A DNA stretch of 60,330 nt from a virus (Duplodnaviria > Caudoviricetes). The notes under the pieces were generated by a model that made no database searches, had not been told where the DNA came from, and worked only from the letters and a program-made list of their open reading frames with translations. The stretch lies in IMG/VR virus record IMGVR_UViG_3300025120_000051, positions 1 through 60,330 of that record; one strand, written 5' to 3'. Positions within the stretch are counted from its first letter, which is position 1. The number at the start of each line of letters is the position of its first letter. This document shows positions 1-60,330 of the stretch, piece by piece. Made by a program: the position numbers and the translations under genes.

Positions 1-1624
1 TAAAAGATATTCTTATTGTTGACGTACTTGCAGCTCCAGCAAAAGTTTTTCTTTCAATAAGACCTATAACTGTTTCTTTAGTTGATGAGTCAAACATTTC
101 TACTAAAACATCTTCAGTACCTAAATCGTGTACTATAGCAGCTTTTTTACCTGATACAAAACTAGAGTTAGATACGTCTATTGTTGAGTGTACTGATCTA
201 GCAGCTAACGTGTCAGGAGTTAATACCTTAGAAGCTTCAACACCAGCTATTGCTTCGGCAGCATTTGCTAGTTTAGTAATACCAAAAGTACTAGCATCAG
301 CTGTTGGCAGTGTTCTTGTAGCATGAGCTGTAATAACACCATCAGTCATTGTTAATGTGTCAATAACATCTACACCTGAAGTATCAATATCAGTGTCAGT
401 ACCTATTTGCGTATTATATGTACCAGAAGCTTGTTTACCATTTATTTGCGTTTGGATATCTGATGTTACACCATCTAAATAGTCAAACTCAGTTGATGTC
501 ACTCCTGTAGCTCTTAAATCTTTAGCGTAGTTTAAATCGTTGTGATCACCAGTAAAACCATCTATTTTATTTATTTCAGCAGGAGTTGCTGATATTGTTC
601 CACCAGCAGCGTTCGCTAAAAGAGCAACGTGACCAGATAAATTTGGTAGTGTTATTGTTTTATCACTACCAGTTGCATCTGAAGCAGTAAGTTTTATTTC
701 ATGAGCATCATCTGTGGTACCTTCAAATTGTATTGTATTATTTTCTACAACTTGTACAGTTTCATTTTGTACTGTTTGCGTTCCAGAAACTATTAAGTTA
801 CCAGGAATCGTGAATGTATCAGAAGAATCACCAATTGTACCAGCACCACCAAAACTAGCGTTTAACGCTGTTTTAACGTTTGCAGTATCAGTTACATCCG
901 CATTGTCTTCAACAGACTCTACAGTTGTTTTATGTGCGTTTGTGAAGCTATTTGCTGTTTGAGAAGCTACTGAAAAATTTAACTTTCCAGCACCAACACC
1001 ACCGTCAGTGTAAGTTACACTAATACCACTTTCAGTACCACCAGTTACCATACCACCAACGATATCTTGAACCTCTTCGTTCGTTAGTTGATGTGTATCA
1101 GTCCAAGGTACGTTTATAACACCTTTACCATTACTATCAACTTGCAAGCCGTATGTTCTACCATTTACAGACGTAGGATCAGCGGCGGCATTTACTGCTT
1201 GTACTGTAGAGCTAAATAGCTTTATTGTACCAGCACCCGTAGCACTTGCTGCGCTTGGAGCAGAACCAGTAATAGTTATTTCAGCATCACTAGCTCGTGA
1301 CACTGTTACGGTTCCAGCACCTGAGAACTTTATGTCATCAGTAGTATTTGATCCAGTTGTTGGAGTACCTGTTAATCTTAATAGTATACCCGAAGAATCT
1401 ACTACAGATTGTGAGAATACCGTATTGTCATCACTAACATCGGTAGATAGCGTTTTAAACCCTGTGTTACCAGTCTCTGCGCTATAGTACTTTAATTTGT
1501 GATCACCGGAATCGTAGTAAAACGCACCGGCTGCAGCGGTAGGAGCAGTGCCCGTAACGTGCATTTTAACATTTTTTAATTCCTGTCCACTTAAGTCCAG
1601 GTCATGGAGAAATTTAATTGCCAT
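1..1624 (-). CDS. Tail fibre / structural protein (3' end runs off the window)
   Basis: Not in ORF track. ATG at 1624 (MAIKFLHDLDLSGQELKNVKMH...); both ends translate in one frame as G/T/S/A-rich sequence typical of fibre proteins; co-oriented with upstream structural genes. Confidence 0.7.
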   Translation of the reverse strand, partial: MAIKFLHDLDLSGQELKNVKMHVTGTAPTAAAGAFYYDSGDHKLKYYSAETGNTGFKTLSTDVSDDNTVFSQSVVDSSGILLRLTGTPTTGSNTTDDIKFSGAGTVTVSRASDAEITITGSAPSAASATGAGTIKLFSSTVQAVNAAADPTSVNGRTYGLQVDSNGKGVINVPWTDTHQLTNEEVQDIVGGMVTGGTESGISVTYTDGGVGAGKLNFSVASQTANSFTNAHKTTVESVEDNADVTDTANVKTALNASFGGAGTIGDSSDTFTIPGNLIVSGTQTVQNETVQVVENNTIQFEGTTDDAHEIKLTASDATGSDKTITLPNLSGHVALLANAAGGTISATPAEINKIDGFTGDHNDLNYAKDLRATGVTSTEFDYLDGVTSDIQTQINGKQASGTYNTQIGTDTDIDTSGVDVIDTLTMTDGVITAHATRTLPTADASTFGITKLANAAEAIAGVEASKVLTPDTLAARSVHSTIDVSNSSFVSGKKAAIVHDLGTEDVLVEMFDSSTKETVIGLIERKTFAGAASTSTIRISF

Positions 1625-1645
1625 TTTTGTTTGTTTGTTTAGTTG

Positions 1646-2374
1646 TTAGTTTGCGTATACTATACCAGAATTTAATGTGGAAAAGAATACTTTTGAGTTA
1701 TTTTTGTTTGTATGTGAGTAAGGTACGATTGCAACATCCCCAGTACTTATCTTTACAGCTATTGTTGGAAATTTACCTAAGTTATGAGGTATTGCTAATT
1801 CATATTGGTTATTTACAAAACTTAAATCACTTGTGGAAAAAGTTTGTTCATACTCTTTATCTTGAGCCCCTGAGTATAATGTTACGTTATAATACACTCC
1901 AGTTATAAAACCTAACCCAGAAGAATCGTTATTACTATTTAAGTGGTTAAGTGTTAAATTATAAAAATCAGTACTACCAACTTGGGATATTGCCGTAACT
2001 TTATATACAGCAAATATGTTTTGGTCTTGGATCTGACTTATTACTATTTCTTTTTCTAAAAACGTATTTAAAACAGTTAGAGTATTTTTCGTACCATTGT
2101 TAGGAAATGCACTAACTTGCAGCGAAACGTTTGATGTTGGAAAAGGTCCAGTAGGAGTATTATTGTTGTTGTCTTTTAAGTTACCTGCCTGTAAGCTTGT
2201 ATGGCTATATTTGTAAGGTATATTTGAGTGCACACCTAATACGTTGGTTTGAGATAAAAAAGCACCAATATTATCTAAAGAGTAGTTTCTTGTTCCACCA
2301 CTTGAATCAGTACCTATTAACTTATCACCTCTGTCAGGAGTAGCGTCTTGACTGTAGTTTTTTATTCTAGCCAT
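1646..2374 (-). CDS. Tail-associated structural protein
   Basis: N-terminus (D..P...DKLIGTD..GGTRNYS) resembles the N-terminus of the 24365-27427 fibre; C-terminal HNLGKFP beta module. Confidence 0.55.
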   Translation of the reverse strand: MARIKNYSQDATPDRGDKLIGTDSSGGTRNYSLDNIGAFLSQTNVLGVHSNIPYKYSHTSLQAGNLKDNNNNTPTGPFPTSNVSLQVSAFPNNGTKNTLTVLNTFLEKEIVISQIQDQNIFAVYKVTAISQVGSTDFYNLTLNHLNSNNDSSGLGFITGVYYNVTLYSGAQDKEYEQTFSTSDLSFVNNQYELAIPHNLGKFPTIAVKISTGDVAIVPYSHTNKNNSKVFFSTLNSGIVYAN

Positions 2375-2829
2375 TATTTAGATATTTTTTTGAATTTTTC
2401 AGCTCCACGAGAACCAAAATAAGCTACGTACACTGTTACTAGTAATGTTTGTAATAAATCTACCCAACCTTCACTAACACCAAATTGCCAGTCGAAACTA
2501 TCCATAACTATTAATATAATCATAGATACTGTTAAGAATATTAAAGACATTGGGCGTGTATTTTTACTTAACCATGAATCGCTTTTCATGTCGCTGGCCC
2601 AGCGCTTACTTACTTCTTGCATCTCAATCATATCCTGTTCTAATAGTTTTAATGCTTTTTCTTTATCTTCTGGTGGTAACACTGTATCTGGCTCGTTTTG
2701 TATTAGGTTTTTAACCATACCTAAAACACCAGCGTCTGGTAGTATATCACCAGCAACGCCTATTATACTAGGGGCTACTTTAGATAAAAAAGCACCTACT
2801 TTAGTTTCAGAGAATTTTTTCTTTGCCAT
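2374..2829 (-). CDS. Holin (GTA-type 3TM holin-like)
   Basis: RWxxDMxSDSWLSKNTRP motif followed by two hydrophobic helices and YFGSRGAEK. Confidence 0.7.
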   Translation of the reverse strand: MAKKKFSETKVGAFLSKVAPSIIGVAGDILPDAGVLGMVKNLIQNEPDTVLPPEDKEKALKLLEQDMIEMQEVSKRWASDMKSDSWLSKNTRPMSLIFLTVSMIILIVMDSFDWQFGVSEGWVDLLQTLLVTVYVAYFGSRGAEKFKKISK

Positions 2830-2951
2830 TACTTTTTGGGTTTAGTGTGTGTGTAACCTTTTTTCTTTAACTCTAAATGTTTCTTATAAGTAGCCGCTTT
2901 AACTCCTTTAGAACCTTTATACATCATGTGTACTTTGAATTTTTTTGCCAT
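2829..2951 (-). CDS. Small basic protein, 40 aa (MAKKFKVHMMYKGSKG...)
   Basis: Fills the gap exactly, with 1-nt stop/start overlaps on both neighbours. Confidence 0.7.
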   Translation of the reverse strand: MAKKFKVHMMYKGSKGVKAATYKKHLELKKKGYTHTKPKK

Positions 2952-3391
2952 TATCTTTCACTGTCTTTTATCATATCATCTATAGCTTTATTATAAACTT
3001 TATCTGTGTATGATTTATTATTAAAAAACTTGCTTCTTTCTGAAGTAGGTAGATCTTCTTGAGCAAGCATTATTCTATATATTCTACTTATTAACTGACT
3101 ACATTTAAACGATGTTTTAAACACGTTGTACTTTATCGTAGTTCTATTACGATGCATGAAGGTTTCAATCCAACCTTCTCGCTTTAATCTCTCCCATCTG
3201 TTTTTATCCCAAGAATATGTATATACCCCATTTATAAAATCATTACGTGTGAATCTACCTTTGCAATCAAGGTATATTAACAACTCAAGATCTGCGTCTT
3301 TTAAATTATAAGTTTTACAGGCCCATTTTCTAATAAGCCTGTAATACTTTAATAAATTTAATTCCCTAACGTCTGAAGCATCTAGTCTCAT
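2951..3391 (-). CDS. Putative winged-helix DNA-binding protein
   Basis: LKDADLELLIYL...RWERLKREGWIE pattern is MarR/wHTH-like. Confidence 0.45.
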   Translation of the reverse strand: MRLDASDVRELNLLKYYRLIRKWACKTYNLKDADLELLIYLDCKGRFTRNDFINGVYTYSWDKNRWERLKREGWIETFMHRNRTTIKYNVFKTSFKCSQLISRIYRIMLAQEDLPTSERSKFFNNKSYTDKVYNKAIDDMIKDSER

Positions 3392-3645
3392 TCAACTATA
3401 ACTACATCACCATTTTTAATTACATAAAAAACTTTATCGTCAAACTCTATAGAATGACCAGCATGCTTATCATACCAAACAATATCTTCTTTGTTTATAC
3501 CTACAACTTGCTCGCCAATACTTATAACCTTACCTTTTAAGTACCTAATGTCAGTATTCTGCAACTCTGTCATTACAAACCCTGATTTAGATTTAGGTTT
3601 TTCTTTTATTTTATCTACAACTATATAATAATTAACTGCTTGCAT
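3388..3645 (-). CDS. groES: Co-chaperonin GroES
   Basis: 85 aa; mobile loop KSKSGFVM, GKVISIG, DVVIVE; adjacent to groEL. Confidence 0.9.
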   Translation of the reverse strand: MQAVNYYIVVDKIKEKPKSKSGFVMTELQNTDIRYLKGKVISIGEQVVGINKEDIVWYDKHAGHSIEFDDKVFYVIKNGDVVIVE

Positions 3646-5197
3646 TGTTCACTCTTCTATTACTTATTATACAATCTGCAGACACTATAGTCTTTACTAC
3701 ACTCACTGCATGTTTGAGCGCCGTTTTTGTAACCAAAACCGGATCTATTATACCATTTTTAATCATATTTACTTCTTCACCAGTTATAACATCTATACCA
3801 TAACCATCTTTTGAAGGTATATGAGGTGTTATGCCAGCATTATCAAGTATTGTTCTAAACGGTGATATAATAGCTTTACTTAATATCAACTCTCCATCAC
3901 TACCTTCAACTATTGTTGTTGCAGCATTTAGCAGAGCAATCCCACCACCAGGTACGATACCTTCTTGCAAAGCTGCTTTAGTAGCGTATATAGCGTCTTC
4001 TACTCTATCTTTTTTTTCTTTTAACTCAACTTGTGAGTTTGCACCTACTCTAACAATACCTACATTACCTGATAATATAGCTAAACGTTCTTGTAGTTTC
4101 TTTTTCATGAAAGGATCTTTTTGTTTTTCTATAGTTTTTTTAACTATATTTATTCTATCCTTAAATTGTGCTTCTGACTTGTCTACTGTTAGTATTGTGT
4201 TTTTGTTATCTGTAACACACTTAACTGCTTCACCTAAGAAGCTAGTGTCAACAAGATCAAAATCATCACCTAAACTTTCATTTATCAACTTAGCACCTGT
4301 AACAACAGCTAAGTCCTCCATTGTATCTTCTTTTGTTGGTCCAAAACCTGGAGAATCTATTATGTTTAGCTTTATGTTACCTTTTACTTTATTAGCTAAC
4401 AAGGCTGATTTAGGTACTTCTTCGACCTCACCTACTATAAGTAGTGATCTTTTCTTTTTAATAACATGTTCTAGTATAGGTTGTATACTTCTTATGCTTT
4501 GTATTGGCGTCACAGCTAATAGTACATAAGGATTATCTAATTCAGCAACCTCTCTACCTTTGTCAGTTATTAAGTAATTCGATGTTAGTGGACATTTTAA
4601 TTGTACTCCATCTACTACATCAGCATAAGTTTTATCTGTTTGTGACTCTTCTAACAGTACTACACTGTCTTTACCCACTCTATTATATGCTTCAGATATA
4701 ATTTTACCTAAAACCTTATCGTTATTACAACTAATCGTGCTAACGTGTTCTAGCATTTTACCAGATACATCTATCTTTATTTGGTCTAAATAATCATTAA
4801 CTTTACTTAAACCAGCATCAATACCTGCTTTTATATCTCTTATGTTATCTTTACCTTGATATTTTTCAATTTCACTTAACAGCGAGTAAGCAAGGACGGT
4901 TGCCGTAGTGGTACCGTCTCCTGCTTCTTTCACTGTGTTTCTAGCAGCTTCTTTGATAAGTGTCGCGCCTATATTCTCAACCGGATCATATAAGACTACA
5001 GATTCTGCAACTGTAACTCCGTCTTTTGTAATTACCGGTTTTCCGAGGGCATCCTCGTATATTACGCACTTACCAGAAGCGCCAAGGGTAGATTGAACTG
5101 CGTTTGCTAGCTGCTCAACTCCCAACATTATTTTACTCTTAGCATTACTGCCGAAAGTCAAATCTTTTACAATTTCACTTGGTTGATTGTATTCCAT
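3632..5197 (-). CDS. groEL: Chaperonin GroEL
   Basis: ITKDGVTVA, AGDGTTTATVLA, EGIVPGGG and GIIDP motifs. Confidence 0.97.
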   Translation of the reverse strand: MEYNQPSEIVKDLTFGSNAKSKIMLGVEQLANAVQSTLGASGKCVIYEDALGKPVITKDGVTVAESVVLYDPVENIGATLIKEAARNTVKEAGDGTTTATVLAYSLLSEIEKYQGKDNIRDIKAGIDAGLSKVNDYLDQIKIDVSGKMLEHVSTISCNNDKVLGKIISEAYNRVGKDSVVLLEESQTDKTYADVVDGVQLKCPLTSNYLITDKGREVAELDNPYVLLAVTPIQSIRSIQPILEHVIKKKRSLLIVGEVEEVPKSALLANKVKGNIKLNIIDSPGFGPTKEDTMEDLAVVTGAKLINESLGDDFDLVDTSFLGEAVKCVTDNKNTILTVDKSEAQFKDRINIVKKTIEKQKDPFMKKKLQERLAILSGNVGIVRVGANSQVELKEKKDRVEDAIYATKAALQEGIVPGGGIALLNAATTIVEGSDGELILSKAIISPFRTILDNAGITPHIPSKDGYGIDVITGEEVNMIKNGIIDPVLVTKTALKHAVSVVKTIVSADCIISNRRVNNASS

Positions 5198-5227
5198 TAT
5201 ATTAAATTAAATTAGATTAGATTGATC

Positions 5228-5548
5228 TTACTCGAATGTTTTAACCACCATAGGTCCTTTTAAAAACTCTACTTTCTTAGCATAGTGATCGATGCTTCCA
5301 TCAATTGCAGCTTCTGCTCCGTCCATAGTTTCTCTTCTTGTGACATCAAGCCATTTTTCACAGCATGTGTCTTTTTCTGGTTCACACTGACAATCTATGT
5401 CTTTGTATTCCGTCTGATAGAAACCATTAGGTAGTTGTACAATCCTCCAGTTTTTCTTTTCTGCAAGGTGTTTCCAAAGTTTTATTTGGTCTTCGGTTAC
5501 TTGTGGTTGACTACTCCACGTGTTAGTCTTGTAATAAAAATACGTCAT
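5228..5548 (-). CDS. Hypothetical phage protein
   Basis: 106-aa ORF in operon with groEL; internal Cys-rich CQC...CC segment. Confidence 0.7.
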   Translation of the reverse strand: MTYFYYKTNTWSSQPQVTEDQIKLWKHLAEKKNWRIVQLPNGFYQTEYKDIDCQCEPEKDTCCEKWLDVTRRETMDGAEAAIDGSIDHYAKKVEFLKGPMVVKTFE

Positions 5549-5580
5549 TATTTAAGGTATTTAGTTTATCAGAGGTATGG

Positions 5581-5814
5581 TTATTCTTTCTTCGTACCGT
5601 GTCCTCTGTTTCCACGGTTCGCTTTTATACTTGTAAATCTCTTGGTTTTGTGATCGTAATCCTTGCCTTTTATGTTTTTACCAGCCTTAATAGCAGCACG
5701 TCTTTTACGTTGGTTTTCAGCTCTCATTGCTTTACGACGAGGACTGTTGGCTACTTTAAGATCTCTTTTCTTTTTAGCTGCTCGAGCCTTAAGACTTAGT
5801 TTTTGTTTAGGCAT
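5581..5814 (-). CDS. Basic protein with degenerate HNH-like tail
   Basis: K/R-rich; KDYDH...ANRG resembles a truncated HNH motif; first gene after the 5833-5860 promoter. Confidence 0.55.
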   Translation of the reverse strand: MPKQKLSLKARAAKKKRDLKVANSPRRKAMRAENQRKRRAAIKAGKNIKGKDYDHKTKRFTSIKANRGNRGHGTKKE

Positions 5815-5832
5815 AATATTTTTCTATATCTA

Positions 5833-5860
5833 TATAATTACATAGTAAAGCGAAGATTTA
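5833..5860 (-). promoter_or_regulatory. Putative middle/late promoter TAAA-N15-GTAATTATA
   Basis: Same motif and spacing at 15290(+), 30759(-), 60012(-), each just upstream of a co-oriented gene block. Confidence 0.65.
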
Positions 5861-5868
5861 ATAAAAGT

Positions 5869-5913
5869 ATGACACAAGCCTGTTACTAAGATATACTTAA
5901 AGGCTATTGTCAC
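5869..5913. repeat. 45-bp imperfect palindromic site, copy 1
   Basis: ATGACA...TGTCAC ends; reverse complement matches 13866-13910 at 34/45 positions without gaps. Confidence 0.8.
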
Positions 5914-6079
5914 AAAAAAATACGTTAGAAATGTTGAGGTTAAGGGTAGCGCCTACTCTTCACCGTAATTACTTCGTAATAAAAACGCAATATGTAAACG
6001 CCACGGGCCCCTTTTTTATGTGAAACACTGTAGAATTTTCACCTTTTACTTTATATTAATATTTATATATATATAATAG

Positions 6080-6111
6080 TACTATATAAATACGACTATA
6101 TGTGGATAATA
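6080..6111 (+). promoter_or_regulatory. Putative early promoter 1 (TAC-N5-AAATACGA-N8-GGATAATA)
   Basis: One of 7 co-oriented copies with invariant spacing. Confidence 0.8.
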
Positions 6112-6210
6112 ATAATATGAGAATAAATACTAATAATAATATAGAAGTTGTGAGAGTGTGCGCTGTACTACTAATACAATTCCAAATGTTAAACAAAGTA
6201 TATACTTTTA

Positions 6211-6242
6211 TACAATTCATTTACGAAGCATAATGGATAATA
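6211..6242 (+). promoter_or_regulatory. Putative early promoter 2
   Basis: TACAATTCATTTACGA-N8-GGATAATA. Confidence 0.75.
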
Positions 6243-6274
6243 ATAATGTAACAAATAATAAATAAATAATAACT

Positions 6275-6502
6275 ATGTCAAATTTAATTTCAAAGAGATT
6301 CGTAATAAGAAAATCTCTAATCGGTAAAAACCAAAACATCACTGTTAACTTCAAAAATGGTAAAACAGTAACTTACAATCACGATAAAGTGTATGAAGTA
6401 ATGAAGTCAAAACTAGAAACTATGAATTGTTTCGTTAAGTACAAATCTTACACTTCTTCAACTTCAATTCCAGTAATTGCAAGAGAATTAGTAAGTGCGT
6501 AA
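6275..6502 (+). CDS. Hypothetical early protein
   Basis: 75-aa ORF with A-rich leader downstream of promoter 2. Confidence 0.75.
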   Translation: MSNLISKRFVIRKSLIGKNQNITVNFKNGKTVTYNHDKVYEVMKSKLETMNCFVKYKSYTSSTSIPVIARELVSA

Positions 6503-6612
6503 GTACTACACAAAGTCGAGTTAGTTCCACTTGTTCCCTCGTATAATCAAATATGAATAAGTAAAAATGGTGACTCACCGAACCAGAATAGTACGCAAAC
6601 TGGTGAGATCAA

Positions 6613-6655
6613 TGTAGTAATGGTTTATGTGAGTTCGATTCTCACACTACAACTA
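6613..6655 (+). ncRNA. tRNA-minihelix-like element
   Basis: TGTAGT/ACTACA acceptor-like stem next to T-arm GTGAG-TTCGATT-CTCAC; 10-nt linker replaces D and anticodon arms. Confidence 0.55.
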
Positions 6656-6744
6656 TGAATTTTATAATAATAATAGCAACAATGATAGTACTACAATTAG
6701 TACACTTGTTCACAGGAATTAAGTCAAGCGACTTTACAAACTAA
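6655..6744 (+). CDS. Small hydrophobic protein, 29 aa
   Basis: MNFIIIIATMIVLQLVHLFTG...; below ORF-track cutoff. Confidence 0.45.
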   Translation: MNFIIIIATMIVLQLVHLFTGIKSSDFTN

Positions 6745-6753
6745 AATAATGAT

Positions 6754-6909
6754 ATGAAGAAAACGATAGAAGAAAAAATAGTAAAAGGTTTAGTAGTGTA
6801 TACTTTGTTAATAATAGCAATATTTACACTCTCATCATGCGGTAGTACTCAATATGGAATCTGCCCAGCGTACAGTAATCACAATACAAATACGACAGTA
6901 AACGGATAA
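6754..6909 (+). CDS. Small lipoprotein, 51 aa
   Basis: MKK... hydrophobic core, lipobox LSS-C, mature part CGSTQYGICPAY... Confidence 0.7.
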   Translation: MKKTIEEKIVKGLVVYTLLIIAIFTLSSCGSTQYGICPAYSNHNTNTTVNG

Positions 6910-6911
6910 TA
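6880..6911 (+). promoter_or_regulatory. Putative early promoter 3
   Basis: CACAATACAAATACGA-N8-GGATAATA. Confidence 0.8.
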
Positions 6912-6992
6912 ATAATATAAATAAATAAATATGTACGAAGCGATAGAACACTGGAAAGAATATATAAAAGAAAAACAATTAAATAATAATAA

Positions 6993-7127
6993 ATGAAAAG
7001 AAAATTTCAACACTTAGCAGTCAACACAATACTAATTGGATTAACAGCGATATTCGCTTTCGGTTTTGTAAACATACTATATCACTTAGTATTTAATAAT
7101 CCTGTAATAACTTACGGCGGATGGTAG
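6993..7127 (+). CDS. Small single-pass membrane protein, 44 aa
   Basis: MKRKFQH followed by a hydrophobic helix; below track cutoff. Confidence 0.55.
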   Translation: MKRKFQHLAVNTILIGLTAIFAFGFVNILYHLVFNNPVITYGGW

Positions 7128-7234
7128 AATTACTAGACAAAATAGCACAAGAAGAATATGGCGAGTTTGGTTTCACTACGTGTACTGACGAGCAACAACT
7201 AGAAATAATAACTAATAATTTAATAAATAAGTAA
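7121..7234 (+). CDS. Small hypothetical protein, 37 aa (..IAQEEYGEFGFTTCT..)
   Basis: Overlaps preceding stop; protein-like composition. Confidence 0.55.
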   Translation: MVELLDKIAQEEYGEFGFTTCTDEQQLEIITNNLINK

Positions 7235-7366
7235 TATGCAGTATATTTTAACATGCAATAACGGAAAGAAAATAGATATGTCACACTACATACTATTACA
7301 AATGGAAAAGAAAATAACTAGACAAGATGTTCTTGACAGAATAGAGTTCTATAAAAGTACAAACAA

Positions 7367-7579
7367 ATGAGATATAGTAAATCAAATATGAGTTGGGAAC
7401 AAGCATTTAAAGAATGTGCTGACTCAATCAACAAACACGCTTACGAAATGAAAGTAACTAATGAGTTATTTCCAAGAGAAGACGGTACACTATGGGTAAA
7501 CTGGATAGGTTTATCTCAACAAAATAGAGACAAAGTGTATAAACAATGTTACGATACAAATACGAATAAAGCAGGATAA
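7367..7579 (+). CDS. Hypothetical early protein
   Basis: ORF track; dense co-oriented packing. Confidence 0.7.
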   Translation: MRYSKSNMSWEQAFKECADSINKHAYEMKVTNELFPREDGTLWVNWIGLSQQNRDKVYKQCYDTNTNKAG

Positions 7580-7581
7580 TA
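7550..7581 (+). promoter_or_regulatory. Putative early promoter 4
   Basis: TACGATACAAATACGA-N8-GGATAATA. Confidence 0.8.
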
Positions 7582-7586
7582 ATAAT

Positions 7587-7769
7587 ATGAATAAATTAAA
7601 ACTAACAAACTACAGCATCGCAGGTATACCTCAAACAGCTATACTATCTATTAAAGATGAAATAATTACACTAAATTTAACTACAAACAGTAGCTACTGG
7701 GACAAAGAAATAAAGCAATACAGGTCACTATCTACTTTTTACACAATAAATAATAGAATATATGCATAA
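7587..7769 (+). CDS. Hypothetical early protein (possibly leaderless)
   Basis: ATG starts 7 nt after the GATAAT of promoter 4. Confidence 0.65.
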   Translation: MNKLKLTNYSIAGIPQTAILSIKDEIITLNLTTNSSYWDKEIKQYRSLSTFYTINNRIYA

Positions 7770-8013
7770 AAAACAAAAATACTTTCACGAATTATCTTTA
7801 TACGAGATGTTTAAGCAACATGATCACACTTATCAATACGCTGATGATCACTCTTACTGGAAACGAGGTACAGAGCAGAAAAGAATAATCAATGAAAAAA
7901 TAGAACAATCAGGTGGTTGGAATAAAGAAATGGTAGCAGAGTGGAACAAATTCTGTCCAAAACCAATGCAAATGTCAGAAGAATGGCTAGAAAACTACTT
8001 ATTAAAACAATAA
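7762..8013 (+). CDS. Hypothetical early protein (HDxxYxYxDD motif)
   Basis: ORF track; overlaps previous stop. Confidence 0.75.
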   Translation: MHKKQKYFHELSLYEMFKQHDHTYQYADDHSYWKRGTEQKRIINEKIEQSGGWNKEMVAEWNKFCPKPMQMSEEWLENYLLKQ

Positions 8014-8017
8014 ACAA

Positions 8018-8575
8018 ATGAGAACAATATATAAAGGCGATGCTCGCTATGAAAAAATCAAAGAGCAAATGGATCTACTAAGTATTACTGATGTAACTAC
8101 TGAAAGACAAGTGCTAAATGGTACGATAGTTTGGCGATTACCATACAAATCAAGAGGTAATTATGTAGAATATGGTGCTTTCGCAAGTGGATATGTAAGA
8201 AATCAAGGTAATCAGTGTCACTCTAATTGGCAAATCAACAAAAGATATGTTGGTGAACCTGAATATTATCCTGACTATGTATGGTGTGATAAAACAAATC
8301 AAAGTGTAAAAACAGGTAAGTTTAACAGGTTTTACAGTAAGAAATGTGTTACAATACCCATAGAAATTGACAGATTAGAGTATTTGATGAAGTATATTGT
8401 TAAAAATGAGTTTATCAAGCGTGCTAAAATGTTAGAAACAGATTTTGTACCAAAGTGGAAATATGATGACTTAAAAAACTCAGCAAAAGCTCTGGAGCAC
8501 GTTACTAACGCATACCATAGACCACCAAGTGAAGTAAAAGTGATAATAAATGGACATAGATATAACGTAATATGA
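8018..8575 (+). CDS. Hypothetical early protein
   Basis: 185-aa ORF, A-rich leader. Confidence 0.8.
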   Translation: MRTIYKGDARYEKIKEQMDLLSITDVTTERQVLNGTIVWRLPYKSRGNYVEYGAFASGYVRNQGNQCHSNWQINKRYVGEPEYYPDYVWCDKTNQSVKTGKFNRFYSKKCVTIPIEIDRLEYLMKYIVKNEFIKRAKMLETDFVPKWKYDDLKNSAKALEHVTNAYHRPPSEVKVIINGHRYNVI

Positions 8576-8682
8576 GTCCGTGGGAAATAGTAAAACAAGT
8601 AGCGGGTCACATTTATACTGATGAACAGATAGATGAGATGACTTTGGCAGAATGTGAAGAGATATTAACAGCAGAGTATTAA
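8572..8682 (+). CDS. Small acidic protein, 36 aa
   Basis: ATGA overlap with previous gene; MSPWEIVKQVAGHIYTDEQIDEMTLAECEEILTAEY. Confidence 0.55.
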   Translation: MSPWEIVKQVAGHIYTDEQIDEMTLAECEEILTAEY

Positions 8683-8819
8683 TAAAAATTAAAAAAAGTA
8701 ATTAACAAATGAAATTCAACATACAAGATAGAATAGTGCTATATTAACAGCAGAGTATTAATAAAAATTAAAAAAAGTAATTAACAAATGAAATTCAACA
8801 TACAAGATAGAATAGTGCT
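8662..8819. repeat. Perfect 79-bp tandem duplication
   Basis: 8662-8740 is identical to 8741-8819. Confidence 0.95.
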
Positions 8820-9000
8820 AGACGAAATGGTAGACACTTTCAAAACACAGATGATCAAGCATCATCACGAATCAGAGTTAGATGGTAAAAGACCAATAAT
8901 AACTAAAGAGTATTGGCTTCAAATGATAGACGAAGTACAGATTAAAATCGACAACTTCACGACAGTTAAAGCATTAAAACAAAGTAATAAATATAGATAA
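8788..9000 (+). CDS. Hypothetical early protein
   Basis: ORF track. Confidence 0.7.
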   Translation: MKFNIQDRIVLDEMVDTFKTQMIKHHHESELDGKRPIITKEYWLQMIDEVQIKIDNFTTVKALKQSNKYR

Positions 9001-9001
9001 T

Positions 9002-9190
9002 ATGAGTAAAGGTTTTTACATAGTAGAACTTAGAGAATATACAGAGTCAGGCAACTACATAGAGTTTGACGCAGAATTTGAAACTAAAGAAGAGGCAATA
9101 AAGTATGCAAAAGAGAATAAAAACGATCTTTTTGATATACTAGAGTATAAAAACGGTAGAACACACACTCCTAAAAGCATAAGCATATGA
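9002..9190 (+). CDS. Hypothetical early protein (FETKEEAIKYA motif)
   Basis: ORF track; abuts neighbours. Confidence 0.7.
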   Translation: MSKGFYIVELREYTESGNYIEFDAEFETKEEAIKYAKENKNDLFDILEYKNGRTHTPKSISI

Positions 9191-9540
9191 GCACAGAAGA
9201 ATTAAAAAAAATATACTTAGAACATTATGGTTCTACGTTAGATACAATAGATTACAAAGGTGGATATGATTTTGTAATGAATCAAGAATATACAGCAGAT
9301 GGTCACGATGTGTTTTTATGCAGCGATGGTATATCTCCGGTGAGTATAAGTGAAGACGTATATTATTACGCTCATGATTTAACAGATATACTTAAAAATG
9401 CTATACACAACGGTCAAAAAATATACTGTGGTGAGGAGATATATGACGAGTGCTACATTAAAGACGAATGGAAAGAATGGTGTCTTGAAGATAATTTAGT
9501 TGATTATAATGATAATGACGAGTTAGTTAAGTGTGAATAA
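9187..9540 (+). CDS. Acidic hypothetical protein
   Basis: ATGA overlap; D/E/Y-rich, 117 aa. Confidence 0.75.
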   Translation: MSTEELKKIYLEHYGSTLDTIDYKGGYDFVMNQEYTADGHDVFLCSDGISPVSISEDVYYYAHDLTDILKNAIHNGQKIYCGEEIYDECYIKDEWKEWCLEDNLVDYNDNDELVKCE

Positions 9541-9541
9541 A

Positions 9542-9573
9542 TACAATTCAAATACGATAACAGTCGGATAATA
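9542..9573 (+). promoter_or_regulatory. Putative early promoter 5
   Basis: TACAATTCAAATACGA-N8-GGATAATA; wholly intergenic. Confidence 0.85.
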
Positions 9574-9578
9574 ATAAT

Positions 9579-9791
9579 ATGACAAAATGTAAATGTAATA
9601 ATATAATACCTCCGCAGCGGATAGCACTCGGTTATAAAGTTTGTGTTAACTGTAGCAGTACGGAAGCATATGGCTGTGTTAATATAACATACCATAAAAC
9701 GGGCAATACAATTCAGATATTACCAAAAGCCCAAGCTGCCAGAATACGTAAGCTATCCGCTCGTAGAGGTTATGGCACATGCCTAAGATAA
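9579..9791 (+). CDS. DksA/TraR-type C4 zinc-finger protein
   Basis: CxC..IPPQRIALGYKVCVNC matches the C..IPxxRLxA..CxxC finger pattern. Confidence 0.6.
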   Translation: MTKCKCNNIIPPQRIALGYKVCVNCSSTEAYGCVNITYHKTGNTIQILPKAQAARIRKLSARRGYGTCLR

Positions 9792-9804
9792 TAAGTAAAT
9801 AAAT

Positions 9805-10017
9805 ATGAGTGATTCAATAAAAGCATGGCACGAAATGCAAGAAGAAAATAAAGTATCTATATCCGTAGATAAAGATTTAATACTAGTAAATAAACTACTA
9901 GCGTTGAGTAACGAGCAAAAGCTATTAGATATAGATCAAGCTTTAAAAGAATATGAAGGTAATGTTGTAGATAAATGGCAACTTATCAACAGAATAGAGA
10001 AAATAATGTCGCGTTGA
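9805..10017 (+). CDS. Hypothetical protein
   Basis: ORF track. Confidence 0.7.
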   Translation: MSDSIKAWHEMQEENKVSISVDKDLILVNKLLALSNEQKLLDIDQALKEYEGNVVDKWQLINRIEKIMSR

Positions 10018-10081
10018 GGCGTGACAAACTCCTTCACGGGAATACACGGTTGCGCTCGTGCTGAAAACAAGTGAAGGATTA

Positions 10082-10167
10082 GGGAGTGATAAGGTAAGTA
10101 AAGCGAATAAATAACAGGTTACCGAGTCCAAATGCTTTAAACGGCGGTTCGATTCCGCCCACTTCCA
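10082..10167 (+). ncRNA. Miniature tmRNA-like RNA (tRNA-like domain)
   Basis: Acceptor GGGAGTG/CACTTCC with G3:U70 and A73; stemless D-loop; P2-like helix TAAAGCG/TGCTTTA; 3-nt AAC linker; T-arm GGCGG-TTCGATT-CCGCC. Confidence 0.7.
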
Positions 10168-10265
10168 CAATAAATGAATCCGAAGAGGTCAGTGTGCTTG
10201 ACACTGAACAAAACAAGCGAACACATGTCAGGCGAGTACTTCACAGAAAAACTAACGATGACTAA

Positions 10266-10386
10266 TAACTAGGTATGGTTAAGCGATTACCGGAGCGTAA
10301 GCTCGATCGTGGTGCGCAGAGCGTAAGCTCGATCGTGGTGCGCAGACTACCGACGGGTATGAGGTTCGATTCCTCACTAGTTACTA
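10266..10386 (+). ncRNA. tRNA-like RNA with non-canonical core
   Basis: TAACTAG/CTAGTTA acceptor-like stem; T-arm TGAGG-TTCGATT-CCTCA; internal GAGC-GTAA-GCTC hairpin; no recognisable anticodon arm. Confidence 0.6.
10293..10344. repeat. Perfect 26-bp tandem duplication
   Basis: GAGCGTAAGCTCGATCGTGGTGCGCA twice. Confidence 0.95.
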
Positions 10387-10404
10387 ACTTTAAATTAAAT
10401 AAAT

Positions 10405-10587
10405 ATGATTAGTAAAAACGAGTTTCAAGCGTACGTAAACGTACAAGAGTCAGGTGTAACAAACATGTTCGATGTAAGGACAGTATCTTCTCTATCTGGT
10501 TTGTCAAAAGCAAAAATAATGGATATAATGAAAAATTATAGCCAGTATCTAGGTACGTACATTTTAAATACGAATGAAGTAGGATAA
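10405..10587 (+). CDS. DUF5049-like small protein
   Basis: VQESGVTNMFDVRTV motif. Confidence 0.6.
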   Translation: MISKNEFQAYVNVQESGVTNMFDVRTVSSLSGLSKAKIMDIMKNYSQYLGTYILNTNEVG

Positions 10588-10589
10588 TA
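10558..10589 (+). promoter_or_regulatory. Putative early promoter 6
   Basis: TACATTTTAAATACGA-N8-GGATAATA. Confidence 0.8.
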
Positions 10590-10608
10590 ATATAAACAAA
10601 TAAATAAT

Positions 10609-10842
10609 ATGTCAAAATTAAAAACCGTCTACGACAATCTATTGCCCGACGTTAAATCAAGCTTGCAGGCTAGTGCTAGAAAGTACAACTCTGCTAAAAG
10701 ACTTAAGTATACTCTTATGTCTAAAATGATGTGGTCAGAGTTGACAATCGATGAGATGAGAGACGTTGTAACTTACGGTAACTTAAACAGTTGGGAATTA
10801 GACTGTTACAGCTTTATGTATGGTGAAAAAATCGTGAAATAA
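10609..10842 (+). CDS. Hypothetical protein
   Basis: ORF track. Confidence 0.75.
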   Translation: MSKLKTVYDNLLPDVKSSLQASARKYNSAKRLKYTLMSKMMWSELTIDEMRDVVTYGNLNSWELDCYSFMYGEKIVK

Positions 10843-11099
10843 TGAAAGCTACAAAACTACCCAAGTGGTTTAAAGGTTCTAAATATGAATCTGGAGACAC
10901 AGTAACAAATCCGTTTAGCGGAGAAAAATATGATTTAACAGGCGAAGAATTAAGTATGTACGATTTTATAATTGGTTGTCAATTAGTAATGGAAAAATTA
11001 CCAAGATCAATATCAGCAACCCACGTTAATGACTTTCAAAAAGGTCTTGACTGGTTCAGAAAAAATAACGCCAAAGCATATATGGTCTTACTAGACTAA
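10842..11099 (+). CDS. Hypothetical protein (C-terminal AYMVLLD)
   Basis: ORF track; 1-nt overlap with previous stop. Confidence 0.8.
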   Translation: MKATKLPKWFKGSKYESGDTVTNPFSGEKYDLTGEELSMYDFIIGCQLVMEKLPRSISATHVNDFQKGLDWFRKNNAKAYMVLLD

Positions 11100-11114
11100 T
11101 TATGCTATACATTT

Positions 11115-11186
11115 TGCGCGGTAGAGCAGCGGTAGCTCGTTGGGTTCATATCCCAAAGGTCGGAGGTTCGAACCCTCCCTGCGCAC
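11115..11186 (+). tRNA. tRNA-Met(CAT), initiator type
   Basis: Full cloverleaf; GGG/CCC at the base of the anticodon stem and A11:U24 are initiator hallmarks; CCA not encoded. Confidence 0.92.
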
Positions 11187-11200
11187 CTAAAATAATAAAT

Positions 11201-11545
11201 ATGAAGAACACAGATTTTGATATCTTAGCAAGCAAGTTAGCCGACTTAGCTAAAGATACTATGAAGAAAAAAGGCCCAGAATACACTAATGAGCACACGG
11301 ATGTGCTAAACAACTTTAAAGCTACGGGTAAAAGACTAAACATCTCACCCATCAAAGTGTGGAGTATATTCATGGACAAACAAATACAAAGTATAATGGC
11401 GCATGTCAATAATCCTAATCTTGATAAAGCTGAAAGTATAGACTCTAGATTTGCAGATGTAATCAATTACTGTTATCTAGGTAATGCTTTGTTTAACGAA
11501 AGAGATTCAGGAGCAATTAAAGAAGTATTCAACGATGTCAACTAG
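11201..11545 (+). CDS. Nucleotide-modification-associated (Nmad1/DUF1599-like) helical protein
   Basis: KKGPEY..DVLNNFK..K..ESIDSRFADVINY pattern; start moved to 11201 because the longer ORF spans the tRNA. Confidence 0.55.
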   Translation: MKNTDFDILASKLADLAKDTMKKKGPEYTNEHTDVLNNFKATGKRLNISPIKVWSIFMDKQIQSIMAHVNNPNLDKAESIDSRFADVINYCYLGNALFNERDSGAIKEVFNDVN

Positions 11546-11891
11546 AGCTCAGGTTAGATTCGCGACACGCGAAGAAGGCGTTTCTTTTAATGAACACCCA
11601 GATAAAATACACGCACAATTCTACGTGCACCATGATGGTTATCCTGAAGGATTAGGCCTGCAAATAGCTTGTTCAATATCAAAAGATTCACCTGTTACAA
11701 GTTTCTATGGTGAAATAGAACACGTACAGGATATGCACGGTGATTTAGATTATATATACTATATATGGTCTAACTATGACAAAGAAACTTGGATAAGTAT
11801 ATTTGAAACTTACGAAAATAAGTGTATATTTGTAGGTAAACCAGATAGGTTAATAGCAAAATACAAACTAAATACGAACGAAGCTGGATAA
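11535..11891 (+). CDS. Phage protein with YxHxDGYP motif
   Basis: MSTRAQV start; YVHHDGYPEGLG. Confidence 0.7.
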   Translation: MSTRAQVRFATREEGVSFNEHPDKIHAQFYVHHDGYPEGLGLQIACSISKDSPVTSFYGEIEHVQDMHGDLDYIYYIWSNYDKETWISIFETYENKCIFVGKPDRLIAKYKLNTNEAG

Positions 11892-11893
11892 TA
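11862..11893 (+). promoter_or_regulatory. Putative early promoter 7
   Basis: TACAAACTAAATACGA-N8-GGATAATA. Confidence 0.8.
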
Positions 11894-11898
11894 TACAT

Positions 11899-12186
11899 AT
11901 GACAGACGACGAATTAATCAAGCTAGCTGATCTTATTGCAGACAGACTAATAGCTCATAGAAATGACAAAGATGTTGCTTGGCATGACAAAAGCCCTGTA
12001 ACTATCGAAGATCTCCTCGAAGATACGCCTTTAAGTTTCAAAGAAACTCCAGAAGAGCATGTCATCGGTGAGATTGCTCGTCTTACTACGCTGCTATTCA
12101 TGTATCAAGAACAAGAAGAATACAGAAAAATGCAGATAATACAAAATAAAATTAACAGATTACAAAACAAACTAGATAAATTATGA
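11899..12186 (+). CDS. Hypothetical protein, C-terminal UVR-like coiled coil
   Basis: EQEEYRKMQIIQNKI pattern. Confidence 0.65.
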   Translation: MTDDELIKLADLIADRLIAHRNDKDVAWHDKSPVTIEDLLEDTPLSFKETPEEHVIGEIARLTTLLFMYQEQEEYRKMQIIQNKINRLQNKLDKL

Positions 12187-13028
12187 TAAAACCAATGCTC
12201 GCATACAAAGTAGATAAAAAACCTATCGACTGGTCCGAGAAAGTATATATGCAACCTAAGCTTGACGGCGTACGTTGTGTTATAAAGCTCGGCGACAACA
12301 ATGAAGTACAAGCTTTTTCACGTACAGGTAAACCGTGGCTTAACATAGCTCACATTACTAATTCGTTACACTATTTCTTTACACAGCATCCCGACATTAT
12401 ACTTGACGGTGAGCTGTATAATCATGATCTAAGAGACAATTTTAACAAGATCATATCATTAGTCAGAAAAACTAAACCAACGCCATCTGACAGAGATGAG
12501 GCATCTAAATTAGTACAATTTCATTGTTACGATTACATTGAAACTATACTAAACGAAAACTATAGCTACAGAATGAATCAGCTTGCTACAAGCGATATGT
12601 ATTCTTACTGTGTTAAACACGTATACACTACAGTTGTAACACAAGATCAAGCCAATATACAACATCAAGCTAACTTAGACGAAGGCTACGAAGGTTCTAT
12701 ATTACGTCTTGACAAACCTTACGAGTGCAAACGTTCTTACAACTTACAAAAGTTCAAAGACTTTCACGACACAGAAGCTACTATCATAGGTTATGTAGAT
12801 GGTAAAGGTAAAAGGTTAGGTACCCTTGGCAAGTTCATTATGCAAGACGACGATGGTGTAGAGTTCGGTTGTCCACCGGGTAAAGGCTACAACTATAAAG
12901 CTCTTACTAACATACTCAATAATATACACGATTATATTGGCAAGCGAGCAACCTTTACCTACTTCGAACGTACACCTGCCGGTAGTTACAGACACCCAAT
13001 GTTTAAAACTATTCGTAACTATGAGTAA
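12183..13028 (+). CDS. ATP-dependent DNA ligase
   Basis: KPMLA, QPKLDGVR (KxDG), LDGELY, EGSILR, KFK, RHP motifs. Confidence 0.95.
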   Translation: MIKPMLAYKVDKKPIDWSEKVYMQPKLDGVRCVIKLGDNNEVQAFSRTGKPWLNIAHITNSLHYFFTQHPDIILDGELYNHDLRDNFNKIISLVRKTKPTPSDRDEASKLVQFHCYDYIETILNENYSYRMNQLATSDMYSYCVKHVYTTVVTQDQANIQHQANLDEGYEGSILRLDKPYECKRSYNLQKFKDFHDTEATIIGYVDGKGKRLGTLGKFIMQDDDGVEFGCPPGKGYNYKALTNILNNIHDYIGKRATFTYFERTPAGSYRHPMFKTIRNYE

Positions 13029-13131
13029 GTTAGTTTGGCAATTATATAACGACAATATGATCAGCATGGAAGTTGCCAACATGCTACTTGATAAACATTA
13101 CAATAGAATATACCATGATAAAAAACATTAA
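13021..13131 (+). CDS. Small hypothetical protein, 36 aa
   Basis: MSKLVWQLY start overlapping the ligase stop. Confidence 0.5.
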   Translation: MSKLVWQLYNDNMISMEVANMLLDKHYNRIYHDKKH

Positions 13132-13291
13132 ACACTACGTAAGAAAAAGAAGACACGTACATTATATGACTCAAATAGTTTGCGAGTTACACAATGAAAT
13201 ATTTAACGATGCTCTTAATGAAGTTATTAACAAAAATAAGGCTTTATTAATTAAGAAATATAACAGAAGACTAAAACTAATACTTTATTAA
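13115..13291 (+). CDS. Small basic hypothetical protein
   Basis: Internal ATG of track ORF; abuts next gene. Confidence 0.55.
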   Translation: MIKNIKHYVRKRRHVHYMTQIVCELHNEIFNDALNEVINKNKALLIKKYNRRLKLILY

Positions 13292-13791
13292 TGAATATAT
13301 TTTACTTACACAAAGATCCTTATAAAGCTGCAGAGTTACAATACAATAAGCATGTGGTAAAAATGATACTTGAGTCAGCTCAAATGTTATGTACAGCTCA
13401 CCATCATTATGCTGAGAGGCATGAGATCAACGCGGACTACATACCATACAAAAAGGCTCATTATAATCACCCATCAACTATATGGTGTAGGCAAAATAAA
13501 AACCATTACAGATGGCTATACAATCATATGATAGCTTTAGGTCAAGAGTATACTGCTAGATATGGTAAAGAGCATTTAAGTATTACTAAATGTAAAGCTA
13601 AACTTAGTTTATACCCACATAATATACCTGAAGGTAAGTTTGAACAACCTCCACAGTGTATGCCTGATGAGTATAAGCATAAAAGTGCTATACACGCATA
13701 CTGGAACTATTATATAGGTGATAAATCAGCTATATGTAACACGAAGAAAGAGAAATTATACACTAAAATACCAAAGGCTATAGCCGTATAA
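13291..13791 (+). CDS. Pyrimidine-dimer DNA glycosylase family protein
   Basis: MNIFYL..KHVVKMILESAQML..HxNHPSTIW..EYTARYGKEH..PPQCMPDEYK. Confidence 0.8.
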   Translation: MNIFYLHKDPYKAAELQYNKHVVKMILESAQMLCTAHHHYAERHEINADYIPYKKAHYNHPSTIWCRQNKNHYRWLYNHMIALGQEYTARYGKEHLSITKCKAKLSLYPHNIPEGKFEQPPQCMPDEYKHKSAIHAYWNYYIGDKSAICNTKKEKLYTKIPKAIAV

Positions 13792-13865
13792 GTATGAAAA
13801 ATAAAACTAGAAAAAGATTAAACAAAAATAATAAAATTATTTTCTTGACCCTAAAACCACAAAAC

Positions 13866-13910
13866 GTGACAATAGGCATTAAGAATAAGTAAGTAAGAGG
13901 CAAATGTCAC
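13866..13910. repeat. 45-bp imperfect palindromic site, copy 2 (inverted relative to 5869-5913)
   Basis: GTGACA...TGTCAC; overlaps the start codon of the HTH gene. Confidence 0.8.
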
Positions 13911-14512
13911 AAGATAGAAACATGAAATGGCTGAATGATAACCGCATCGTATATAGGAGAGATCCAATTACGGACAAGGCCACTGTATCTAATAACCAAT
14001 ATGACTTTTATCAAAACGGCACACATGAATGTTATCATTTATTTAACAGTAAAGCTAAAATAACTACATATAAATCATTAAAATGGCATTTTTTAGTATT
14101 ATATTACTTAAATAGTAATGACGATTTGCAAGATGTGTTTAAATTTATTGCGGATAAAGACAATGGCTTTGTAACTTTTTTTATGAAGCAAAACGTGTTG
14201 GAAAACATGATAAAAGACGTTATTAAGCAAGGTGGTGAACCTCCAGCAAACAAGCTACGTAAAGTAGTTTTTAAAATGCACAGTGGTCTAAGTATTAACG
14301 AGAAGCTTAGCATTGTGGGTAAACTAATAGGTAGAACATCTCAAGTTGATGACGAGGCAATATACCAATGTATGATTGACTTGCACGACATGGGAAAAAA
14401 GATAACAATAAGTAAGCTTGCAAATTTACTAAACTGTTCGTCAAGAACTATCCATCGCAACATGAATAAAATTTTAAAACAAGAAAAAAAACAATTAAAT
14501 GAAGAGTTATAA
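13904..14512 (+). CDS. DNA-binding protein with C-terminal HTH
   Basis: ITISKLANLLNCSSRTIHRNM. Confidence 0.7.
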   Translation: MSQDRNMKWLNDNRIVYRRDPITDKATVSNNQYDFYQNGTHECYHLFNSKAKITTYKSLKWHFLVLYYLNSNDDLQDVFKFIADKDNGFVTFFMKQNVLENMIKDVIKQGGEPPANKLRKVVFKMHSGLSINEKLSIVGKLIGRTSQVDDEAIYQCMIDLHDMGKKITISKLANLLNCSSRTIHRNMNKILKQEKKQLNEEL

Positions 14513-15269
14513 TATAAAAAACTATGTTATATATAAAACAGAGGTAGCAAAACTAATTCACGCATTGCCTAGTTATGGAACAGATTATCATAATTATTCA
14601 CGCGAGCAGTTAATTACTTTATTTTTACCTTTAGTAGAAAATATAGCTAGAAAATTTTCAACAAGTCAACAAGCTTCAGGCGTTATGACAATTATGGACC
14701 TAATACAATGTGGTAGCATAGGTATAACACAAGCTGTAGATAAAATAGACTGGGCAAGATTGTCTGTGTCAGAGGATAAAGAAAAAACAATGAAATCTTT
14801 TCTATCTAAACGAATAAGAGGTGCAATACGTAGAGCTGTAGATATTAATCGCGGTGACATGAGAATACCCGAACATAAGTTAAACGAAATTCGCAAAAAT
14901 TTTGGTAAAGATAAAAAAATGGTTGCAATGTTTTTTAATAGTATATTTTTAAGCATTGACGAGAAACCAAAAAATGGAAATGAAGACGATATGGTATACC
15001 AAATACCAGACAAGTCAGAGCCATACAACGTAGGTTTGTTAAACGCTTATTTAGACAGTTTGCTAAAAAAACACTTATCAGAAAAAGAGTATCAGGTTTT
15101 AGTTTTAAGCTATGGTTTAGATTGTGAAAAACAACCAGCTAACGAAATAGCAAAAAAACTAAACATAGAAGGCAGTAGTGCCTACGTGAGAGTTTCACAG
15201 CTTAAAAAACAAGCTGTAGAAAAACTAATTCAAAACGTAGACCACTCGCAAGTGCTTGATTATCTATAA
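14499..15269 (+). CDS. Sigma-70-family RNA polymerase sigma factor
   Basis: Region 2 LPLVENIARKF..DLIQCGSIGITQAVDK..RIRGAIRR; region 4 LSEKEYQVLVLSYGL..EIAKKL..RVSQLKKQAVEKL. Confidence 0.9.
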   Translation: MKSYNIKNYVIYKTEVAKLIHALPSYGTDYHNYSREQLITLFLPLVENIARKFSTSQQASGVMTIMDLIQCGSIGITQAVDKIDWARLSVSEDKEKTMKSFLSKRIRGAIRRAVDINRGDMRIPEHKLNEIRKNFGKDKKMVAMFFNSIFLSIDEKPKNGNEDDMVYQIPDKSEPYNVGLLNAYLDSLLKKHLSEKEYQVLVLSYGLDCEKQPANEIAKKLNIEGSSAYVRVSQLKKQAVEKLIQNVDHSQVLDYL

Positions 15270-15289
15270 GTTAGACAAGCGTACTCATG

Positions 15290-15317
15290 TAAATAATATT
15301 ATTTATGTGTAATTATA
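15290..15317 (+). promoter_or_regulatory. Putative middle/late promoter TAAA-N15-GTAATTATA
   Basis: Intergenic, between the sigma gene and the recombination/replication operon. Confidence 0.65.
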
Positions 15318-15341
15318 TATATAGACCAAATAATAAACCAG

Positions 15342-15893
15342 ATGAAAGAATTAAACCAAAAACTAGCTATAGTTCAAACTAAGCTAAAGGCAAAAAAGTC
15401 TTCTTACAATGCCTTCGGTAAGTACTACTTCCGTAAATCAGAAGACATACTTGAGGCTATAAAGCCCTTCCTAATCGAACACGGCGTAACAGTTACAATC
15501 AACGAAGAAATGATTTCAACTGACCCTGTTCCAACAATTCAAACAACAGCAACAATATCAGATGGCGAAAATGCTATACACGCGACCGCTCTAGTAGGTG
15601 TAGACCTTAATCAAAAAGGTATGCAAACCTCACAGCAGTTTGGTGCCGCGTCAACTTATGGTAAGAAATATGCGCTAGGTAATTTACTGCTGATTGATGA
15701 TACAGAAGATGCTGACTCAGGTAAAAAACCAACAGCAGCTGTAGACAAGATTAAGCAAGCTGCCAAACCTGCTATAACAAAAGAACAGCTAACTAAAGCT
15801 AAAGAATATATAAGTGCAGGAGGAAGTATTAATGCTATTGAATCTAAATATAAACTAACAAATGAACAAAAAGCAAATATTACAGAGGCTTAA
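15342..15893 (+). CDS. ERF-family single-strand annealing protein
   Basis: K...NAFGKYYFR..EDI..QQFGAASTYGKKYAL..DDTEDAD. Confidence 0.9.
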   Translation: MKELNQKLAIVQTKLKAKKSSYNAFGKYYFRKSEDILEAIKPFLIEHGVTVTINEEMISTDPVPTIQTTATISDGENAIHATALVGVDLNQKGMQTSQQFGAASTYGKKYALGNLLLIDDTEDADSGKKPTAAVDKIKQAAKPAITKEQLTKAKEYISAGGSINAIESKYKLTNEQKANITEA

Positions 15894-16593
15894 AATTGAC
15901 GAAGATTACTACGGTGATTTTGGTAATCAATACTTATCTAACTCACACGTTAGTAAGTTACTAAAAGATCCGCTAAATCTCTTCGCACCAAGTAAACCAT
16001 CACCAGCATTTTTAGTAGGTGGATATTTCCACACGTGCATACTAGAACCTGAAAAACTTGAAAAGTATAAGGTAGTAAAAGCAAGCACTAGAAATACTAA
16101 AGCATACAAAGATGTTGCAGGTGGAGAACTGTGTCTACTAGAACATGAGGTAGATCAAATAGAATTGATGAGAGAAAAAGTTATGAATAATGATATATGC
16201 AAAGACTTAATAACCGCAGGAGACGTAGAATACGAAGTGCCAATGATCGAAGAGATGTTTGGTAATATGTGGAAAGGCAAAGCTGACATTGTTAATCATG
16301 ATGAAAAACTAGTAATTGATTTAAAAACAACAGCAGACATTGATAAGTTTCAATGGTCAGCTAATAAATATAACTATGATTCACAAGCATACATATACAG
16401 TAAGTTGTTTGGATATGAGTTTTTATTTATAGTTATAGACAAGAACACGCACAAGATTGGTGTGTTTGATTGTTCACCAGATTTTTATAAACGAGGTGAA
16501 GATAAAGTTAGAAAAGCAAGTGAAGCTTATGACTTGTTTTACAAAACTAAGGACTTTGATCCTAAACAATATTTCATAAGCAAAACCCTATAA
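15862..16593 (+). CDS. PD-(D/E)XK exonuclease (RecE/DUF3799-like)
   Basis: YLSNS, GGYFHTCILEP, KGKAD..IDLKTT, YNYDSQAYIY. Confidence 0.85.
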   Translation: MNKKQILQRLKIDEDYYGDFGNQYLSNSHVSKLLKDPLNLFAPSKPSPAFLVGGYFHTCILEPEKLEKYKVVKASTRNTKAYKDVAGGELCLLEHEVDQIELMREKVMNNDICKDLITAGDVEYEVPMIEEMFGNMWKGKADIVNHDEKLVIDLKTTADIDKFQWSANKYNYDSQAYIYSKLFGYEFLFIVIDKNTHKIGVFDCSPDFYKRGEDKVRKASEAYDLFYKTKDFDPKQYFISKTL

Positions 16594-16603
16594 AACCAAT
16601 ATA

Positions 16604-16774
16604 ATGGCAAGAGTAAGAAAACAAATCTGTTCAGTGACAGGTATTAAAACAAGCGCTGCAAACTTTTACACAAATCAAAATCACGTAAAAGCAGTTGATA
16701 ACATTAGAAGAACCACAGGTGCTACTAAAGATCAACTAACAAGAATGTTTAACCAAATTAATCAATACGCATAA
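16604..16774 (+). CDS. Small hypothetical protein, 56 aa
   Basis: MARVRKQICSVTG...; fills the gap between exonuclease and SSB genes. Confidence 0.65.
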   Translation: MARVRKQICSVTGIKTSAANFYTNQNHVKAVDNIRRTTGATKDQLTRMFNQINQYA

Positions 16775-16775
16775 T

Positions 16776-17087
16776 ATGGCAAGTATAATAAAAGCAAGTA
16801 TTAACTTAAATGTTATACCCAAAGATAAGATCTATGTGGGTAAAAAAGGTAAGTATCTACCTATTACTATAACATTAAACGATGAGCTAGATCAGTTCGG
16901 TAATCAAGGTCCTGTAGTGGTTGAACAAACCAAGGAAGAGAGAGATGCTAAAGCTGAAAAAGTTTACATGGGTAATGTAAAAGTGGTATGGACAAACGGT
17001 ACAAACGTTGAACCAGCTCCAAGAGATGGGGCTCAAGCTGCACCAGCTATGCAAGCGCAAGCTCCAGCAGATGATTTACCATTTTAA
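16776..17087 (+). CDS. Single-stranded DNA-binding protein (putative)
   Basis: Beta-rich core with acidic DDLPF tail; lies before the primase-helicase. Confidence 0.75.
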   Translation: MASIIKASINLNVIPKDKIYVGKKGKYLPITITLNDELDQFGNQGPVVVEQTKEERDAKAEKVYMGNVKVVWTNGTNVEPAPRDGAQAAPAMQAQAPADDLPF

Positions 17088-17097
17088 ATAATAATAA

Positions 17098-18816
17098 ATG
17101 ACAGTAGAAACTAAAGAGATCAATGGATTTTTGATTGATGAATTCAATCAACATAAGCTTGAAGAGGGCAAGACACAGGGCATTTGTCCTAGTTGCTCTC
17201 ACGATAGAAAACCTAAGAATCAGAAGCTTAAATGTGCTTCGTATGATTGGGAACGTGGTCTCGGTACTTGTCATAATTGTAACACATCATTTCAACTACA
17301 TACTTACCAACGTAAGGGTGCTAGCGAAAAAGTTTATGTTCGACCCGAACAGGTAGAATACAAAGCTCCAGATAGCAAAGTAGTTGAATGGTTTAAAACA
17401 AGAGGTATATCTCAGGCAACCTTAACTAGCTGTAATGTTAGTGAAGGCCCTGAGTTCATGCCGCAGACAGGTAAGACCGAGAATACTATAAAGTTTAATT
17501 ACATGATGGGCGATCAGCTTATTAATGTAAAATACCGCGATGGTAGAAAAAACTTTAAATTATATAAGGGTGCTGAAAAAGTGTTCTACAATATAAACAG
17601 TATCGTCGGTTATGATACATGCGTTATAGTTGAAGGTGAGATGGATGTGTTAGCTTTACATGAAGCTGGTATTACAAATGCAATATCAGTTCCTAACGGT
17701 GCCACATTAAACTCTAACAACCTAGAATACTTAGATAATTGTATAGATTACTTAGATGATAAAACTAAAATTATTCTTGCAGTTGACGCTGATGAAGCAG
17801 GTAATGCTTTAAAGCAAGAGTTCATACGTAGGCTAGGTGCTGAAGTATGTTTTCTTGTAGAATTCAGTGACTGTAAAGATGCTAACGAGTATTTAACAAC
17901 CCATGGGCCTGAGGCTTTGCAAAGTGCTATACACGCATGCAAACCAGTGCCTCTCGAAGGTGTTAGTACTTTATACGATATAGAAGATGAACTTAAAGAT
18001 TTTGTTAAAAACGGTTTTAAACCAGGGTTTCAAGTTGGGCTTGAAAACTTCGATAAGATTTTTTCAACTTATACCGGACAGTTTATTACTGTTACTGGTA
18101 TACCTAGTAGCGGTAAGTCTGATTTTGTTGACCAGATGGTTGTAGGTTATAATCAAAACTATGCCTGGAAAACAGCTTTTGCGTCTCCAGAAAATCAACC
18201 TACTTATCTACACGCTCATAAATTAATGAGAAAGGTTTGGCAAGATATGCCTACCGCTAGCGATATAGGTACTGATTCCTGGAATCGCGTTGCTGACCAT
18301 GTTAATGATAACTTCTTTTTTATTGATATGGATAGATATACGCTAGACCACGTGCTGCAAAAAGGTGCTGAGCTTGTAAAACGCAAAGGTATTAAATGTT
18401 TAGTTATTGATCCTTTTAATAAGGTTAGAGATATAAACTGTAAGACTGAAGATGTTAATAGGTACACAATGGAGTACTTAACAAAAATAGAAACTTTTGC
18501 TAAAAAATATGATGTGTTAGTTTTTATAGTTGCACACCCTACTAAAATGTACAGAGACAAAGATGGTAAAATTGAAGAGCCAACAATGTACAGTATTAAA
18601 GGTGGTGGCGAATGGTACGATGCTAGTTATCACGGGATATTAGTTCACAGAGACTACGAAGCAAAAACAGTTAAAGCAAAAGTACTTAAGGTTAAGTTTC
18701 AAAACCTTGGTGAAAATCAAGCCGAGGCACATTTTAAATGGGAACCGAGATCCGGTTGCTTTATACCTAACGAACCTGTAATGAATAGCGACAATGCCAG
18801 TTTACCGTGGGAGTAA
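17098..18816 (+). CDS. DNA primase-helicase (T7 gp4/Twinkle type)
   Basis: Zn finger CPSC..CHNC, TOPRIM EGEMD..DAD..KDANE, Walker A GIPSSGKS, LVIDP, VAHP. Confidence 0.96.
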   Translation: MTVETKEINGFLIDEFNQHKLEEGKTQGICPSCSHDRKPKNQKLKCASYDWERGLGTCHNCNTSFQLHTYQRKGASEKVYVRPEQVEYKAPDSKVVEWFKTRGISQATLTSCNVSEGPEFMPQTGKTENTIKFNYMMGDQLINVKYRDGRKNFKLYKGAEKVFYNINSIVGYDTCVIVEGEMDVLALHEAGITNAISVPNGATLNSNNLEYLDNCIDYLDDKTKIILAVDADEAGNALKQEFIRRLGAEVCFLVEFSDCKDANEYLTTHGPEALQSAIHACKPVPLEGVSTLYDIEDELKDFVKNGFKPGFQVGLENFDKIFSTYTGQFITVTGIPSSGKSDFVDQMVVGYNQNYAWKTAFASPENQPTYLHAHKLMRKVWQDMPTASDIGTDSWNRVADHVNDNFFFIDMDRYTLDHVLQKGAELVKRKGIKCLVIDPFNKVRDINCKTEDVNRYTMEYLTKIETFAKKYDVLVFIVAHPTKMYRDKDGKIEEPTMYSIKGGGEWYDASYHGILVHRDYEAKTVKAKVLKVKFQNLGENQAEAHFKWEPRSGCFIPNEPVMNSDNASLPWE

Positions 18817-19057
18817 GAAGAAAGGTTCTGGAATGGGATCACACATGCCAACTAAAGAAGAGACTGAAGCTATCAGGTGGTGTATTAACAATGGAATACA
18901 TATATCACCATGGGCTAGAGATCAATCAACTTGGTATGTAAGTATCATAATAAACAGAGGTAAAAACAATGTTAGCTCTGAGTTTTATGAACGAATAGAA
19001 ATATGGAAAAAAATACACGAATACTATAAATATTATTATGATAAACACAAGATTTAA
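18794..19057 (+). CDS. Hypothetical protein
   Basis: ORF track; overlaps both neighbours. Confidence 0.7.
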   Translation: MPVYRGSKKKGSGMGSHMPTKEETEAIRWCINNGIHISPWARDQSTWYVSIIINRGKNNVSSEFYERIEIWKKIHEYYKYYYDKHKI

Positions 19058-19682
19058 AAACGCTAACGAAGCATACGAGTTTCTGCTAGATCAAGCCATA
19101 CGACATGGCCAAGATTTTAATGGTACTAAAGCTTTGTTTAACTGTGGTTTTTATATAGATAATCCAAGAAATAAACTTATTACAAATGCTGAGCGCGACT
19201 GGAGTCCTAAATACGCGGCCGCAGAATGGGCTTGGTATTTATCTGGTGATCCTAGTATTAACAAGCTAGGAGATCTGTATGGTAAAATACCTCCAATATG
19301 GAGACGTATGGCTGACCCAAGTGGTAATGTAAATTCTAATTATGGTTATCAATGGAAACGTAACGATCAAATTGGTTATGTTGTTGATCTACTTAGAAAC
19401 AACAAAGACACTAGACAGGCTTGTATATCTATATACGATGGTAAAGAACACGATAAGTTTGCTACCGACACGCCATGTACTTATGCTGTTCAGTTTACAA
19501 TTATAGACAATAAGCTTTGTATGTCTGTCTATATGCGTTCTAATGACATCTGGTACGGTTTCTGTAATGATCAGTATCAATTTGCGTCTTTACAAGAGAT
19601 GATCGCAGACAAGCTGTCTATTGAAACCGGTTGGTACTACCACCACGCGCACAACATGCACTTATACAACGATAAACTATGA
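19038..19682 (+). CDS. Thymidylate-synthase-family enzyme, dCMP hydroxymethylase-like
   Basis: NSNYG, catalytic PCT, MRSNDxxxGFxND (Asp at the specificity position), HxY. Confidence 0.8.
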   Translation: MINTRFKNANEAYEFLLDQAIRHGQDFNGTKALFNCGFYIDNPRNKLITNAERDWSPKYAAAEWAWYLSGDPSINKLGDLYGKIPPIWRRMADPSGNVNSNYGYQWKRNDQIGYVVDLLRNNKDTRQACISIYDGKEHDKFATDTPCTYAVQFTIIDNKLCMSVYMRSNDIWYGFCNDQYQFASLQEMIADKLSIETGWYYHHAHNMHLYNDKL

Positions 19683-20521
19683 TGTACTATATATACCACA
19701 TACCAGGTAAAAAGATCGGTGTTACACGTGATCTTAGTAACCGGGTCACAAAACAACAAGGCTACGATCACCATGAGTATGAAGTTCTACTTTCTAGCGA
19801 TGATATAGATTATATATCAAACATGGAAATACAACTACAAAAAGCTCACGGCTACAAGGTAGATAGAAAATTATATAAAAATTTAAAACCAAAAACCAAT
19901 ATGAAAATAAATGTAACTGAACAAACCACTACATTTCCTTGCCCGCTTAACAAGCTCAAGGGAAGACTAATGGATAATATCGGTATGAGTTGGGACACCG
20001 AGCACGGAGAGCTAAACGTCACCAACAGATCCATAAAATGGATAATGTCTAATGTTAAAACGTCTATGTACAACGATGAGAGATGTTATGTATACAACAA
20101 GGCTTTTGCTAGATGGTATGATAATAACGATGCTTATACTGTAGATGAATTACATTCTAAAAATATACAAAAACAAGCTTACAAGGTTCAAAACCAACTA
20201 AATGACGTTAACGTTATGCTTGACGAAGGTACTCATTTTGATAAAATTAGAACCTGGGCTTTAACTAGAGGATTGTATCAACAAGGCGATCCAATGACAC
20301 AGTACGTCAAGCTACAAGAAGAATGTGGCGAGCTTGCTAAAGCTTTACTAAAGAAAGATGAGCCCGAAGTTATAGATGCTATTGGGGACATTATAGTTGT
20401 GCTAACAAACTTAGCTCATTTAAAAGGGTATAAGATTGAAGACTGTATTGAATCAGCGTATGATGTAATTAATAAACGAACTGGTAAAATGTTAAACGGA
20501 ACTTTTGTGAAAGATGAATAA
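19679..20521 (+). CDS. Fusion: GIY-YIG-like N-terminus plus MazG-like NTP pyrophosphatase
   Basis: YYIYHIPGKKIGVT..R; C-terminal KLQEECGELAKA..DAIGDIIVVL. Confidence 0.8.
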   Translation: MMYYIYHIPGKKIGVTRDLSNRVTKQQGYDHHEYEVLLSSDDIDYISNMEIQLQKAHGYKVDRKLYKNLKPKTNMKINVTEQTTTFPCPLNKLKGRLMDNIGMSWDTEHGELNVTNRSIKWIMSNVKTSMYNDERCYVYNKAFARWYDNNDAYTVDELHSKNIQKQAYKVQNQLNDVNVMLDEGTHFDKIRTWALTRGLYQQGDPMTQYVKLQEECGELAKALLKKDEPEVIDAIGDIIVVLTNLAHLKGYKIEDCIESAYDVINKRTGKMLNGTFVKDE

Positions 20522-20789
20522 AAGAACTATATTATTTAGAGACCCAGTAGTAGAACGTGTAGTAGATAAATTTGTCAGCAGGTCTGACGTGGGTTTTAAG
20601 AAGTACGGAAAAACTCTACACGATGAACGCACAACAGGTATTAAAGATCTTGCTAAGTATCTTAACGATGTACAAGAGGAGTTGATGGATGCAGTGCTAT
20701 ACATACAAGCTGCACGCGAAGAGATAAGAGATCTCACCGAAGAAGCTATAATTAAATCAATTGACATCCATGATGAAGAAGAAATTTAA
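20514..20789 (+). CDS. All-alpha NTP-pyrophosphatase-like protein
   Basis: R..VGFKKYGKTL..QEELMDAVLY motif. Confidence 0.6.
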   Translation: MNKRTILFRDPVVERVVDKFVSRSDVGFKKYGKTLHDERTTGIKDLAKYLNDVQEELMDAVLYIQAAREEIRDLTEEAIIKSIDIHDEEEI

Positions 20790-21243
20790 AAGAAAAAAAG
20801 GTCCAGTGCAGTCAAAGAAGATATCATACGATGGTATCAACTTTGCCTCAGGGCTTGAAAGGTATATGTATATGGCATTACGCAAAGCTAAAATATCAGC
20901 TTTGTACGAAGGCCAAACCTTTGAGTTATCTCCACCTTTTGATTTTCAATTTGAATCGTTTGAACGATGTGGTAACGGTAAAGGAGAATACAAAAATAGA
21001 GGTAATAAGAAAATACTAAACATAAAGTACACACCAGATTTTGTTGGTAAAGGATTTATAATAGAAACTAAAGGTAGGGCTAACGAGTCTTTTCCACTAA
21101 GGTGGAAGTTGTTTAAAAGACTTATAACAGAAAACAGGCTAGGACCTTTAACTTTATACAAACCGCAAAACCACAAAGAGTGTGATGAAACAGTTAAATT
21201 AATAATTAAAAAACAAAATGAAAATGCAAGCATGGGAAATTAA
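20770..21243 (+). CDS. Endonuclease (T7 endonuclease I/DUF1064-like resolvase)
   Basis: FASGLE, YTPDF, IIETKG; start taken at the internal ATG. Confidence 0.8.
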   Translation: MMKKKFKRKKGPVQSKKISYDGINFASGLERYMYMALRKAKISALYEGQTFELSPPFDFQFESFERCGNGKGEYKNRGNKKILNIKYTPDFVGKGFIIETKGRANESFPLRWKLFKRLITENRLGPLTLYKPQNHKECDETVKLIIKKQNENASMGN

Positions 21244-21373
21244 CCTAGGACTTATTCCTGGACTACTGTTCGGTTTTAGACAGTATGAAGATTATGAAAA
21301 TAACAAGATAGATTATGTTCTATACATAGGTTGTATAGACGTTTGTTTCACTGCTTATTACGGGGAAGAATAA
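21218..21373 (+). CDS. Small hypothetical protein, 51 aa
   Basis: MKMQAWEINLGLIPGLLFGFRQY...; stop overlaps the nrdB ATG. Confidence 0.6.
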   Translation: MKMQAWEINLGLIPGLLFGFRQYEDYENNKIDYVLYIGCIDVCFTAYYGEE

Positions 21374-22341
21374 TGGGGTTATTTGATGAAAGAATACCGT
21401 ATAAGCCTTTTGAGTACCCTGAATACTATACAGAAGGTTGGTTGAAACAAGCTCAGGCGTTTTGGTTGCACACCGAAATACCTATGTCAGGAGATGTTAA
21501 GGACTGGAATGAGTCTTTAACTATGAAAGAGAAAAACCTAGTGGGAAACATCCTACTAGGCTTTGCTCAGACAGAATGTGCCGTGTCTGATTACTGGACA
21601 CAGAAAGTTGTTGGATGGTTTCCTAAACACGAAATACAACAAATGGCTATGATGTTTGGTTCGCAAGAAACAATACACGCTGTAGCATATAGTTATTTAA
21701 ATGAAACTTTAAAATTAGAAGACTATGAAGCGTTTTTACACGAACCTGCGACAGCCGATCGTTTTGATAACTTGGTTGCTTATGATGGCAACGACACTGT
21801 GGGTATCGGAACCTCCCTTGCTATCTTCTCTGCTTTTGCAGAAGGTGTTAGCTTATACAGTGCCTTTGCTGTTCTTTATTCTTTTCAGCTACGTAATCTA
21901 CTTAAAGGCATCGGACAACAAATGAAATGGTCTGTGAGAGACGAGAGTCTACACAGTAGAATGGGTTGTCAATTGTTTAGACAGATGTGTGAAGAAGATA
22001 AAACATTGTTAGCAGCTTGTAGAGATGATATAGCTCAAGCAGCATCTACGATGGTTAGACTAGAAGAAAAGTATATTGACAAAATGTTTGAGATGGGAGA
22101 TATAGAAGGTATATCTGCTAACGATTTAAAACAGTTTATAAGAAAGAGAGCTAATGAAAAACTTATTGAGTTAGGTTACCTCGACCTTGGGTCATATTTC
22201 GACTACGACGAAGAAGCAGCAAGTAATCTTGATTGGTTCTACCATCTTACTGGAGGTCATACTCACACTGATTTTTTCGCTGTTAGGTCGACTGACTATA
22301 GTAAAGCTAATGAAGGTGAAGATTTTGAAGACGTATGGTAA
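21373..22341 (+). CDS. nrdB: Ribonucleotide reductase class I beta subunit
   Basis: ETIHAVAY, AEGVSLYSAF, RDESLH dimetal motifs; start reassigned to MGLFDER. Confidence 0.95.
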   Translation: MGLFDERIPYKPFEYPEYYTEGWLKQAQAFWLHTEIPMSGDVKDWNESLTMKEKNLVGNILLGFAQTECAVSDYWTQKVVGWFPKHEIQQMAMMFGSQETIHAVAYSYLNETLKLEDYEAFLHEPATADRFDNLVAYDGNDTVGIGTSLAIFSAFAEGVSLYSAFAVLYSFQLRNLLKGIGQQMKWSVRDESLHSRMGCQLFRQMCEEDKTLLAACRDDIAQAASTMVRLEEKYIDKMFEMGDIEGISANDLKQFIRKRANEKLIELGYLDLGSYFDYDEEAASNLDWFYHLTGGHTHTDFFAVRSTDYSKANEGEDFEDVW

Positions 22342-22589
22342 GTTATAGACTTAAAAAGTTTTTAGTCGAAAGACAACGGAGACTAAAGCCGAACGAGCGT
22401 ATGGCTACTAGAATAGGCTACATGGGTGCTGGCTTTTTAATAGCTGCTCAATGGACGCTAGAACCAGTGCTATACATACTCGGCTTTATCTGCGTTATGA
22501 TCCAAACAGGATCAAGAAAACAATGGAACTTAGTTGCCTTAAACTTAAACGGTTTAGTGGCTTGGATTAAACATTTAATAACATTATAA
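22335..22589 (+). CDS. Small multi-pass membrane protein
   Basis: 2-3 short hydrophobic helices; between nrdB and nrdA. Confidence 0.6.
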   Translation: MVSYRLKKFLVERQRRLKPNERMATRIGYMGAGFLIAAQWTLEPVLYILGFICVMIQTGSRKQWNLVALNLNGLVAWIKHLITL

Positions 22590-22591
22590 AT

Positions 22592-24313
22592 ATGTGGAGT
22601 AACAGATGGAAAAAAGGAATAGACTACCCAGAGTGGGCTGAGTCTGATGTGTATAAAAAAACAATACAAGGTGGTTACTTATTATACGATGAAACACCTA
22701 AAGAAGCTTATCAACGCGTGGCTAAAACAGTTGCAAGACGATTAGATCGACCTGAGATGGCCGAAACATTTTTTGATTACATTTGGAAAGGCTGGTTATG
22801 TCTAGCTTCTCCTGTGTTATCTAATACTGGTACTGATAAAGGTTTACCGATAAGTTGCTTTGGTATCGATGTTGCAGATAGTATAATTGATATAGGCCAG
22901 AAAAACTTAGAAATGATGTTACTGGCTAAACACGGCGGTGGAGTTGGTATTGGTGTTAATCAGATAAGACCTGCTGGAGCTAAGATAACTGGTAATGGAA
23001 CTAGTGACGGTGTTGTGCCATTTTGTAAGATATATGACTCTACAATACTAGCAACAAACCAAGGGTCTGTAAGGCGAGGAGCTGCGTCAGTTAATATAAA
23101 TATTGAACACCCTGACTTTGAAGACTGGTTAGAAATTAGAGAACCTAAAGGAGATGTAAATAGACAATCACTAAACCTACATCAATGTGCTGTGGTTGGT
23201 GATAAGTTTATGAGAAAGCTTAGAGATGGTGATAAAGTTTCTAGACGTAAATGGGGTAAGTTATTACAAAAGCGTAAAGCTACAGGAGAACCTTATATAA
23301 TGTTTAAAGGTAACGTTAACAAGAATAACCCTTCTGCATACAAAGACAACGCTTTAAAGGTACATATGACAAACATATGTAGTGAGATAACTTTACACAC
23401 AGATGAGAACCACAGTTTTGTTTGCTGCTTATCTAGTTTGAACTTATCTAAATATCATGAATGGAAGAATAGTAACCTAATATACGACAGTATATGGTTC
23501 TTAGATGGAGTGTTAGAAGAGTTTATACAAAAAGCAAAGAACACTAGAGGATTTGAGAACGCTGTAAGATCTGCTGAAAAAGGTAGAGCTTTAGGTTTGG
23601 GTGTAGTCGGATGGCATACTTATTTACAACAGAAAGGTTTACCTTTCGAAGGATTATTAGCACAATATGAAACAAGAAGAATATTTTCACAAATCAAAAT
23701 TGAATCAGAAAGAGCTAGTATGGCTTTGGCTGAAGAATTTAATGAACCGCTTTGGTGCGTCGGCACAGGTTTTAGGAACACACATCTCAGAGCTATTGCT
23801 CCTACTGTTAGTAATAGTAAGTTATCTGGGAATATTAGTCCTGGAATTGAGCCTTGGGCTGCTAATGTATTTACAGACCAGTCTGCTAAAGGCACGTTCA
23901 TACGTAAGAACCCTACGTTGGAGAGCGTATTAATAGAAAACAATTTAAACAATAAAAAAATATGGGACCAAATCTTAAAGGACGGGGGCTCGGTGCAGGA
24001 CATCAAAGCATTAGAGAAAATTACATTGGGCGATCACGATATACCGCTCAAAGAAGTCTTCAGAACTTTCAAAGAAATAAACCAACTAGAACTAATTAAT
24101 CAAGCTGGTATACGACAACAGTATATAGACCAGAGTGTTAGTTTGAATCTAGCGTTTCCATCTGAAGCTGAACCTAAGTTTATAAACAAGGTTCATCTAG
24201 ATGCTTGGAAAAAAGGTATTAAGACTTTGTATTACATGAGGACCGAATCGGTCTTGAGAGGAGATATAGCAGCAAACGCAACCGATGAAAGTTGCGTAAG
24301 TTGCGATGGATAG
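22592..24313 (+). CDS. nrdA: Ribonucleotide reductase class I alpha subunit (no ATP cone)
   Basis: PISCF, GGGVG, TNICSEI, AIAPT, LYY, C-terminal CVSC. Confidence 0.97.
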   Translation: MWSNRWKKGIDYPEWAESDVYKKTIQGGYLLYDETPKEAYQRVAKTVARRLDRPEMAETFFDYIWKGWLCLASPVLSNTGTDKGLPISCFGIDVADSIIDIGQKNLEMMLLAKHGGGVGIGVNQIRPAGAKITGNGTSDGVVPFCKIYDSTILATNQGSVRRGAASVNINIEHPDFEDWLEIREPKGDVNRQSLNLHQCAVVGDKFMRKLRDGDKVSRRKWGKLLQKRKATGEPYIMFKGNVNKNNPSAYKDNALKVHMTNICSEITLHTDENHSFVCCLSSLNLSKYHEWKNSNLIYDSIWFLDGVLEEFIQKAKNTRGFENAVRSAEKGRALGLGVVGWHTYLQQKGLPFEGLLAQYETRRIFSQIKIESERASMALAEEFNEPLWCVGTGFRNTHLRAIAPTVSNSKLSGNISPGIEPWAANVFTDQSAKGTFIRKNPTLESVLIENNLNNKKIWDQILKDGGSVQDIKALEKITLGDHDIPLKEVFRTFKEINQLELINQAGIRQQYIDQSVSLNLAFPSEAEPKFINKVHLDAWKKGIKTLYYMRTESVLRGDIAANATDESCVSCDG

Positions 24314-24332
24314 TTTAGTTTGTTTGTTGAAG

Positions 24333-24366
24333 AAAGAGGGGATCGTGGTTGATCCCCTTTTTTTTT
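24333..24366. terminator. Intrinsic terminator between convergent blocks
   Basis: AGGGGATC-gtggtt-GATCCCCT followed by a T run. Confidence 0.85.
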
Positions 24367-27300
24367 ATGTAGTTGTAAATGGATTAACTGGAGTTCCGTT
24401 AGTAATTATGGTACCAGAAATAAGCCACTTACCTGAGGTTATACATGTTAGTTTTATTCGAGTACCTACAACACCAGTTGTTGTTCCGTTGATACTAATA
24501 GCGCTATAGTTATCAGAATCTTGAGCGCTATAGCCTTTTAAGGTAGTTCCATCTAAAGCATTAACACTACCAACAAATTCCTGGCTTGAAGTACTGTGAC
24601 AAACAATCTTATGTACACCACCAGAAGGAAGTGTTCCTATAACAAATTCAATTTCAAAACCAACAGCTGCGCTTACAGCAATGTTTGGTAAAGTAGTGAC
24701 ACTTGGTGTTGCGCTGTTCATTCGATGAATACCACCTGATTGACTTAGCAAGACTTGTTGAGATGCACTAGATGTATAACTTAAATTTTTTCTAAGACCT
24801 ACAATATTAGCTTTTGTGGTGTTCGTATGACCTATATACGTGCTGTTATTTTCAACATAGTTGTCTACTATACCGTGGCCAATTACTATAGTACCTGATT
24901 TAACCGTGTTTATATTCGACTCAGATCCTATTACTATATTGTCATTACCAGTAGTAATGCTTTTAGCAGTATCAAATCCTATAAATACGTTTCCAGTACC
25001 AGTTGTTACACCACTACCACAACTAAACCCTATAGCTGTGTTTTGGTTTCCGTCAGTAGCAGCTGAATCATAATTAGCAGCGTACAAAGCGTCTTTACCA
25101 ATTGCAACGTTTTGATTATTTGTAGTTGCGGAAAACAAAGCTTGTTTACCTATAGCAACATTAAAACCACCTGTTGTTAAACCTCCAGCAGCATCATGCC
25201 CAACAGCAACATTACTATCACCTGTTGTTATAGCGTTCATAGCACCAACACCAATACCGGTGTTACCTAGTGCTTGGTCTAAAGTTCCTGTTGTGATGTG
25301 ACCTATTATTAATGAGTTTGTAAACTCACCACCTTCTTGAATAAACTGCGGCATATCTGCGGCCCAAACCAAAGCGTTTCCTGAAGCAGGAACCTTTAAC
25401 ACTTGACCTGATGTACCTATAGTACTTGGTAGTTGAAAGTATGTAGATCCACTTGTATCACCTATTTTTAAACTACTTTGTATATATGCATCTTTAAATG
25501 ATAAACTACCAGAACCTAAATCAACACCATTGTCATCATGAGGTAACCAAGCTGTAGTTGCGTTATTACCTATAACAACTGTATTTGCTCCTTTACCTTT
25601 AGCACCAAATCCTATTACTATTTCATTGTCTAACGTTCCAGAAGTACTAGTTCCAGCATTAGCGCCTAAAACAATACATCTACTGTTACTATTAGAATGT
25701 AACACTTCATCATGAAATACTCCACTTGAATCTAAACCAGCTTGAGTGGCACCAGCTTTCCAACCCACAAATGTGTTATAACTAGATTGGTTTCTTGTAC
25801 CAGCGTTAAAACCAATAGCAACTCTACCTTTTACACCACTACTAGCATGTCCCATTGTTAAAGCTTCAGTACCTATAGCAATATCCCCAGCGCCACCGTC
25901 ATTATGTGAATCACCCGCGCCAACTCCAATAGCTATAATATCGTTAGCAGTTGTCACAAACTTCCCAGCTTCCCTACCTATTAAAACATTTTGGGCTCCA
26001 CCTGTTATTGACTTTCCAGCATTATAACCCATAACGGTGTTATCATCACCTGTAGTAAGATCTTCTAATACAGATTTACCAATACCTATGTTTCTTTGAG
26101 CGGCGTCAAGAGTTCCTACGTGAGTACTGTGTCCTATTATTAAACTGTTAGTAAAGTCTGTTCCTCCATTTATAAACGGAATATTACCTAGATCATTAGC
26201 AAAAGCTACAACACCACTACCGTTTGTTTTTAACACCTGACCATTCGTACCATCTGTTATAGGTAAAGAATAAGCTCCATTAATATTTATAGTACCTGTT
26301 GTTTTTATACCTGACGCTGTTGTTTCTAATTTTTTACTATTATCATGGTAAAGCTCTACAGAACCATCAGTGTTTGCAACTATCATGTTTTCAGCATCAA
26401 TCAAAGGGTTTGAATGTGTTGCACCTGATCCTCTTTTACCAATAACAATTTTAGCGCCATCAGAGTGGAAATACATATCACCACCACCAGTTTCTGACAT
26501 AAAGAAATTACCAGCGTCGCTGTTCCATAAACTTGTCTGCATTGCACCTGTAATACCAAAAGTTGCTTTAGAGTCTGGTGGAAATCTAGTTTCAACAGAA
26601 GCAGCTTGACCGCTGTTACTATTGTAAACAGCTGCCGCGCCATCTAAATAAAAGTATTCAGTATGACCACCATTACCATCATCACCCATGAAATACATTT
26701 TACCATCTGATACAGAAGCTCTTAGAAACATTTGACCTCCATTACTATCAATGTAGTTTGCTGTACCATTATGGTATATTTGAAGATCATCTGAATTACC
26801 AAACGTAGCCATAGTATTGTCAGTGAGGTTTAATTTACCATTAGCAGCTGGATTAAAACTAAGTAGTTTACCAGAAGTGTTTGTATATATTTTAAAATTC
26901 TCACCATCACCATCAACTCCAAAAGATTGTTCACCTCTATTTGTCATGTTACCAGTTATAATTCCACCTGTTAAAGGTAGATAACCAGCCGTAGCATGAT
27001 TACCCCAGCTATACGCTGTGTTCCAGTTACTATCGTTGTAACCACTAGCGCCTAATGTTCCACTTGCTATTATGTTTCCATTTGGTAGTTCTAAGTTACC
27101 ACCTAAACTAACAAGTCCAGTACCTGTATATATAGGTAAATTACTATTTGAAAGTTTGATTTGGTTGTTACTGCTTATACCTATTAAACTAGCGGCTGTT
27201 CCATTTGCCATCTTTGACATTAGGAATTCATTGTTATCTAACGTAAGACTACCACCAGATATAATTGTATCTCCTGTAAATGTAACGTTACTTGTTATGT

Positions 27301-27427
27301 AGTTTTTAAATACTCCGAAACTAAAGTTTTTGGTTGCTTTATTAGCACCAACCGCTCCATCAGTTCCTAGTAGCATATCATTATCTGAAAGTACTGTATC
27401 TGTTGTTATTGTATGTATTCTAGGCAT
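24365..27427 (-). CDS. Tail fibre / receptor-binding protein
   Basis: G/T/N-rich; repeated NxAIG beta-roll units (YadA-head-like); GTNGQVLKT linkers. Confidence 0.85.
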   Translation of the reverse strand: MPRIHTITTDTVLSDNDMLLGTDGAVGANKATKNFSFGVFKNYITSNVTFTGDTIISGGSLTLDNNEFLMSKMANGTAASLIGISSNNQIKLSNSNLPIYTGTGLVSLGGNLELPNGNIIASGTLGASGYNDSNWNTAYSWGNHATAGYLPLTGGIITGNMTNRGEQSFGVDGDGENFKIYTNTSGKLLSFNPAANGKLNLTDNTMATFGNSDDLQIYHNGTANYIDSNGGQMFLRASVSDGKMYFMGDDGNGGHTEYFYLDGAAAVYNSNSGQAASVETRFPPDSKATFGITGAMQTSLWNSDAGNFFMSETGGGDMYFHSDGAKIVIGKRGSGATHSNPLIDAENMIVANTDGSVELYHDNSKKLETTASGIKTTGTININGAYSLPITDGTNGQVLKTNGSGVVAFANDLGNIPFINGGTDFTNSLIIGHSTHVGTLDAAQRNIGIGKSVLEDLTTGDDNTVMGYNAGKSITGGAQNVLIGREAGKFVTTANDIIAIGVGAGDSHNDGGAGDIAIGTEALTMGHASSGVKGRVAIGFNAGTRNQSSYNTFVGWKAGATQAGLDSSGVFHDEVLHSNSNSRCIVLGANAGTSTSGTLDNEIVIGFGAKGKGANTVVIGNNATTAWLPHDDNGVDLGSGSLSFKDAYIQSSLKIGDTSGSTYFQLPSTIGTSGQVLKVPASGNALVWAADMPQFIQEGGEFTNSLIIGHITTGTLDQALGNTGIGVGAMNAITTGDSNVAVGHDAAGGLTTGGFNVAIGKQALFSATTNNQNVAIGKDALYAANYDSAATDGNQNTAIGFSCGSGVTTGTGNVFIGFDTAKSITTGNDNIVIGSESNINTVKSGTIVIGHGIVDNYVENNSTYIGHTNTTKANIVGLRKNLSYTSSASQQVLLSQSGGIHRMNSATPSVTTLPNIAVSAAVGFEIEFVIGTLPSGGVHKIVCHSTSSQEFVGSVNALDGTTLKGYSAQDSDNYSAISINGTTTGVVGTRIKLTCITSGKWLISGTIITNGTPVNPFTTT

Positions 27428-27451
27428 GTTTGTTGTTTTATATTATACAGG

Positions 27452-27910
27452 TTATATAACCATGTATTTAGTTTTATTGTTTTTATCTTTGTATGCTTTT
27501 AAGCATCGATTTCTATTAACCTCTGCGCTAACATAGCTAACGTGGATCCAATCTGGGTTTGCAATTGTTCCAAATTCCCATATCATTTGATCAAAGTTTA
27601 AATTGTTTTTGATATATTCATACATATCAGCGTTGCTCATATAAGAATATTTATCATCAATATCCATAGCTTGACCGTTGCAGTGCTGAGATTTTGAGCT
27701 ACCACCAATAGCTTTATTAAGTTCAGGTCCACGATAAAAAGAATTTATCTTTATAGGACCGTTTACGTGAGCTCTAAGAGGTTCGAATACTTTTTCGCAT
27801 AGTAACTCCATGTTTTTAATATGGTCTTCTGTAGGTGTGTTATTTAAACCAAGACGTTTCGCTGTTATGCTATACACGCCTTCCTTCATACTTACATTTT
27901 TACTTAACAT
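27452..27910 (-). CDS. Endolysin, peptidase M15 family
   Basis: INSFYR..LNKAIGGSSKSQHCNGQAMD..WIHVS; start reassigned to MLSKNVS. Confidence 0.9.
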   Translation of the reverse strand: MLSKNVSMKEGVYSITAKRLGLNNTPTEDHIKNMELLCEKVFEPLRAHVNGPIKINSFYRGPELNKAIGGSSKSQHCNGQAMDIDDKYSYMSNADMYEYIKNNLNFDQMIWEFGTIANPDWIHVSYVSAEVNRNRCLKAYKDKNNKTKYMVI

Positions 27911-28127
27911 CTTTCTTTTTTCTGCCTTTTCTAGCTTTACCTTTAATAGCATCGCCTATGTCTCCAGCTTGGTTACCAACTTCTTTTACGGCCTCAGCAA
28001 CATCATTAATCTCAGCTTTAACAGCTTTAACTCTTTTTCTAGCTTCTTTAACAGTTGCAACTACTTTTTCATCTATAGTTGTTTTACTAAATACCCAGTC
28101 CCAAAATACTCTAATTACTTTTTTCAT
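27900..28127 (-). CDS. Small amphipathic/coiled-coil protein next to endolysin
   Basis: MKKVIRVFWDWVF followed by heptad-like region and basic tail. Confidence 0.65.
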   Translation of the reverse strand: MKKVIRVFWDWVFSKTTIDEKVVATVKEARKRVKAVKAEINDVAEAVKEVGNQAGDIGDAIKGKARKGRKKKDVK

Positions 28128-28139
28128 TTTATTTAATTT

Positions 28140-28196
28140 TTAGCAGTTACCACAATAGCCACCACAAATAGGGCAAGCTTCCATTTTGTTTTTCAT
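28140..28196 (-). CDS. Cys-rich micropeptide MKNKMEACPICGGYCGNC
   Basis: Fills the intergenic gap; A-rich leader; 4 Cys in 11 residues. Confidence 0.55.
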   Translation of the reverse strand: MKNKMEACPICGGYCGNC

Positions 28197-28210
28197 TTTA
28201 TTTTTATTAA

Positions 28211-28459
28211 TTAACATTTCCATCTTCTTCTAGCAGCTTTACCTCTTTCACCTGTCCAACCTTTTGATCTTGCACAAAATGATTTTCTACGTTTAGCAGC
28301 TTTACTTCCAGCTTTAACTTTTCCAGTTACAGCTGTTTTTAACTTACTACCAGGGTTTTTCTTTCTATAAGCTTTAACGCCTTTAGCTGTCATACCGGCA
28401 CCTTCTTTAGTAGACCTAAAGTTACGTCCTTTACCTTTTGTAGTTTTTCTAATAGCCAT
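28211..28459 (-). CDS. Basic phage protein (DUF6321-like)
   Basis: NPGSKLKTAVT..RRKSFCARS.G..RRWKC. Confidence 0.7.
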   Translation of the reverse strand: MAIRKTTKGKGRNFRSTKEGAGMTAKGVKAYRKKNPGSKLKTAVTGKVKAGSKAAKRRKSFCARSKGWTGERGKAARRRWKC

Positions 28460-28527
28460 TACTTTTTCTTTTTTAAGCCTTTGCTTTTAACTTTTACTTT
28501 TTTACCTTTTTTACATTTGTAAGCCAT
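28459..28527 (-). CDS. Lys-rich micropeptide, 22 aa
   Basis: MAYKCKKGKKVKVKSKGLKKKK; stop overlaps next ATG. Confidence 0.55.
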   Translation of the reverse strand: MAYKCKKGKKVKVKSKGLKKKK

Positions 28528-28531
28528 GATA

Positions 28532-28705
28532 TTATTTTTTTAGTTTAAATGTTTTGTTGTATGGTACTAAGTTATTAAGCGACTGTCTTCTACCATCACA
28601 TCCACAAGGTATGTTTAAACCGCTAGACACCTTGTCTACGACAGTTTTGATACCTGTCGCTTTAGTGAACTTATGAATACTATCTCCTAAACCTTTAGAT
28701 TTCAT
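28532..28705 (-). CDS. Small protein (GLGD..CGC motif)
   Basis: MKSKGLGDSIHKFTKATGIK..PCGCDGRRQSLN; ATG start chosen. Confidence 0.75.
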   Translation of the reverse strand: MKSKGLGDSIHKFTKATGIKTVVDKVSSGLNIPCGCDGRRQSLNNLVPYNKTFKLKK

Positions 28706-28809
28706 TACTTTTTCTTTTTTGGAACACAATTAGGTACTTTTCTACCACCTTTTTTCTTTGTGCCAACCATCATATATCCTTTCCAGCAAGGACTTTTCTT
28801 TTTTGCCAT
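28705..28809 (-). CDS. Basic micropeptide, 34 aa (CWKGY..VPNCVP)
   Basis: MAKKKSPCWKGYMMVGTKKKGGRKVPNCVPKKKK; stop overlaps next ATG. Confidence 0.7.
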   Translation of the reverse strand: MAKKKSPCWKGYMMVGTKKKGGRKVPNCVPKKKK

Positions 28810-28827
28810 GTTTATATTTTTTTAGTT

Positions 28828-29232
28828 TTAAAACGATGCTTCTTTTCTAACTTCTTCTATTGATTTTTTTATTTCTTGTAAGTCAGTTGGCAACAACAAG
28901 TCTAAACCAGCTTTGAATACTCTTTCTTTTGATCCTTCTTTGAATATTATAATAGTAGGTGCCATACGTACTCTGTACCTTTTCTTAGCTTCTGGTGCAT
29001 CGGCTATGTTTACCCTATAGTAAGGTACATCTAACTTAGCCCACTCAGCAAAGCAATTTTCTTTATTAAACTCTGCCCAAAACTCTACCACAACAATGTC
29101 TTTTTCTTCAAAACCGTCACCGTTGATAGCTTTGTTAAAGTTAGCATCATTAACCCAGTATTTTTCAGGCACATCTGACTGTGCGTAAATGTTTAAACTT
29201 AATAATATTAAAATAAATTTAATTAATTTCAT
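28828..29232 (-). CDS. Exported thioredoxin-fold protein lacking canonical CxxC
   Basis: Signal peptide; VVVEFWAEFNKENC; cis-Pro loop YRVRMAPTIIIFKEG. Confidence 0.75.
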   Translation of the reverse strand: MKLIKFILILLSLNIYAQSDVPEKYWVNDANFNKAINGDGFEEKDIVVVEFWAEFNKENCFAEWAKLDVPYYRVNIADAPEAKKRYRVRMAPTIIIFKEGSKERVFKAGLDLLLPTDLQEIKKSIEEVRKEASF

Positions 29233-29234
29233 GG

Positions 29235-29519
29235 TTATCTGTTTTTTTGCATTTCATATAATCTTTCATCTAGCTTTTCTAGCTTGTCTAGAATCATATC
29301 AACATCTTCTTGCGTATCCATTATTGTTTGTCTTATCAATTCGTCCTTTAAATCGTACTCAACTCTTTCTATTGGTGGGTGAGGAAGCTCCATAGCGCGA
29401 GCTATATCTGCCTGCATAACGAAATACATACTTGATAATGATATGGTAAAACCAACCACCATACCTATAGTTTTTAAATCTAGAGTTACCTTTGTTTTCT
29501 CTCCTATTTCGTTTGCCAT
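29235..29519 (-). CDS. Single-pass membrane protein with C-terminal coiled coil
   Basis: Hydrophobic residues ~17-35, then heptad-rich tail. Confidence 0.7.
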   Translation of the reverse strand: MANEIGEKTKVTLDLKTIGMVVGFTISLSSMYFVMQADIARAMELPHPPIERVEYDLKDELIRQTIMDTQEDVDMILDKLEKLDERLYEMQKNR

Positions 29520-29523
29520 TTTT

Positions 29524-30741
29524 TTATTTTAAAGTGTAGTTTAATCCTATTGATGTATTGAATAATTCGCTATCCCACATTTTAGCATATTCACCTTCGA
29601 TAAATATACCTAAGTTTTTATTTATTTTCCAACCAAGATTTATTCCAGCATTGTAATCTTCCCACTGTTGTAATTCTGAGTCCTGTACTAAACCTCCTTT
29701 ACCCCAATTGTTTCTATTAAGGTAACTAACGGCTTCGTCTCCTTTTATATATTTGTGATAAGGTAGTATATAATTTGCGTATGCATGAAGCCAGAAACTA
29801 TTTTTGTAGTGGTAAAAATCAACTCCGACAATAGGTGCAATTTCACCAAAAGCATCTAACAAGTCCCATTGCTCTCCGTTGTATCTATTCATTAGATCTG
29901 TAAACACAGTTTCTCTAAACTCTAAATCACTATCAGCTACTCTGTTTCCTTCTTCATCAATCCAATACCAATCACTAGTTTCATTACCAGCTTCATCTGT
30001 AGATGTGTAGTATATATCATCATAACCATATTCAAAACCTAGCGTATACCACGGGTTGACTGGGTATTCATATTCATTACCTTGTGAATCAGTGTATACT
30101 TCTGTTTCGTTTAACCATATTTCTACTGGATTATAACCGTAAGCTCTATCGTGTGTACGGTATATTGCACCTGCAGATATACTAAACTTTTCACCAAGAG
30201 GTAATCTAGCTCTTACTTCTGCTGATTGATATTTTAGGTTTATCTTAGAAACCTCTCTTGATTCTGCTTTTACAATGTGATATTTACCTGTATGCTTTAA
30301 AAAGAATCTATGATTTTCAAACATCTCGCCTCTCCATCTTTCTTTTTCTACATGAAATTGATATTCTAAACCTTTAAAAGCAGATGTAGGTGCGGAAAAA
30401 GCTAATTGATTTTCTGTACCGTCGTAAAAGTTTTTAGGTTTTCTTTCATAGCTAAATCTAGCTAGTTTTCTTATACCAAAACCTAACCTATAATCAAAAG
30501 GATAGTCAGGAGTATCATCTACCACAACCGGTATATCATATAGTCCATCACCCTCGCCAGTTCTTACAAAAAATACGTTCTCATTTGCTTCTATAGAATT
30601 AGAAACATCAGCAGCTCCGTATATAGTACCGTACTTTATAAAGTCTTGGTATAAAGATTTAAATAAGTTTTTCTTTTCTTCAATTTGTGCAGAAGAAGTT
30701 AGGGTTGATAGTAAGAGTACTATAAATAGCAATTGTCTCAT
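29524..30741 (-). CDS. Exported protein, probable outer-membrane beta-barrel
   Basis: Signal peptide (..TSSA/Q); alternating aromatic beta strands; terminal strand TSIGLNYTLK. Confidence 0.6.
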   Translation of the reverse strand: MRQLLFIVLLLSTLTSSAQIEEKKNLFKSLYQDFIKYGTIYGAADVSNSIEANENVFFVRTGEGDGLYDIPVVVDDTPDYPFDYRLGFGIRKLARFSYERKPKNFYDGTENQLAFSAPTSAFKGLEYQFHVEKERWRGEMFENHRFFLKHTGKYHIVKAESREVSKINLKYQSAEVRARLPLGEKFSISAGAIYRTHDRAYGYNPVEIWLNETEVYTDSQGNEYEYPVNPWYTLGFEYGYDDIYYTSTDEAGNETSDWYWIDEEGNRVADSDLEFRETVFTDLMNRYNGEQWDLLDAFGEIAPIVGVDFYHYKNSFWLHAYANYILPYHKYIKGDEAVSYLNRNNWGKGGLVQDSELQQWEDYNAGINLGWKINKNLGIFIEGEYAKMWDSELFNTSIGLNYTLK

Positions 30742-30758
30742 TGTTCGCTTGTTTTAAT

Positions 30759-30786
30759 TATTATTACTTGTTTTAAATCTATTTTA
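30759..30786 (-). promoter_or_regulatory. Putative middle/late promoter TAAA-N15-GTAATAATA
   Basis: Directly upstream of the barrel-to-endolysin operon. Confidence 0.6.
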
Positions 30787-33700
30787 ATTTTTTTTACGCC
30801 TAACATTAACTCTTCGTCTACTTTTTGTTCTAGAGTTCGATTTAACCCTGCGTACTTCTTCTGGGCGCATAGAATCATATAGCTTTTCAAGTTGTTCATC
30901 TGAAAGACCTAGCTCCCATTCACTCCAACCTGACAACAAAGCTGCTTTAGCCCACATTTCGTTATCTTCGTCCATAGCATCTTGAACATTTTTCATCTTC
31001 TTAAGTATTCTATCCACTGGTAGATTAGCTGTAGCTGACAACACTTGAGCTCCAGCCATGTAAGCTGGATTGTCTAAACCAAATCCACCTTCTTTCATTT
31101 CATCTAAATCGTAATCTAAAGATCTAAACGCGGATCTTACTTTAGTAACTTTAGATGATATAGGTGGCGCAAAGTCTAACGTTTCCCAAGCGGCATTTTC
31201 GTACTTTGGATTACCTTTAGAATGTTCTTGTGATAACTTAAATAAAACGTTTTTAACTGTAGACACCGCAGCACCGCCAATTCCAAGCCCCCTTAATTGA
31301 GAATCAAGCATACCGTTTATCATATTTGATGATTTATCAATAATCTGTTGTTGATCATCAGGGTCTTCGTCAAACCCAATAGCAAACATTGCTTGTTGTA
31401 AAGTGTTAAATATAAGGTTTTGCACAAAGCCATAGTATATTATTTTAGATAAATTACTTTTTGCATCTCCTCTCCCGTTAGCTAAATCTTGTATTGCTCT
31501 TTTTTGTAATCTAGTATACTGCATTGGTGTGTTAGCAAAAGCTAAAACAACTCTACCTAAACCAGAGGCTTGTTGCGCTGATATTCTATCAGGTCTACTA
31601 GACTGTTGAGACTCTTCGGTTATTTCTCTAAAATCTCTAAAAGCTTTTTCTTTAGCTTTAACCTCTGACAAACCTTCTTTTAAGTAGCTATTTATTCTGT
31701 TTCTATAAAAAGAAGCACCACCACTAGATATTGCAAAACTATCAGCGCCTCTTGTCATTACAAAACCTTTGTTAAGTAAATAAGATATAGCTCCTTTAAC
31801 ACCACCTCTACTAGACATGTCTGCTATTTCTGATTCGTTAATATTTATCTTTAAACCATCACGCCTTTGCACTAAGTAATCTGAATTAAACAACTCTTTG
31901 AAATCTTTCCAATATTGTTTTTGATTACCAAAAGCTTTAGCTGCTGCTAAAGGGTTGTTATCTTTGAAGTTTACGTAGTTTATAGCTGATATAGTTTGTA
32001 GTACGGCTGATCTAGAGTTTAAGAACATAATAGCACCAACAGAGTTGTTTGTCCAGTCTAACACTTCGTTTTCTAGTCTTTGGAATACTCCACCTAGCTT
32101 TTTTCTGTTAGAACCACTTTCCATTCTTTGTAGTATATTTTCTAAGGCTTTTCTAGCATTACCACCATATGCTGCTTCATACTTATTTAGGTTTGCTTCA
32201 GAAAAAATTTCATTTTTATTTTCAATCCACTGTTGAAGATGTTTTTTTCTTTTAGTTGTATTAATACCTTCTATCATATCAGTAGTAATAGTTCCGGCTA
32301 ACCAACCAACTCCAGGTTTAGTGTAAGCATCTCCTTTGTGAATAAGCATTAATCTATCAGCAAAGTCTTTTAAATCTTTGTTTGATTTAACAAATCCATC
32401 TATTTGTTTTAAATCTCTTTTAGATATACCAGGTATTTCCATTTTTTGCTTATTCCAAATATAAACTCTTAAAGCTTGTTCTTTTGTATAACCAGCAGCT
32501 GCACCTTCTTTTAACTTATCTCTCAAGCCTTTTGGTACAGATTTGATTTCTTTTTTTAAAGCATGAAAATCTTTCATTAACTGATGCCTTTCTTTAGTTA
32601 TTGCATTTTCACCTCTAGCGTATGGATCTAGTAAGTTTGTTTTGTACCATGCCATTTGAGCATCTCCGGTTTTACCCTTACCTAAAGTAGGGTAAATTAA
32701 GCCCACAAAGTCTTCAGCAGTTGGTGGGATCCAAAATTTAAACTTACCCTTAGTAGCGCCTGCTACCTCACCTTTTGCTTTGCTATACACTTTCTCAGCT
32801 CCAATACCAGTTTTGTTTTCTAAAACATTATTAAACTCTTTACCAAGATCTCTACTCATTAAAGCTTGTTGAACTTCAGATTTAACATCTAGGTTTTGTA
32901 AAATATCTTTAACAGCTTTAACATTTTTAATTGCATCATCAGCAAAGTAAAAATCATTATAACCCTCTATATATTTATCTTTAACCCAATCAGCCTTCGC
33001 TTTTGCTGCTCCGTTCTCAAGTCCAGTTATATTTTCTATAGGAATTTCTAATCCAACACCTTTTAAAAATTTGTTAATAGCTATAGCGGATGCTTGAGGT
33101 CTAGCTGTTAATACAAATATATTCTTATTCCCAAACTTACCTTCTCTTTTGACAGCTAAATCAAACAAAGGCCCTTTCTTACCATCAATAACCTTGTTAA
33201 ATTCTGAAAAATCATACTTAGCACCTTGCTTTGTTAGCTTAGCATCTTGTTTAGCAAACTCTGTTGCGTTTATTTTAAACTTATTACCATTAGGCATGGT
33301 AACAATTATTTGACTATTAGTTCTAGCTAAAGTGTCATCAAAATCAAAAATACTTATACCTCTTTTTTCTTTTTTTCTGTTTCTACCTTCTTGCAGTATC
33401 TTATCAAGCCTGTTTGCATCTACTATTTTTTCTAAGTTTTTAGCCTGTTGCTTGTATTCAGAAGACATTATCTCTTGATATAACGTCTTTTTAAATTTAC
33501 TACTAACACTATATATGTTTTTAGCTAGCTCTAGGTTTTGCCCAAATCTAAATATATCAGCATTACTAGTTCTAGCGTCTATTGTTTCTCCTTTTGAGTT
33601 TTTGATAAAGTCTATCATATTAAATTCAGCTAATCTTCCATAAACACCTCTGTATTTACTCAAGCTTTTACCACCTTCAACACCCCACATGTTTTCAGCA

Positions 33701-36700
33701 ATTAATAATGCAGTTTTTGATAAAGTCTATCATATTGAACTCAGCTAATCTTCCATAAACACCTCTGTATTTACTTAAGCTTTTACCACCTTCAACACCC
33801 CACATATTTTCAGCAATTAATAATGCTGACTCTAAACTTTGCTCACTACTTGATTTTAAGTGCTCGTACTTAGAGTATTTTTTAAATACATGTGTTTCAG
33901 CTTCATTTTTAAAGTTTTTACTTTTAAACTTTGTGAAACCACCAATAGCGTTATTATAGCCACCAGCTTTTACAAGCTGTTTAACTTCTTTTTTAATATT
34001 AGGGTTATTAAAATAACCTTGTTTTGGAATCCAAAAATAACTTCCTGGAGATAAGTTTCTTTCACCTTTGGTTCCTTGTTGTGAGTTTTCTTTCTTTAAC
34101 TTAAATACATGGCCTAATCTATTATCTTTAATTTTTTGCGTTGAACCACTATGAACCCAATGCTCTAACGTCCTGTTAAACGCATCGTAAAAAACATCTA
34201 ATTGCTTTGCACCTGGGTTTTCTTTGTAATATTCAGCAAGTTGTTCTCTACCTTTTTTACCACCTACTGCAGCTGCTTTTTTCCAAGCAGTAAAGTTGCT
34301 AGCGTTGTAAGCTCCTTTTATTGACTTCCAGTCTATCGACTCTACTAGTTCAATAATTTCTTTTGGTAAAGGGTTTTCACCTTTAACAGATGTAGAAGGT
34401 TTTGTTAAAGCTTCTTTGAGTGAGTTTATTTCTTTAGTTAAAGAAGCAGCATTACCTTTGCCTAAAGTTTTGTTGTGTAAACCAACAAGATCCATCATTA
34501 ACGCCATATTACCGTCAATTTTATTCTGTGTAATAGCTGGCCATAAATCAAATATAGTTTTAGAATTTTTAATATAATTTCTTCTTAAACCTTCACTTTC
34601 TTTAGATTGAAATTCTTTAGGACCCATGTTAGCGTACTCATGGTTAGTCATAACATCTGAAAATTCAGAACCTTTAACGCCAGAAACAAACCTAGTTTGA
34701 GCATCAGCTCCAGCTAAAGCTTTATTAGCTATAGATAAGTCTAATAAATCTTTAATTCTATCATATGCTTGTTCGCCATATTTTGCAATAAAAGCTTTTG
34801 GGTTTCTCTCATGTAATCCCATCGCTGCTAATTGTTCAGCTTTCTGTATTTTATTAGTACCGAAAGCTTTGCCAAGATCATTAGAATTTAGTAATTCAGA
34901 CTTACCACCAGCAATTTGGTTGTACAAAGCATCTCTAGCTGATTGATCTCTTAATTCAGGGTTAACAGTTTCGTTACCTGGTTTTTCTAAATAATTTCTA
35001 ACAACTTGATTTGTTATAGCTCTACCTGTTTCAGATATTAAAGCATCTATAGCTCTTATCTGTTTACTTTGAGCTTTTATTTTAGTTTGTTTAAAATCAA
35101 CCTTACCTTCTGGTGTTAAAAATATTCCTAGCTTTTCTAAAAACTGTGTTTTATTTAAGTTTTTTATTTTATTTTGAACTGGTAACCCTGCGGTTTTACC
35201 TGTCTTACTTGACGATGCTTCTGCTGCTACACCTTTTCTACTAGCCGCATTATAAAGCAAACCGTTTAATAACGAAGGTTCTATCATTGTAGATAAACCC
35301 TCTATTTTAGATTTACCTGTTTTTAACATAGCGCCGTGAGGCAATAAGTCATACAATGTTTTCCAGTTTTCAGCTATGTATTCTGATTTTTGTTTTGAGT
35401 TTTTACTAGACTCTCCTTTAACTACATCAGTTCTACCTCCAAACATCTCCATTGTTATATCTGGCTTTAAATCTAATAAGTCTCTATAGTTATATTTTTC
35501 TATGTTTTCAATATCAATCTTACTTTCTATAGATTCAACGTGCTTATCTGTTAGTTTTAAACTTTCTTTTAAGTTTATTAAGCCAGCCTCAGCTTGTCTT
35601 GGCCCAACACTTCCACCAGATGAAACACCACCTTCAAGTTGTAAGAAACTACCATCCGCGTCTATGCTAACAGTTTGTATTTCTCTTCCTTGAGTAAACC
35701 TATCATATATAGCTCCAGATCTTCCACCTCCAAAACCACCACCACCATAAAGACCTTGGATTAAGTATGATCCAAATTCACCTTTGTCAGGAGTGTATGT
35801 TTTAGATAGCTTAACAACTTCTAATAATGTTTCTTGTTTAAAATCAGATCTTTCACCTCCTTTAAATGGATCAAACTTGTTGTTTACAAAGCTTTCTACA
35901 AGTAACATGTTATTAGCTATAAGTCTTCCTTCTAAAGCTAAAGAACCACGGTTGTCTAGATTTTTCTCTTTCTCAAGCTTTCTAGCATCAAATAACTTAT
36001 CAGAAAGATCTTTATTTTTTTGTATTGTTAATTCGTTTTTAACATCTCTAGAATTCAAAGCTTCTCTTTGTGAGTTTTGTTGAATATCTAGTTTTAATAA
36101 ATCAACTTCATTTAATTTATATCTACCATCTTCAACTTTAAGATCTGATAGCGGATTATCTTTAACAAACCTAGTTAGTTTGTTTGAATACCCAACATCT
36201 AAACGTATATCTCTAGTTAATCTCGCTACATACCCTATAAAATCTTCTGCTGTTTTAATTTTCGGTTGGTAACCAGGTATCATTTCTTCAAAGAAACTAG
36301 TGAAATTAGCTTTAACCTCTTTTACAGCACTAGTAGCATATAGTTCGTAATACAAGCTTGGGTTTGAAAAAGCCTCTAACATGTAAGCTAGATATTCTTC
36401 GTTTTTAATTTCACGACCTCTACCACTTTCTAGCAAATCTATTATTTTCTTTAAAGACTCTGGAGCTTTATCATAATCTTTAGTTAATGACTTACCTATT
36501 TGTTTATCATACTTATGAAACACTTCTGCCATGTTTTTCTTAAACTGTAGTGTCATACCTGGGTTTGCTGATTCTATAGCTCGAAAAGCAGCGTGACCAA
36601 TCATCTCGTGTATTTCTTTACCTTTATAACCCTCTTTGTTGTATACTTCTTTATTAAATATTATAAGGTCTTTACCTCCTTTTCCTCCACCTTGTAGAAA

Positions 36701-39631
36701 CTGAGCTGGGCTCATGTTTTTACCACCGTGAAAGTTTTTATTTTTACCATCTACAAATCTAACATCATACCCTTTGTACAAAAACTCACCTTTTTCGTTT
36801 CTACCAACAGCTTCTTGTATTATTTTTTGAAAAGGCTCTGTGTATCTTTTTTTAAAGTTAGATTCAAACTCAGGGTTTTTAGTATCTAATTCATTAGCCA
36901 TTTCCTCTAGTATAACCATTTGAGCAAATGTGTCTTTAGTTTCTTGATAACCATCATATTTAGATTTCTCCTCTTTAGATAGTTCTTCGTATTTTCTGCC
37001 GTTTAAGATTTTATCTTGAGCTTCTTGAAGTTCTAAAGACGCTCTTTGTTTAGCACCAGTTGTCATTAAATCTACACCTAAACCTACTTTACCGTTAGGC
37101 TTAATTCTAAATGCTTTAACATTGTGAGCTCCAACTAAACCGAAAACAAGAGAATTAGTAACAAGTCGTTGTGTTACATCTGACATATCACCATACATGT
37201 CGTTAAACTCTGCTTTAAAATCCTTAACATCCATAAAATCTTCGTAAGCTAACTCAGTGATGCTAGCTAACTCCATAGAAGCAGCACCAATTGGGCCTGC
37301 TTTAACAACTTTGTTGTGTAGGTTGTTTAACCATTTAAACCTTCCAGTAATGTTAAAATACGGTTGAGCTAAAACACCACCTGTGTAAAAAGCAGCACCT
37401 GATGTAGGTTTAAAACCAACACTTTGCATTTTAATTTCTTCCACAGCTACCATACCTAGATGACCTAACATTTTTTTAACTCTACTACCTGATCTTATCA
37501 TTCTACCTAAAGCAGCTGGAATACCAGTTCCTTTTGTTATAGCACCAATAACAGCTAGCTCGGTAAGCATTGGCGCGAAATGACCAACACCTTCTGAAAC
37601 GTTTTCAGACATACTTCTTGCTAGTTGATCTTTTTGGTCATCAGTAAATTGTAATGATTTTACCTCGCCTTTTTCTATTTTATCTTTATTCTGTATATTG
37701 TAATCTGATTGAAACTCTTGAATTTCATCTAATAAAAACCTATTAGTGTTTGTTTTACCAGTTATTTTAGCTAAATTTTCATCAGCTTCTATTTCAGTAT
37801 TACCAAAAAAATGAGTTCCAAAAGCTTTAACTCCAGTATTAAACATACTACCAAAAAAACCTGATTTTTCAAGCTTAGATGGATCTATGTCTAATTCGTG
37901 AAGTTTAAACATTGCTCTTCTAGCTCCTAGATTATCATCTAAAGCAGCGTCGTGAGTTTCTATCCAATCTTTATCTTCTTTACTTAAAGCACCACTAGCT
38001 CTGTTAAGTACTCCAAACCCATCAGCATCTCTACTAGATAATCCATTTTTATGCATTGTTGCATAATCACCTTCCCAAACGTAAGTAAAATCTACTGTGT
38101 CATTCTTTAAATTCTCTTTGAATGAAACGTCTACGCCAGGTAAATTTGAAAGTTTCGACGAAGGGTATGATGTAGTAATATTAATCTTTATATTTTTATC
38201 TTTTGCCTCTTGCTGTAAGTTAAAATACCTTTTGAATAAACCATCATAATGAATATCCATAGCTTCACGATCGCTAAGCATTGCATTACCAGCCTTGTTC
38301 TTTACAAGCGCGATGTTGTTTTCTTGAGAATTTTTAGTTAACTTTGCAGATGCAGCTATTCTGTCAGCAGACGCTTGGGTGTAACCTTGTTTAACATAAT
38401 AATTACTACCAAGCTCTTCATCGTCAAGCGCTATGCCTTTTATAACGTTTTCTGATGCTTTTATTATTTTCTCCTCTACTTTTATTTGCTCTTTTAAAAC
38501 TTCAACGTCTGCACCTCCAGCGTCTAATCTTGCTTCTAAATCTTTTATTTTATCGTAAGATTTTCTAAGTATTTTTACATTTAAATGTTTTATCTGAGCA
38601 TTTTTATTACCCTCACCTTCTACAACGTTACCTTGGTCATCTCTTTTTATACCTAGCTCTTTATCTATAAAGTTTTTATAATAAGGAGTTTCAAATACTT
38701 TTTTGTCTTTTTGATCAACTTGAGCCTTAACAAAGTTCCAGTATTCTTCTTTTTCTTTAGCTTCAACAAGTGTTGTTTGAAACATTCCTTTAGAAGCTAC
38801 ACTACCGTTTATAAATTTAACAAACTGATCTTTAGTAAGTTTAGTTCCGGTTTTTTCCTTAATTTGCTCATAAAGAGTGTCATTGATTTTTTCTCTATTA
38901 TCACCCATCATTACATCAAGCTTATTAGTATCGTAACTATGAGCTTCACCTATACCGTATTTTGCAGGGTTGTCGTATATTTCTCTTAAGTTGTTTTTGG
39001 TAACGTCTGCCAATTTGTTAACCTCTTCTGCAGTTAATGGAGTTTTTATATTGTTGTTTGTGTAATTAGAAGTAGGAATACCCATACTGCTAGCGCCGTA
39101 CGATGTTCTTGGTTTTGGTGTTGATTTATCTTGAGTTGTTACAGTTGGGTAATCTTGAGGTAATAAGCCTGTTTTTTTAAATGCTTGCTTTTCACCCTCG
39201 GTTGAAGTATTATTTTCTTCTATAAACTTAATAAAACTATCGTATTGAGAATCTTGTTGATCCCTTTCATTTCCGTAATTCCAAAATGATTTTAAAGTAA
39301 ATGTTTCAGACTTTTTGTTAGGACCAGTTACACTTATTCTGTCAAGACCAGGTGTAGACTCCTCAAACTTATAAGGTAAGTCTTTGTATTTCTCCTTTAA
39401 CTTCTCAACAACCTTTCCCTCAGCATCACCACCATCTCTATCTCCAATATCAAAATCATCCATTGATATATGGTTATACGGTGATGGTGCTTCTGTGTTG
39501 TCACTTTCTGTTTTTTCAACAAAGTCAGTTACACCAAAAGCTTCTTTAAACTCTTCTATGCTCATACTTAAGTTAGCAGCTTCTCGTTGAAGGTAACTTA
39601 AATCAACTTGTCGTCCGTTTATTTCAAACAT
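30784..39631 (-). CDS. Giant internal virion (ejection) protein, ~2910 aa once the 115-bp duplication is removed; appears as ORFs 33695-39631 and 30784-33690
   Basis: Both ORFs share MWGVEGG...DFIKN through the duplication; zincin HEMIGH, sigma-2-like segment, HAD DFDDTL, helical C-terminus; follows two other internal-protein-like genes. Confidence 0.75.
33597..33826. repeat. 115-bp tandem duplication with 4 synonymous differences
   Basis: 33597-33711 versus 33712-33826; same peptide encoded; causes a frameshift. Confidence 0.93.
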
Positions 39632-39638
39632 ATTTTAT

Positions 39639-41516
39639 TTATTTATTTTCTTCCATGTAAGCTTTTAACATCGCTGTAAAATCAGCTTCAGTTTGGTTAA
39701 ACTTAGCATCTGTTGTATTTGTTAAAGCTTGATATAAAGCTCTTCTACCATTCTCCGTGCTAATAGGGAAAGCCTCGCTTTCTAAACCATCTTCACCTTT
39801 TTTAGTGTAAAACGTTATTATAGTTCCACCTTTTGCATCTTGTGTAATTTCAGGCGGGTTATCATTATCTATTACTTTACCACGTAACTCATAACCACCT
39901 CTACTAACTAAGCTAGAAAACTCATCTCTTTTGCTTTCATCTTTTACTTGAGAACCAAGACTGTTACTGTATATTTCTTTCCATTTTTCAAAAACTTTTT
40001 TAGAGTCTTTCATATAATTACCGTCGTAATTACCCCAATCAAGTCCAATTTCATTACCATCTACGTCGTACTTTGTGTTTTCAACAGCCCAATTTACAAT
40101 GTGTTTTAACTTCTTATCATTTAAATTACCATTGTATGCTTCTTTTAGCTGGTCAAACTCTTCTTTTTCAACAGATCCTTTTTTAGCTAACTTACTAGGT
40201 ATTAAAGACGAGTCTATAGATCTTCCATCTAACAAGTCTTGATTTAATGTTCTAACCAAAGGAAGTTTTTCCATTTCGTAACTACTCATTTGCATGATTT
40301 CATCAAATACTTTTGTATTACCTGTGAAAGATTTATTGTTGTTGTTGTTATTATTATTGTTGTTGTTAATTGTTTCAGGTTTTTTCTGAGATTTTGGTGG
40401 GAAACCAGCGTACTCTCTTAGTTTACCCTCAAGATATTGATTAACAATTTCCTCATGTAATAAACTTTGCTCTTTCCCATCTTTATCAGTGTAGGTTAAA
40501 ACACCAGTAGGATCATAAGGCGCTCTTCTAGCACCTTTAAACATTTGAGTGTTTGCTAAAATATTACTCCATATATACTCTTTATCTTCTTTTTTGTAAC
40601 TACTAGAAATTGTGTTTTTTAATCTATTTTCCATTGCAAGATCTTCTTCACCATCCGCTAGCGTTTCATTAACTATTTTACTTTGAGTTTCTTTAAAGTT
40701 TTTAGCGGCTAATTCACCGTCTTTTTTAAATCTACTTTCGTAAGAATTAACACCTTCAACATTACTACCCCACATGTCTTTTGCAACATCCAGTTCTAGT
40801 TTTGTTATTTCTTGTTCATTACCATCTTCGTCTGTGTATTTTATAACTGATCTAGATGACCCTTTATCAAACTCATACTTGTAAACCGCATCACCAGATA
40901 TTAAATGTTTCATAAAGTTTTGTGCATTTTGGTGTTTACCCCAGTTACCCCAATCTATTGTACTTTCGTCTGAACCAACCCAACCTTTACCAATGTGCTC
41001 TTTTATAACACTGTTAAAATCTGCTATTTTACTAGCCCTATCGTTTGCTAGTATTTTATCATCTTTTTTTAAGTTTTTATACTCTATTGTTTTATTTTTT
41101 CCTTTTTTTCTAGCATACCTTTTATCTTCACTATTTTCATTAACAACGTTTGCTATTATTTCATCAAGCTGTTGTTTTGTGTTAGTTGTAGCGGTAGACT
41201 CTATTTTACCAATAACTAAATCTGTTTCAGCAGCAGACTTACCGTCTCCACCTCTACCTCCAGGAGTTAGTAAAGGGTTTGCGTTTTTAGGATTATTTGG
41301 GTCGTTTTCAAAAGCCTTTAAAGCCGCTCCAGCATCTTTAGCGCCTTGTAATATACTTTCTTGAATTTTATCATTCATCTCAGCGTAGTCTCCTTCTTGC
41401 GCTATATCTCCACGAAAGTAAGCTCCAGTGCCTTTATTTATACCTGGTGCTTTTATGTTTGGGTTCCAAGCTTCTAAGCCTGGGCCTCTACCTGATCCTG
41501 TTGTTTTTGTTGCCAT
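39639..41516 (-). CDS. Putative internal virion protein
   Basis: Charged 625-aa protein between small and giant internal proteins; poly-Asn linker. Confidence 0.55.
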   Translation of the reverse strand: MATKTTGSGRGPGLEAWNPNIKAPGINKGTGAYFRGDIAQEGDYAEMNDKIQESILQGAKDAGAALKAFENDPNNPKNANPLLTPGGRGGDGKSAAETDLVIGKIESTATTNTKQQLDEIIANVVNENSEDKRYARKKGKNKTIEYKNLKKDDKILANDRASKIADFNSVIKEHIGKGWVGSDESTIDWGNWGKHQNAQNFMKHLISGDAVYKYEFDKGSSRSVIKYTDEDGNEQEITKLELDVAKDMWGSNVEGVNSYESRFKKDGELAAKNFKETQSKIVNETLADGEEDLAMENRLKNTISSSYKKEDKEYIWSNILANTQMFKGARRAPYDPTGVLTYTDKDGKEQSLLHEEIVNQYLEGKLREYAGFPPKSQKKPETINNNNNNNNNNNKSFTGNTKVFDEIMQMSSYEMEKLPLVRTLNQDLLDGRSIDSSLIPSKLAKKGSVEKEEFDQLKEAYNGNLNDKKLKHIVNWAVENTKYDVDGNEIGLDWGNYDGNYMKDSKKVFEKWKEIYSNSLGSQVKDESKRDEFSSLVSRGGYELRGKVIDNDNPPEITQDAKGGTIITFYTKKGEDGLESEAFPISTENGRRALYQALTNTTDAKFNQTEADFTAMLKAYMEENK

Positions 41517-41534
41517 ATTACTTTTTATATTTTA

Positions 41535-42221
41535 TTATGAACCAGCTTGACCAGCCATATATAGGTTTGCACCCGCGCTAACAGCGTTTGGTATTGCTTG
41601 ACCTAGTATTTGGTTTGATTGCATTTGTAAGTTGTTAGCTTGTGTTTGGTATTGAGTTTGCATACCAGCTGTTCTATCTAACTGAGCCATATCTCTGTTT
41701 TCTTGAGTCTCAAACATGTATTGGCTTCCTTGTGCTCTCATAGCTTGCATTCTTCTTGATTCATTAATTCTCATTGCTTGTGCACCTTGCTCGCCTTGAG
41801 CTCTATACATAGCATTTTGTGCTTCTTGTTGGTTCAAGGTAGCTGAGATACCTCTTTTACTTCGTAATGCAGCATTAGCTAAAGCAGTTGCTCCTCCAGC
41901 TCCAGCACCAGTTTGTCTCAATGTATCTAAAGAGTTAGCTAAAGCTATATCAGCTTCTTCAGCTTGAAACTCAGCTGACTCTGTTGCTACTTGTAAGTTA
42001 GCCATAGGATTTGATATCATATCAGACAAGTTACTCATACCGCTAAAAGGATCTATTATTTCTTGTCTATTGTTTTCTAAGATATCTAGTTTTCCTTGCG
42101 TATCCTTAGCTGCTTTTAAATTTCTTTTACTAGCTTTATTAGCTGAGTGAGCCGATATACCTGAGCCTATCAATGATAATCCGCCTCCAATTATTAAAGC
42201 TGTACTTAATGCCATTGCCAT
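41535..42221 (-). CDS. Putative DNA ejection / internal virion protein
   Basis: N-terminal Gly-rich hydrophobic helix; A/Q/G-rich body. Confidence 0.65.
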   Translation of the reverse strand: MAMALSTALIIGGGLSLIGSGISAHSANKASKRNLKAAKDTQGKLDILENNRQEIIDPFSGMSNLSDMISNPMANLQVATESAEFQAEEADIALANSLDTLRQTGAGAGGATALANAALRSKRGISATLNQQEAQNAMYRAQGEQGAQAMRINESRRMQAMRAQGSQYMFETQENRDMAQLDRTAGMQTQYQTQANNLQMQSNQILGQAIPNAVSAGANLYMAGQAGS

Positions 42222-42227
42222 AATTAC

Positions 42228-42731
42228 TTATTTATTGTTAATATATTCTTCATATTCTTCATATGTTATACAACATACGTCTTCTTCTATTTCACGTATG
42301 TCTTTTTTATTTTCTGTGTTTGGAAAAACATTATACCAAATAGTTGTTTCATGCGCGTAAACAACTCTTTTGTCTCCTGGTGTAGAAACTATATGACAAG
42401 GAGCATAAAAATCCTTAACACCTTGCTCATTAGCTATTGTCACATGACCATTTAATAAAAATATCATGTGTTTGTGTTTGTATATAGCTCCTATAGATAA
42501 AGTGCCTTTAAACAAAAATATTTGCCTAATATATACATTGTCCATAAAAAAATTCCTAATAGGAGTTATTTTACTTTCTGTTGAAACTATCGGTTTATCT
42601 TTAGTACCAGCTTCAACATAATTACTATCCTTAGACACATCCATCATTGTCTGTTGTAGTTTGTTAACCGTATCTCGAAAGTTAACAGAAAGCTCGTTCA
42701 TAACAAACGGCCTTATTTTTTTTTCAATCAT
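42228..42731 (-). CDS. Cupin-fold protein
   Basis: YIRQIF..KG...GAIYKHKH..LLNG..AP..STPGDKRVVYAHETTIW pattern. Confidence 0.6.
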   Translation of the reverse strand: MIEKKIRPFVMNELSVNFRDTVNKLQQTMMDVSKDSNYVEAGTKDKPIVSTESKITPIRNFFMDNVYIRQIFLFKGTLSIGAIYKHKHMIFLLNGHVTIANEQGVKDFYAPCHIVSTPGDKRVVYAHETTIWYNVFPNTENKKDIREIEEDVCCITYEEYEEYINNK

Positions 42732-42737
42732 ATTTAA

Positions 42738-44069
42738 TTAAACTATTACTTCACTACCAACAGAAAATAGTTCTGCTTTAGTAGCTGATACACCTTCATT
42801 TGGATGCCAGTATTGCATTTTAACGTTAGCAAAATAACCCTTAACACCAGTTGTGTTAAAATTAGAGTTATCTTGAAAAAAGTCTCTAGCTTTATTTCTT
42901 AATTCACTAAAATAAAAACCTTCTTTTTGAACAAAACCTATAGTCTCTAAACCAACTAGTGTACCTTCTTCAGGAACAACATAGCAAGTATTTATATCGT
43001 TATAAGCATTGTAACCACTTATAGTGTTACCACCAGTTTCAAAAACTTGCATATTCCAACCTGTTGTTCCTTCGTAACCAATAGTTAAAAAAGTTTTAAC
43101 AATTTCAGGTTTATCATTAAAAACAAACTCTACAAAGCTAGAATAATTAGTGGCGCTTCCTACAAAATTACCTCTTGGCACGCTTTCACTGTGCTGTAAA
43201 TACAAGTTGTTACCTTGGAAAGTGTAAAATTCATTATTTAAACTAATACCACCTCTCACTTTGTAAGTATAAAATGATGTCCAGCCTTTTGACCTTTCAT
43301 CGTAGCATAGCGTTGCGTAATCTTTCACGTCTACGTTGTTTACATTTATACCGTTTTCGATAGGATAATTTACAGGATCTTTAGTTTCTAAAGTTAAACA
43401 ATACTTACCCTTTTGCTCGTCATAAGCTCCATATATAGTATCACACACTTTCAACGCATCTTTAAACCAGTCTTTCATACCAGCATCCGAAATTGGAGTT
43501 ATGCCATCTTTTGATAACCTTAAAATTGCTCCTCTTCTTTTATCAGCAAAATATTTTCTATTTCCATAAGAAGTGAAGCTTTCAGGGTGTGTGCTAATAC
43601 CAAAATTACCAGCATAAGGTGTGATCTGACCTATAACTATTTTAGCAGAAGCAGTTAGAGGTTGTCCTTCAGCTGTAAATATCGCGTCTTTATCAATAAG
43701 GGCTCTATTAACTTTGTTTTCTTGAAATATAATTAAATTAGTGTCTTCAGCGTGAAGTTTTTGTATACTCCCTTGAGCTATGTCAACAGCTCTTGTTATA
43801 TCTTCTCCACTTGGGAATTGATTTGATTCGTTAACATTTGTTCTTGAATTAAATATTCCAGAATAAGTCATTGCATTTTTTCTAACCTTTTGAGCATACT
43901 CTTGATCGGTTATATGTGCTTTAACACCATAATCCATCACTTTACCATTAAATTCACCTTCTATTCTAGCCTCCTCTATGTGGTACTTGCCTGGTGCCTC
44001 GTTTGAAGCAGTTCTTCCACCGGCTAATACTATTGAGTTAAAGTAAGATATTTCTAATATTGCTCCCAT
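42738..44069 (-). CDS. Tail stabilisation/nozzle protein, C-terminal part
   Basis: GSIQKL, FGISTHPESF..YFADKRRGAILRLS.DG.TPISDAGM, GWTSFY. Confidence 0.65.
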   Translation of the reverse strand: MGAILEISYFNSIVLAGGRTASNEAPGKYHIEEARIEGEFNGKVMDYGVKAHITDQEYAQKVRKNAMTYSGIFNSRTNVNESNQFPSGEDITRAVDIAQGSIQKLHAEDTNLIIFQENKVNRALIDKDAIFTAEGQPLTASAKIVIGQITPYAGNFGISTHPESFTSYGNRKYFADKRRGAILRLSKDGITPISDAGMKDWFKDALKVCDTIYGAYDEQKGKYCLTLETKDPVNYPIENGINVNNVDVKDYATLCYDERSKGWTSFYTYKVRGGISLNNEFYTFQGNNLYLQHSESVPRGNFVGSATNYSSFVEFVFNDKPEIVKTFLTIGYEGTTGWNMQVFETGGNTISGYNAYNDINTCYVVPEEGTLVGLETIGFVQKEGFYFSELRNKARDFFQDNSNFNTTGVKGYFANVKMQYWHPNEGVSATKAELFSVGSEVIV

Positions 44070-44083
44070 TCGTTATTTATTAA

Positions 44084-47000
44084 TTATATGAAACATTGTC
44101 CGTTTACTGTCGTGATTATTCCACTTGAGTTTATAGTGTAAGCTATGTGAGTCGATCCGTTGTAAACAACTATAAAACCTGCTCCCAATGTTGTTGTCAA
44201 CGTAGAGTTTGTATATATTTTGTTATTCACAAACAAATTAGTAGACGTTGGCATTCCATTAAGACCTGCAGTATGCTTGATAGCATAATACGTGGTTGCT
44301 GCAGCTCCACCAACTGCTGCGGTACACACTGAATTTTGTCCAGAACTTGTGGCTACCCACCACGCACTTATATCTTGAACAGCTAAAGGAGTTATATATA
44401 TGGGCTGACCAACACCTGAGCTACTAGACAAATTACCATTATCTACAACACTCCAACCTAAACCTACACTTTGGCTATATATACCATCGCTGTGTGCGCC
44501 AAATATTGAATCAAAGTTAAAACTTGAGCTAGTACCTAGTTTCCAGTTTCCATCAGTAGGCGCGCTATTTATAGTAAAAGAACTAGCATCTACACCTTCT
44601 AAGCTTGCTGTCATTCCAAATCCATTATTGTTGAAGTCTGAAGCCCCGTTAACAGCTGTTAGGTCAGCAAATTTTGGAGTACTAGCAAGCGTGTTGCTAG
44701 GCATTATTAAACCACCCGGGTTTGCAGCTGTTGGAGCTACATTCGTTATAGTCACCGTTAAAGGGTTTGGTGTTGTCCCTGTTACAGCGTTACTTTGCAC
44801 AGCTCTAATAACCAAGTTGTATATATCATTAGAGTTGTTGTTGTAAAACGCGAACAAACTATTTGATTTTAACATCCAATTTCTTTGAATATAAGTTGGT
44901 ACATTTGTTGTTTGATCAGCTGCTGAAAAAGCTTGTATTCTATTAGTACCACCAGTGTCAGTAATGTTAACAACAACAACAGATTTAATAAATGCATTAT
45001 TATTAACACTCGCGGAATGTCCTTGGTAAAACACCACTCTGTACCACCCATTACCATTAAAGTTAGTTGGAAAATCGATTCCTCCAACCTGCCCTGTTGT
45101 TAGTGCGGTTATATATTGCGGTGCTAATCTAAATTTAAACATTCCAGAAGCTCCGTCAAGTAAAGATTGTTGATTTGCTATAGAAGCTGATGATTTAACC
45201 GTAGATATTCTAACATAAGATTTGTCATCTTCAAAAGCAATACTAAATTTATTTAAATCACTACCATCATTAGCGCTATTAGAAACACCTAATATTGAAA
45301 AGCTGGTTATAGTTGGTGAGCTACCGTCATTATATGGTGTAGCTGTTAGCTCGCCTATTTGAGCACCACTTCTTGCTTTTTCTAAAAGTGGAGCATTTAA
45401 TGATGCTACAAAACCACTAGCGCTAAAAGTAGGTGTTATTTGTATGTTTGTTGGGCCATTTGAAGCGTAATCACAATGTTCGTTTAAATCTCTAACCAGT
45501 CCACAGCTAGATGTTTCAAAATAAATATCAAGCTTTGACTCAAAAGGTTTTGTTTCAAAAACAGTTAAACCTTTATCTTTGCTTTTAGGGTAACCAAATG
45601 GCATATCTGAATTTAAATTGTTTGTAGTCCTTATAACATCAGTTCCATTCGCATCAAACTCTCCTAGAACATTTACTGGTTCATTATAAAGGTTTGGTAT
45701 TTCAGCTACTTGAGGATTTTTATTGTGATCCGCTAAAAAGCTATAAACTCTTAGTCTGTCAGGAAAAAGAGATGGAGTAATATTACCACTACTATCAACC
45801 TGTTTAGCGTTTGACAAACTAGATAAACCTTGATCCGTAGCGGAACCTATACTAAGAACCGAAATGTAAGGCTGGTTAATATTATCGTTTATTATTGAAT
45901 CATAGTGATTGCTTGCGTTTGATGTGGTTATTTGTACAACTTTAGGGTATAGTTTTTCTTCTGATGAAGAAACACCATCCCTGTTTTCGTCGCTTGTATT
46001 TAATGATCTAGGTACTTTGTTAATGTTATCGTTTGTTAAAGAGAAAAAACTTCTACTATCAGGACCAGTACTCCATTCACCTTGTATACTCTGTTGCTTA
46101 TAACCAGAAAAGCTTGTTACTTCTGAATTATCAACCGTCCAATTGTTCATAGGGTGAGAAGTGTAGATGTTGTAATAGTCTTGCTCAGACTGCTTAACTA
46201 CTAGTCTCCAAGAGTACCACCCGTTTGGGTTTGTAAGCGAATGTGTTTTATTAGATTCAACTATTCTAGAATCTTTAAACTCTACAGATAACGCTTGACC
46301 ATAAGCAGCATGTTGCGTGCTCCAGCTATATGCGCTACTAAATTTAGCACTTAAATCTTGACCAAGAGCATCAACAGTGTGTGTATCTGATAAATTAGCT
46401 ATTTTATAAGTAGATGGTATAACCGGTGAAGTTCTACCGTATTTATCAACAAGAACCATTCCAACTTTATAAGTTCTTCTTTGTTTTAAATTATGATACT
46501 TGTACTGTTCTCTATTGTGAAAATAGTGACCTATATCATTAGCATCGTAACCTACTTCATTTTCTCCTTTTGGTCCACTAGTAACTATAAATTTAATACC
46601 TTTTTTATTATCTTCATCATTAGGTAAATCATAACCTAAAGTTATATTACCATAAACTAATCTATTTCCAACAACCTCTTGAGCTTTTGCCCTAACAGGA
46701 ACGTTATCACCTACTCTTATCAATTGTCTTTCTGGAAGAACCTTAAAAGCTTCTTTGGCTAAGTAAGTATACTCAACAGTTTGCCTGTAATAATGCCCGC
46801 TAGATTTAGGTTTAACCTTGTATCTACCAAAGGTTAAATCTGTTATATTCACCATGTCAATAATGTCAACTATTTGAATAGACAAAGTTCCAGCTTCTCT
46901 TAATAATATTTCAATATTTTTTATTTTTAACTCATTAATGTAAGAGTTTGCGCTTACGTTACCTGGTGACGTCTCGTGTTCTGTGGGAATACCACCGGTA

Positions 47001-47944
47001 ATAATAGTTGGAATTGGTATACGCATTACGACTTTGTCATAAGCGTTTTTCATTATAGGAACTTTGTTGTGCTGGTAAATGTATTGAGCGCTAGTACTAA
47101 CGATTGGTTCTGGCGCATCAGATTTACCTATTGAGCCAAATTCAATTAAACTACTATTAAGAGGTTTAAATACATGCTGAGTAAAGGGTGATATAATAGA
47201 ATAAGTATCATCGTCGTATTTATATCTATATGCAAATCTAATAAACTTCTCTTGCATATACTCAGATTTAGTGTGTTGAGTATTGTTACTAGGATCTGTT
47301 GTAACTAAAGTGTACGTGTCTCCTAAGTTTGCATTAGACGATGCTTCATTAGACTTATGTAAAAATGGAGGTAAAAAAGGAGCAACCTTAGCCACTGATA
47401 TTTTTTCTTCACAATTATAATACGATGGATCTGTTTTAGCTCTCTCAATGTCTAAGTATCTGGGCTGATTGTAGTTGTCAGTCCAGTATAAAGAGTTTCC
47501 TAAAACGTTTACACCTGTTATATGGTGTGTTGTAGATAAGTTTAGAAAAACACCTGAAGCTAAATAGTGTGTTTGCCCGTTAGACTCTCTCATCACTATT
47601 CTACAATTTTCATCACTACTGGTATTAGCTCTATCCATAGAATTAATATTCGCGTTGGCGTTATTAGAGCTAAAGTTAGTTATAAACCAAAAAATTCTCT
47701 GAGCATCAACATCAGAATACGAGCCAATACAAACGCCATTATCCAAAACACCTGAGCCTAAATCTAAAGTTGCAGAGTTCACAAGCTCGTGACCTCTAAC
47801 ATTTTCAATAGCTCCAACATCAGAATCTTCACTGTTTGTTATAAGTACGTTCTGCGCTTTTCTATATTCTCCTTTAGGTACAAGTCTTTCATCAAGGTCT
47901 AAATTCATCTTACCCTTGATAAACATGTTTTTTAGTTGAGCCAT
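44084..47944 (-). CDS. Tail stabilisation/nozzle protein
   Basis: F.KGKMNLDLDERLVP.GEY..A.N, LYWTDNYNQPR, RFAYRYKY, GNRLVYGN. Confidence 0.7.
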   Translation of the reverse strand: MAQLKNMFIKGKMNLDLDERLVPKGEYRKAQNVLITNSEDSDVGAIENVRGHELVNSATLDLGSGVLDNGVCIGSYSDVDAQRIFWFITNFSSNNANANINSMDRANTSSDENCRIVMRESNGQTHYLASGVFLNLSTTHHITGVNVLGNSLYWTDNYNQPRYLDIERAKTDPSYYNCEEKISVAKVAPFLPPFLHKSNEASSNANLGDTYTLVTTDPSNNTQHTKSEYMQEKFIRFAYRYKYDDDTYSIISPFTQHVFKPLNSSLIEFGSIGKSDAPEPIVSTSAQYIYQHNKVPIMKNAYDKVVMRIPIPTIITGGIPTEHETSPGNVSANSYINELKIKNIEILLREAGTLSIQIVDIIDMVNITDLTFGRYKVKPKSSGHYYRQTVEYTYLAKEAFKVLPERQLIRVGDNVPVRAKAQEVVGNRLVYGNITLGYDLPNDEDNKKGIKFIVTSGPKGENEVGYDANDIGHYFHNREQYKYHNLKQRRTYKVGMVLVDKYGRTSPVIPSTYKIANLSDTHTVDALGQDLSAKFSSAYSWSTQHAAYGQALSVEFKDSRIVESNKTHSLTNPNGWYSWRLVVKQSEQDYYNIYTSHPMNNWTVDNSEVTSFSGYKQQSIQGEWSTGPDSRSFFSLTNDNINKVPRSLNTSDENRDGVSSSEEKLYPKVVQITTSNASNHYDSIINDNINQPYISVLSIGSATDQGLSSLSNAKQVDSSGNITPSLFPDRLRVYSFLADHNKNPQVAEIPNLYNEPVNVLGEFDANGTDVIRTTNNLNSDMPFGYPKSKDKGLTVFETKPFESKLDIYFETSSCGLVRDLNEHCDYASNGPTNIQITPTFSASGFVASLNAPLLEKARSGAQIGELTATPYNDGSSPTITSFSILGVSNSANDGSDLNKFSIAFEDDKSYVRISTVKSSASIANQQSLLDGASGMFKFRLAPQYITALTTGQVGGIDFPTNFNGNGWYRVVFYQGHSASVNNNAFIKSVVVVNITDTGGTNRIQAFSAADQTTNVPTYIQRNWMLKSNSLFAFYNNNSNDIYNLVIRAVQSNAVTGTTPNPLTVTITNVAPTAANPGGLIMPSNTLASTPKFADLTAVNGASDFNNNGFGMTASLEGVDASSFTINSAPTDGNWKLGTSSSFNFDSIFGAHSDGIYSQSVGLGWSVVDNGNLSSSSGVGQPIYITPLAVQDISAWWVATSSGQNSVCTAAVGGAAATTYYAIKHTAGLNGMPTSTNLFVNNKIYTNSTLTTTLGAGFIVVYNGSTHIAYTINSSGIITTVNGQCFI

Positions 47945-47948
47945 TTAA

Positions 47949-49127
47949 TTAGTGTTTTAGATGTTTGGACTTTCCTCTCATAACTTGAGTAAGTTCTCCT
48001 ATTTTTAAATTAGATAATCTAATTTTAGCATTGCGTATCGCTGCTCTTCTTGATTTTCTATACCTGTTTATAACAAACTCAGGAACACCGAGTCTTGTGT
48101 TTAATAGGTTAAAAAGTATACTTTGATATACCGCATCTTCAGCAAACTTATGTATTTTCATTTCATTATCTGTACCTAAACCATCAGATACATACTTCAT
48201 GGTTATTATTTTGTCTTTTAAATTACTACTAAAAGATATTTGACCTCTAGCCTCATCTACAATAAACAAACCATTTTCCTGCATGTTTTCAGGTTCTCCA
48301 CCAAATCTTTGGCCTAAGTTACCTACTCTTTCTGTGTGGTATGTTGTATTTAAAAAATAATCATTATTTTCTAAACTTCCAGACAAATGTGTTGCATCAA
48401 AATTTTCAAACCTTTCACCAGTTATAGGTGTGCCAAGCATCAAGTTTCCTTCAACATCGTACAAGTAATCATAATCTGAATCTTGTAGTATTGCTTGACT
48501 AGGTCTTGATGTGTTTCTTCCTGGGTAAATTATATGTTCAATACCAGCGTTATCAACCCAAGAAACCCTAACATAATTAACATAATCTTGAGGCATTGGT
48601 ATACTTAAACTTGGTGGTATTTCAATTTCTTGTATTTTTTCTAATCTACTAATGTCATAGCTAAATTCTTGTATTGTTCTTTTTGCTTGAAACAAAACTT
48701 CAGATCTTTTAGCGGTATTAACTAGCTTTCCATCACCAACATAACCTATCATAAAGTTTCCTACTATGTTTTTTAAAGAAATATACCTATAGTCGCCTAA
48801 AGTTGAATCATTTAAAAGTAAGTCAATGACAGCACTAGCTGATATTTCACCGTTACTAGTTAAAGCGGTTGTGGAAAAGCCAGCTGTTAAGTGTGTGAAC
48901 ACTAATGTTGCAACACCATTAACAACAGTGTAAGTGTAGTTACTTGCTACTTGTGCTTCACCATTTATATTTATTGTGAAATCATTAGTAGAAGCTGGTG
49001 TGTAAGGAAAGCTGCTTGCTAACGTAAACGAAGATCTAGGTATACTATTACTTGTAGCACCATCAGATCCGTCCCATTGGTACTTACTTTTATAATAATT
49101 TAACGGTGTTGCTTTTATTATTCCCAT
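47949..49127 (-). CDS. Tail ring/adaptor structural protein
   Basis: MPQDYVNYVRVS motif; position after capsid genes. Confidence 0.6.
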   Translation of the reverse strand: MGIIKATPLNYYKSKYQWDGSDGATSNSIPRSSFTLASSFPYTPASTNDFTININGEAQVASNYTYTVVNGVATLVFTHLTAGFSTTALTSNGEISASAVIDLLLNDSTLGDYRYISLKNIVGNFMIGYVGDGKLVNTAKRSEVLFQAKRTIQEFSYDISRLEKIQEIEIPPSLSIPMPQDYVNYVRVSWVDNAGIEHIIYPGRNTSRPSQAILQDSDYDYLYDVEGNLMLGTPITGERFENFDATHLSGSLENNDYFLNTTYHTERVGNLGQRFGGEPENMQENGLFIVDEARGQISFSSNLKDKIITMKYVSDGLGTDNEMKIHKFAEDAVYQSILFNLLNTRLGVPEFVINRYRKSRRAAIRNAKIRLSNLKIGELTQVMRGKSKHLKH

Positions 49128-49130
49128 TTT

Positions 49131-50156
49131 TTATTGTGCTTTTAGTTTTGATTGTGATTGCAAAGCTTGACTAGTTAAAGTAACCAAACCTTGATCTTTT
49201 ATTGTTACCCCTGCTAAGCCAAGTATTGACATTATAAGCACGTTTTCTTCTGAAGGATGTAGCTCAAAGTTTGTTGAACCCAAAGTAGTGGTGTTATATA
49301 AGTCTGCGTTTCTTACGGTTAAAACCATACTGCCAGATGCAGTGTTTGGAATAGCATTAGGTGCTATTATTATTTGTTCACCAACAACAAAGCCACTTCC
49401 AGGTGATGTTACTTCAATTGCAGATATAGTGTTATTGCTAACTGTTACTTTTATAATTGCTTTAGATCCAACACCACTAGATGTTACACCTGCCGTAATA
49501 TCAACTTGTAAAGTGTAGACTTGTGAAGTTGTTATATCAGTTCTGTTTGTAGAAACAATACCCATATCATGTATACCTTGTACTAATCCTGTATCTACAA
49601 ATATTCTTGAATCGTAAGTGTTTGTTCCATATGTTGGATTAACTGTATATCCAAATCTAGGTGCTGTTGGAATTTTAATATAATCGACAGTTAAAGTATC
49701 TGTTAGCGTAGGTTTTACAACTATTAAAGTCTTTCCATCATCAGTTTGAGATTTATAATACACAGGAAATTCTTTTGATGGTTCAGTTAGCGGAGAGGAT
49801 AAAATATATGCTAACTCGTTTTTGTCAATTTCTTCTAATGAAATTGTTTTGTCTAATAAGCTAATGTCTATTAGTTTATAAATATCTGTAGGTAAACCAT
49901 AGTTAATTATAGTTTTAGATTTAGAAAATGCTTCTATTTTTTCTTTTATTCTTTCTGGTAAATCAGCATAACCAGCATTTATTCTACCTAAAGCGTCCAT
50001 TGATAAAAACCTATTATACTCAGCAAAAGCTATTTCCAATAAGTTCATCTGAGCAATTTTAGCGTTTTTATTAAATTCGTCAGGTGTTAAATAACCTCTT
50101 TGCTCTTTGTTTAGTATTGATAAAACTGATTTATATACTGTGTTTACGTTTATCAT
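49131..50156 (-). CDS. Tail ring/adaptor structural protein
   Basis: LNKEQRGYLTPDEFN..AQ N-terminus; inserted ..PGSGF.VG.. beta module. Confidence 0.6.
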   Translation of the reverse strand: MINVNTVYKSVLSILNKEQRGYLTPDEFNKNAKIAQMNLLEIAFAEYNRFLSMDALGRINAGYADLPERIKEKIEAFSKSKTIINYGLPTDIYKLIDISLLDKTISLEEIDKNELAYILSSPLTEPSKEFPVYYKSQTDDGKTLIVVKPTLTDTLTVDYIKIPTAPRFGYTVNPTYGTNTYDSRIFVDTGLVQGIHDMGIVSTNRTDITTSQVYTLQVDITAGVTSSGVGSKAIIKVTVSNNTISAIEVTSPGSGFVVGEQIIIAPNAIPNTASGSMVLTVRNADLYNTTTLGSTNFELHPSEENVLIMSILGLAGVTIKDQGLVTLTSQALQSQSKLKAQ

Positions 50157-50174
50157 AATTTTTTTTTATTATAA

Positions 50175-50201
50175 AGTGGTCACCCCATAGAGATGACCAC
50201 T
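50175..50201 (-). terminator. Hairpin / probable terminator
   Basis: Minus strand AGTGGTCATCTC-tat-GGGGTGACCACT with G:U pairs, followed by TTAT. Confidence 0.6.
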
Positions 50202-50213
50202 CTACAAAATGAT

Positions 50214-50975
50214 TTATTTTAGTTTTTTCTCTATTGAGTTTAAGACTTTTAAACCTTCATCTGTTTTAAACCAAGCAGCTAAAGCAGTGTATGGATGTTC
50301 GTCAAAAGGAACTTCAAATAGTTTTCTTTTTTCTTTACCAGCCATAAACGTTCTATTGTCTTCTGACAGTATTAAAATACCGTTTTCAACAGCTTTTATA
50401 CCTAAGTTTCTTAAATGTACGTTTTCGTCTTTAGTTAACTCTAAGAATAAAACAGGGTTTTCCCTTGCAAATATCAAAGTGTCTCTTCTAAGCTCCTTAG
50501 ATTTCATCTTACTAACCTTAGAACCGATCTCTGCGCGCATAATTGCTTCCATATCATCTACTGACATTTCAGCTGCCGCGTTTAATGCATCTATTTCTAA
50601 CTCAAAAATATTTAAGTCAGCTTCAGCGTCTACTTCGTTATCTACTTCTCTAAAAGTTTTATTTATATCTGGGTGGTACATAGATAAAAATTTTTGTAAA
50701 GTTGTATCTTTTTTCTCAACAAACAAAAATCCATCTCTAAATATAATATGCCCAGGTCTTGTTTTACCTTTCCAGTCTTCGACAAAAGGAGTGTTTTGAT
50801 TAATAGCGTAAGCTATTTCTCTTTGATAACCTTTTTCTTCATCAAAATAGTAAAGGTTTTTTCTTTTCATTATTCTAACTACAGGTCTTGAATCACCTAT
50901 TAGCTCGTATAATCTATCTTTTATCTCCCACTTTGGAGAAACAGGCTTAGCAGCCTTTTCTTTTTTATTTTCCAT
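50214..50975 (-). CDS. Hypothetical protein of the head module
   Basis: 253-aa ORF directly downstream of the capsid gene. Confidence 0.8.
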   Translation of the reverse strand: MENKKEKAAKPVSPKWEIKDRLYELIGDSRPVVRIMKRKNLYYFDEEKGYQREIAYAINQNTPFVEDWKGKTRPGHIIFRDGFLFVEKKDTTLQKFLSMYHPDINKTFREVDNEVDAEADLNIFELEIDALNAAAEMSVDDMEAIMRAEIGSKVSKMKSKELRRDTLIFARENPVLFLELTKDENVHLRNLGIKAVENGILILSEDNRTFMAGKEKRKLFEVPFDEHPYTALAAWFKTDEGLKVLNSIEKKLK

Positions 50976-51012
50976 AATATAATATAATTAAATAGTTAAT
51001 AAGAGTAATAAT

Positions 51013-51037
51013 TACCCCCGTATAAAATACGAGGGTA
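51013..51037 (-). terminator. Hairpin / probable terminator after major capsid gene
   Basis: Minus strand TACCCTCGTAT-ttt-ATACGGGGGTA. Confidence 0.6.
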
Positions 51038-51057
51038 AAAATTACAATAATAATTGA

Positions 51058-52509
51058 TTATCTGAATAACACGAAGTTGTTTGCTCCTTGAGTAACAATA
51101 CATCTTTCAGATAGATAGTGAACTTTCATAGCATCAAGATCAGATGTCGCAGCACCTACAGATCCAGTTGTCCATTTTTTAAGTTTTCTATCATCAGCTT
51201 GAGACGCTCTGTATCTTACGTGTAAGAAAGGACGTCTGATGTTTTTACCCATGTTTTCATCGTAAACAGTTGTAGTCCCAGCAGGTACCATAACTCCTTC
51301 GATTTTTCCAGCAGTAGCTCCATCATTCACTAAGAATCTAGTTGACTTGTTATTTAAGTATTTCCAGTCAGTTTTGTAGAAATCATAAGATGCTCTTCTA
51401 AAACCGTTGAAACCTAAATTAAGCGCCATATCCTCAGAGTTGTTAAACACACCGTAGTTAACACCACCAGCATAGTGTGAATTTACACCAGCTAATAAAT
51501 CATCTACAGCTAAAGCAGCTTCTCTGTTTAAGAACATCATGTTCTCAGAGATACCACCTTGCTTATCTAACTCTTGTAAAAGAATATCAAAATCTTCAAG
51601 ATCATCGTTAGCACCAGACCCAGAATAGTCAAACATACCAGCACTTGCAACAAGGCCTCTGTTTTCTAATGCAGCAAATAAACCTTCAGAACCAGTACCA
51701 GTGATACCAGCACCTACTACGTTTTCAGCTTCCATCATTGACATCTCTAAGTAATCATCAAATCTTTTTTCTGTATCACCTGAAGACTTTAGGTACCATA
51801 AGTAACCTGATTGTCCAGCTTCACCAGAAACTTCAACCCAACCAATCGCAGCCGCGTCAGATCCATTGATCATAAACTCGTCTTTGATTATCATTGGTTT
51901 GTTTTGAAAAGACTTGAATTCAGCTTCAACTCCACCACCAAGACCTAAAGTCCCTTTTTTGAAATCAGAACCGTATACAAAGAATCTAATAACTAAACCT
52001 GATGTACCAGACAATGAAGCGTGGTCAACGAAGTTATCATATCCGTAAGGCTTGATTGTACAAGTAGCTCCATCAGTTGCAGCTACTGTAACTTGTCCTT
52101 TAAGAACAACTACATTAGAAGACTGAGTAACTTGACATACAACCGTTTGTCCAACTCTTACAGACATTGCGATACTAGAACCAGCCTCGTTATCAATATC
52201 TTTAGGAGCTGTTACAGCACCTGTAGTTGGGTTAATTGTAGCTTTGTAAGCTAAGTGTAATCTACCTTGCTCAGACCAAATAACTTGATCAGAAGACATA
52301 GGCATTTCTGCACCGACCATTCCTAAAAATCCACTGATAGATCTGTCTCCATATCTTTCAATTTCTGATTCGTAAAGGTCTGGCAGGTATTGTTGAGCCC
52401 ATCCGCTATTACGGATGTCTAAGTAAGCACTTTCCAGTGTTACTTTGCTCTGAGCAGGAGTAACTAATCCGTTACCTAACGTGCTCGATGTAAAATTTAC
52501 ATTTGCCAT
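51058..52509 (-). CDS. Major capsid protein
   Basis: 483 aa after portal and scaffold; WSEQGRLH, GSEGLFAAL, HYLSERC. Confidence 0.85.
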   Translation of the reverse strand: MANVNFTSSTLGNGLVTPAQSKVTLESAYLDIRNSGWAQQYLPDLYESEIERYGDRSISGFLGMVGAEMPMSSDQVIWSEQGRLHLAYKATINPTTGAVTAPKDIDNEAGSSIAMSVRVGQTVVCQVTQSSNVVVLKGQVTVAATDGATCTIKPYGYDNFVDHASLSGTSGLVIRFFVYGSDFKKGTLGLGGGVEAEFKSFQNKPMIIKDEFMINGSDAAAIGWVEVSGEAGQSGYLWYLKSSGDTEKRFDDYLEMSMMEAENVVGAGITGTGSEGLFAALENRGLVASAGMFDYSGSGANDDLEDFDILLQELDKQGGISENMMFLNREAALAVDDLLAGVNSHYAGGVNYGVFNNSEDMALNLGFNGFRRASYDFYKTDWKYLNNKSTRFLVNDGATAGKIEGVMVPAGTTTVYDENMGKNIRRPFLHVRYRASQADDRKLKKWTTGSVGAATSDLDAMKVHYLSERCIVTQGANNFVLFR

Positions 52510-52530
52510 TTTTAATTAATTTTAAGTTTG

Positions 52531-53694
52531 TTAATAATTTTTAAGTTTAAATTTAAGCTTAGAACTATCGTCACCGCTAATTGCTTTTACTTTTATACCA
52601 CCAAGGTCTACAGTACCATTATCTGTTTTTCTAGCATCCATGTTTATATTTTTGGCTTGACTAGTTAAATTTTTAATACCATCTGCTTTACCTTGCTCAT
52701 AAAAATGATTAGCAATAGCGTCTGCGTTCTTACCTGCAAACAAAGTTTTGTGGTAATCTTTAGCATTTTTTAATTGATAGTTATCATCTATATAAGGTTT
52801 TAACCATGAACTAAATTCACTCTGATCACTTCTAACTGCTTGCATGTCTTTAACATTGTAGCGATATTTCTTGTCTCCAACTTGAAAATCAAAACCTTTG
52901 AAATTTTCGTTAAATACTTTATCAGTTTCGTTGTTAAATACTGTTTTAGCTTGTTGCTGTAGTTCTTTTGCCTGTTCCTGCTCTTTATTATACCTGTCGA
53001 AAAAATCAATAGCTTTTTGTTGTTGTGGAGGTAACTTAGAACCTAACTTAAGCTCTTCGTAATATTTCCCCTTCAAACCTTCTAAATGCTGTTTTGCTTC
53101 AGCGACAGCTTCCTTGTAAGCAAGCTTTTTGCGTTTCACGTCTTTTTCACCATCTTCATCTTCATCATAAGAAAAAGAATCTTCTATTAAAAAATCTAAT
53201 TCTTCTTGATTTAAATGTGGTTTAGTTTTTTGATAGTACTCTTTTAATAAGGTACTATCTTCCAAACTAGAATAATCCGTATTGAGCTTGACGTAATCCT
53301 CAACCGTTCCACCAGTCTCATTCATAAACTCCACGAGTTTTTCAATATTTTCTGGTAGTTCCATTCCTGGAGTTTGTTCTTTTAATTCAGTTTCCTTGCT
53401 TACCTCTTCCTTTGCTTCTTTTGCAGGTTCAGGTTTTTCGTTTGTTACATCTTCAAGGATTACTTCTTCTTTTTCTTCTTTTTGCTTTTCTTCACTTTTT
53501 TCGTTGGAGCTGACTTCTTCCCGTATGCCATTTTCTTCGTTTTTAATGTTAGACAAATTTACTTTGTAATCACCATCTTCGTTTTTTGGTGTTTTAGGTT
53601 TTTCTTCTTTTTTAGGTTCCTCAACCTTCTCTACAGTTTGTTCAACTGTATCTTGTGTAGTTTCTTCAACTACGTTTTCATTTTTTTCTTCCAT
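52531..53694 (-). CDS. Capsid scaffolding protein
   Basis: E/K-rich N-terminus, helical body, AxHFYEQGKAD; between portal and capsid genes. Confidence 0.75.
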   Translation of the reverse strand: MEEKNENVVEETTQDTVEQTVEKVEEPKKEEKPKTPKNEDGDYKVNLSNIKNEENGIREEVSSNEKSEEKQKEEKEEVILEDVTNEKPEPAKEAKEEVSKETELKEQTPGMELPENIEKLVEFMNETGGTVEDYVKLNTDYSSLEDSTLLKEYYQKTKPHLNQEELDFLIEDSFSYDEDEDGEKDVKRKKLAYKEAVAEAKQHLEGLKGKYYEELKLGSKLPPQQQKAIDFFDRYNKEQEQAKELQQQAKTVFNNETDKVFNENFKGFDFQVGDKKYRYNVKDMQAVRSDQSEFSSWLKPYIDDNYQLKNAKDYHKTLFAGKNADAIANHFYEQGKADGIKNLTSQAKNINMDARKTDNGTVDLGGIKVKAISGDDSSKLKFKLKNY

Positions 53695-53720
53695 AATATA
53701 ATATAATTAAATAATTGTTG

Positions 53721-56132
53721 TTATCTAGGATCAAACTGTTCTAAACCAAAACCGTCTAGGTTATCAAAACCTTTAGATTCAAAATTCTTAGGACCAGTAT
53801 TTCCTTTTCTTTGTTCAATCAACTCGCTTTGTTGAGTTGCTTGCATTTTTGTTCTATCATCTTTACGATCTTCTTTTCCACTATCTTTATCTTTAATCAC
53901 CTGCAACTCTTGTTGTTTTAACTGCATGTTTAGATTAAATTCAAATTCCATCAACTCTTTTTTAATAGCTGCTTCTCTTTCCATTTTTGAAACATCAAAT
54001 TGGCTTTGAGCTTGTGCAACTTGTATTTTAGTTTGAGCAAGCGCCTGGTGCTTTTGCATGTCAGCAGCCGCGGCAGCCTCTGCTGATTTAGCATTAGACT
54101 GTGTTTGAGCCTCTATATTTTGAAGCTGTATAGATCTATCTTTTTCTTCTTTTTTACGTCTACGTATTTTTAAAAGCTGATTTGCTAGTTTTAAATTTTT
54201 AACTTCACGTATATCAATAGCGTCTTCTAAGTTTATTCTTTCTTTTTGAAGAGCCATTTGAATATTATTTTCTAATAAAGCTTTTTCTTCATCGTCAGGT
54301 TGTAACGTTAAGTGAATACCAAAATCGTGTAAGTGTAAATCACTAACTTCTGTTAAAGTAGCAACATTAAACTTACCTAGCGTGTTTAAAAATTGCTCCT
54401 TAGTATTAGAGTACTCTAAAACGTCTGATATTCTAAGAGAAATACATTCAGCTGTTTTAAGTGTTAAATATAAACCACCTTGTAGTATATGTCTTGTGGC
54501 TGTGTTTGAGTTAGCGGCAGCAAGTTTTTGAACACCAACTAGAGCGTTTTTATCAGGAAGAGCGCCATCTCTAGCTTCGTTTAAACCAGTCACATCACGA
54601 AGCATCTGCATGTAATAATTATAAGTTTGTATTAAACTAGCTATTTTTTGATTACCACCGCTAGATTTTAACTCTTGAATAGGTACTCTACCTTGATTAT
54701 AATCACCATCTTGAGTCATTGACCTTCCTATCACAGAACCAGTTTGAAAGTACATATTCAAAGCTTCTTGTGGATTATAATTTGTTCCATTGCCTAAATC
54801 TATTTCAGCTATTCCATCAGCATCCATGTATACACCATCTGGTACAACTCTTGATAAAACTTGTTGTAATTTTAAATGAGTTAACTGAATCATATCTGCA
54901 AAACTTGTCATTCTACCTACTAAAGACTCAGGTCTACCTTGATAAATTCTAGGAGCAACAATTTGGTACGACATGTGACACTTAGTGAGATCTGCTTTAG
55001 GTCTAGACATGTTTTCAGCTAGCTTCCAGTCTAGCATTTTTTCAAACCCAACTATTTTAGTTCCACAATATATAACTTCTATCGATCTAGCTAGTTTCTT
55101 AAACCTTGATCTATCATCTTTTGGAGGATTAAACGTATCGTCTTTTTGCAAGGCTTTGTCGTTACCACTAGCGCCTTGTTTAACTTTATAGACTTGATTT
55201 TTATAAGTCTTGTACTCAAAGTTTAATATATGAACAAAGTTATCGCCTGTTTTTTGCGCTTTGTAAAAATCACTTGAAGCATTATTATTTTCTATTTCAT
55301 TAATATCTTCGTCGGTTAAATCAGGAAATCTTTTCTTTAATTCAGATACAGACACTTTTTCAACCTCACCAACGTAGTATAAGTCGTCAAAATAAGGTGA
55401 ATCCGTGTAGGAGTGAACTATATCAACAGGGTCTACGTATTTAATATTAATACCATCAGATATATTAAAAAAGTTTTTAACACAACCAACACCTAGTACT
55501 GTTATATCATAATCAACTCTTTTCTTTAAAAGATCATAATCATTAATAGCAAAAACATTAGCTATAGCTTCTTCAGAAGCTATTTCAATACTCTGCTTAT
55601 AATCTAACTGCATGTGCAAAGAAAGCTCTTCATTTGTTTCAGGTAAAGCTCCTGATGGTATGTTTGATTTAAATAAAGAAACTTTGTTAGTAGCTTCAAC
55701 ATGGTTATAAAAATCTTTATTACCCATATCTTCAACGATATCCTCTATGTATCTAGTTCTTTCAGCGGCAGCTACAGAGTCTTGAGAGTAAGCCTTAAGC
55801 TCATATGTTCTGTCTTGTATACCATTCACAACAATATCTACAAATTTAGGTATAATAGGTACTGGCTTCCAGTCTAAATTAAGATAAGACAAATCACCGT
55901 TAATAGATAATTCATCTTTGTATTTTTGAACAGACTGTTCGCCTCTAGCGTATAATCTTAAATCGTTGTATCTTTTCTTAGAATGCAAATGTTTATTACC
56001 ACCTCCATCTTTTTGAAACCACTCATGCTCTATAGATCTTGCAACTTGCAAGCCATATTCTAAACCTTCCTTCTCAACGTCTGAGACAGAGTGACTAGGA
56101 AAGCTAGATTTTTTTTGTGTAGTTATTGCCAT
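53721..56132 (-). CDS. Portal protein
   Basis: 803 aa after terminase; PIIPKFVDIVVNG, VTGLNEARDG, Q/A-rich barrel-like C-terminus. Confidence 0.88.
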   Translation of the reverse strand: MAITTQKKSSFPSHSVSDVEKEGLEYGLQVARSIEHEWFQKDGGGNKHLHSKKRYNDLRLYARGEQSVQKYKDELSINGDLSYLNLDWKPVPIIPKFVDIVVNGIQDRTYELKAYSQDSVAAAERTRYIEDIVEDMGNKDFYNHVEATNKVSLFKSNIPSGALPETNEELSLHMQLDYKQSIEIASEEAIANVFAINDYDLLKKRVDYDITVLGVGCVKNFFNISDGINIKYVDPVDIVHSYTDSPYFDDLYYVGEVEKVSVSELKKRFPDLTDEDINEIENNNASSDFYKAQKTGDNFVHILNFEYKTYKNQVYKVKQGASGNDKALQKDDTFNPPKDDRSRFKKLARSIEVIYCGTKIVGFEKMLDWKLAENMSRPKADLTKCHMSYQIVAPRIYQGRPESLVGRMTSFADMIQLTHLKLQQVLSRVVPDGVYMDADGIAEIDLGNGTNYNPQEALNMYFQTGSVIGRSMTQDGDYNQGRVPIQELKSSGGNQKIASLIQTYNYYMQMLRDVTGLNEARDGALPDKNALVGVQKLAAANSNTATRHILQGGLYLTLKTAECISLRISDVLEYSNTKEQFLNTLGKFNVATLTEVSDLHLHDFGIHLTLQPDDEEKALLENNIQMALQKERINLEDAIDIREVKNLKLANQLLKIRRRKKEEKDRSIQLQNIEAQTQSNAKSAEAAAAADMQKHQALAQTKIQVAQAQSQFDVSKMEREAAIKKELMEFEFNLNMQLKQQELQVIKDKDSGKEDRKDDRTKMQATQQSELIEQRKGNTGPKNFESKGFDNLDGFGLEQFDPR

Positions 56133-58349
56133 TTATTTGTTTATTATTTTTGACGTTTCTCCTTTATTACTATACTTAGATAAACCAAAGGATATTTTTA
56201 TACTTTTTTTATCAGCAACAGGTTTATACAAGTTTCTATTACAAGCCATTATAGCAAGCCCAGAACTAATCGTTGCATCAAATTTTGTTCTATTATTTAT
56301 ATCAAAGCCAGACCAATCTGCTAGTGTTCTGTTAAAATACATGTCACCATAAGTGTTGTCTTCTTTTAAACCTACGTATTTTTGTATGTAAGTTTCTATA
56401 GCTGCGGCGTGTGCTTGCCTTATATCTTCACTAGAATTAGGTATTCCACCTATTTCCTTTTCAGCTGTTGATAATTTATTCCAAATTTTATCAGGTCTAT
56501 TCATACTAAAACCTCTGTAACCTCTTCTTTTAAAATAATATAGTAGTCTTGGTTTGTTGTTTTCACACAATAAAGGCATGCCATAAAAAACACAAGCCAT
56601 TAAAACATCTTCAAAAAACATTTCTGCCGTCTGTGGTCTAGCTACATATTCTAAGAAAAACTGGTTTGGTGGAACATTTTCCATACTAAACTTAGTTAAT
56701 CCATGTAAAGCTCCATTAGAACCCTTACCATCTACTGTTCCTGATATATCATAACTATCACATCCTAAAGCTCCAACATGCTCGTTTCCAGGATATTTTT
56801 TGCCATTGCGAGTGATTACGTTGTTTTGCATATTCCCATCTGGAATCCAGCTAACGTAAAACCTACCACTTGAATTAGGGTTAAAAACAACTCTAGTGTC
56901 TTTAATTCCATTAACCCACTGAAAACTACCCTGCGTAACTAAGTGTGACTTAGTAGTATCGTTTATATAATCTATTTGCTCGTATATTTTAACTAAATTA
57001 AATATACTATTTTTTGTCTCATCTCTAAAAGCATGATCTTCACTTCTAGGAAATTGTCTATAAAATTCATTTAAAGCGTCTTGATCGTTTTTTAAACCAT
57101 CAACTTCATTCTGCCAGTGATCTATTACACCTACATCTATTAACTCTCTGTCTGGTCCAAAGACATCATTGTTTGGATTATTAAATACTGGAAGTCCGTA
57201 CTCATCAATAAACCCTTCGTAGTTCCACTCCATTGGGACAAAAAGAGAATATAATCCAGACTTTGTTTGTCCATTTGCATTTCGTTTTGTAACATCTGAG
57301 CTATCATATAATTTCTTAAAATTATCTCCTCCTTTGTCTAAAGCATTTGATGTTGAACCCATCATACACTTACCTATAATCCTAGCACCTAGTCTAAGGG
57401 TGGTTTTCGTAACACGCCAGTTGTTGAGGATGTTGTTCGGGCGTTCCCATTTCCCACTCTCATCGTGGACGAGGAGTTTGAGTTTCTCCCCATCGTAGGA
57501 GTTATCACCGGTGTTCTTCCAATCGATCGTGGTGTCAAGACCCTGTAGGGCTTCGGGTTTGTCGGAACTGACAATACTCCGTCTTGTGAGCTTGGACGCG
57601 GGGACACGGAAGGCAAGCTCGGTCTTTGGACGGTCCATTCCGTCCTGGATAGGTTTGAAAAAGAATGGGTAATTAACGGATATCGGTACCACTTTATCTG
57701 TGAACATCTTTTTCGCATCGGGTCCAGACTTAGATAAAATACCATATCTGGAGTCGCTAGATATGGTTGCCAAGTTAACCACCTCTCCTGATGCCATAAA
57801 GGAAAAGCCTGATCGACGATTCTTAAGGTAGCACAGTCCGTACGATCGTACATCGGCCTTGCAAGCTTCCCAGAATATATAGAATAATCTATTTGCTTCC
57901 CGAAAGTCTGGTTTCCCGACGTCAATCTTAGACCACTGCAAGTACATATAGTGAGTGCCAGTAATATAAGTAGACTTACTTTTGTTAAAGTACCAAAAAC
58001 CTTCTTCTCTTTTTTTAAATTCATCTTCTATGTAGTCTATATATTTCTTTTTGAAGTTTTCAGGATAGCTTTTCCAGTCAAAAATAGTTTTAATTCTATC
58101 TAACTCTTTAGGGTATTCTGTTACTTCCCACTTATTTTCTTTAAACTTATGAACAAGTTTAGGTTGTTTTGGTAAAGCTATTTTAAGATTTTGAATATCG
58201 TATATCTCTCCAATTTCACCTGTTTTAGATATAACAACAACATCATGCTCTTTGTTATATCCATACTTCCATTTTTTAGACTTGTTAAGTCTTTTAATGG
58301 TGTTTATATTTATAGGTTCTACAACCTTATATAAGCTCTGCTCGTACAT
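56133..58349 (-). CDS. terL: Terminase large subunit
   Basis: LKNRRSGFS (Walker A), LLVHDESGKW (Walker B), GST, nuclease GCDSYD..ENN..FDATISS. Confidence 0.93.
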   Translation of the reverse strand: MYEQSLYKVVEPININTIKRLNKSKKWKYGYNKEHDVVVISKTGEIGEIYDIQNLKIALPKQPKLVHKFKENKWEVTEYPKELDRIKTIFDWKSYPENFKKKYIDYIEDEFKKREEGFWYFNKSKSTYITGTHYMYLQWSKIDVGKPDFREANRLFYIFWEACKADVRSYGLCYLKNRRSGFSFMASGEVVNLATISSDSRYGILSKSGPDAKKMFTDKVVPISVNYPFFFKPIQDGMDRPKTELAFRVPASKLTRRSIVSSDKPEALQGLDTTIDWKNTGDNSYDGEKLKLLVHDESGKWERPNNILNNWRVTKTTLRLGARIIGKCMMGSTSNALDKGGDNFKKLYDSSDVTKRNANGQTKSGLYSLFVPMEWNYEGFIDEYGLPVFNNPNNDVFGPDRELIDVGVIDHWQNEVDGLKNDQDALNEFYRQFPRSEDHAFRDETKNSIFNLVKIYEQIDYINDTTKSHLVTQGSFQWVNGIKDTRVVFNPNSSGRFYVSWIPDGNMQNNVITRNGKKYPGNEHVGALGCDSYDISGTVDGKGSNGALHGLTKFSMENVPPNQFFLEYVARPQTAEMFFEDVLMACVFYGMPLLCENNKPRLLYYFKRRGYRGFSMNRPDKIWNKLSTAEKEIGGIPNSSEDIRQAHAAAIETYIQKYVGLKEDNTYGDMYFNRTLADWSGFDINNRTKFDATISSGLAIMACNRNLYKPVADKKSIKISFGLSKYSNKGETSKIINK
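57389..58024 (-). CDS. Candidate overprinted gene inside terL (signal-peptide/lipoprotein-like)
   Basis: 211-codon alternative frame coinciding with a visibly GC-enriched patch; basic then hydrophobic N-terminus ending ICTCS; P/S/R/T-rich tail. Confidence 0.5.
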   Translation of the reverse strand: MNLKKEKKVFGTLTKVSLLILLALTICTCSGLRLTSGNQTFGKQIDYSIYSGKLARPMYDRTDCATLRIVDQAFPLWHQERWLTWQPYLATPDMVFYLSLDPMRKRCSQIKWYRYPLITHSFSNLSRTEWTVQRPSLPSVSPRPSSQDGVLSVPTNPKPYRVLTPRSIGRTPVITPTMGRNSNSSSTMRVGNGNARTTSSTTGVLRKPPLD

Positions 58350-58624
58350 TACTTAGATCTTTTCTCAGCAAAACCTGAAAAAGCTTTTTCTTCAACAACC
58401 TTACTAGTTGTACCATCTATCATGTCTTGCTCTTCCTGCAGCCTATTTAATATTTCAAAAGCATCAAATATAGCTAGCTTTTTAGTCGCAGCAGCATTCT
58501 TCAATCTATCTGCTGTTATATCATCACCTGAGTCAACTATCGCTTCTTTAGCTACCTTTATTAACTCTTCAACAGCTTTGTGCCCAGCTAGGATTATATT
58601 CTTTTTCGTTTCCTTTACGTTCAT
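58349..58624 (-). CDS. Probable terminase small subunit
   Basis: Helical 91-aa protein whose stop overlaps the terL start. Confidence 0.55.
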   Translation of the reverse strand: MNVKETKKNIILAGHKAVEELIKVAKEAIVDSGDDITADRLKNAAATKKLAIFDAFEILNRLQEEQDMIDGTTSKVVEEKAFSGFAEKRSK

Positions 58625-59159
58625 ATTTTATTTCTATTAAACTTGATTTAATTTTGTAAAGAAGCTCGCCATCAATAACAAACTCGTGCTCGATATTATT
58701 TCTAAAACCGACAAGTTCATTTTGTTTATAGCCAGCACTACAGTACTTAATAACGCCAACACACGCTTTTTCCGCAGCTATGCTATACACGTTATCACTT
58801 TGTATAGGTTTTATAAAAGAGTAACCATCAACAGCTTTCCATTTGTCAGTATTTTTATATAAAAATATACAATCTAAAGGACAATAAAATAAATCTTCTT
58901 GTATAAAAAACCTACTATTTTTTGCTTTTCCATTGTTATCATAAGAGCTTCTGAATATGTTATGATGTATAACAACTTCATCTCCTACTTTCATACTTGT
59001 GTTACAATGTCTAGGTAAAGCAACTATAATAGCTGTTCTATTTATACTTTTGTGATCTTCTATTCTAGTATTTATGATCAACTCTTCACTGCCTATTTTT
59101 TTAATATTACTATACCTGTTACCAACTGGTTTTATAATAAAATCAAATAACCCTTGCAT
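58569..59159 (-). CDS. GroES-like fold protein (two tandem units)
   Basis: IIKPV..IVALP..KVGDEVVIHHN, then FIKPI..GVIKY..LVGF..EFVIDGELLY. Confidence 0.55.
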   Translation of the reverse strand: MQGLFDFIIKPVGNRYSNIKKIGSEELIINTRIEDHKSINRTAIIVALPRHCNTSMKVGDEVVIHHNIFRSSYDNNGKAKNSRFFIQEDLFYCPLDCIFLYKNTDKWKAVDGYSFIKPIQSDNVYSIAAEKACVGVIKYCSAGYKQNELVGFRNNIEHEFVIDGELLYKIKSSLIEIKYERKGNEKEYNPSWAQSC

Positions 59160-59380
59160 TAGTACTCTAAATTATACTCAATTGCAATAGCCATATTTTT
59201 ATTAAAGTCTTTCCAAGGTATAACATTATTACCTTTTTCAATAAATATGCTAAACTTTTTATCTTCCTCAACTATAGCAGTGATGCTATGACCTCCGTAG
59301 ACCTCTTGGCCCACGGAGTAATGCATAGCTTCATTTTTATAATCTTTACCTATACTAATCTTTCTTATCAGCTTCGACAT
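59159..59380 (-). CDS. Small phage protein
   Basis: MSKLIRKISIGKDYKNEAMHYSVGQEV; ATG start chosen. Confidence 0.75.
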   Translation of the reverse strand: MSKLIRKISIGKDYKNEAMHYSVGQEVYGGHSITAIVEEDKKFSIFIEKGNNVIPWKDFNKNMAIAIEYNLEY

Positions 59381-59648
59381 CGTCTTCTTCAGGAATTTCA
59401 GTAATAGTACCATCTTGAATATTTATGCTAACCTTTCCGTATTCTTCTTGGAGTTGGTTTTGCATATCTACTAACTCTTTTTGAACTGCACCAAGTTGGT
59501 TAAGCATCTGGAATTTTTGATTTTCTAAGGTTCCAACTTGCAACCTAGCTCTATCAATTAACTGAAGCTTACCTTGTAAGGTTTCTAATTGTTCATCTGT
59601 GATTTTCTCAGCTTTTGGAGCTAAGTCTACTAATTTTTCTTTTGCCAT
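59355..59648 (-). CDS. Coiled-coil protein
   Basis: KITDEQL...LQEEYGKVSINIQDG. Confidence 0.7.
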   Translation of the reverse strand: MAKEKLVDLAPKAEKITDEQLETLQGKLQLIDRARLQVGTLENQKFQMLNQLGAVQKELVDMQNQLQEEYGKVSINIQDGTITEIPEEDDVEADKKD

Positions 59649-59676
59649 TTTTTTTATTTATTTAATTAAACTTAAT

Positions 59677-60006
59677 TTACGCCCAAGGTAATTCTTTAAC
59701 AACTTTAGCAGGTAGGGCTTGATCTGCTAATAGTTTGTTTACGACTGATTTATTAAAATCAACGTTTGTGCTATTTTTTATAAACACAACAACATCCGCT
59801 TCTGTTAAGTCAGCGTATGCTTTAAAGTTTTCCGCATCTGGATCACCTAATTCTATTTGAAAAGTATAATTTGCTGTTTTTTTATCGTCACCAGTTCCTT
59901 CACTAGCTTCGTATTTAAAAGTAACATTACAAACTACATCAGCTAAGTCATTATAGCTTTCGTAAGTTGTTACATTTAGTATTGTGTATGTATATGTTAT
60001 TGCCAT
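59677..60006 (-). CDS. Tail-fibre-associated small protein
   Basis: MAITYTY..FKAYADLTEADVV..LPW pattern. Confidence 0.55.
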   Translation of the reverse strand: MAITYTYTILNVTTYESYNDLADVVCNVTFKYEASEGTGDDKKTANYTFQIELGDPDAENFKAYADLTEADVVVFIKNSTNVDFNKSVVNKLLADQALPAKVVKELPWA

Positions 60007-60011
60007 GTTTA

Positions 60012-60039
60012 TATTATTACGTTATTTTCTTGTTTTTTA
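60012..60039 (-). promoter_or_regulatory. Putative middle/late promoter TAAA-N15-GTAATAATA
   Basis: Intergenic, upstream of the packaging/head operon. Confidence 0.65.
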
Positions 60040-60061
60040 ACTACCTAATGTCAGTATATCA

Positions 60062-60330
60062 CTAAGTACACAGTGTTCTTGTTAAAACTGAACCACTACT
60101 AGTTGTTATATTATAATAAGAGTTAACAAATGGACCTACTTTATATTGACCATCTGCTACAGTATTTTCCCCGTCGCTGTCAGAGTAAGCTGTATCACCT
60201 ACTGCTATTAAAGCGCTAGAACCATCATGATAATTAGTATTAGGTAGATTTGTACCATATCCACAAGCTGCTTTACTTTGTGTTGGTGAAGCACCAAACG
60301 AGTATAAGCTAGCCGCGGCGGAAGCGTCGT
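60062..60330 (-). CDS. 3' end of a structural protein (start outside window)
   Basis: Open frame ...KAACGYGTNLPNTNYHDG...YNITTSSGSVLTRTLCT ending at TAG 60062. Confidence 0.65.
   Translation of the reverse strand, partial: DASAAASLYSFGASPTQSKAACGYGTNLPNTNYHDGSSALIAVGDTAYSDSDGENTVADGQYKVGPFVNSYYNITTSSGSVLTRTLCT

What the first reader, a model, noticed from the sequence alone, without database searches (positions are those of the whole stretch)
6613..11189. Possible integrated tRNA-mimic module in the early region
Seen: four T-arm-bearing RNAs (6613, 10082, 10266, 11115), only one a canonical tRNA, plus structured spacers, all downstream of early promoters. Inference: an RNA-based system for taking over translation, i.e. 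ribosome rescue without degradation plus decoys against tRNA-targeting defences. I do not recognise this combination as described, but could not search.
Basis: inference. Interest (0 to 1): 0.7.

Follow-up and report, generated by a model that had tools for sequence, protein, structure and literature searches.

The report
Phage tRNA-like RNAs without anticodons
A marine phage carries one ordinary tRNA and three small tRNA look-alikes that lack an anticodon; one is a stripped-down copy of the bacterial ribosome-rescue RNA (tmRNA), so the phage may interfere with how its host frees stalled ribosomes.

Summary
Exactly four acceptor-stem plus T-arm elements lie on the + strand at 6613, 10082, 10266 and 11115. 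Only 11115-11187 is a canonical tRNA, with anticodon CAU.

- **B, 10082-10168:** a tmRNA reduced to its tRNA-like domain. It has a 7-bp acceptor stem with G3:U70 and A73, a stemless D-loop substitute, a covarying helix and a T arm, but no tag reading frame. It scores 39.6 bits on Rfam tmRNA, below the 47-bit cut-off.
- **A, 6613-6653, and C, 10267-10384:** paralogous anticodon-less "top halves" that match no Rfam family.

All three families recur in uncultivated viral contigs with strong covariation. The combination is not fixed: only 3 of 50 related records hold all three.

A coding-less tmRNA is already known from mycobacteriophage DS6A, where it inhibits host tmRNA (PMC4131195, PMC11915505). 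My best reading is that B acts on host trans-translation through AlaRS and SmpB, and that A and C are either uncharged relatives or RNase P/Z processing signals. I found no expression data and no support for decoys against anticodon nucleases.

Verdict: real, partly known, and a new variant of a known kind.

The parts
6515..6563 (+). Hairpin (stem 6517-6520 / 6538-6541) with a conserved loop, followed by a conserved A/T-rich stretch ending in TGAATAAGTA. It lies upstream of element A.
   Evidence: The same arrangement lies upstream of A in relatives, with stem changes on both sides: CGAG/CTCG, CCAG/CTGG, CTAG/CTAG, GTCG/CGAC. Its role (promoter or RNA leader) was not tested.
6569..6611 (+). 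Extra hairpin between the conserved upstream motif and A.
   Evidence: Predicted as a stem in the MFE fold of 6560-6660. Among the contexts printed, it is present only in the window, L048 and L051.
6613..6653 (+). Element A, a 41-nt anticodon-less tRNA top half: acceptor TGTAGT/ACTACA (6 bp), linker AATGGTTTAT, T arm GTGAG-TTCGATT-CTCAC, then A73-C74.
   Evidence: Model R3 found 94 matches (70 distinct) in 100 sources. All 6 acceptor pairs show changes on both sides and 99.5% of cells are paired. No Rfam match overlaps it apart from a chance-level snoRNA hit on the opposite strand (E 7.9).
10031..10077 (+). Structured leader: stem CCTTCAC/GTGAAGG enclosing GGGAATA, a small hairpin and CTGAAAACAA.
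   Evidence: Five distinct contexts in all loci held. Three lie upstream of B, with compensatory changes in both stems, and two lie inside the variable region of C.
10082..10168 (+). Element B, a TLD-only (coding-less) tmRNA: acceptor GGGAGTG/CACTTCC with G3:U70, D-loop substitute ATAAGGTAAG, variable helix, AAC, T arm GGCGG-TTCGATT-CCGCC, then A73-C74.
   Evidence: Rfam tmRNA scores 39.6 bits (cut-off 47), E 2e-13, matching both ends of the model with the middle 300 positions skipped. In 19 distinct relatives, G1:C72 and G2:C71 hold in 19/19 and G3:U70 in 18/19, while 4:69 covaries: AU 13, GC 4, CG 2. The 3' 26-mer is identical to that of true tmRNAs in 10 bacterial genome contigs.
10173..10219 (+). 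Spacer with the hairpin TCAGTGT-GCTTG-ACACTGA.
   Evidence: The same stretch lies upstream of C in L035. The fold of the whole spacer is no better than shuffles, z -0.30.
10267..10384 (+). Element C, an anticodon-less tRNA-like RNA: acceptor AACTAG/CTAGTT, linker GTATGG, variable hairpin region, short hairpin TACC-GACG-GGTA, T arm TGAGG-TTCGATT-CCTCA, then A73-C74.
   Evidence: Model R2 found 39 matches (35 distinct) in 44 sources; 4 of 6 acceptor pairs and 1 pair of the short hairpin (UA 21, CG 11) show changes on both sides. No Rfam match.
10293..10346 (+). Perfect 26-nt tandem duplication (2.1 copies) inside the variable region of C. Each copy holds a GAGC-GTAA-GCTC hairpin.
   Evidence: Tandem Repeats Finder, 100% matches, score 108. 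The relative L025 has a single copy.
11115..11187 (+). Canonical tRNA with anticodon CAU.
   Evidence: ARAGORN and Rfam tRNA at 62.4 bits. The window copy has GGG:CCC in the anticodon stem, A11:U24 and U1:A72, which are initiator-like. The closest relatives vary in the anticodon stem.

Best explanation
The early region encodes one true tRNA(CAU) and three small RNAs that copy only the top half of a tRNA. Each has an acceptor stem ending in A73-C74, a stemless GG-containing substitute for the D arm, and a standard T arm. B and C also carry a hypervariable hairpin where the anticodon arm would be.

**Shown:**
- The structures are conserved and covary.
- B keeps the alanine identity set and is the tRNA-like domain of tmRNA without pseudoknots or a tag reading frame.
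- A and C are built on the same plan, but their acceptor stems are free to change.
- No related record searched encodes SmpB.

**Inferred:**
- All three are cut out by host RNase P and 3' processing and receive CCA, because their 3' trailers match those of the phage's own tRNA genes.
- B is charged by AlaRS and bound by host SmpB and EF-Tu. Early in infection it therefore either titrates SmpB and blocks host trans-translation, or accepts stalled peptides without adding a degradation tag.
- A and C, lacking G3:U70, stay uncharged and bind the same elbow-recognising host factors in trans.

The four genes are separate accessories that often sit together, not one obligatory system.
For: - **Coordinates and anatomy:**
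- **B is tmRNA-like:** tmRNA is its best Rfam family (39.6 bits) and also the best family for 8 of 8 B variants tested. One of these, L193 at 82 nt, scores 52.4 bits, above the 47-bit cut-off.
- **Shared 3' half:** the 3' 26-mer of B occurs in 10 genome contigs. ARAGORN called a tmRNA in the 5 I passed to it, and the other 5 have a GGGRGTG start 330-381 nt upstream.
- **Alanine identity kept:** G3:U70 is kept in 18 of 19 distinct B sequences while the neighbouring pair 4:69 changes on both sides in 6. A73-C74 follows in 19 of 19.
- **Definition of the domain:** the review PMC3968760 (passages) defines the TLD as an acceptor stem with G3:U70 and A73, a T stem-loop and a reduced stemless D-loop, with SmpB binding at the elbow.
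- **Precedent:** the phage DS6A form is 'little more than the TLD', and such a molecule inhibits tmRNA 'whether or not chargeable' (PMC4131195; PMC11915505).
- **Host factors needed:** SmpB was found in 0 of 50 related records, while the control rang in 10 of 14 genomes.
- **One plan for A and C:** A, B and C share the linker core TAWGGT/ATGGT and the T loop TTCGATT. One A-class variant (L036) carries a hairpin at the position where B has one.
- **Covariation:**
Against: - No expression, processing, charging or binding data exist. No RNA run was available, so every functional step is inference.
- The window copy of B is below the Rfam cut-off, and an ordinary tRNA in a Bacteroidaceae genome also aligns end to end to the tmRNA model at 29 bits.
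- B lacks the GGxTTCGAC D-loop sequence and the GGAC before the T arm that all 30 Bacteroidota tmRNAs examined have, so SmpB binding is not assured.
- One B variant among the 19 (L033) has A3:U70, as does a weaker one (L031) that did not pass the threshold.
- The acceptor stems of A and C vary freely, which fits a purely structural cis signal as well as a trans-acting RNA.
- All three sit 3-30 nt upstream of an ORF start in the contexts printed.
- Many complete relatives carry only one class.
Confidence: 0.5

Rival explanations
1. All three elements are cis-acting processing signals. Like plant mitochondrial t-elements, they are tRNA-like folds that RNase P and RNase Z cut, so that early polycistronic transcripts gain defined ends just upstream of the next ORF. 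The excised RNA itself has no role.
For: The elements lie directly upstream of ORF starts or in tight tandem with a tRNA, for example C, B-like and tRNA-Met with 5-nt spacers in L033 (contexts). The acceptor sequences of A are unconstrained apart from pairing: pair 1 is UA 38, AU 16, GC 13. The trailer AC(T/A)A occurs in 59 of 70 distinct A sequences, and the trailers of the tRNA-Met genes printed are similar. Precedent: PMC1920247 (listing and start of abstract only).
Against: A cleavage signal needs no alanine identity, yet G3:U70 is kept in 18 of 19 B sequences while neighbours covary. B is identical over 26 nt to true tmRNA ends. Hypervariable hairpin inserts of 20-130 nt are unnecessary for a cut site.
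Confidence: 0.3
2. The elements are decoys or sponges against host defences that attack tRNA. Because they lack anticodons, this restricts them to enzymes that recognise the acceptor end or the elbow.
For: Only indirect evidence: early-region location, sporadic accessory distribution, and rapid turnover of the variable hairpins, as expected for arms-race genes.
Against: No anticodon arm in A, B or C, so they cannot mimic the substrates of anticodon nucleases. No defence or counter-defence gene was recognised beside them. Nothing tested speaks to this reading.
Confidence: 0.12
3. The elements are decaying remnants: tRNA pseudogenes, or a piece of a host tmRNA gene picked up at an integration site (attP-type fragment).
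For: tmRNA genes are common integration sites, and ssrA fragments occur in prophages (PMC9004378, passage).
Against: B has both the 5' and the 3' strand of the acceptor stem. Phage_integrase was found in 0 of 21 B-bearing records, 7 of them at least 90% complete, while the control rang in 14 of 14. No integrase was found among the window ORFs scanned. The 3' 26-mer occurs in only 10 contigs of the 185,579-species genome collection. The 30 Bacteroidota tmRNAs examined have other T arms. Covariation with nearly complete pairing in 70, 19 and 35 distinct sequences shows selection on structure.
Confidence: 0.03

Closest known systems
TLD-only (coding-less) ssrA of mycobacteriophage DS6A
   Same: A phage gene consisting of little more than the tRNA-like domain of tmRNA, with no tag reading frame. 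It is reported to inhibit the host's own tmRNA, perhaps by titrating SmpB (PMC4131195 and PMC11915505, passages; the primary paper, Mao et al. 2009, was not seen).
   Different: The host phylum and phage lineage differ. Here it is a family: 19 distinct sequences, with a hypervariable helix. It sits beside two further anticodon-less families and a tRNA(CAU). I did not compare its sequence with DS6A.
Coding-less tmRNAs of jakobid mitochondria and Mallomonadaceae plastids
   Same: tmRNA reduced to the tRNA-like part, about 65 bp in the plastid cases (PMC11915505, passage).
   Different: Those are the organelle's only tmRNA and, in the mitochondrial case, co-occur with a nucleus-encoded mitochondrion-targeted SmpB. 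The phage copy is an extra RNA entering a cell that presumably has a complete tmRNA.
Bacterial tmRNA (Rfam RF00023)
   Same: Acceptor stem with G3:U70 and A73, T arm, stemless D-loop substitute and a following helix. The 26-nt 3' end is identical to that of some true tmRNAs.
   Different: No pseudoknots, resume codon or tag ORF. The D-loop sequence and the GGAC junction differ from all 30 Bacteroidota tmRNAs examined. The window copy is below the gathering score.
t-elements of plant mitochondrial transcripts
   Same: tRNA-like elements next to mRNAs (which I recall as an acceptor stem plus T arm); the abstract says they contribute to 5' and 3' end formation. That RNase P and RNase Z make the cuts is recalled (PMC1920247, listing and start of abstract only).
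   Different: They are not known as conserved gene families with identity elements. Nothing shows that the phage elements are cut.
Stable tRNA-like RNAs of other viruses (phage T4 species 1 and 2 RNAs; gammaherpesvirus 68 vtRNAs)
   Same: Virus-encoded small RNAs matured by tRNA enzymes, lying beside tRNA genes and not used for decoding. This is recalled, not drawn from any call.
   Different: Unrelated sequences and hosts, and the function of those RNAs is also unsettled.
tRNA-like domain of bacterial Y RNAs (YrlA)
   Same: Per its title, a bacterial non-coding RNA that mimics tRNA (PMC4201824, listing and start of abstract). That this includes a T-arm-containing module is recalled.
   Different: Y RNAs are bound by the Ro60 protein (abstract); that they carry a Ro60-binding helix is recalled. 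No Ro60 (TROVE) match came up in the Pfam scans of window ORFs, and no Y RNA match in the Rfam scan of 5800-11800.

Membership tests
tmRNA tRNA-like domain (TLD) | 5' and 3' ends pair into a 7-bp acceptor stem | tested here: met
   GGGAGTG/CACTTCC. 100% of cells are paired in 19 distinct sequences.
tmRNA tRNA-like domain (TLD) | G3:U70 wobble pair and A73 (AlaRS identity) | tested here: met
   Present in the window copy. G3:U70 holds in 18 of 19 and A73-C74 in 19 of 19. The definition is from PMC3968760.
tmRNA tRNA-like domain (TLD) | T stem-loop of tRNA type | tested here: met
   GGCGG-TTCGATT-CCGCC, identical to the T arm of true tmRNAs in 10 genome contigs.
tmRNA tRNA-like domain (TLD) | Reduced, stemless D-loop of the conserved tmRNA sequence type | tested here: inconclusive
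   A stemless 10-nt linker with GG is present. The GGxTTCGAC motif found in 30 of 30 Bacteroidota tmRNAs is absent. One viral variant (L193) does have it.
tmRNA tRNA-like domain (TLD) | Helix (H2) leaving the domain between the D-loop and the T arm | tested here: met
   A stem directly after GGTAAG and before AAC, with unrelated sequences in different variants. All 4 modelled pairs change on both sides, but only 68% of cells are paired because of register shifts.
Full tmRNA (RF00023) | mRNA-like domain with resume codon, tag ORF and pseudoknots | tested here: not met
   The interior is 27-130 nt and not homologous between variants. ARAGORN (tRNA plus tmRNA mode) called none of the B elements.
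Full tmRNA (RF00023) | Score at or above Rfam's gathering cut-off (47 bits) | tested here: not met
   The window copy scores 39.6 bits. Of 8 variants, 1 passes (L193, 52.4 bits) and 7 score 19.6-41.8.
TLD-only phage ssrA (DS6A type) | Binds SmpB and/or inhibits host trans-translation | not testable with these tools
   No RNA-protein modelling or assay was available. SmpB is absent from 50 of 50 related records, so any partner must be the host's.
Canonical tRNA | Cloverleaf with D arm and anticodon arm | tested here: not met
   A, B and C are not called by ARAGORN or by Rfam tRNA. Only 11115-11187 is.
Initiator tRNA (for 11115-11187) | Three G:C pairs at the foot of the anticodon stem, A11:U24, and a mismatched or weak 1:72 pair | tested here: inconclusive
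   The window copy has GGG:CCC, A11:U24 and U1:A72, read. Only 11 of 41 distinct tRNA(CAU) genes in the loci keep GGG..CCC, and close relatives with the same acceptor stem do not. The feature list is recalled.
t-element / tRNA-like processing signal | Cleaved by RNase P and RNase Z to make the ends of neighbouring mRNAs | not testable with these tools
   The structural prerequisites (acceptor stem plus T arm) are present. No RNA data are available.

The most novel reading that the evidence does not exclude
Marine Flavobacteriia-type podophages carry a superfamily of anticodon-less tRNA top-half RNAs in at least three paralogous classes. These use the host's tRNA maturation enzymes as a production line. 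They act in trans as scaffolds presenting fast-evolving hairpin 'cargo', and as sponges for host factors that read the tRNA or tmRNA elbow and acceptor end: SmpB, AlaRS, EF-Tu and acceptor-end-modifying defence enzymes. This would be an RNA-only toolkit for taking over translation quality control and evading tRNA-directed immunity.
Probability: 0.2. Interest if true: 0.85.

Novelty: new variant of a known kind. Interest (0 to 1): 0.62.

Why it matters
The passages I read named only one phage case of a coding-less tmRNA (DS6A). If B acts as inferred, there is a whole family of them in abundant marine phages, with natural sequence variation that maps which positions matter: G3:U70 is kept while the D-loop is changed. 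That makes two questions directly testable. Do phages switch off or short-circuit ribosome rescue? What is the minimal RNA that SmpB and AlaRS accept? Families A and C appear to be undescribed structured RNAs. A is about 40 nt, with 70 distinct sequences and full acceptor covariation in the loci held. They could be processing signals, or a new class of trans-acting tRNA mimics.

Tried and rejected
- **Expression:** The look-up of sequencing runs listed no RNA holder, only DNA runs labelled marine or seawater metagenome. I did not lay reads.
- **Promoters and terminators:** the sigma-70 and terminator scans were uninformative: 45 sites against 35.2 expected, and 3 against 2.8. Two short upstream motifs searched in the window were at chance level.
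- **Cultured phages:** blastn of the region and of each element against 50,697 phage records found only tRNA-Met genes, tmRNA T arms of Streptomyces phages and one tRNA-Cys. T-loop pattern hits in the five cultured or deposited relatives (MW202828, Elemovirus, Cellulophaga phi13:2 and phi38:1, Tenacibaculum Gundel_1), and a scan of stretches around some of them, showed mostly ordinary tRNA clusters, a few odd elements, and no A, B or C.
- **Host genomes:** model R3 (A) found nothing in 150 sampled Bacteroidota genomes. Filters were strict and there was no positive control, so this shows nothing.
- **attP or pseudogene reading:** rejected; see the rivals.
- **Protein-coding reading:** the short ORFs overlapping the elements (10174-10272, 10275-10412, 11102-11545 upstream part) were set aside. 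Relatives differ by inserts of arbitrary length and keep base pairing; this was not tested further.
- **Partner proteins:** Pfam and PHROGs scans of 78 window ORFs found no SmpB, tRNA-processing enzyme, RNA ligase or integrase.
- **Host tmRNA comparison:** taxonomy of the sampled Bacteroidota genomes was not shown, so I could not single out Flavobacteriia tmRNAs.

Full report
**What the window is.** The window is an IMG/VR virus record of 60,330 bases, estimated 84% complete. Its genes include GroEL, a sigma factor, primase-helicase, ribonucleotide reductase, an ATP-dependent ligase, Erf with an exonuclease, portal and large terminase. The terminase is 63% identical to an uncultured podovirus. 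It is 44% identical to Flavobacterium Elemovirus phages, and 32-37% identical to podophages of Cellulophaga and Tenacibaculum. The likely host is therefore a member of the Flavobacteriaceae. DNA of the region is held by runs labelled marine or seawater metagenome.

**Checking the observation.** ARAGORN and Rfam at gathering score find a single tRNA, 11115-11187, anticodon CAT, 62.4 bits. I wrote a structural scan for a 5-bp stem with a TTCRANN loop followed by a strand that pairs with a stretch up to 260 nt upstream. It also finds one A/T-rich hit on the other strand. The rule is loose: 5 hits against 1.54 +/- 1.20 in 200 Markov random sequences, and 3 of 200 reached 5. The real support comes from conservation elsewhere.

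**Element B (10082-10168).** Its parts, in order:
- acceptor GGGAGUG/CACUUCC, 7 bp, with G3:U70
- AUAAGGUAAG
- a hairpin
- AAC
- T arm GGCGG-UUCGAUU-CCGCC
- A73-C74

With permissive thresholds, Rfam aligns it to both ends of the tmRNA model and skips the middle 300 positions: 39.6 bits, cut-off 47, E 2e-13.

The 3' 26-mer occurs exactly in 19 viral contig stretches. Seventeen hold the same kind of short element, one holds a tRNA-Ala and one a full tmRNA. It also occurs in 10 bacterial genome contigs. ARAGORN called a tmRNA with a tag peptide in the 5 I passed to it. The other 5 have a GGGRGTG start 330-381 nt upstream.

In the short viral forms, the first 17 nt and the last 29 nt are invariant or nearly so. 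The interior is 27-130 nt and unrelated in sequence. It always begins and ends with a stem that abuts GGUAAG and AAC.

A search that did not fix the acceptor sequence, plus model R1, gave 19 distinct members:

| Pair or position | Result in 19 distinct sequences |
|---|---|
| G1:C72, G2:C71 | 19 of 19 |
| G3:U70 | 18 of 19 (one A:U) |
| 4:69 | AU 13, GC 4, CG 2 |
| A73-C74 | 19 of 19 |

tmRNA is the best Rfam family for 8 of 8 variants tested. An 82-nt one (L193) exceeds the cut-off at 52.4 bits.

By the definition in the review PMC3968760 (passages), this is a tmRNA tRNA-like domain. ARAGORN calls no tmRNA or tag peptide in any of them.

Three caveats apply:
- An ordinary tRNA can also align end to end to the tmRNA model, at 29 bits.
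- B lacks the GGxUUCGAC and GGAC junction sequences present in all 30 Bacteroidota tmRNAs I extracted.
- Those tmRNAs use other T arms.

**Elements A (6613-6653) and C (10267-10384).**

*Element A* is 41 nt: a 6-bp acceptor stem, AAUGGUUUAU, T arm GUGAG-UUCGAUU-CUCAC, then A73-C74.
- Model R3 found 94 matches, 70 distinct, in the 100 sources searched.
- All 6 acceptor pairs show changes on both sides, and 99.5% of cells are paired. Sliding the partner by one to three columns drops pairing to 26-62%.
- The trailer is AC(U/A)A in 59 of 70.

*Element C* has acceptor AACUAG/CUAGUU, GUAUGG, a variable hairpin region, a short hairpin UACC-GACG-GGUA, a T arm and A73-C74.
- There are 35 distinct members. 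Acceptor variants are AACUAG, GGAUAG, AACCAG, AGCUAG, AGAUAG and GGCUAG.
- One covarying pair lies in the short hairpin: UA 21, CG 11.
- The window copy has a perfect 26-nt tandem duplication in its variable part.

Neither A nor C matches an Rfam family. A, B and C share the same plan and similar linkers. One A-class variant carries a hairpin at the place where B has one. I therefore regard them as paralogues.

**Is it one module?** Model searches covered 50 records chosen because they carry an exact copy of the 3' half of one of the elements, the window included.

| Content | Records (of 50, E <= 0.01) |
|---|---|
| B | 21 |
| C | 23 |
| A | 28 |
| A, B and C together | 3 (the window and two others) |
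| A and B | 13 |

Stretches of several complete relatives, taken around the elements, hold only A or only C. Where elements co-occur the order is usually A, then 2-3 kb of small ORFs, then B and/or C, then a tRNA(CAU). In some cases they form a tight tandem with 5-7 nt spacers. The elements are thus frequent neighbours, not an obligatory set.

**What they rely on.** No SmpB was found in 50 of 50 records. No tyrosine integrase was found in 21 of 21 B-bearing records. No tRNA enzyme, SmpB or integrase was found among 78 window ORFs scanned. Any partners must be the host's. B is not an integration-site remnant.

**Mechanism.** The parts that are shown are the folds, their conservation, the alanine identity set in B and the absence of a tag. 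The rest is inferred.
- *Maturation.* The elements end like the phage's own tRNA genes, so they are probably matured by RNase P and 3' processing with CCA addition.
- *Element B.* It is probably alanylated and bound by host SmpB and EF-Tu. It would then either block trans-translation or accept stalled peptides without tagging them.
  - Blocking is the effect reported for the DS6A TLD-only RNA expressed in E. coli, 'whether or not chargeable' (PMC4131195; PMC11915505).
  - I cannot tell the two apart.
- *Elements A and C.* Free acceptor covariation argues against a fixed amino-acid identity. They may bind the same elbow-reading factors uncharged. Or they may be cut sites that define mRNA ends, like plant mitochondrial t-elements (PMC1920247, listing only).
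- *Weights.* I give the trans-acting reading 0.5 and the cis-processing reading 0.3.
- *Defence decoys.* This idea has no evidence. It is excluded for anticodon nucleases, because no anticodon arm exists.

**Novelty.** A coding-less tmRNA in a phage is in print for DS6A. I found no description of A or C in five paper searches or in Rfam 15. No cultured phage in the collection carries any of the three by blastn.

**The tRNA(CAU).** The window copy has initiator-like features: GGG:CCC in the anticodon stem, A11:U24 and a weak U1:A72. Close relatives with the same acceptor and D stems have other anticodon stems. Only 11 of 41 distinct tRNA(CAU) genes keep GGG..CCC. Whether it is an initiator, an elongator or a tRNA-Ile2 stays open.

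Noticed in passing
window 8662-8820: Perfect 79-bp tandem duplication (2.0 copies, 100% matches) among the small early ORFs. It could be a real duplication or an assembly artefact.
   Followed up: no
relatives, e.g. L019, L020, L025, L042, L110 (upstream of B or C): A conserved roughly 17-nt motif, ACATAAG(T/C)GAAT(N)GCTAG, occurs in 21 distinct contexts. Ten lie 5-10 nt upstream of a B or C element. In at least three further groups it leads into a longer leader that ends at one. It may be a dedicated promoter or a processing site. It is absent from the window.
   Followed up: partly
window 6515-6563 and upstream of A in relatives: Hairpin with a conserved loop (TTAGTTCCACTTGTT) and covarying stem, followed by a conserved A/T-rich stretch ending in GAATGAGTA just before element A. 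Whether it is a promoter or an RNA leader is unknown.
   Followed up: partly
window 10031-10077; L012, L013 (upstream of B); L026, L039 (inside C): A small module, GGRAAYA-hairpin-YTGAAAACAA, occurs both as a stem-enclosed leader and as an insert in another element. This suggests shuffling of RNA modules.
   Followed up: partly
variable hairpins of B and C, e.g. L007, L008, L019, L205, window 10293-10346: Stem-capping GNRA-type tetraloops (GAAA, GTAA) recur in otherwise unrelated inserts. L019 and the window each carry an internal direct repeat (read).
   Followed up: no
L193 3718-3799 (a 6,959-base viral contig): An 82-nt TLD-only tmRNA that keeps the TTCGAC D-loop motif and passes Rfam's tmRNA cut-off at 52.4 bits.
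   Followed up: partly
L005 2143-2528: A 5-kb viral contig with a full-length tmRNA (tag ANDEQFALAA) that shares the 26-nt 3' end with element B.
   Followed up: no
Tenacibaculum phage Gundel_1 (MT732474.1) 68787-68895 and 73061-73128; Cellulophaga phage phi38:1 (KC821614.1) 37518-37588 and 38539-38620: T-arm-bearing elements closed by acceptor-like stems that ARAGORN does not call. The first has two T-arm hairpins inside one acceptor stem. They may be odd tRNAs, or cultured-phage counterparts of the families described here.
   Followed up: partly
window 33695-39631 (-) and 30784-33690 (-): Very large ORFs (1978 and 968 aa) in the structural module with no Pfam or PHROGs match.
   Followed up: no
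window 3632-5197 (-): Phage-encoded GroEL-type chaperonin (PHROG 5725, E 3e-131; Pfam Cpn60_TCP1). The related Elemovirus annotates a GroES next to its terminase.
   Followed up: no

Follow-up and report, generated by a model that had tools for sequence, protein, structure and literature searches.

The tRNA-like element and its RNA-gene island

The window analysed here is the whole 60,330-nt stretch of a tailed-phage record (IMG/VR IMGVR_UViG_3300025120_000051). It carries an island of small RNA genes that ends in a tRNA-Met gene, and within this island a mini-tmRNA-like RNA of 86 bases can be read directly from the window sequence at 10082–10167 (+), on the strand of the adjoining early and replication genes. 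The features of the island are as follows.

10030–10078, +, upstream hairpin module (TCCTTCAC ... GTGAAGGA), kept in two related loci (L012 and L013) with compensatory stem changes
10082–10088, +, 5′ strand of the acceptor stem, GGGAGTG, pairing with 10160–10166; G3 is the G at 10084
10089–10098, +, stemless D-loop analogue ATAAGGTAAG, 10 unpaired bases with a GG doublet, replacing the D arm
10099–10105, +, 5′ strand of helix P2, TAAAGCG, pairing with 10133–10139
10103–10135, +, hairpin module including the inner P2 pairs, GCGAATAAATAACAGGTTACCGAGTCCAAATGC, 33 nt
10106–10132, +, 27-nt loop, the core of the conserved hairpin module
10133–10139, +, 3′ strand of P2, TGCTTTA, partner of 10099–10105
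10140–10142, +, 3-nt linker AAC
10143–10159, +, T arm, GGCGG-TTCGATT-CCGCC
10160–10167, +, 3′ strand of the acceptor stem, CACTTCC, and discriminator A73; U70 is the T at 10164 and A73 is at 10167
10266–10384, +, second tRNA-like scaffold with acceptor TAACTAG/CTAGTTA and T arm TGAGG-TTCGATT-CCTCA
11115–11187, +, tRNA-Met(CAT), called by ARAGORN and by Rfam (62.4 bits), ending the island

An earlier note, made from the letters of the window, had described here the hallmarks of the tRNA-like domain (TLD) of tmRNA, namely an alanine acceptor, a stemless D loop, the P2 helix, a linker and the T arm; all of these are read at 10082–10167. Its coordinates for P2 were exact, and the 27-nt loop that it saw in place of the missing mRNA and pseudoknot body is confirmed at 10106–10132. 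The end that it gave, 10169, needs correction: the element extends to 10167, and the last two bases (CA) are genomic and lie outside the conserved element. The third acceptor pair is G:T, that is, G3:U70, and a discriminator A follows the acceptor stem in all of the elements listed; G3:U70 together with A73 directs alanyl-tRNA synthetase (AlaRS) and constitutes alanine identity. Because the trailer is CAAT in the window and CTAA in most relatives, CCA is not encoded. Three tRNA hallmarks are missing from the window RNA (the D stem, the 7-nt anticodon loop and the anticodon itself), and P2 stands in place of the anticodon stem.

Run on the window, ARAGORN calls only the tRNA-Met and leaves the mini-tmRNA-like element uncalled, and Rfam at gathering thresholds reports that same tRNA-Met only, with no tRNA (RF00005) match on the element. 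The second scaffold, which is also uncalled by ARAGORN and Rfam, sits 100 nt downstream of the mini-tmRNA-like RNA and has the same layout of acceptor stem, T arm and variable arm. It is without G3:U70, its own variable arm contains a 26-nt tandem duplication (10294–10345), and its family comprises 23 further IMG/VR loci with hypervariable arms. E2, an island RNA known from relatives, has self-complementary hairpin loops.

Conservation and covariation in uncultured phages

The form found in the window, which we call type A, occurs in 30 further IMG/VR contigs whose names carry 27 different dataset prefixes, giving 24 unique sequences with the window counted in. An assembly collapse of a full-length ssrA gene, which the earlier note had named as a possible refutation, is excluded because many independent contigs carry the same short form. 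The type A core comprises 45 near-invariant bases, with variation at two positions only, and the arm is hypervariable, ranging from 28 to 132 nt with no loop in common. The acceptor strand GGGAGTG and the linker AAC are both invariant (22/22 type A sequences), as is the T stem within type A. The ATAAGGTAAG region is unpaired in 20 of 24 constrained folds, and all of its positions except position 15 are invariant.

The covariance search in related phages that the earlier note had proposed bears out P2. In an alignment of 22 of the 24 unique type A sequences, from which the two longest arms were excluded, both sides change at 7/7 P2 pairs. The covariation score is 0.191, against 0.055 ± 0.012 for shuffled alignments (0/500 reach 0.191) and at most 0.085 for slid partners. 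A covariance model made from type A sequences matches the window in full once, with 87.4 bits.

Two sister forms, types B and C, lie inside the same RNA-gene arrays as type A. Over 41 sequences of the three types, G3:U70 is kept in 40, the single variant (L034 79–158) having A3:U70, while the adjacent pair 4:69 covaries (AU 23, CG 15, GC 2, GU 1). The acceptor stem is 100% paired across types A, B and C, and in the T arm 3/5 pairs covary with 100% of cells paired. Compensatory changes also occur inside the arms, within the sub-families L012/L021/L025 and L007/L015/L033. The tRNA-like fold is conserved and covarying, and is not a product of chance.

The unconstrained minimum-free-energy fold of the window RNA favours another pairing over P2 (z-score −2.11; 6/200 shuffles fold equally well or better). 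This alternative, between GGTAA and TTACC, was rejected, as type B elements carry the same module without the complementary D-loop bases; the free-standing occurrence of the same module further rules it out.

Across 23 related loci the longest alignments of the flanking genes are 67–77% identical to the window, with weighted means of 70–83% that are lower where more than 1 kb aligns. The tRNA-Met genes of related loci, which, in most relatives whose flank is long enough, lie no more than a few hundred bases downstream of the TLD RNA, are 82–84% identical to that of the window, and the TLD core is more strongly conserved than this adjacent gene. The tRNA-like head is under strong purifying selection, with the alanine identity pair retained.

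Searches elsewhere yielded little that resembles the element. A gapped type A pattern covering arms of 28–58 nt had 0 matches in 185,579 species genomes, and megablast and blastn with the region gave no match. When types A and C were compared with 50,697 phage records by blastn, only T-arm/acceptor matches of 21–33 nt appeared, for example to Streptomyces phage tmRNAs. Model R1, which was built from type A sequences only, found nothing convincing in MW202828, elemoE 6-9C, phi19:3 and Calle_1 (best 22 bits). In 101 genomes from the class of one Bacteroidota metagenome-assembled genome (MAG), R1 gave a single 73-nt match of 31.7 bits that looks like an ordinary tRNA-Ala.

Relation to tmRNA and to known reduced forms

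On the Rfam tmRNA model RF00023 the window scores 31.0 bits, below the 47-bit gathering cut-off and not above an ordinary tRNA-Ala of a Bacteroidota MAG used as control (33.4 bits), so that the case for membership in the tmRNA family depends on the series leading through types B and C rather than on this score. The RF00023 alignment of the window has 27 nt instead of 300 model positions, and in it pseudoknots PK1–PK4 are absent. The model positions of the Rfam D-loop consensus, cuGGaUUCGAC, are deleted in the type A alignment, and of the D loop only GG and a shortened tail remain. In E-value mode, Rfam lists tmRNA at the element without an overlapping tRNA match, lower-scoring matches of the same clan being dropped by a rule of the tool.

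Type C is known from five loci, among them L054, and reaches 64.7 and 56.1 bits on RF00023, where the cut-off is 47; its alignment has 12 nt in place of 304 model positions. Its first 20 bases match the tmRNA of a Bacteroidota MAG at 19/20 positions, and its 3′ acceptor strand is identical. In all five loci it has one short arm with a loop of 12–16 nt and no evident cargo. As a pattern, the type C 5′ end has 20 matches, of which 4 carry the label Bacteroidota or that of a Bacteroidota family; the matches are scattered over many phyla, so the pattern is unusable for naming the host.

Types A and B occupy the same slot in the arrays and share the AAC linker, the CTAA trailer and modules of the arm. 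The linker reads (T/A)AAC in type B and GGAA in type C, and the Rfam tmRNA consensus there is GGAC. The D-loop tail is kept as GGTTAGAC followed by (T/A)AAC in type B and as GGTTTTGAC followed by GGAA in type C. Model R1 scores type B at 42–61 bits and type C at 46–47 bits. The type A 5′ 17-mer agrees with type B at 13/17 positions, with type C at 12/17 and with two tmRNAs at 11/17, compared with 5–8/17 for three tRNA-Ala genes; a further tmRNA (G003) reaches only 8/17. The last 25 bases of the window element (T arm and 3′ acceptor strand) also end a permuted tmRNA (L005) and a tRNA-Ala (L018), both from viral contigs. Within the arrays the sister types grade into the canonical Bacteroidota-type tmRNA head. 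Bacterial tmRNA and tRNA-Ala both share the alanine identity elements, T arm and acceptor stem with the window RNA, which differs from bacterial tmRNA in being without the mRNA-like domain and the pseudoknots. An mRNA-like domain would need a resume codon and a conserved tag frame closed by a stop, and no frame is conserved in the 24 unique type A sequences.

For a tmRNA without a coding sequence (CDS) the earlier note had cited protist mitochondria and had missed the phage precedent, the TLD-only ssrA of Mycobacterium phage DS6A (tmRNA Website tmID 11587; remarks in PMC4131195 and PMC11915505). We located this element at JN698994 28478–28560, where it scores 43.2 bits on RF00023 and has a CTA trailer. 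Like the window RNA it is phage-encoded, measures about 80 nt and lacks both a coding part and an encoded CCA. Its layout is also that of the window RNA: G3:U70 and A73 in the acceptor, a D loop without a stem, P2, a short arm, a linker of 3 nt, and the T arm. Both RNAs score below the tmRNA cut-off (43.2 bits for DS6A, 31.0 bits for the window). However, only the fold is common to the two: the 5′ 17-mer agrees at 8/17 positions, and the DS6A D loop keeps a tmRNA-type tail ending in GAC, whereas the type A tail is shortened. The two phages also differ in type and in the phylum of their hosts. For DS6A one case with one arm has been reported; the family described here spans three TLD types and 39 different arms of shuffled modules in at least 50 elements.

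CDS-less organellar tmRNAs comprise those of jakobid and other mitochondria (RF02544) and plastid forms of about 65 bp in Mallomonadaceae, and are considered to work with SmpB without tagging (PMC11915505, PMC3590771). They resemble the window RNA in having the tRNA-like part only and no tag reading frame, but they are vertically inherited reductions rather than phage genes, and no hypervariable arm is reported for them. The matches of the window with E up to 10 do not include RF02544, which the best-of-clan rule of the tool may have hidden.

Among phages, full-length tmRNAs are described in the Bxz1 group of mycobacteriophages (PMC4131195), and a two-piece tmRNA in the OM43 phage Melnitz and in pelagiphages (PMC9004378). 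The cultured Cellulophaga phage Calle_1 (PMC8776804), a distant relative of the window phage with a TerL 36% identical, has a full-length tmRNA of 362 nt (86.6 bits; 22-codon tag by ARAGORN) that ends in the same ACTAA context. Full-length phage tmRNAs are likewise phage-borne ssrA genes among tRNA genes, but with at least 360 nt they have pseudoknots and a tag frame, and the window RNA has neither. GOLLD and ROOL, large ornate phage-associated RNAs described beside tRNA genes (bioRxiv 10.1101/2024.12.08.627333, PMC5737381), are similar only at the level of the island, in which several unannotated structured RNAs cluster with phage tRNA genes. Rfam gave no GOLLD or ROOL match in the island, which consists of separate small elements without sign of assembly.

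Known before was a TLD-only form in one other phage, DS6A; the type A/B/C family with its variable arms is described here. In the literature searched we found, beyond the remarks on DS6A, no earlier description of such a family, and a census of 402 phages that have tmRNA genes (PMC9004378 Table S1) may list more short forms. TLD-only tmRNAs have hitherto been a footnote, made up of one mycobacteriophage, a few organellar cases and an engineered molecule that is reported to block trans-translation. Here a whole family is present in marine phages that are uncultured and of the flavobacterial podovirus type; its heads form three graded types, and with one of these the series reaches a tmRNA head resembling that of a host. 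Standard tools overlook these genes: ARAGORN missed all of the TLD-only elements, and Rfam at gathering thresholds called none of six type A elements in seven loci. One type C element tested in the E-value mode of Rfam was above the cut-off.

Arm modules and candidate functions

Among 51 TLD elements (from 83 sources) there are 39 unique arms. The 33-nt arm core of the window is identical in seven loci (the window, L002 and L052–L056), where its settings are a type A TLD, type B TLDs, free-standing positions ahead of TLDs and, in L056, a hairpin that follows an ORF. Since it is identical in seven loci over three kinds of context, this core is constrained by sequence. On manual checking, at least nine distinct arm modules recur outside TLDs, at sites that include two scaffolds not of tRNA type, S2 (AGCTAGACGAGTAGCTTAATTAGGT–arm–ACATAAGTGAATAGCTAGCT) and S3, and free hairpins. 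An automated count of 24/39 arms found outside is an overestimate, because the search pattern missed variant TLDs (L034 79–158, L052 825–914 and L074). The core of the upstream hairpin module (10030–10078) recurs in L109 and L122, there within the arm of the second tRNA-like scaffold. This shuffling of modules across island scaffolds suggests that these phages hold a layer of small structured RNAs that is as yet unannotated.

On balance we favour reading the element as a phage-borne gene whose product is a TLD-only tmRNA relative, similar to that of DS6A. The mini-tmRNA-like RNA is probably alanylated and probably engages SmpB. By this account the tRNA-like domain (G3:U70, A73, stemless D loop and T arm) and the first helix, P2, would have been kept, and one hairpin arm would stand in for the mRNA-like part and the pseudoknots. 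By analogy with tmRNA, the RNA would be cut out like a tRNA, given CCA and charged with alanine by the host AlaRS. As the resume codon is missing, a degradation tag could not be added, which would leave two options. The RNA may dampen tagging in infected cells by competing with the tmRNA of the host for stalled ribosomes and SmpB, or it may provide rescue with a single alanine added. The arm would project where P2 leaves the ribosome in tmRNA, making it a permissive site at which swappable hairpin modules could be inserted.

Tag-free rescue and titration of SmpB or AlaRS are both candidate functions that the earlier note had put forward, and the titration idea was already voiced for the DS6A form in the remarks of Hudson et al. 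2014 (PMC4131195). These authors cite Mao et al. 2009 for a similar molecule that strongly inhibits tmRNA, perhaps by titrating SmpB (PMC4131195), and PMC3895274 cites Shimizu and Ueda 2006 for peptidyl transfer to a TLD-only tmRNA in vitro. We found no member of the SmpB, tyrosine integrase or CCA-adding enzyme families in the record, which is 84% complete. TerL relatives point to a flavobacterium as the putative host. With its natural variants, the family makes the purpose of a non-tagging phage tmRNA experimentally approachable.

A possible though less likely explanation is that the TLD serves mainly as a handle, for RNase P and 3′ processing, CCA addition, stability or delivery, and that the functional parts are the arm modules, for example as protein-binding decoys or aptamers shown on several scaffold RNAs of the island. 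The hypervariability of the arms, the recurrence of modules outside TLDs, the identity of the 33-nt core over its three kinds of context and the compensatory changes within the arm sub-families all fit this explanation. So does the second, non-alanine scaffold family of the same layout, which suggests a more general scaffold role and, like the recurrence of modules in scaffolds not of tRNA type, counts against the favoured reading. However, a handle alone leaves unexplained both the retention of G3:U70 while neighbouring pairs change and the near-invariance of unpaired TLD positions. The arms of type C and of DS6A are short with no evident cargo, and 0/39 TLD arm modules were found in element-2 arms (at least 20 nt, at least 90% identity).

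A related and rather doubtful proposal is that a shared pool of sequence-conserved hairpin modules moves among the permissive arms of at least four scaffolds (the tmRNA-head types A and B, the second, non-alanine tRNA-like scaffold, and the non-tRNA scaffolds S2 and S3), with the head as vehicle and the arm as payload. If so, the arm would be payload rather than filler, and the head would carry the module to AlaRS, EF-Tu, SmpB or a stalled ribosome, or alternatively would stabilise the module as a mature tRNA-like RNA.

It is improbable that the RNA is instead a decoy that mimics the head of host tmRNA or tRNA-Ala and soaks up a defence protein or nuclease, candidates being defence proteins with SmpB-like domains or acceptor-stem toxins. 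CoCoNuT type IV restriction systems are described as carrying SmpB-like (SPB) domains predicted to bind tmRNA (PMC11090510), and a staphylococcal phage anti-CRISPR is described as acting through t(m)RNA fragments (PMC11662646). That type C closely mimics a Bacteroidota tmRNA head is equally compatible with a decoy and with SmpB titration, two readings that sequence does not separate. The retention of G3:U70 nevertheless suggests that charging is important, and a decoy that acts passively may have no need of it.

The earlier note had read GYRVQML-stop in the 27-nt loop, and a working miniature tmRNA translated from GGT to add an (A)GYRVQML tag is highly improbable. The frame from GGT to TAA, with T and A at −5/−4, does exist in the window. 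It occurs only there and in the identical copy in L002; the peptides from the remaining 22 unique type A sequences are unrelated, and two arms (L007 and L015) have no stop codon in any frame. The tag frame was rejected because no frame or peptide is conserved across the 24 unique type A sequences. In addition, its last codons fall in the covarying P2 helix, the same 33-nt core stands free without any TLD, and the type C loop has only 12–16 bases.

We give hardly any credence to the element being without function, as a decayed tRNA-Ala or tmRNA fragment, an attachment-site remnant or an artefact of assembling a full-length ssrA: its 25-nt 3′ end is common to a tmRNA and a tRNA-Ala, as in attachment sites, and ARAGORN and Rfam at gathering thresholds are silent on it, but both acceptor halves are present and conserved, P2, acceptor stem and T arm covary, 30 contigs with 27 dataset prefixes have the same short form, no integrase was found in the record, the 185,579 species genomes hold no copy with an arm of 28–58 nt, and the core is better conserved than the adjacent tRNA-Met.

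None of the ten adjoining small ORFs matched a PHROG family, except for one weak match to a family whose function is not assigned. A sigma-70 and terminator scan of 9700–11300, which does not cover Bacteroidota promoters, found 8 promoter-like sites, where 5.4 ± 2.4 were expected, and no terminator. The assembled contigs of four RNA-library runs contain only matching pieces of 31–99 nt within otherwise unlike contigs, none of which spans the element. One 198-nt RNA-library contig (depth 50), which as an assembled contig rather than reads is no evidence of expression, carries the arm module 10101–10141 between unlike flanks.

The window RNA and its copies

The type A RNA, read directly from the sequence, lies in a 390-base gap between small plus-strand ORFs without known family.

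Elements of the window (L-numbers denote viral loci found by sequence scans)
10030-10078, plus strand: upstream hairpin, kept in L012 and L013 with compensatory stem changes
10082-10167, plus strand: type A RNA, a tmRNA-type tRNA-like domain (TLD, or head)
10266-10384, plus strand: element 2, a second tRNA-like scaffold, with acceptor TAACTAG/CTAGTTA, T arm TGAGG-TTCGATT-CCTCA and discriminator C

In the type A RNA, the third pair of the 7-bp acceptor stem is G:T. Ten unpaired bases, GG among them, come next, then a 7-bp helix (P2) with a 27-nt loop, the AAC linker, a standard T arm and the discriminator A; CCA is not encoded. Direct reading and comparison thus confirm the acceptor, P2, linker and T arm described in the earlier note, with P2 at exactly the positions it proposed (10099-10105/10133-10139). 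ARAGORN and Rfam (at gathering thresholds) make a single call in the window, a tRNA-Met at 11115-11187, and do not call the type A RNA. The free-energy fold is mildly better than shuffles (z = -2.11) and prefers an alternative pairing over P2.

Exact matches to the last 25 bases occur at 19 loci in viral contigs: 17 copies of the element, a permuted tmRNA (L005) and a tRNA-Ala (L018). A scan with the first 17 bases finds 36, of which 30 carry the complete element and 6 are chance matches lacking the 3' half. Including the window, type A counts 31 members with 24 different sequences. Position 15 and one T-loop base are the only sites that vary among the first 17 and last 28 bases; the middle, of 28-132 nt, defies alignment from one sub-family to another. 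When the acceptor stem and the T arm are held fixed, 20 of the 24 fold as 10-11 unpaired bases, one hairpin from position 18 or 19 and a three-base linker.

The search for covariation in related phages that the earlier note suggested supports P2. In a MAFFT alignment of 22 of the 24 sequences (the two longest arms excluded), all seven pairs vary on both sides. Their covariation score, 0.191, exceeds that of shuffles (0.055 +/- 0.012; 0 of 500 reach it) and that of slid partners (at most 0.085); the share of paired P2 cells in this alignment is only 72%, partly because the helix begins one base later in some members. The background has diverged widely: 23 related loci are 67-77% identical to the window over their longest alignments (weighted means 70-83%, with lower values where over 1 kb can be aligned) and 82-84% in the tRNA-Met, and L002 shares with the window the entire 88-base stretch at 100% identity within a 70% background. 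Taken together, the copies, invariant ends, P2 covariation and diverged background indicate, from sequence comparison, that the type A RNA is a real gene under strong constraint. A collapsed assembly of a full-length ssrA, raised in the earlier note, is rejected, as 30 contigs with 27 different dataset prefixes have the short form.

The window element is absent from the cultured phages of a 50,697-record collection, and a gapped pattern finds no type A copy in 185,579 species genomes. Among 101 genomes from one Bacteroidota class no copy is found either, as the sole hit (31.7 bits) resembles tRNA-Ala. Four RNA-library runs yield matches only as short pieces in unlike contigs.

Sister types and probable kinship to tmRNA

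Two sister heads, types B and C, extend the family. Type B (15 loci) starts with GGGCGTGAAATGGTTAGAC. Its acceptor is GGGCGTG/CACGTCC, its T stem either GCAGG/CCTGC or GCGGG/CCCGC, its linker (T/A)AAC and its trailer CTAA; at least nine different arms (the variable hairpin insert closed by P2) occur on it, several of them modules that type A also carries. Type C (five loci, 79 nt) starts with GGGGGTGATATGGTTTTGAC, and its arm is short. Its scores on the Rfam tmRNA model are 64.7 and 56.1 bits, against a cut-off of 47 bits, with 12 nt replacing 304 model positions, and it is not called by ARAGORN. Compared with a tmRNA from a Bacteroidota MAG, 19 of its first 20 bases match and the 3' acceptor strand is identical. 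L071, L072, L073 and L074 are almost exact sequence matches to L054, the one scored. The 3' strand of the L074 copy yields both G3:U and G4:U.

Head-only and full-length tmRNA relatives
L054 12761-12839, minus strand: type C, 79-nt head-only tmRNA above the Rfam tmRNA cut-off
JN698994 28478-28560: TLD-only element of mycobacteriophage DS6A, 83 nt, located here
NC_062744 42950-43311: full-length tmRNA of Cellulophaga phage Calle_1, 362 nt, 86.6 bits, 22-codon frame

On R1, a covariance model built from type A only, type B scores 42-61 bits and type C 46-47 bits. Across 41 sequences aligned to R1, a fit that leans towards the R1 structure, acceptor stem and T arm are 100% paired, three T-arm pairs covary and pair 4:69 is AU in 23, CG in 15, GC in 2 and GU in 1. 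The alanine-type G3:U70 is retained in 40 of 41. The exception, A:U in L034 79-158, abuts a type A element; this head (GGACGTG/CACGTCC, A3:U70 replacing G3:U70) may be unchargeable. L034 79-158 and 162-257 (plus strand) are two head-only RNAs three bases (CTA) apart, and L052 also has two head copies, at 341-434 and 825-914.

By ungapped identity, the type A 5' 17-mer matches type B at 13 of 17 positions, type C at 12, three tmRNAs at 11, 11 and 8, and three tRNA-Ala genes at 5, 6 and 8. On the tmRNA model the window RNA scores 31.0 bits and its relatives 33-38 bits; the window RNA is no higher than an ordinary tRNA-Ala(CGC) control (33.4 bits), and the tmRNA D-loop consensus is deleted in its model alignment, so we do not argue kinship from score. 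It is instead the series through types B and C, with shared modules, linker, trailer and array slot, that makes type A quite probably a head-only relative of tmRNA. The tmRNA-type reading of the earlier note is thus partly supported: the head without a body is backed by the B and C series and G3:U70, and the mini tag frame, which is unconserved, is not supported.

Hudson, Lau and Williams list the DS6A ssrA as 'TLD only' and, citing Mao et al. 2009, report strong inhibition of tmRNA by a similar molecule, perhaps through titration of SmpB (PMC4131195). The DS6A layout is that of the window RNA, with the trailer CTA and 8 of 17 identity to the type A 17-mer, and at 43.2 bits it too falls below the tmRNA cut-off. 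Frame-less mitochondrial tmRNAs and plastid forms of ~65 bp appear in a 2025 tmRNA database paper (PMC11915505). Calle_1, a cultured distant relative with 20 tRNAs and one tmRNA (PMC8776804), has a full-length tmRNA with a frame, whereas the window RNA is a head only; a route from full-length phage tmRNA to head-only is therefore plausible in this lineage. The 22-residue Calle_1 tag that ARAGORN predicts is AQIEANMEAVNAILNLEVAVGV, which the program does not recognise and which lacks the usual terminal alanine pair. Our literature searches found no published description of such a TLD-only family. New here is the family itself, of some size and with three types, carried by uncultured marine phages and having an arm that takes up shuffled hairpin modules of conserved sequence.

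Arm modules and other scaffolds

The 27-nt loop does not encode a tag. The frame GYRVQML-stop proposed in the earlier note is literally present, but only in the window and in L002, whose copy is identical; the remaining 22 unique sequences yield unrelated peptides whichever frame is read, the L007 and L015 arms have zero stop codons, and the last codons of the frame fall in a strand of P2, which covaries. Scanning with 18 loop bases locates five more loci, and a 33-nt core (10103-10135) is identical in all seven.

Settings of the 33-nt core
L052, L055: inside another head type
L053, L054: free-standing upstream of a head
L056 (113-kb contig): hairpin after an ORF

Base-for-base identity across such different settings is not that of a tag template, and we reject the mRNA reading.

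No fewer than nine distinct arm modules are also found away from heads in other phages (blastn-short and inspection), in the non-tRNA scaffolds S2 and S3 or as free hairpins. An automated count, 24 of 39 arms, is an overestimate because the search pattern missed variant heads. The flanks of S2, AGCTAGACGAGTAGCTTAATTAGGT ... ACATAAGTGAATAGCTAGCT, are conserved, its closing helix covaries (AGCTAG/CTAGCT, AGCAGG/CCTGCT, AGCCAG/CTGGC), and its variable arm bears the same modules as TLD arms; S3, GAGGCGGCGGCATAC.GGTCA ... ATAATACTAGTTA ... ACTGGTGCCTC, behaves likewise.

Loci of scaffolds S2 and S3
L022 651-760
L004 650-735
L029 165-260
L030 7830-7930
L054 12930-13010
L125

Arms show compensatory changes within sub-families. 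One module may also lie within another: the arm of L004 consists of the L008 module plus an insertion of ~59 nt in the GAAA loop of that module. The 132-nt arm of L006 10368-10544 (minus strand) holds a partial copy of the TLD 5' end (GGGAGTGATT...) nested in module sequences, which suggests repeated insertion or recombination within the arm.

Element 2, likewise not called by ARAGORN or Rfam, has neither G3:U70 nor a recognisable anticodon arm, and its own arm holds a perfect 26-nt tandem duplication (10294-10319 and 10320-10345). Its family comprises 23 more viral loci, in which the 5' part (NAACTAGGTATGG) and the 3' part are conserved and the arm is hypervariable. In L108 the arm contains the window's own element-2 module, which also fills the S3 slot in L030. 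The core of the upstream hairpin (ACACGGTTGCGCTCGTGCTGAAAACAA) lies in the element-2 arms of L109 and L122, making it one more shuffled module.

The spacer between the two tRNA-like RNAs contains a 7-bp hairpin (10189-10207, plus strand; TCAGTGT-GCTTG-ACACTGA) and also precedes the L118 element-2 copy. Two conserved structured elements without Rfam matches, E2 and E3, lie just 3' of the TLD RNA in L002, L007, L013, L022 and others and are absent from the window. E3 (~85 nt) is closed by ACCGGCT/AGCCGGT, and E2 (~95 nt) by AGAGAGATG/CATCTCTCT or AGAGGGGTG/CACCTCTCT. The inner hairpin loop of E2 is GTAC, GCGC or GATC, self-complementary in every case, as would be expected if two such loops made a dimer contact or if the DNA held a palindromic site.

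Possible function and phage background

The sequences show a conserved head that retains G3:U70 and A73, has no coding part and bears a variable arm where P2 leaves the head. By analogy with tmRNA biology (PMC3985003 and textbook background), the transcript would be cut by RNase P at its 5' end, trimmed at its 3' end and given CCA. From what is known of tmRNA, AlaRS and SmpB, it would also be charged with alanine and bind EF-Tu and SmpB. Lacking a resume codon, it could do no more than take over the nascent chain. For a TLD-only tmRNA, PMC3895274 mentions peptidyl transfer in vitro with reference to Shimizu and Ueda 2006. The RNA might compete with host tmRNA for SmpB and stalled ribosomes, reducing tagging during infection, or rescue ribosomes with one added alanine and release by another factor. 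The functions proposed in the earlier note, tag-free rescue and SmpB/AlaRS titration, had already been suggested in print for DS6A (PMC4131195). That the unstable G:U pair is kept while the pairs around it change speaks for a role of charging, which would weakly favour ribosome entry over pure SmpB titration. On balance, our analysis leans towards the whole package, a charged, SmpB-engaging, non-tagging head-only tmRNA relative acting by competition or one-alanine rescue.

That the tRNA-like heads are handles and the arm modules the active parts seems unlikely to us: modules do recur outside heads, and the element-2 family has a hypervariable arm on a tRNA-like scaffold without G3:U70, but the retention of G3:U70, the lack of variation at unpaired positions of the head and the type C and DS6A forms, which carry no cargo, count against it. 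A bolder and likewise unlikely variant, in which an alanine-accepting head would deliver the arm module to the translation apparatus, draws support from the module pool; the two are not mutually exclusive.

SmpB, integrase and CCA-adding enzyme families were not found in the window record (IMG/VR; 60,330 bases; estimated completeness 84%), which encodes primase-helicase, ribonucleotide reductase, DNA ligase, GroEL, portal and terminase. In its large terminase the phage shows 63% identity to an uncultured podovirus, 44.5% to Flavobacterium 'elemo' phages and ~36% to Cellulophaga phages; the host is likely a marine flavobacterium, judging by sequence. A mechanical 147-aa ORF at 11102-11545 (plus strand) overlaps the tRNA-Met gene on the same strand, so its true start, if it is a gene, must be further downstream. 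The GroEL-type chaperonin lies at 3632-5197 (minus strand; PHROG 5725, E 2.9e-131), and the annotation of the nearest uncultured relative, MW202828, has groEL and a 10-kDa co-chaperonin.

Follow-up and report, generated by a model that had tools for sequence, protein, structure and literature searches.

Three ways are known by which phages take over transcription: the injection of whole RNA polymerases, the injection of enzymes that modify the host polymerase, and the synthesis of sigma or anti-sigma factors after entry. The late sigma factor of phage T4, gp55, is a σ2-only protein which, with the host core enzyme, uses only a -10-like element; it is made anew late in infection, as a protein of its own, and needs gp33 and the sliding clamp. 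The virion RNA polymerases of crAss-like and N4-like phages are considered in two reports (bioRxiv 10.1101/2020.03.07.982082; PMC10172136) to enter with the DNA and to handle the first transcription. For polyvalent proteins (Iyer et al. 2017, PMC5512222), the abstract of the survey names processing by zincin-like peptidases as a theme and proposes that these proteins "jump-start transcription" among other roles; the word "sigma" is absent from its main text, and its supplementary domain tables may list a sigma-like domain. Our literature search found no account of a sigma domain delivered pre-made in a virion protein.

The window, that is, the whole stretch of 60,330 nucleotides analyzed here, belongs to a marine phage (Caudoviricetes) and encodes, among the virion genes, a protein of about 2,900 residues with a sigma-factor-like domain mid-way along its length. 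The features of this locus are:

33695..39631, minus strand: giant protein gene, 5′ part, 1978 aa (ORF list)
30784..33690, minus strand: giant protein gene, 3′ part, a 968-aa ORF (joined to the 5′ part in relative P0002; alignment A1)
33597..33826, unstranded: 115-nt unit duplicated in tandem, its copies 97% alike (repeat search; repeated peptide)
35681..36025, minus strand: σ2-like domain, residues 1203-1317 of the 1978-aa ORF (AlphaFold2, VIA-align, hhalign, sub-threshold Pfam, ESM Atlas)
35759-35935, minus strand: segment flagged by the first-pass annotation, residues ~1233-1291, LEGRLIANNMLLVESFVNN...GEFGSYLI, like regions 2.1 and 2.2 plus the beginning of 2.3 (translation)
35720..35749, minus strand: glycine-rich loop YGGGGFGGGR, residues 1295-1304, between model helices 84-93 and 103-115 (alignment A2)
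36593..36610, minus strand: HEMIGH motif (H1008, E1009, H1013), with downstream E1079 a putative zincin-like metallopeptidase signature (motif reading)
33331..33348, minus strand: FDFDDT, followed by LTAR at 33100-33111 and FADD at 32929-32946, putative HAD-phosphatase-like motifs I, II and IV (motif reading)

The giant gene is split in this record because the 115-nt duplication shifts the frame; in the near-identical relative P0002 the protein is uninterrupted at 2910 aa, and the homologues (n=19) measure 2560-3092 aa. The order of genes is terminase, portal, capsid, muzzle (Pfam crAss_MUZ), tail fibre and large ORFs, with the giant gene flanked by tail genes on one side and lysis genes on the other. 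The phage is best regarded as a podophage infecting Flavobacteriia whose virion module is crAss-like. Since this order parallels that of phicrAss001, where cargo proteins are encoded after the tail genes (PMC10172136), the giant gene is read as cargo, and from its position we surmise that the protein is packaged in the virion and injected. A cultured Flavobacterium phage carries a syntenic 3694-aa gene annotated "structural protein"; our literature search turned up no usable virion proteomics of the cultured relatives.

Family members with the conserved C-terminal module of the giant protein are not rare: a related-locus search with A1 finds it in at least 563 IMG/VR contigs, and tblastn with both halves of the protein against the 50,697 records of the GenBank phage collection gave no match. 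Searched with a profile, a set of 1.84 billion proteins yields 75 cluster representatives with the σ2-like region, and among 80 related loci only 18 show a detectable domain, with some weaker cases besides; the fragment alone as query retrieved no related locus. Three GenBank records are related through the portal, the uncultured MW202828.1 and the cultured Maribacter phage Panino and Flavobacterium phage elemoF, and family HMMs do not find the σ2-like region in their syntenic giant proteins.

The remainder of the giant protein can be described largely through its motifs. H1008, E1009, H1013 and E1079 are invariant in 19/19 sequences of A1, as are the named positions of FDFDxT, LTAR and the DD pair; FDFDDT is read as the HAD motif DxDxT. 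Pfam offers no match for the zincin-like part within the 1978-aa ORF and none at E≤1 for the HAD-like part within the 968-aa ORF, and Pfam and PHROGs scans of the complete 1978-aa ORF returned nothing useful. Relatives carry Zeta_toxin/AAA_33 (kinase) inserts, and ESM gives weak leads to LPD38 (0.79) and LPD39 (0.78). The first-pass annotation had noticed no DxDxD motif of RNA polymerases, and no conserved triad exists in the 19 sequences: the 1978-aa ORF lacks D.D.D, the two such strings in the 968-aa ORF are unconserved, and the aspartates of the candidate triad in A1 are retained in 17/19 (D2716), 12/19 (D2718) and 9/19 (D2720). Neither ORF has a Pfam match to an RNA polymerase family.

The same annotation had flagged a sigma region-2-like peptide at 35760-35935. 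This peptide is present, and its resemblance to σ2, extending over residues 1203-1317, is real. Sigma70_r2 (PF04542) matches the fragment with 16.8 bits (E 0.0059; profile positions 21-54 of 71), which is below the gathering cut-off of 24 bits. When all six frames of the 60-kb record are scanned, PF04542 finds just two sites, the free sigma gene ranking first and the σ2-like domain second (16.5 bits). At the homologous site, sub-threshold matches occur in four of 37 family members overall: two of 15 aligned relatives and, among 22 more distant ones, P0054 (E 0.0034) and P0088 (E 0.00081). No family member reaches the 24-bit cut-off, the best being P0088 at 19.6 bits, and this was counted against a σ2 identity.

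When a 97-sequence family profile was aligned by hhalign with a target of six E. coli sigmas and the phage sigma, it matched RpoD regions 2.1-2.3 over 70 columns (probability 67%, P 5.2e-5, score 36.0) in the register that had been proposed, pairing residues ~1233-1291 with RpoD 379-436 (ORF numbering minus 7). One reversed and 30 column-shuffled controls all scored 10.5 or less, and a longer family profile raised the probability to 79.7% (P 1.5e-5). Searches for sigma among PDB sequences were negative with the fragment by phmmer, with the whole-protein profile A1 (E≤1) and with the 15-sequence regional profile A2 (hmmsearch, 177,635 sequences, E≤10); the two profile results, and the fact that all 75 matches among 1.84 billion proteins are giant proteins or their fragments with no ordinary sigma, were also counted against a σ2 identity. 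The top A2 match in the PDB is the influenza HA2 fusion-peptide region (E 0.019), which is taken as glycine-rich composition. Nor is the domain copied from the free sigma of this phage (hhalign probability 0.2%, BLASTP E 39).

Modelling of the domain by itself, which the first-pass annotation had called for, predicts a σ2 fold. The AlphaFold2 model (pLDDT block means 81-93 for residues 1-110) has six helices corresponding to sigma regions 1.2, 2.1, 2.2 and 2.3/2.4. Its best neighbours by VIA-align are σ2 domains, at Z 9.9-8.0 over 88-104 residues, a range to be read with the tool's own note that helical models may reach Z ~10 through a common arrangement; they include 4x8k_A (Z 9.9, rmsd 2.9, 102 aligned), 7lq4_A (Z 9.7) and 3ugo_A (Z 8.0). 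By title, rows 1-16 and 18-24 are sigma chains, row 12 being chain F of the phage T4 late-transcription complex. Among the Foldseek matches listed, 47/48 belong to sigma chains or to entries for RNA polymerase holoenzymes, with weak E values of 0.3-1.8, and ESM Atlas places PF04542 on 21 of 30 named look-alike clusters, with a top score of 0.95. AlphaFold2, Foldseek and VIA-align point to a σ2 fold, so the absence of such a fold, which the first-pass annotation had named as a refutation, is not borne out.

The next 283 residues, modelled in the same manner as an internal control, gave no sigma-type neighbour. In this stretch (residues 1318-1600, mean pLDDT 66) no σ3 or σ4 is found, the best Z being 3.2 and the best Foldseek E 1.3, and Sigma70_r4 has no Pfam match in the 1978-aa ORF. 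The suggestion that VSIDA (residues 1321-1325) represents region 3.2 lacks support: it lies in a segment of the model with pLDDT <50, the hhalign stretch past σ2 has near-zero per-column confidence, and the PDB profile search returns no sigma. Pfam, hhalign, the neighbours of the AlphaFold2 model and ESM Atlas agree on a σ2-like module at residues 1203-1317, and the adjacent segment finds nothing.

The hhalign mapping places the invariant or near-invariant family residues N1241, G1258, K1274, Y1279, Y1289 and L1294 on RpoD N383, G398, K414, F419, Y430 and I435, respectively. Y1289 is invariant in 19/19 aligned sequences and present in 92% of the 97. D1263, Q1266 and E1267 of this phage fall on RpoD D403, Q406 and E407, with a leucine at the position of N409; we take these four RpoD residues to be the region 2.2 contacts with the β′ clamp helices. 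Retention across the 97 family members is poor (D/E 62% at position 403, Q 12% at 406, E 43% at 407), and it was counted against σ2-type docking. Of the region 2.3 aromatic residues Y430, W433 and W434, which presumably serve in melting of the -10 element, the tryptophan pair is absent from the 97-member family: its positions hold Q/K/G and N/A/F, followed by a glycine-rich loop, YGGGGFGGGR here, which breaks the region 2.3/2.4 helix at the site of the pair. A diverged copy of the domain in L056 is without this loop. A predicted pairing of the domain with β′ of Flavobacterium johnsoniae (residues 205-360), run without controls, scored 0.30 against a mark of 0.32 and carries weight in neither direction.

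Taken as a whole, the best reading, which we advance tentatively and at somewhat less than an even chance, is that of a divergent solitary σ2 in a virion cargo protein that acts as a handle on the host RNA polymerase. Residues ~1203-1317 would be a true, very divergent σ2 of the sigma-70 family, alone without σ3 or σ4, and the giant protein, judging by synteny, would be a polyvalent-type cargo that leaves the capsid along with the DNA. The σ2 module would then dock on the β′ clamp helices of the core enzyme, where every σ2 binds, and either compete with the host primary sigma or bring the incoming DNA and other parts of the cargo into contact with the polymerase. Cleavage by the zincin-like motif may release the module. 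The missing tryptophan pair and the patchy occurrence of the domain among related loci speak against this reading.

A σ2-like fold might instead have no role at the RNA polymerase, the helical module having been reused, for example, to bind forked or single-stranded DNA where the genome end enters, or to pack inside the capsid. The weak conservation of what we take to be the region 2.2 core-binding residues, the glycine-rich insertion at the tryptophan-pair site, the way in which the domain comes and goes across related giant proteins and the lack of ordinary sigmas in the deep profile search would all suit such a use. However, the profile match runs unshifted through regions 2.1-2.3, region 2.2 is preserved well enough in the subclade of this phage and in two distant members to give a Pfam match, and we know of no σ2-fold protein that acts away from RNA polymerase. 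We consider this reuse rather unlikely, and regard attachment to the host polymerase as the preferred reading.

A narrower question is whether the domain reads the promoters of the phage, for which two further features are needed:

6088, 6219, 6888, 7558, 9550, 10566 and 11870 (region 6088..11896), plus strand: seven promoter-like motifs, AAATACGA-N8-GGATAATAATA
14499..15269, plus strand: free-standing phage sigma, 256 aa, regions 2 and 4 (Pfam; relatives)

Both had been part of the initial description and both are borne out. The motif search gives seven matches at 6088-11896, all on the plus strand, where 0.03 are expected, and 0/100 shuffles gave seven. In full the motif is two-block, TACAAAC-N-AAATACGA-N8-(G/A)GATAATA, with TACAAAC and GATAAT ~17-18 bp apart, and it is conserved across relatives. 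The free sigma matches Sigma70_r4 (25.9 bits) and Sigma70_r2 (22.3 bits, or 26.4 bits with in-frame neighbours in the six-frame scan), and sigmas with σ2 and σ4 regions, 57-80% identical, are encoded by 12/12 near-complete relatives.

The first-pass annotation had proposed an injected specificity domain that redirects the host polymerase to the seven early promoters and then hands over to the encoded sigma. In such a scheme the ejected σ2 would be a minimal sigma like T4 gp55: with the host core it would read a GATAAT-like element at seven early promoters, before phage protein synthesis, and the 256-aa sigma would then take over. The most conserved residues of the family map to RpoD K414, F419 and Y430, which we take to line the pocket for the flipped -11 adenine, and the T4 late-transcription chain 7d7d_F is among the structural neighbours (Z 8.1). 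The Bacteroidota promoter is -33 TTTG / -7 TAnnTTTG, and the seven motifs, which contain GATAAT, are unlike it. The last copy (11870) stands before a run of genes, the sigma gene among them, so a sigma-dependent promoter class would need a starter. Such a starter could, however, be the host-type TTTG-N19-TATATTTG at 11802-11832, just upstream of that run. The two-block spacing, moreover, fits a sigma with σ4, which the free sigma possesses and which is undetected beside the σ2-like domain, where the tryptophan pair is absent as well. Among relatives the motif is near-unchanged and the free sigma stays 57-80% identical, even where the σ2-like domain has only 26-37% identity or is undetectable; G020, which is 100% complete, has six motif copies and a free sigma, and no σ2-like domain is detectable in its giant protein. 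Comparing the occurrence of motif and domain over 40 related records could not tell the two candidate readers apart: almost all have the motif (as a G or A variant) and the free sigma, and the domain is not reliably detected. In Cellulophaga phage phi14:2, promoters with -35/-10-like blocks are reported to be read by the host polymerase (bioRxiv 10.1101/2020.03.07.982082). Reading of the early promoters by the σ2-like domain is unproven and the less likely account, the comparison leans against redirection of the host polymerase to the seven promoters, and the minimal-sigma scheme as a whole appears unlikely.

It is improbable that the resemblance is due to chance, i.e., that a helical segment with sigma-like hydrophobic spacing and no common descent misled AlphaFold2 and the language model, since, although every score against curated models is sub-threshold, PDB profile searches return no sigma, Foldseek E is 0.3 or worse, and AlphaFold2 and ESM features may share learning of the same abundant family, the hhalign P of 5.2e-5 stands far from all 31 controls, the sub-threshold Pfam matches arise independently in lineages <35% identical, and the structural neighbours are uniform, with the adjacent segment negative as control.

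The reading of the domain as a handle on the host polymerase may be extended to an evolutionary scenario, though we hold this to be doubtful: a flavobacterial lineage might have swapped the injected RNA polymerase of crAss-like phages for a ready-made, cheaper sigma domain in its cargo, which its own zincin would free after ejection and which would seize the host core for the first transcripts or exclude the host sigma before phage expression.

With respect to known systems, the predicted fold is similar to that of the σ2 domains of M. tuberculosis SigA (4x8k) and of T. aquaticus σA with -10 DNA (3ugo), at Z 9.9 and 8.0 over 102-104 of ~115 residues. It shares with the σ2 of sigma-70 the order of helices, an in-register profile match through regions 2.1-2.3 and conserved residues on RpoD N383, G398, K414, F419 and Y430. 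Unlike sigma-70, it has no detected σ3 or σ4, a glycine-rich loop in place of the tryptophan pair and a Pfam score under the cut-off, and whereas sigma factors are proteins of 20-70 kDa, this domain is embedded near residue 1200 of a ~2,900-aa protein. T4 gp55 (7d7d chain F; Z 8.1, rmsd 2.9, 93 aligned) is likewise a phage σ2 without σ4, but is free, whereas the domain described here sits within a giant protein whose gene lies among those of the virion. In being large and encoded after the tail genes the giant protein is like the virion RNA polymerases of crAss-like (phi14:2 gp66) and N4-like phages. These, however, carry a DFDxD catalytic motif, whereas the giant protein has no conserved DxDxD and no RNA polymerase family match; gp66-type proteins are themselves polymerases, and the sigma-like part here would need the core enzyme of the host. 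Polyvalent proteins (PMC5512222) are alike in size, in their many unrelated domains, in the zincin-like motif and, among the relatives, in kinase inserts, the enzyme domains being recognized here by motif; none of their signature Pfam domains matched. Should binding to the core polymerase be shown, the domain would offer a simple, testable system for region 2 working, or blocking, alone, and if the reading is true, a pre-made sigma domain inside a virion protein would constitute a fourth route of takeover beside injected polymerases, injected modifying enzymes and factors made after entry.

The window spans the whole of one IMG/VR virus record (60,330 bases, G+C content 34%, estimated completeness 84%). 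Minus-strand genes surrounding a 1978-aa ORF constitute a virion module, in gene order as follows.

56133-58349, minus strand, terminase
53721-56132, minus strand, portal
51058-52509, minus strand, capsid-like protein
42738-47944, minus strand, crAss-type muzzle protein as two adjoining ORFs of 1286 and 443 aa (Pfam crAss_MUZ, phrog_14478)
42228-42731, minus strand, tail fibre
after the tail fibre, minus strand, ORFs of 228, 625, 1978 (giant protein, 33695..39631), 968 and 405 aa
after the 405-aa ORF, minus strand, thioredoxin and M15 peptidase

The two muzzle ORFs match the N- and C-terminal parts of one PHROG/Pfam family. The portal is 41-51% identical to podophage portals of Flavobacterium, Cellulophaga, Maribacter and Tenacibaculum, from which we surmise that the host is probably a member of the Flavobacteriia. 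GroEL-like chaperonin and GroES-like proteins are also encoded (3632-5197 and 58569-59159; minus strand), as they are in cultured flavobacterial relatives.

The peptide at 35760-35935 (minus strand), in which the first-pass annotation had seen a sigma-70 region-2-like segment, is confirmed by translation as residues ~1233-1291 of the 1978-aa ORF. A word-indexed search with residues 1100-1500 revealed 19 homologues, every one 2560-3092 aa in length; the nearest (P0002; 2910 aa, 100% identity across the queried part) runs continuously from the 1978-aa into the 968-aa ORF. In the window the gene is frame-shifted and split by a 115-nt tandem duplication (33597-33711 and 33712-33826, copies 97% alike). 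Two other tandem duplications, of 79 nt (8662-8819) and 26 nt (10293-10344), are exact; all three could be assembly faults or true variants. The C-terminal module of the giant protein is found in at least 563 IMG/VR contigs, and neither half matched anything among 50,697 GenBank phage records. Three relatives (P0018, P0036 and P0039) carry a Zeta_toxin/AAA_33 kinase insert, which demonstrates domain exchange within this protein family.

The giant protein also contains the following conserved motifs.

36593-36610, minus strand, H-E-x-x-(G)-H, with a Glu ~70 residues on at 36395-36397
32929-33348, minus strand, FDFDxT, LTAR and a DD pair

H1008, E1009, H1013 (HExxH or HExxGH) and E1079 are invariant in 19/19 full-length homologues, which suggests a zincin-like peptidase, with no Pfam model matching the motif. 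The five specified residues of FDFDxT, together with LTAR and the DD pair, are likewise invariant (19/19). They resemble motifs I, II and IV of HAD phosphatases, a likeness with no confirming match among Pfam models or PDB sequences. No crAss-type DFDxD polymerase site is apparent: the C-terminal D.D.D residues vary among the homologues (D2716 in 17/19, D2718 in 12/19, D2720 in 9/19), in agreement with the earlier failure to notice an RNA polymerase DxDxD motif.

The fragment alone matches Pfam Sigma70_r2 (PF04542) over profile positions 21-54 with an E of 0.0059, its 16.8 bits falling short of the 24-bit cut-off. A six-frame scan of the whole record gave two PF04542 matches, this fragment and the phage's own sigma gene. 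Just two of 15 aligned relatives matched, a point against the resemblance; in its favour, two distant members did so by themselves at the homologous site (P0054, E 0.0034; P0088, E 0.00081). Also against it, neither the profile of the region nor that of the whole giant protein picked up a sigma in the PDB sequences, and when 1.84 billion representatives were searched with a profile, each of the 75 matches was a giant protein or a piece of one, none an ordinary sigma. The family was grown to 111 sequences through HMM iteration. In hhalign, a 97-sequence family profile matched a seven-sequence alignment (six E. coli sigmas and the phage sigma) with a probability of 67% (P 5.2e-5, score 36.0, 70 columns), spanning RpoD regions 2.1 through 2.3 in the register originally proposed; a longer profile gave 79.7% (P 1.5e-5). 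Among ESM Atlas features for residues 1203-1320, 21/30 named matches lie in PF04542-bearing clusters (top score 0.95).

AlphaFold2, run on a 15-row alignment, predicted six helices across fragment residues 1-115 (protein 1203-1317; block pLDDT 81-93) and disorder after residue 1317. In a VIA-align search of this model against 48,161 chains, sigma domain-2 structures top the ranking, many ECF sigmas come after, and the first plainly unrelated row is at rank 28. Representative neighbours are listed here.

4x8k_A, SigA σ2: Z 9.9, rmsd 2.9, 102 aligned
7lq4_A, WhiG: Z 9.7
5h6x_B, RpoS: Z 8.9
8hkc_E, σ32: Z 8.4
7d7d_F, chain F of the T4 late-transcription complex: Z 8.1, rmsd 2.9, 93 aligned
3ugo_A, σ2 with -10 DNA: Z 8.0

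Since helical models commonly attain comparable Z values, the uniformity of the list was weighed above Z itself. The Foldseek list was almost wholly sigma chains, yet with E of 0.3-1.8. Residues 1318-1600 (283 aa), modelled identically as an internal control, had no neighbours (best Z 3.2, Foldseek E 1.3), nor was σ4 found there. A TNQxVR motif (residues ~1539-1545; 34997-35017, minus strand; N1541, Q1542 and R1545 invariant in 19/19) lies on a long helix within the domain that follows the σ2-like module, and this domain had no structural neighbour in the fold search. Pfam, hhalign, the AlphaFold2 neighbours and ESM Atlas combined thus uphold the suspected resemblance, and residues ~1203-1317 are very probably a σ2 module. 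The VSIDA previously likened to region 3.2 falls within the disordered linker, and that assignment is unsupported.

In the hhalign register, with RpoD numbers paired with ORF numbering minus 7, the correspondences are as follows.

N1241, RpoD N383
G1258, RpoD G398
K1274, RpoD K414
Y1279, RpoD F419
Y1289, RpoD Y430
L1294, RpoD I435

K414, F419 and Y430 line the pocket of the flipped -11 base and belong also to the domain core. The domain lacks the tryptophan pair, where a glycine-rich loop, YGGGGFGGGR (35720-35749, minus strand), interrupts the last helix; a diverged copy (locus L056) has no such loop. A weak profile match (E 0.019) of the loop and the following stretch, to the fusion-peptide region of influenza HA2, probably reflects composition alone. 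By the model the domain is a σ2 in fold and register, and it is not classed as a canonical sigma because it falls below the Pfam cut-off and is without the tryptophan pair.

Our preferred reading, a tentative one, is a σ2-derived docking module which binds host core polymerase. The giant protein would be packaged and then ejected, the module possibly first being cut free by the zincin-like peptidase; release of this kind is among the themes of an account of polyvalent proteins (PMC5512222). It would then dock at the β' clamp helices and either shut out host sigma or bring cargo protein and DNA to the polymerase.

Reuse of the fold without any polymerase link is a doubtful alternative. The window's D-x-x-Q-E aligns with RpoD D403, Q406 and E407, which we take to be core-binding residues, and these positions drift across the family (Q 12%, E 43%).

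That the domain is a genuine minimal sigma serving early promoters appears unlikely. The seven promoter-like motifs it was supposed to read do exist: AAATACGA-N8-GGATAATAATA occurs seven times between 6088 and 11896, always on the plus strand, versus 0.03 expected. Copies in the window and in related loci (L094-L102) frequently lie 5-25 nt ahead of a start codon, a distance that hints at leaders which are very short or absent. Many related phage records conserve a longer two-block form, TACAAAC-N-AAATACGA-N8-(G/A)GATAATA. AAWTA-N11-GGATAATA appears at least three times in 8/40 related records, versus one match to the reversed control pattern across all 40; two records, G002 and G012, carry AGATAATA in its place. 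Two further plus-strand features bear on the reader of these motifs.

11802-11832, plus strand, TTTG-N19-TATATTTG
14499..15269, plus strand, free phage sigma, regions 2 and 4

The free sigma, which the first-pass annotation also mentioned, is encoded downstream of the last motif copy in the same gene run, and is present in 12/12 near-complete relatives at 57-80% identity. TTTG-N19-TATATTTG, a perfect Bacteroidota-type -33/-7 (host-type) promoter pattern, sits immediately ahead of the seventh motif and of the gene run holding ligase and phage sigma, and is one of 11 window matches versus ~4 expected. In Cellulophaga phage phi14:2, according to a preprint, host polymerase reads promoters with -35/-10-like blocks (bioRxiv 10.1101/2020.03.07.982082). 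The virion domain is no stronger a candidate for reading the seven motifs than the free sigma or the host enzyme, given this precedent and the host-type pattern, and given that the motif and free sigma are conserved whereas the σ2-like domain is far less so (26-37% identity, or undetected). Furthermore, a 100% complete relative (G020) has six motif copies and a giant protein in which no σ2-like region was detected (hhalign P 0.0087 over 14 columns).

Chance resemblance is improbable, the hhalign controls (one reversed, 30 column-shuffled) all scoring 10.5 or less versus 36.0.

No earlier account of a virion or polyvalent protein bearing a sigma-like domain was found in a literature search with supplements outside its scope. 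The giant carrier protein resembles polyvalent proteins, and its gene occupies the site of the virion polymerase genes of crAss-like phages, as PMC10172136 describes them. If the σ2-like domain initiates transcription, the closest working parallel is T4 gp55; if it does not, a sigma decoy.
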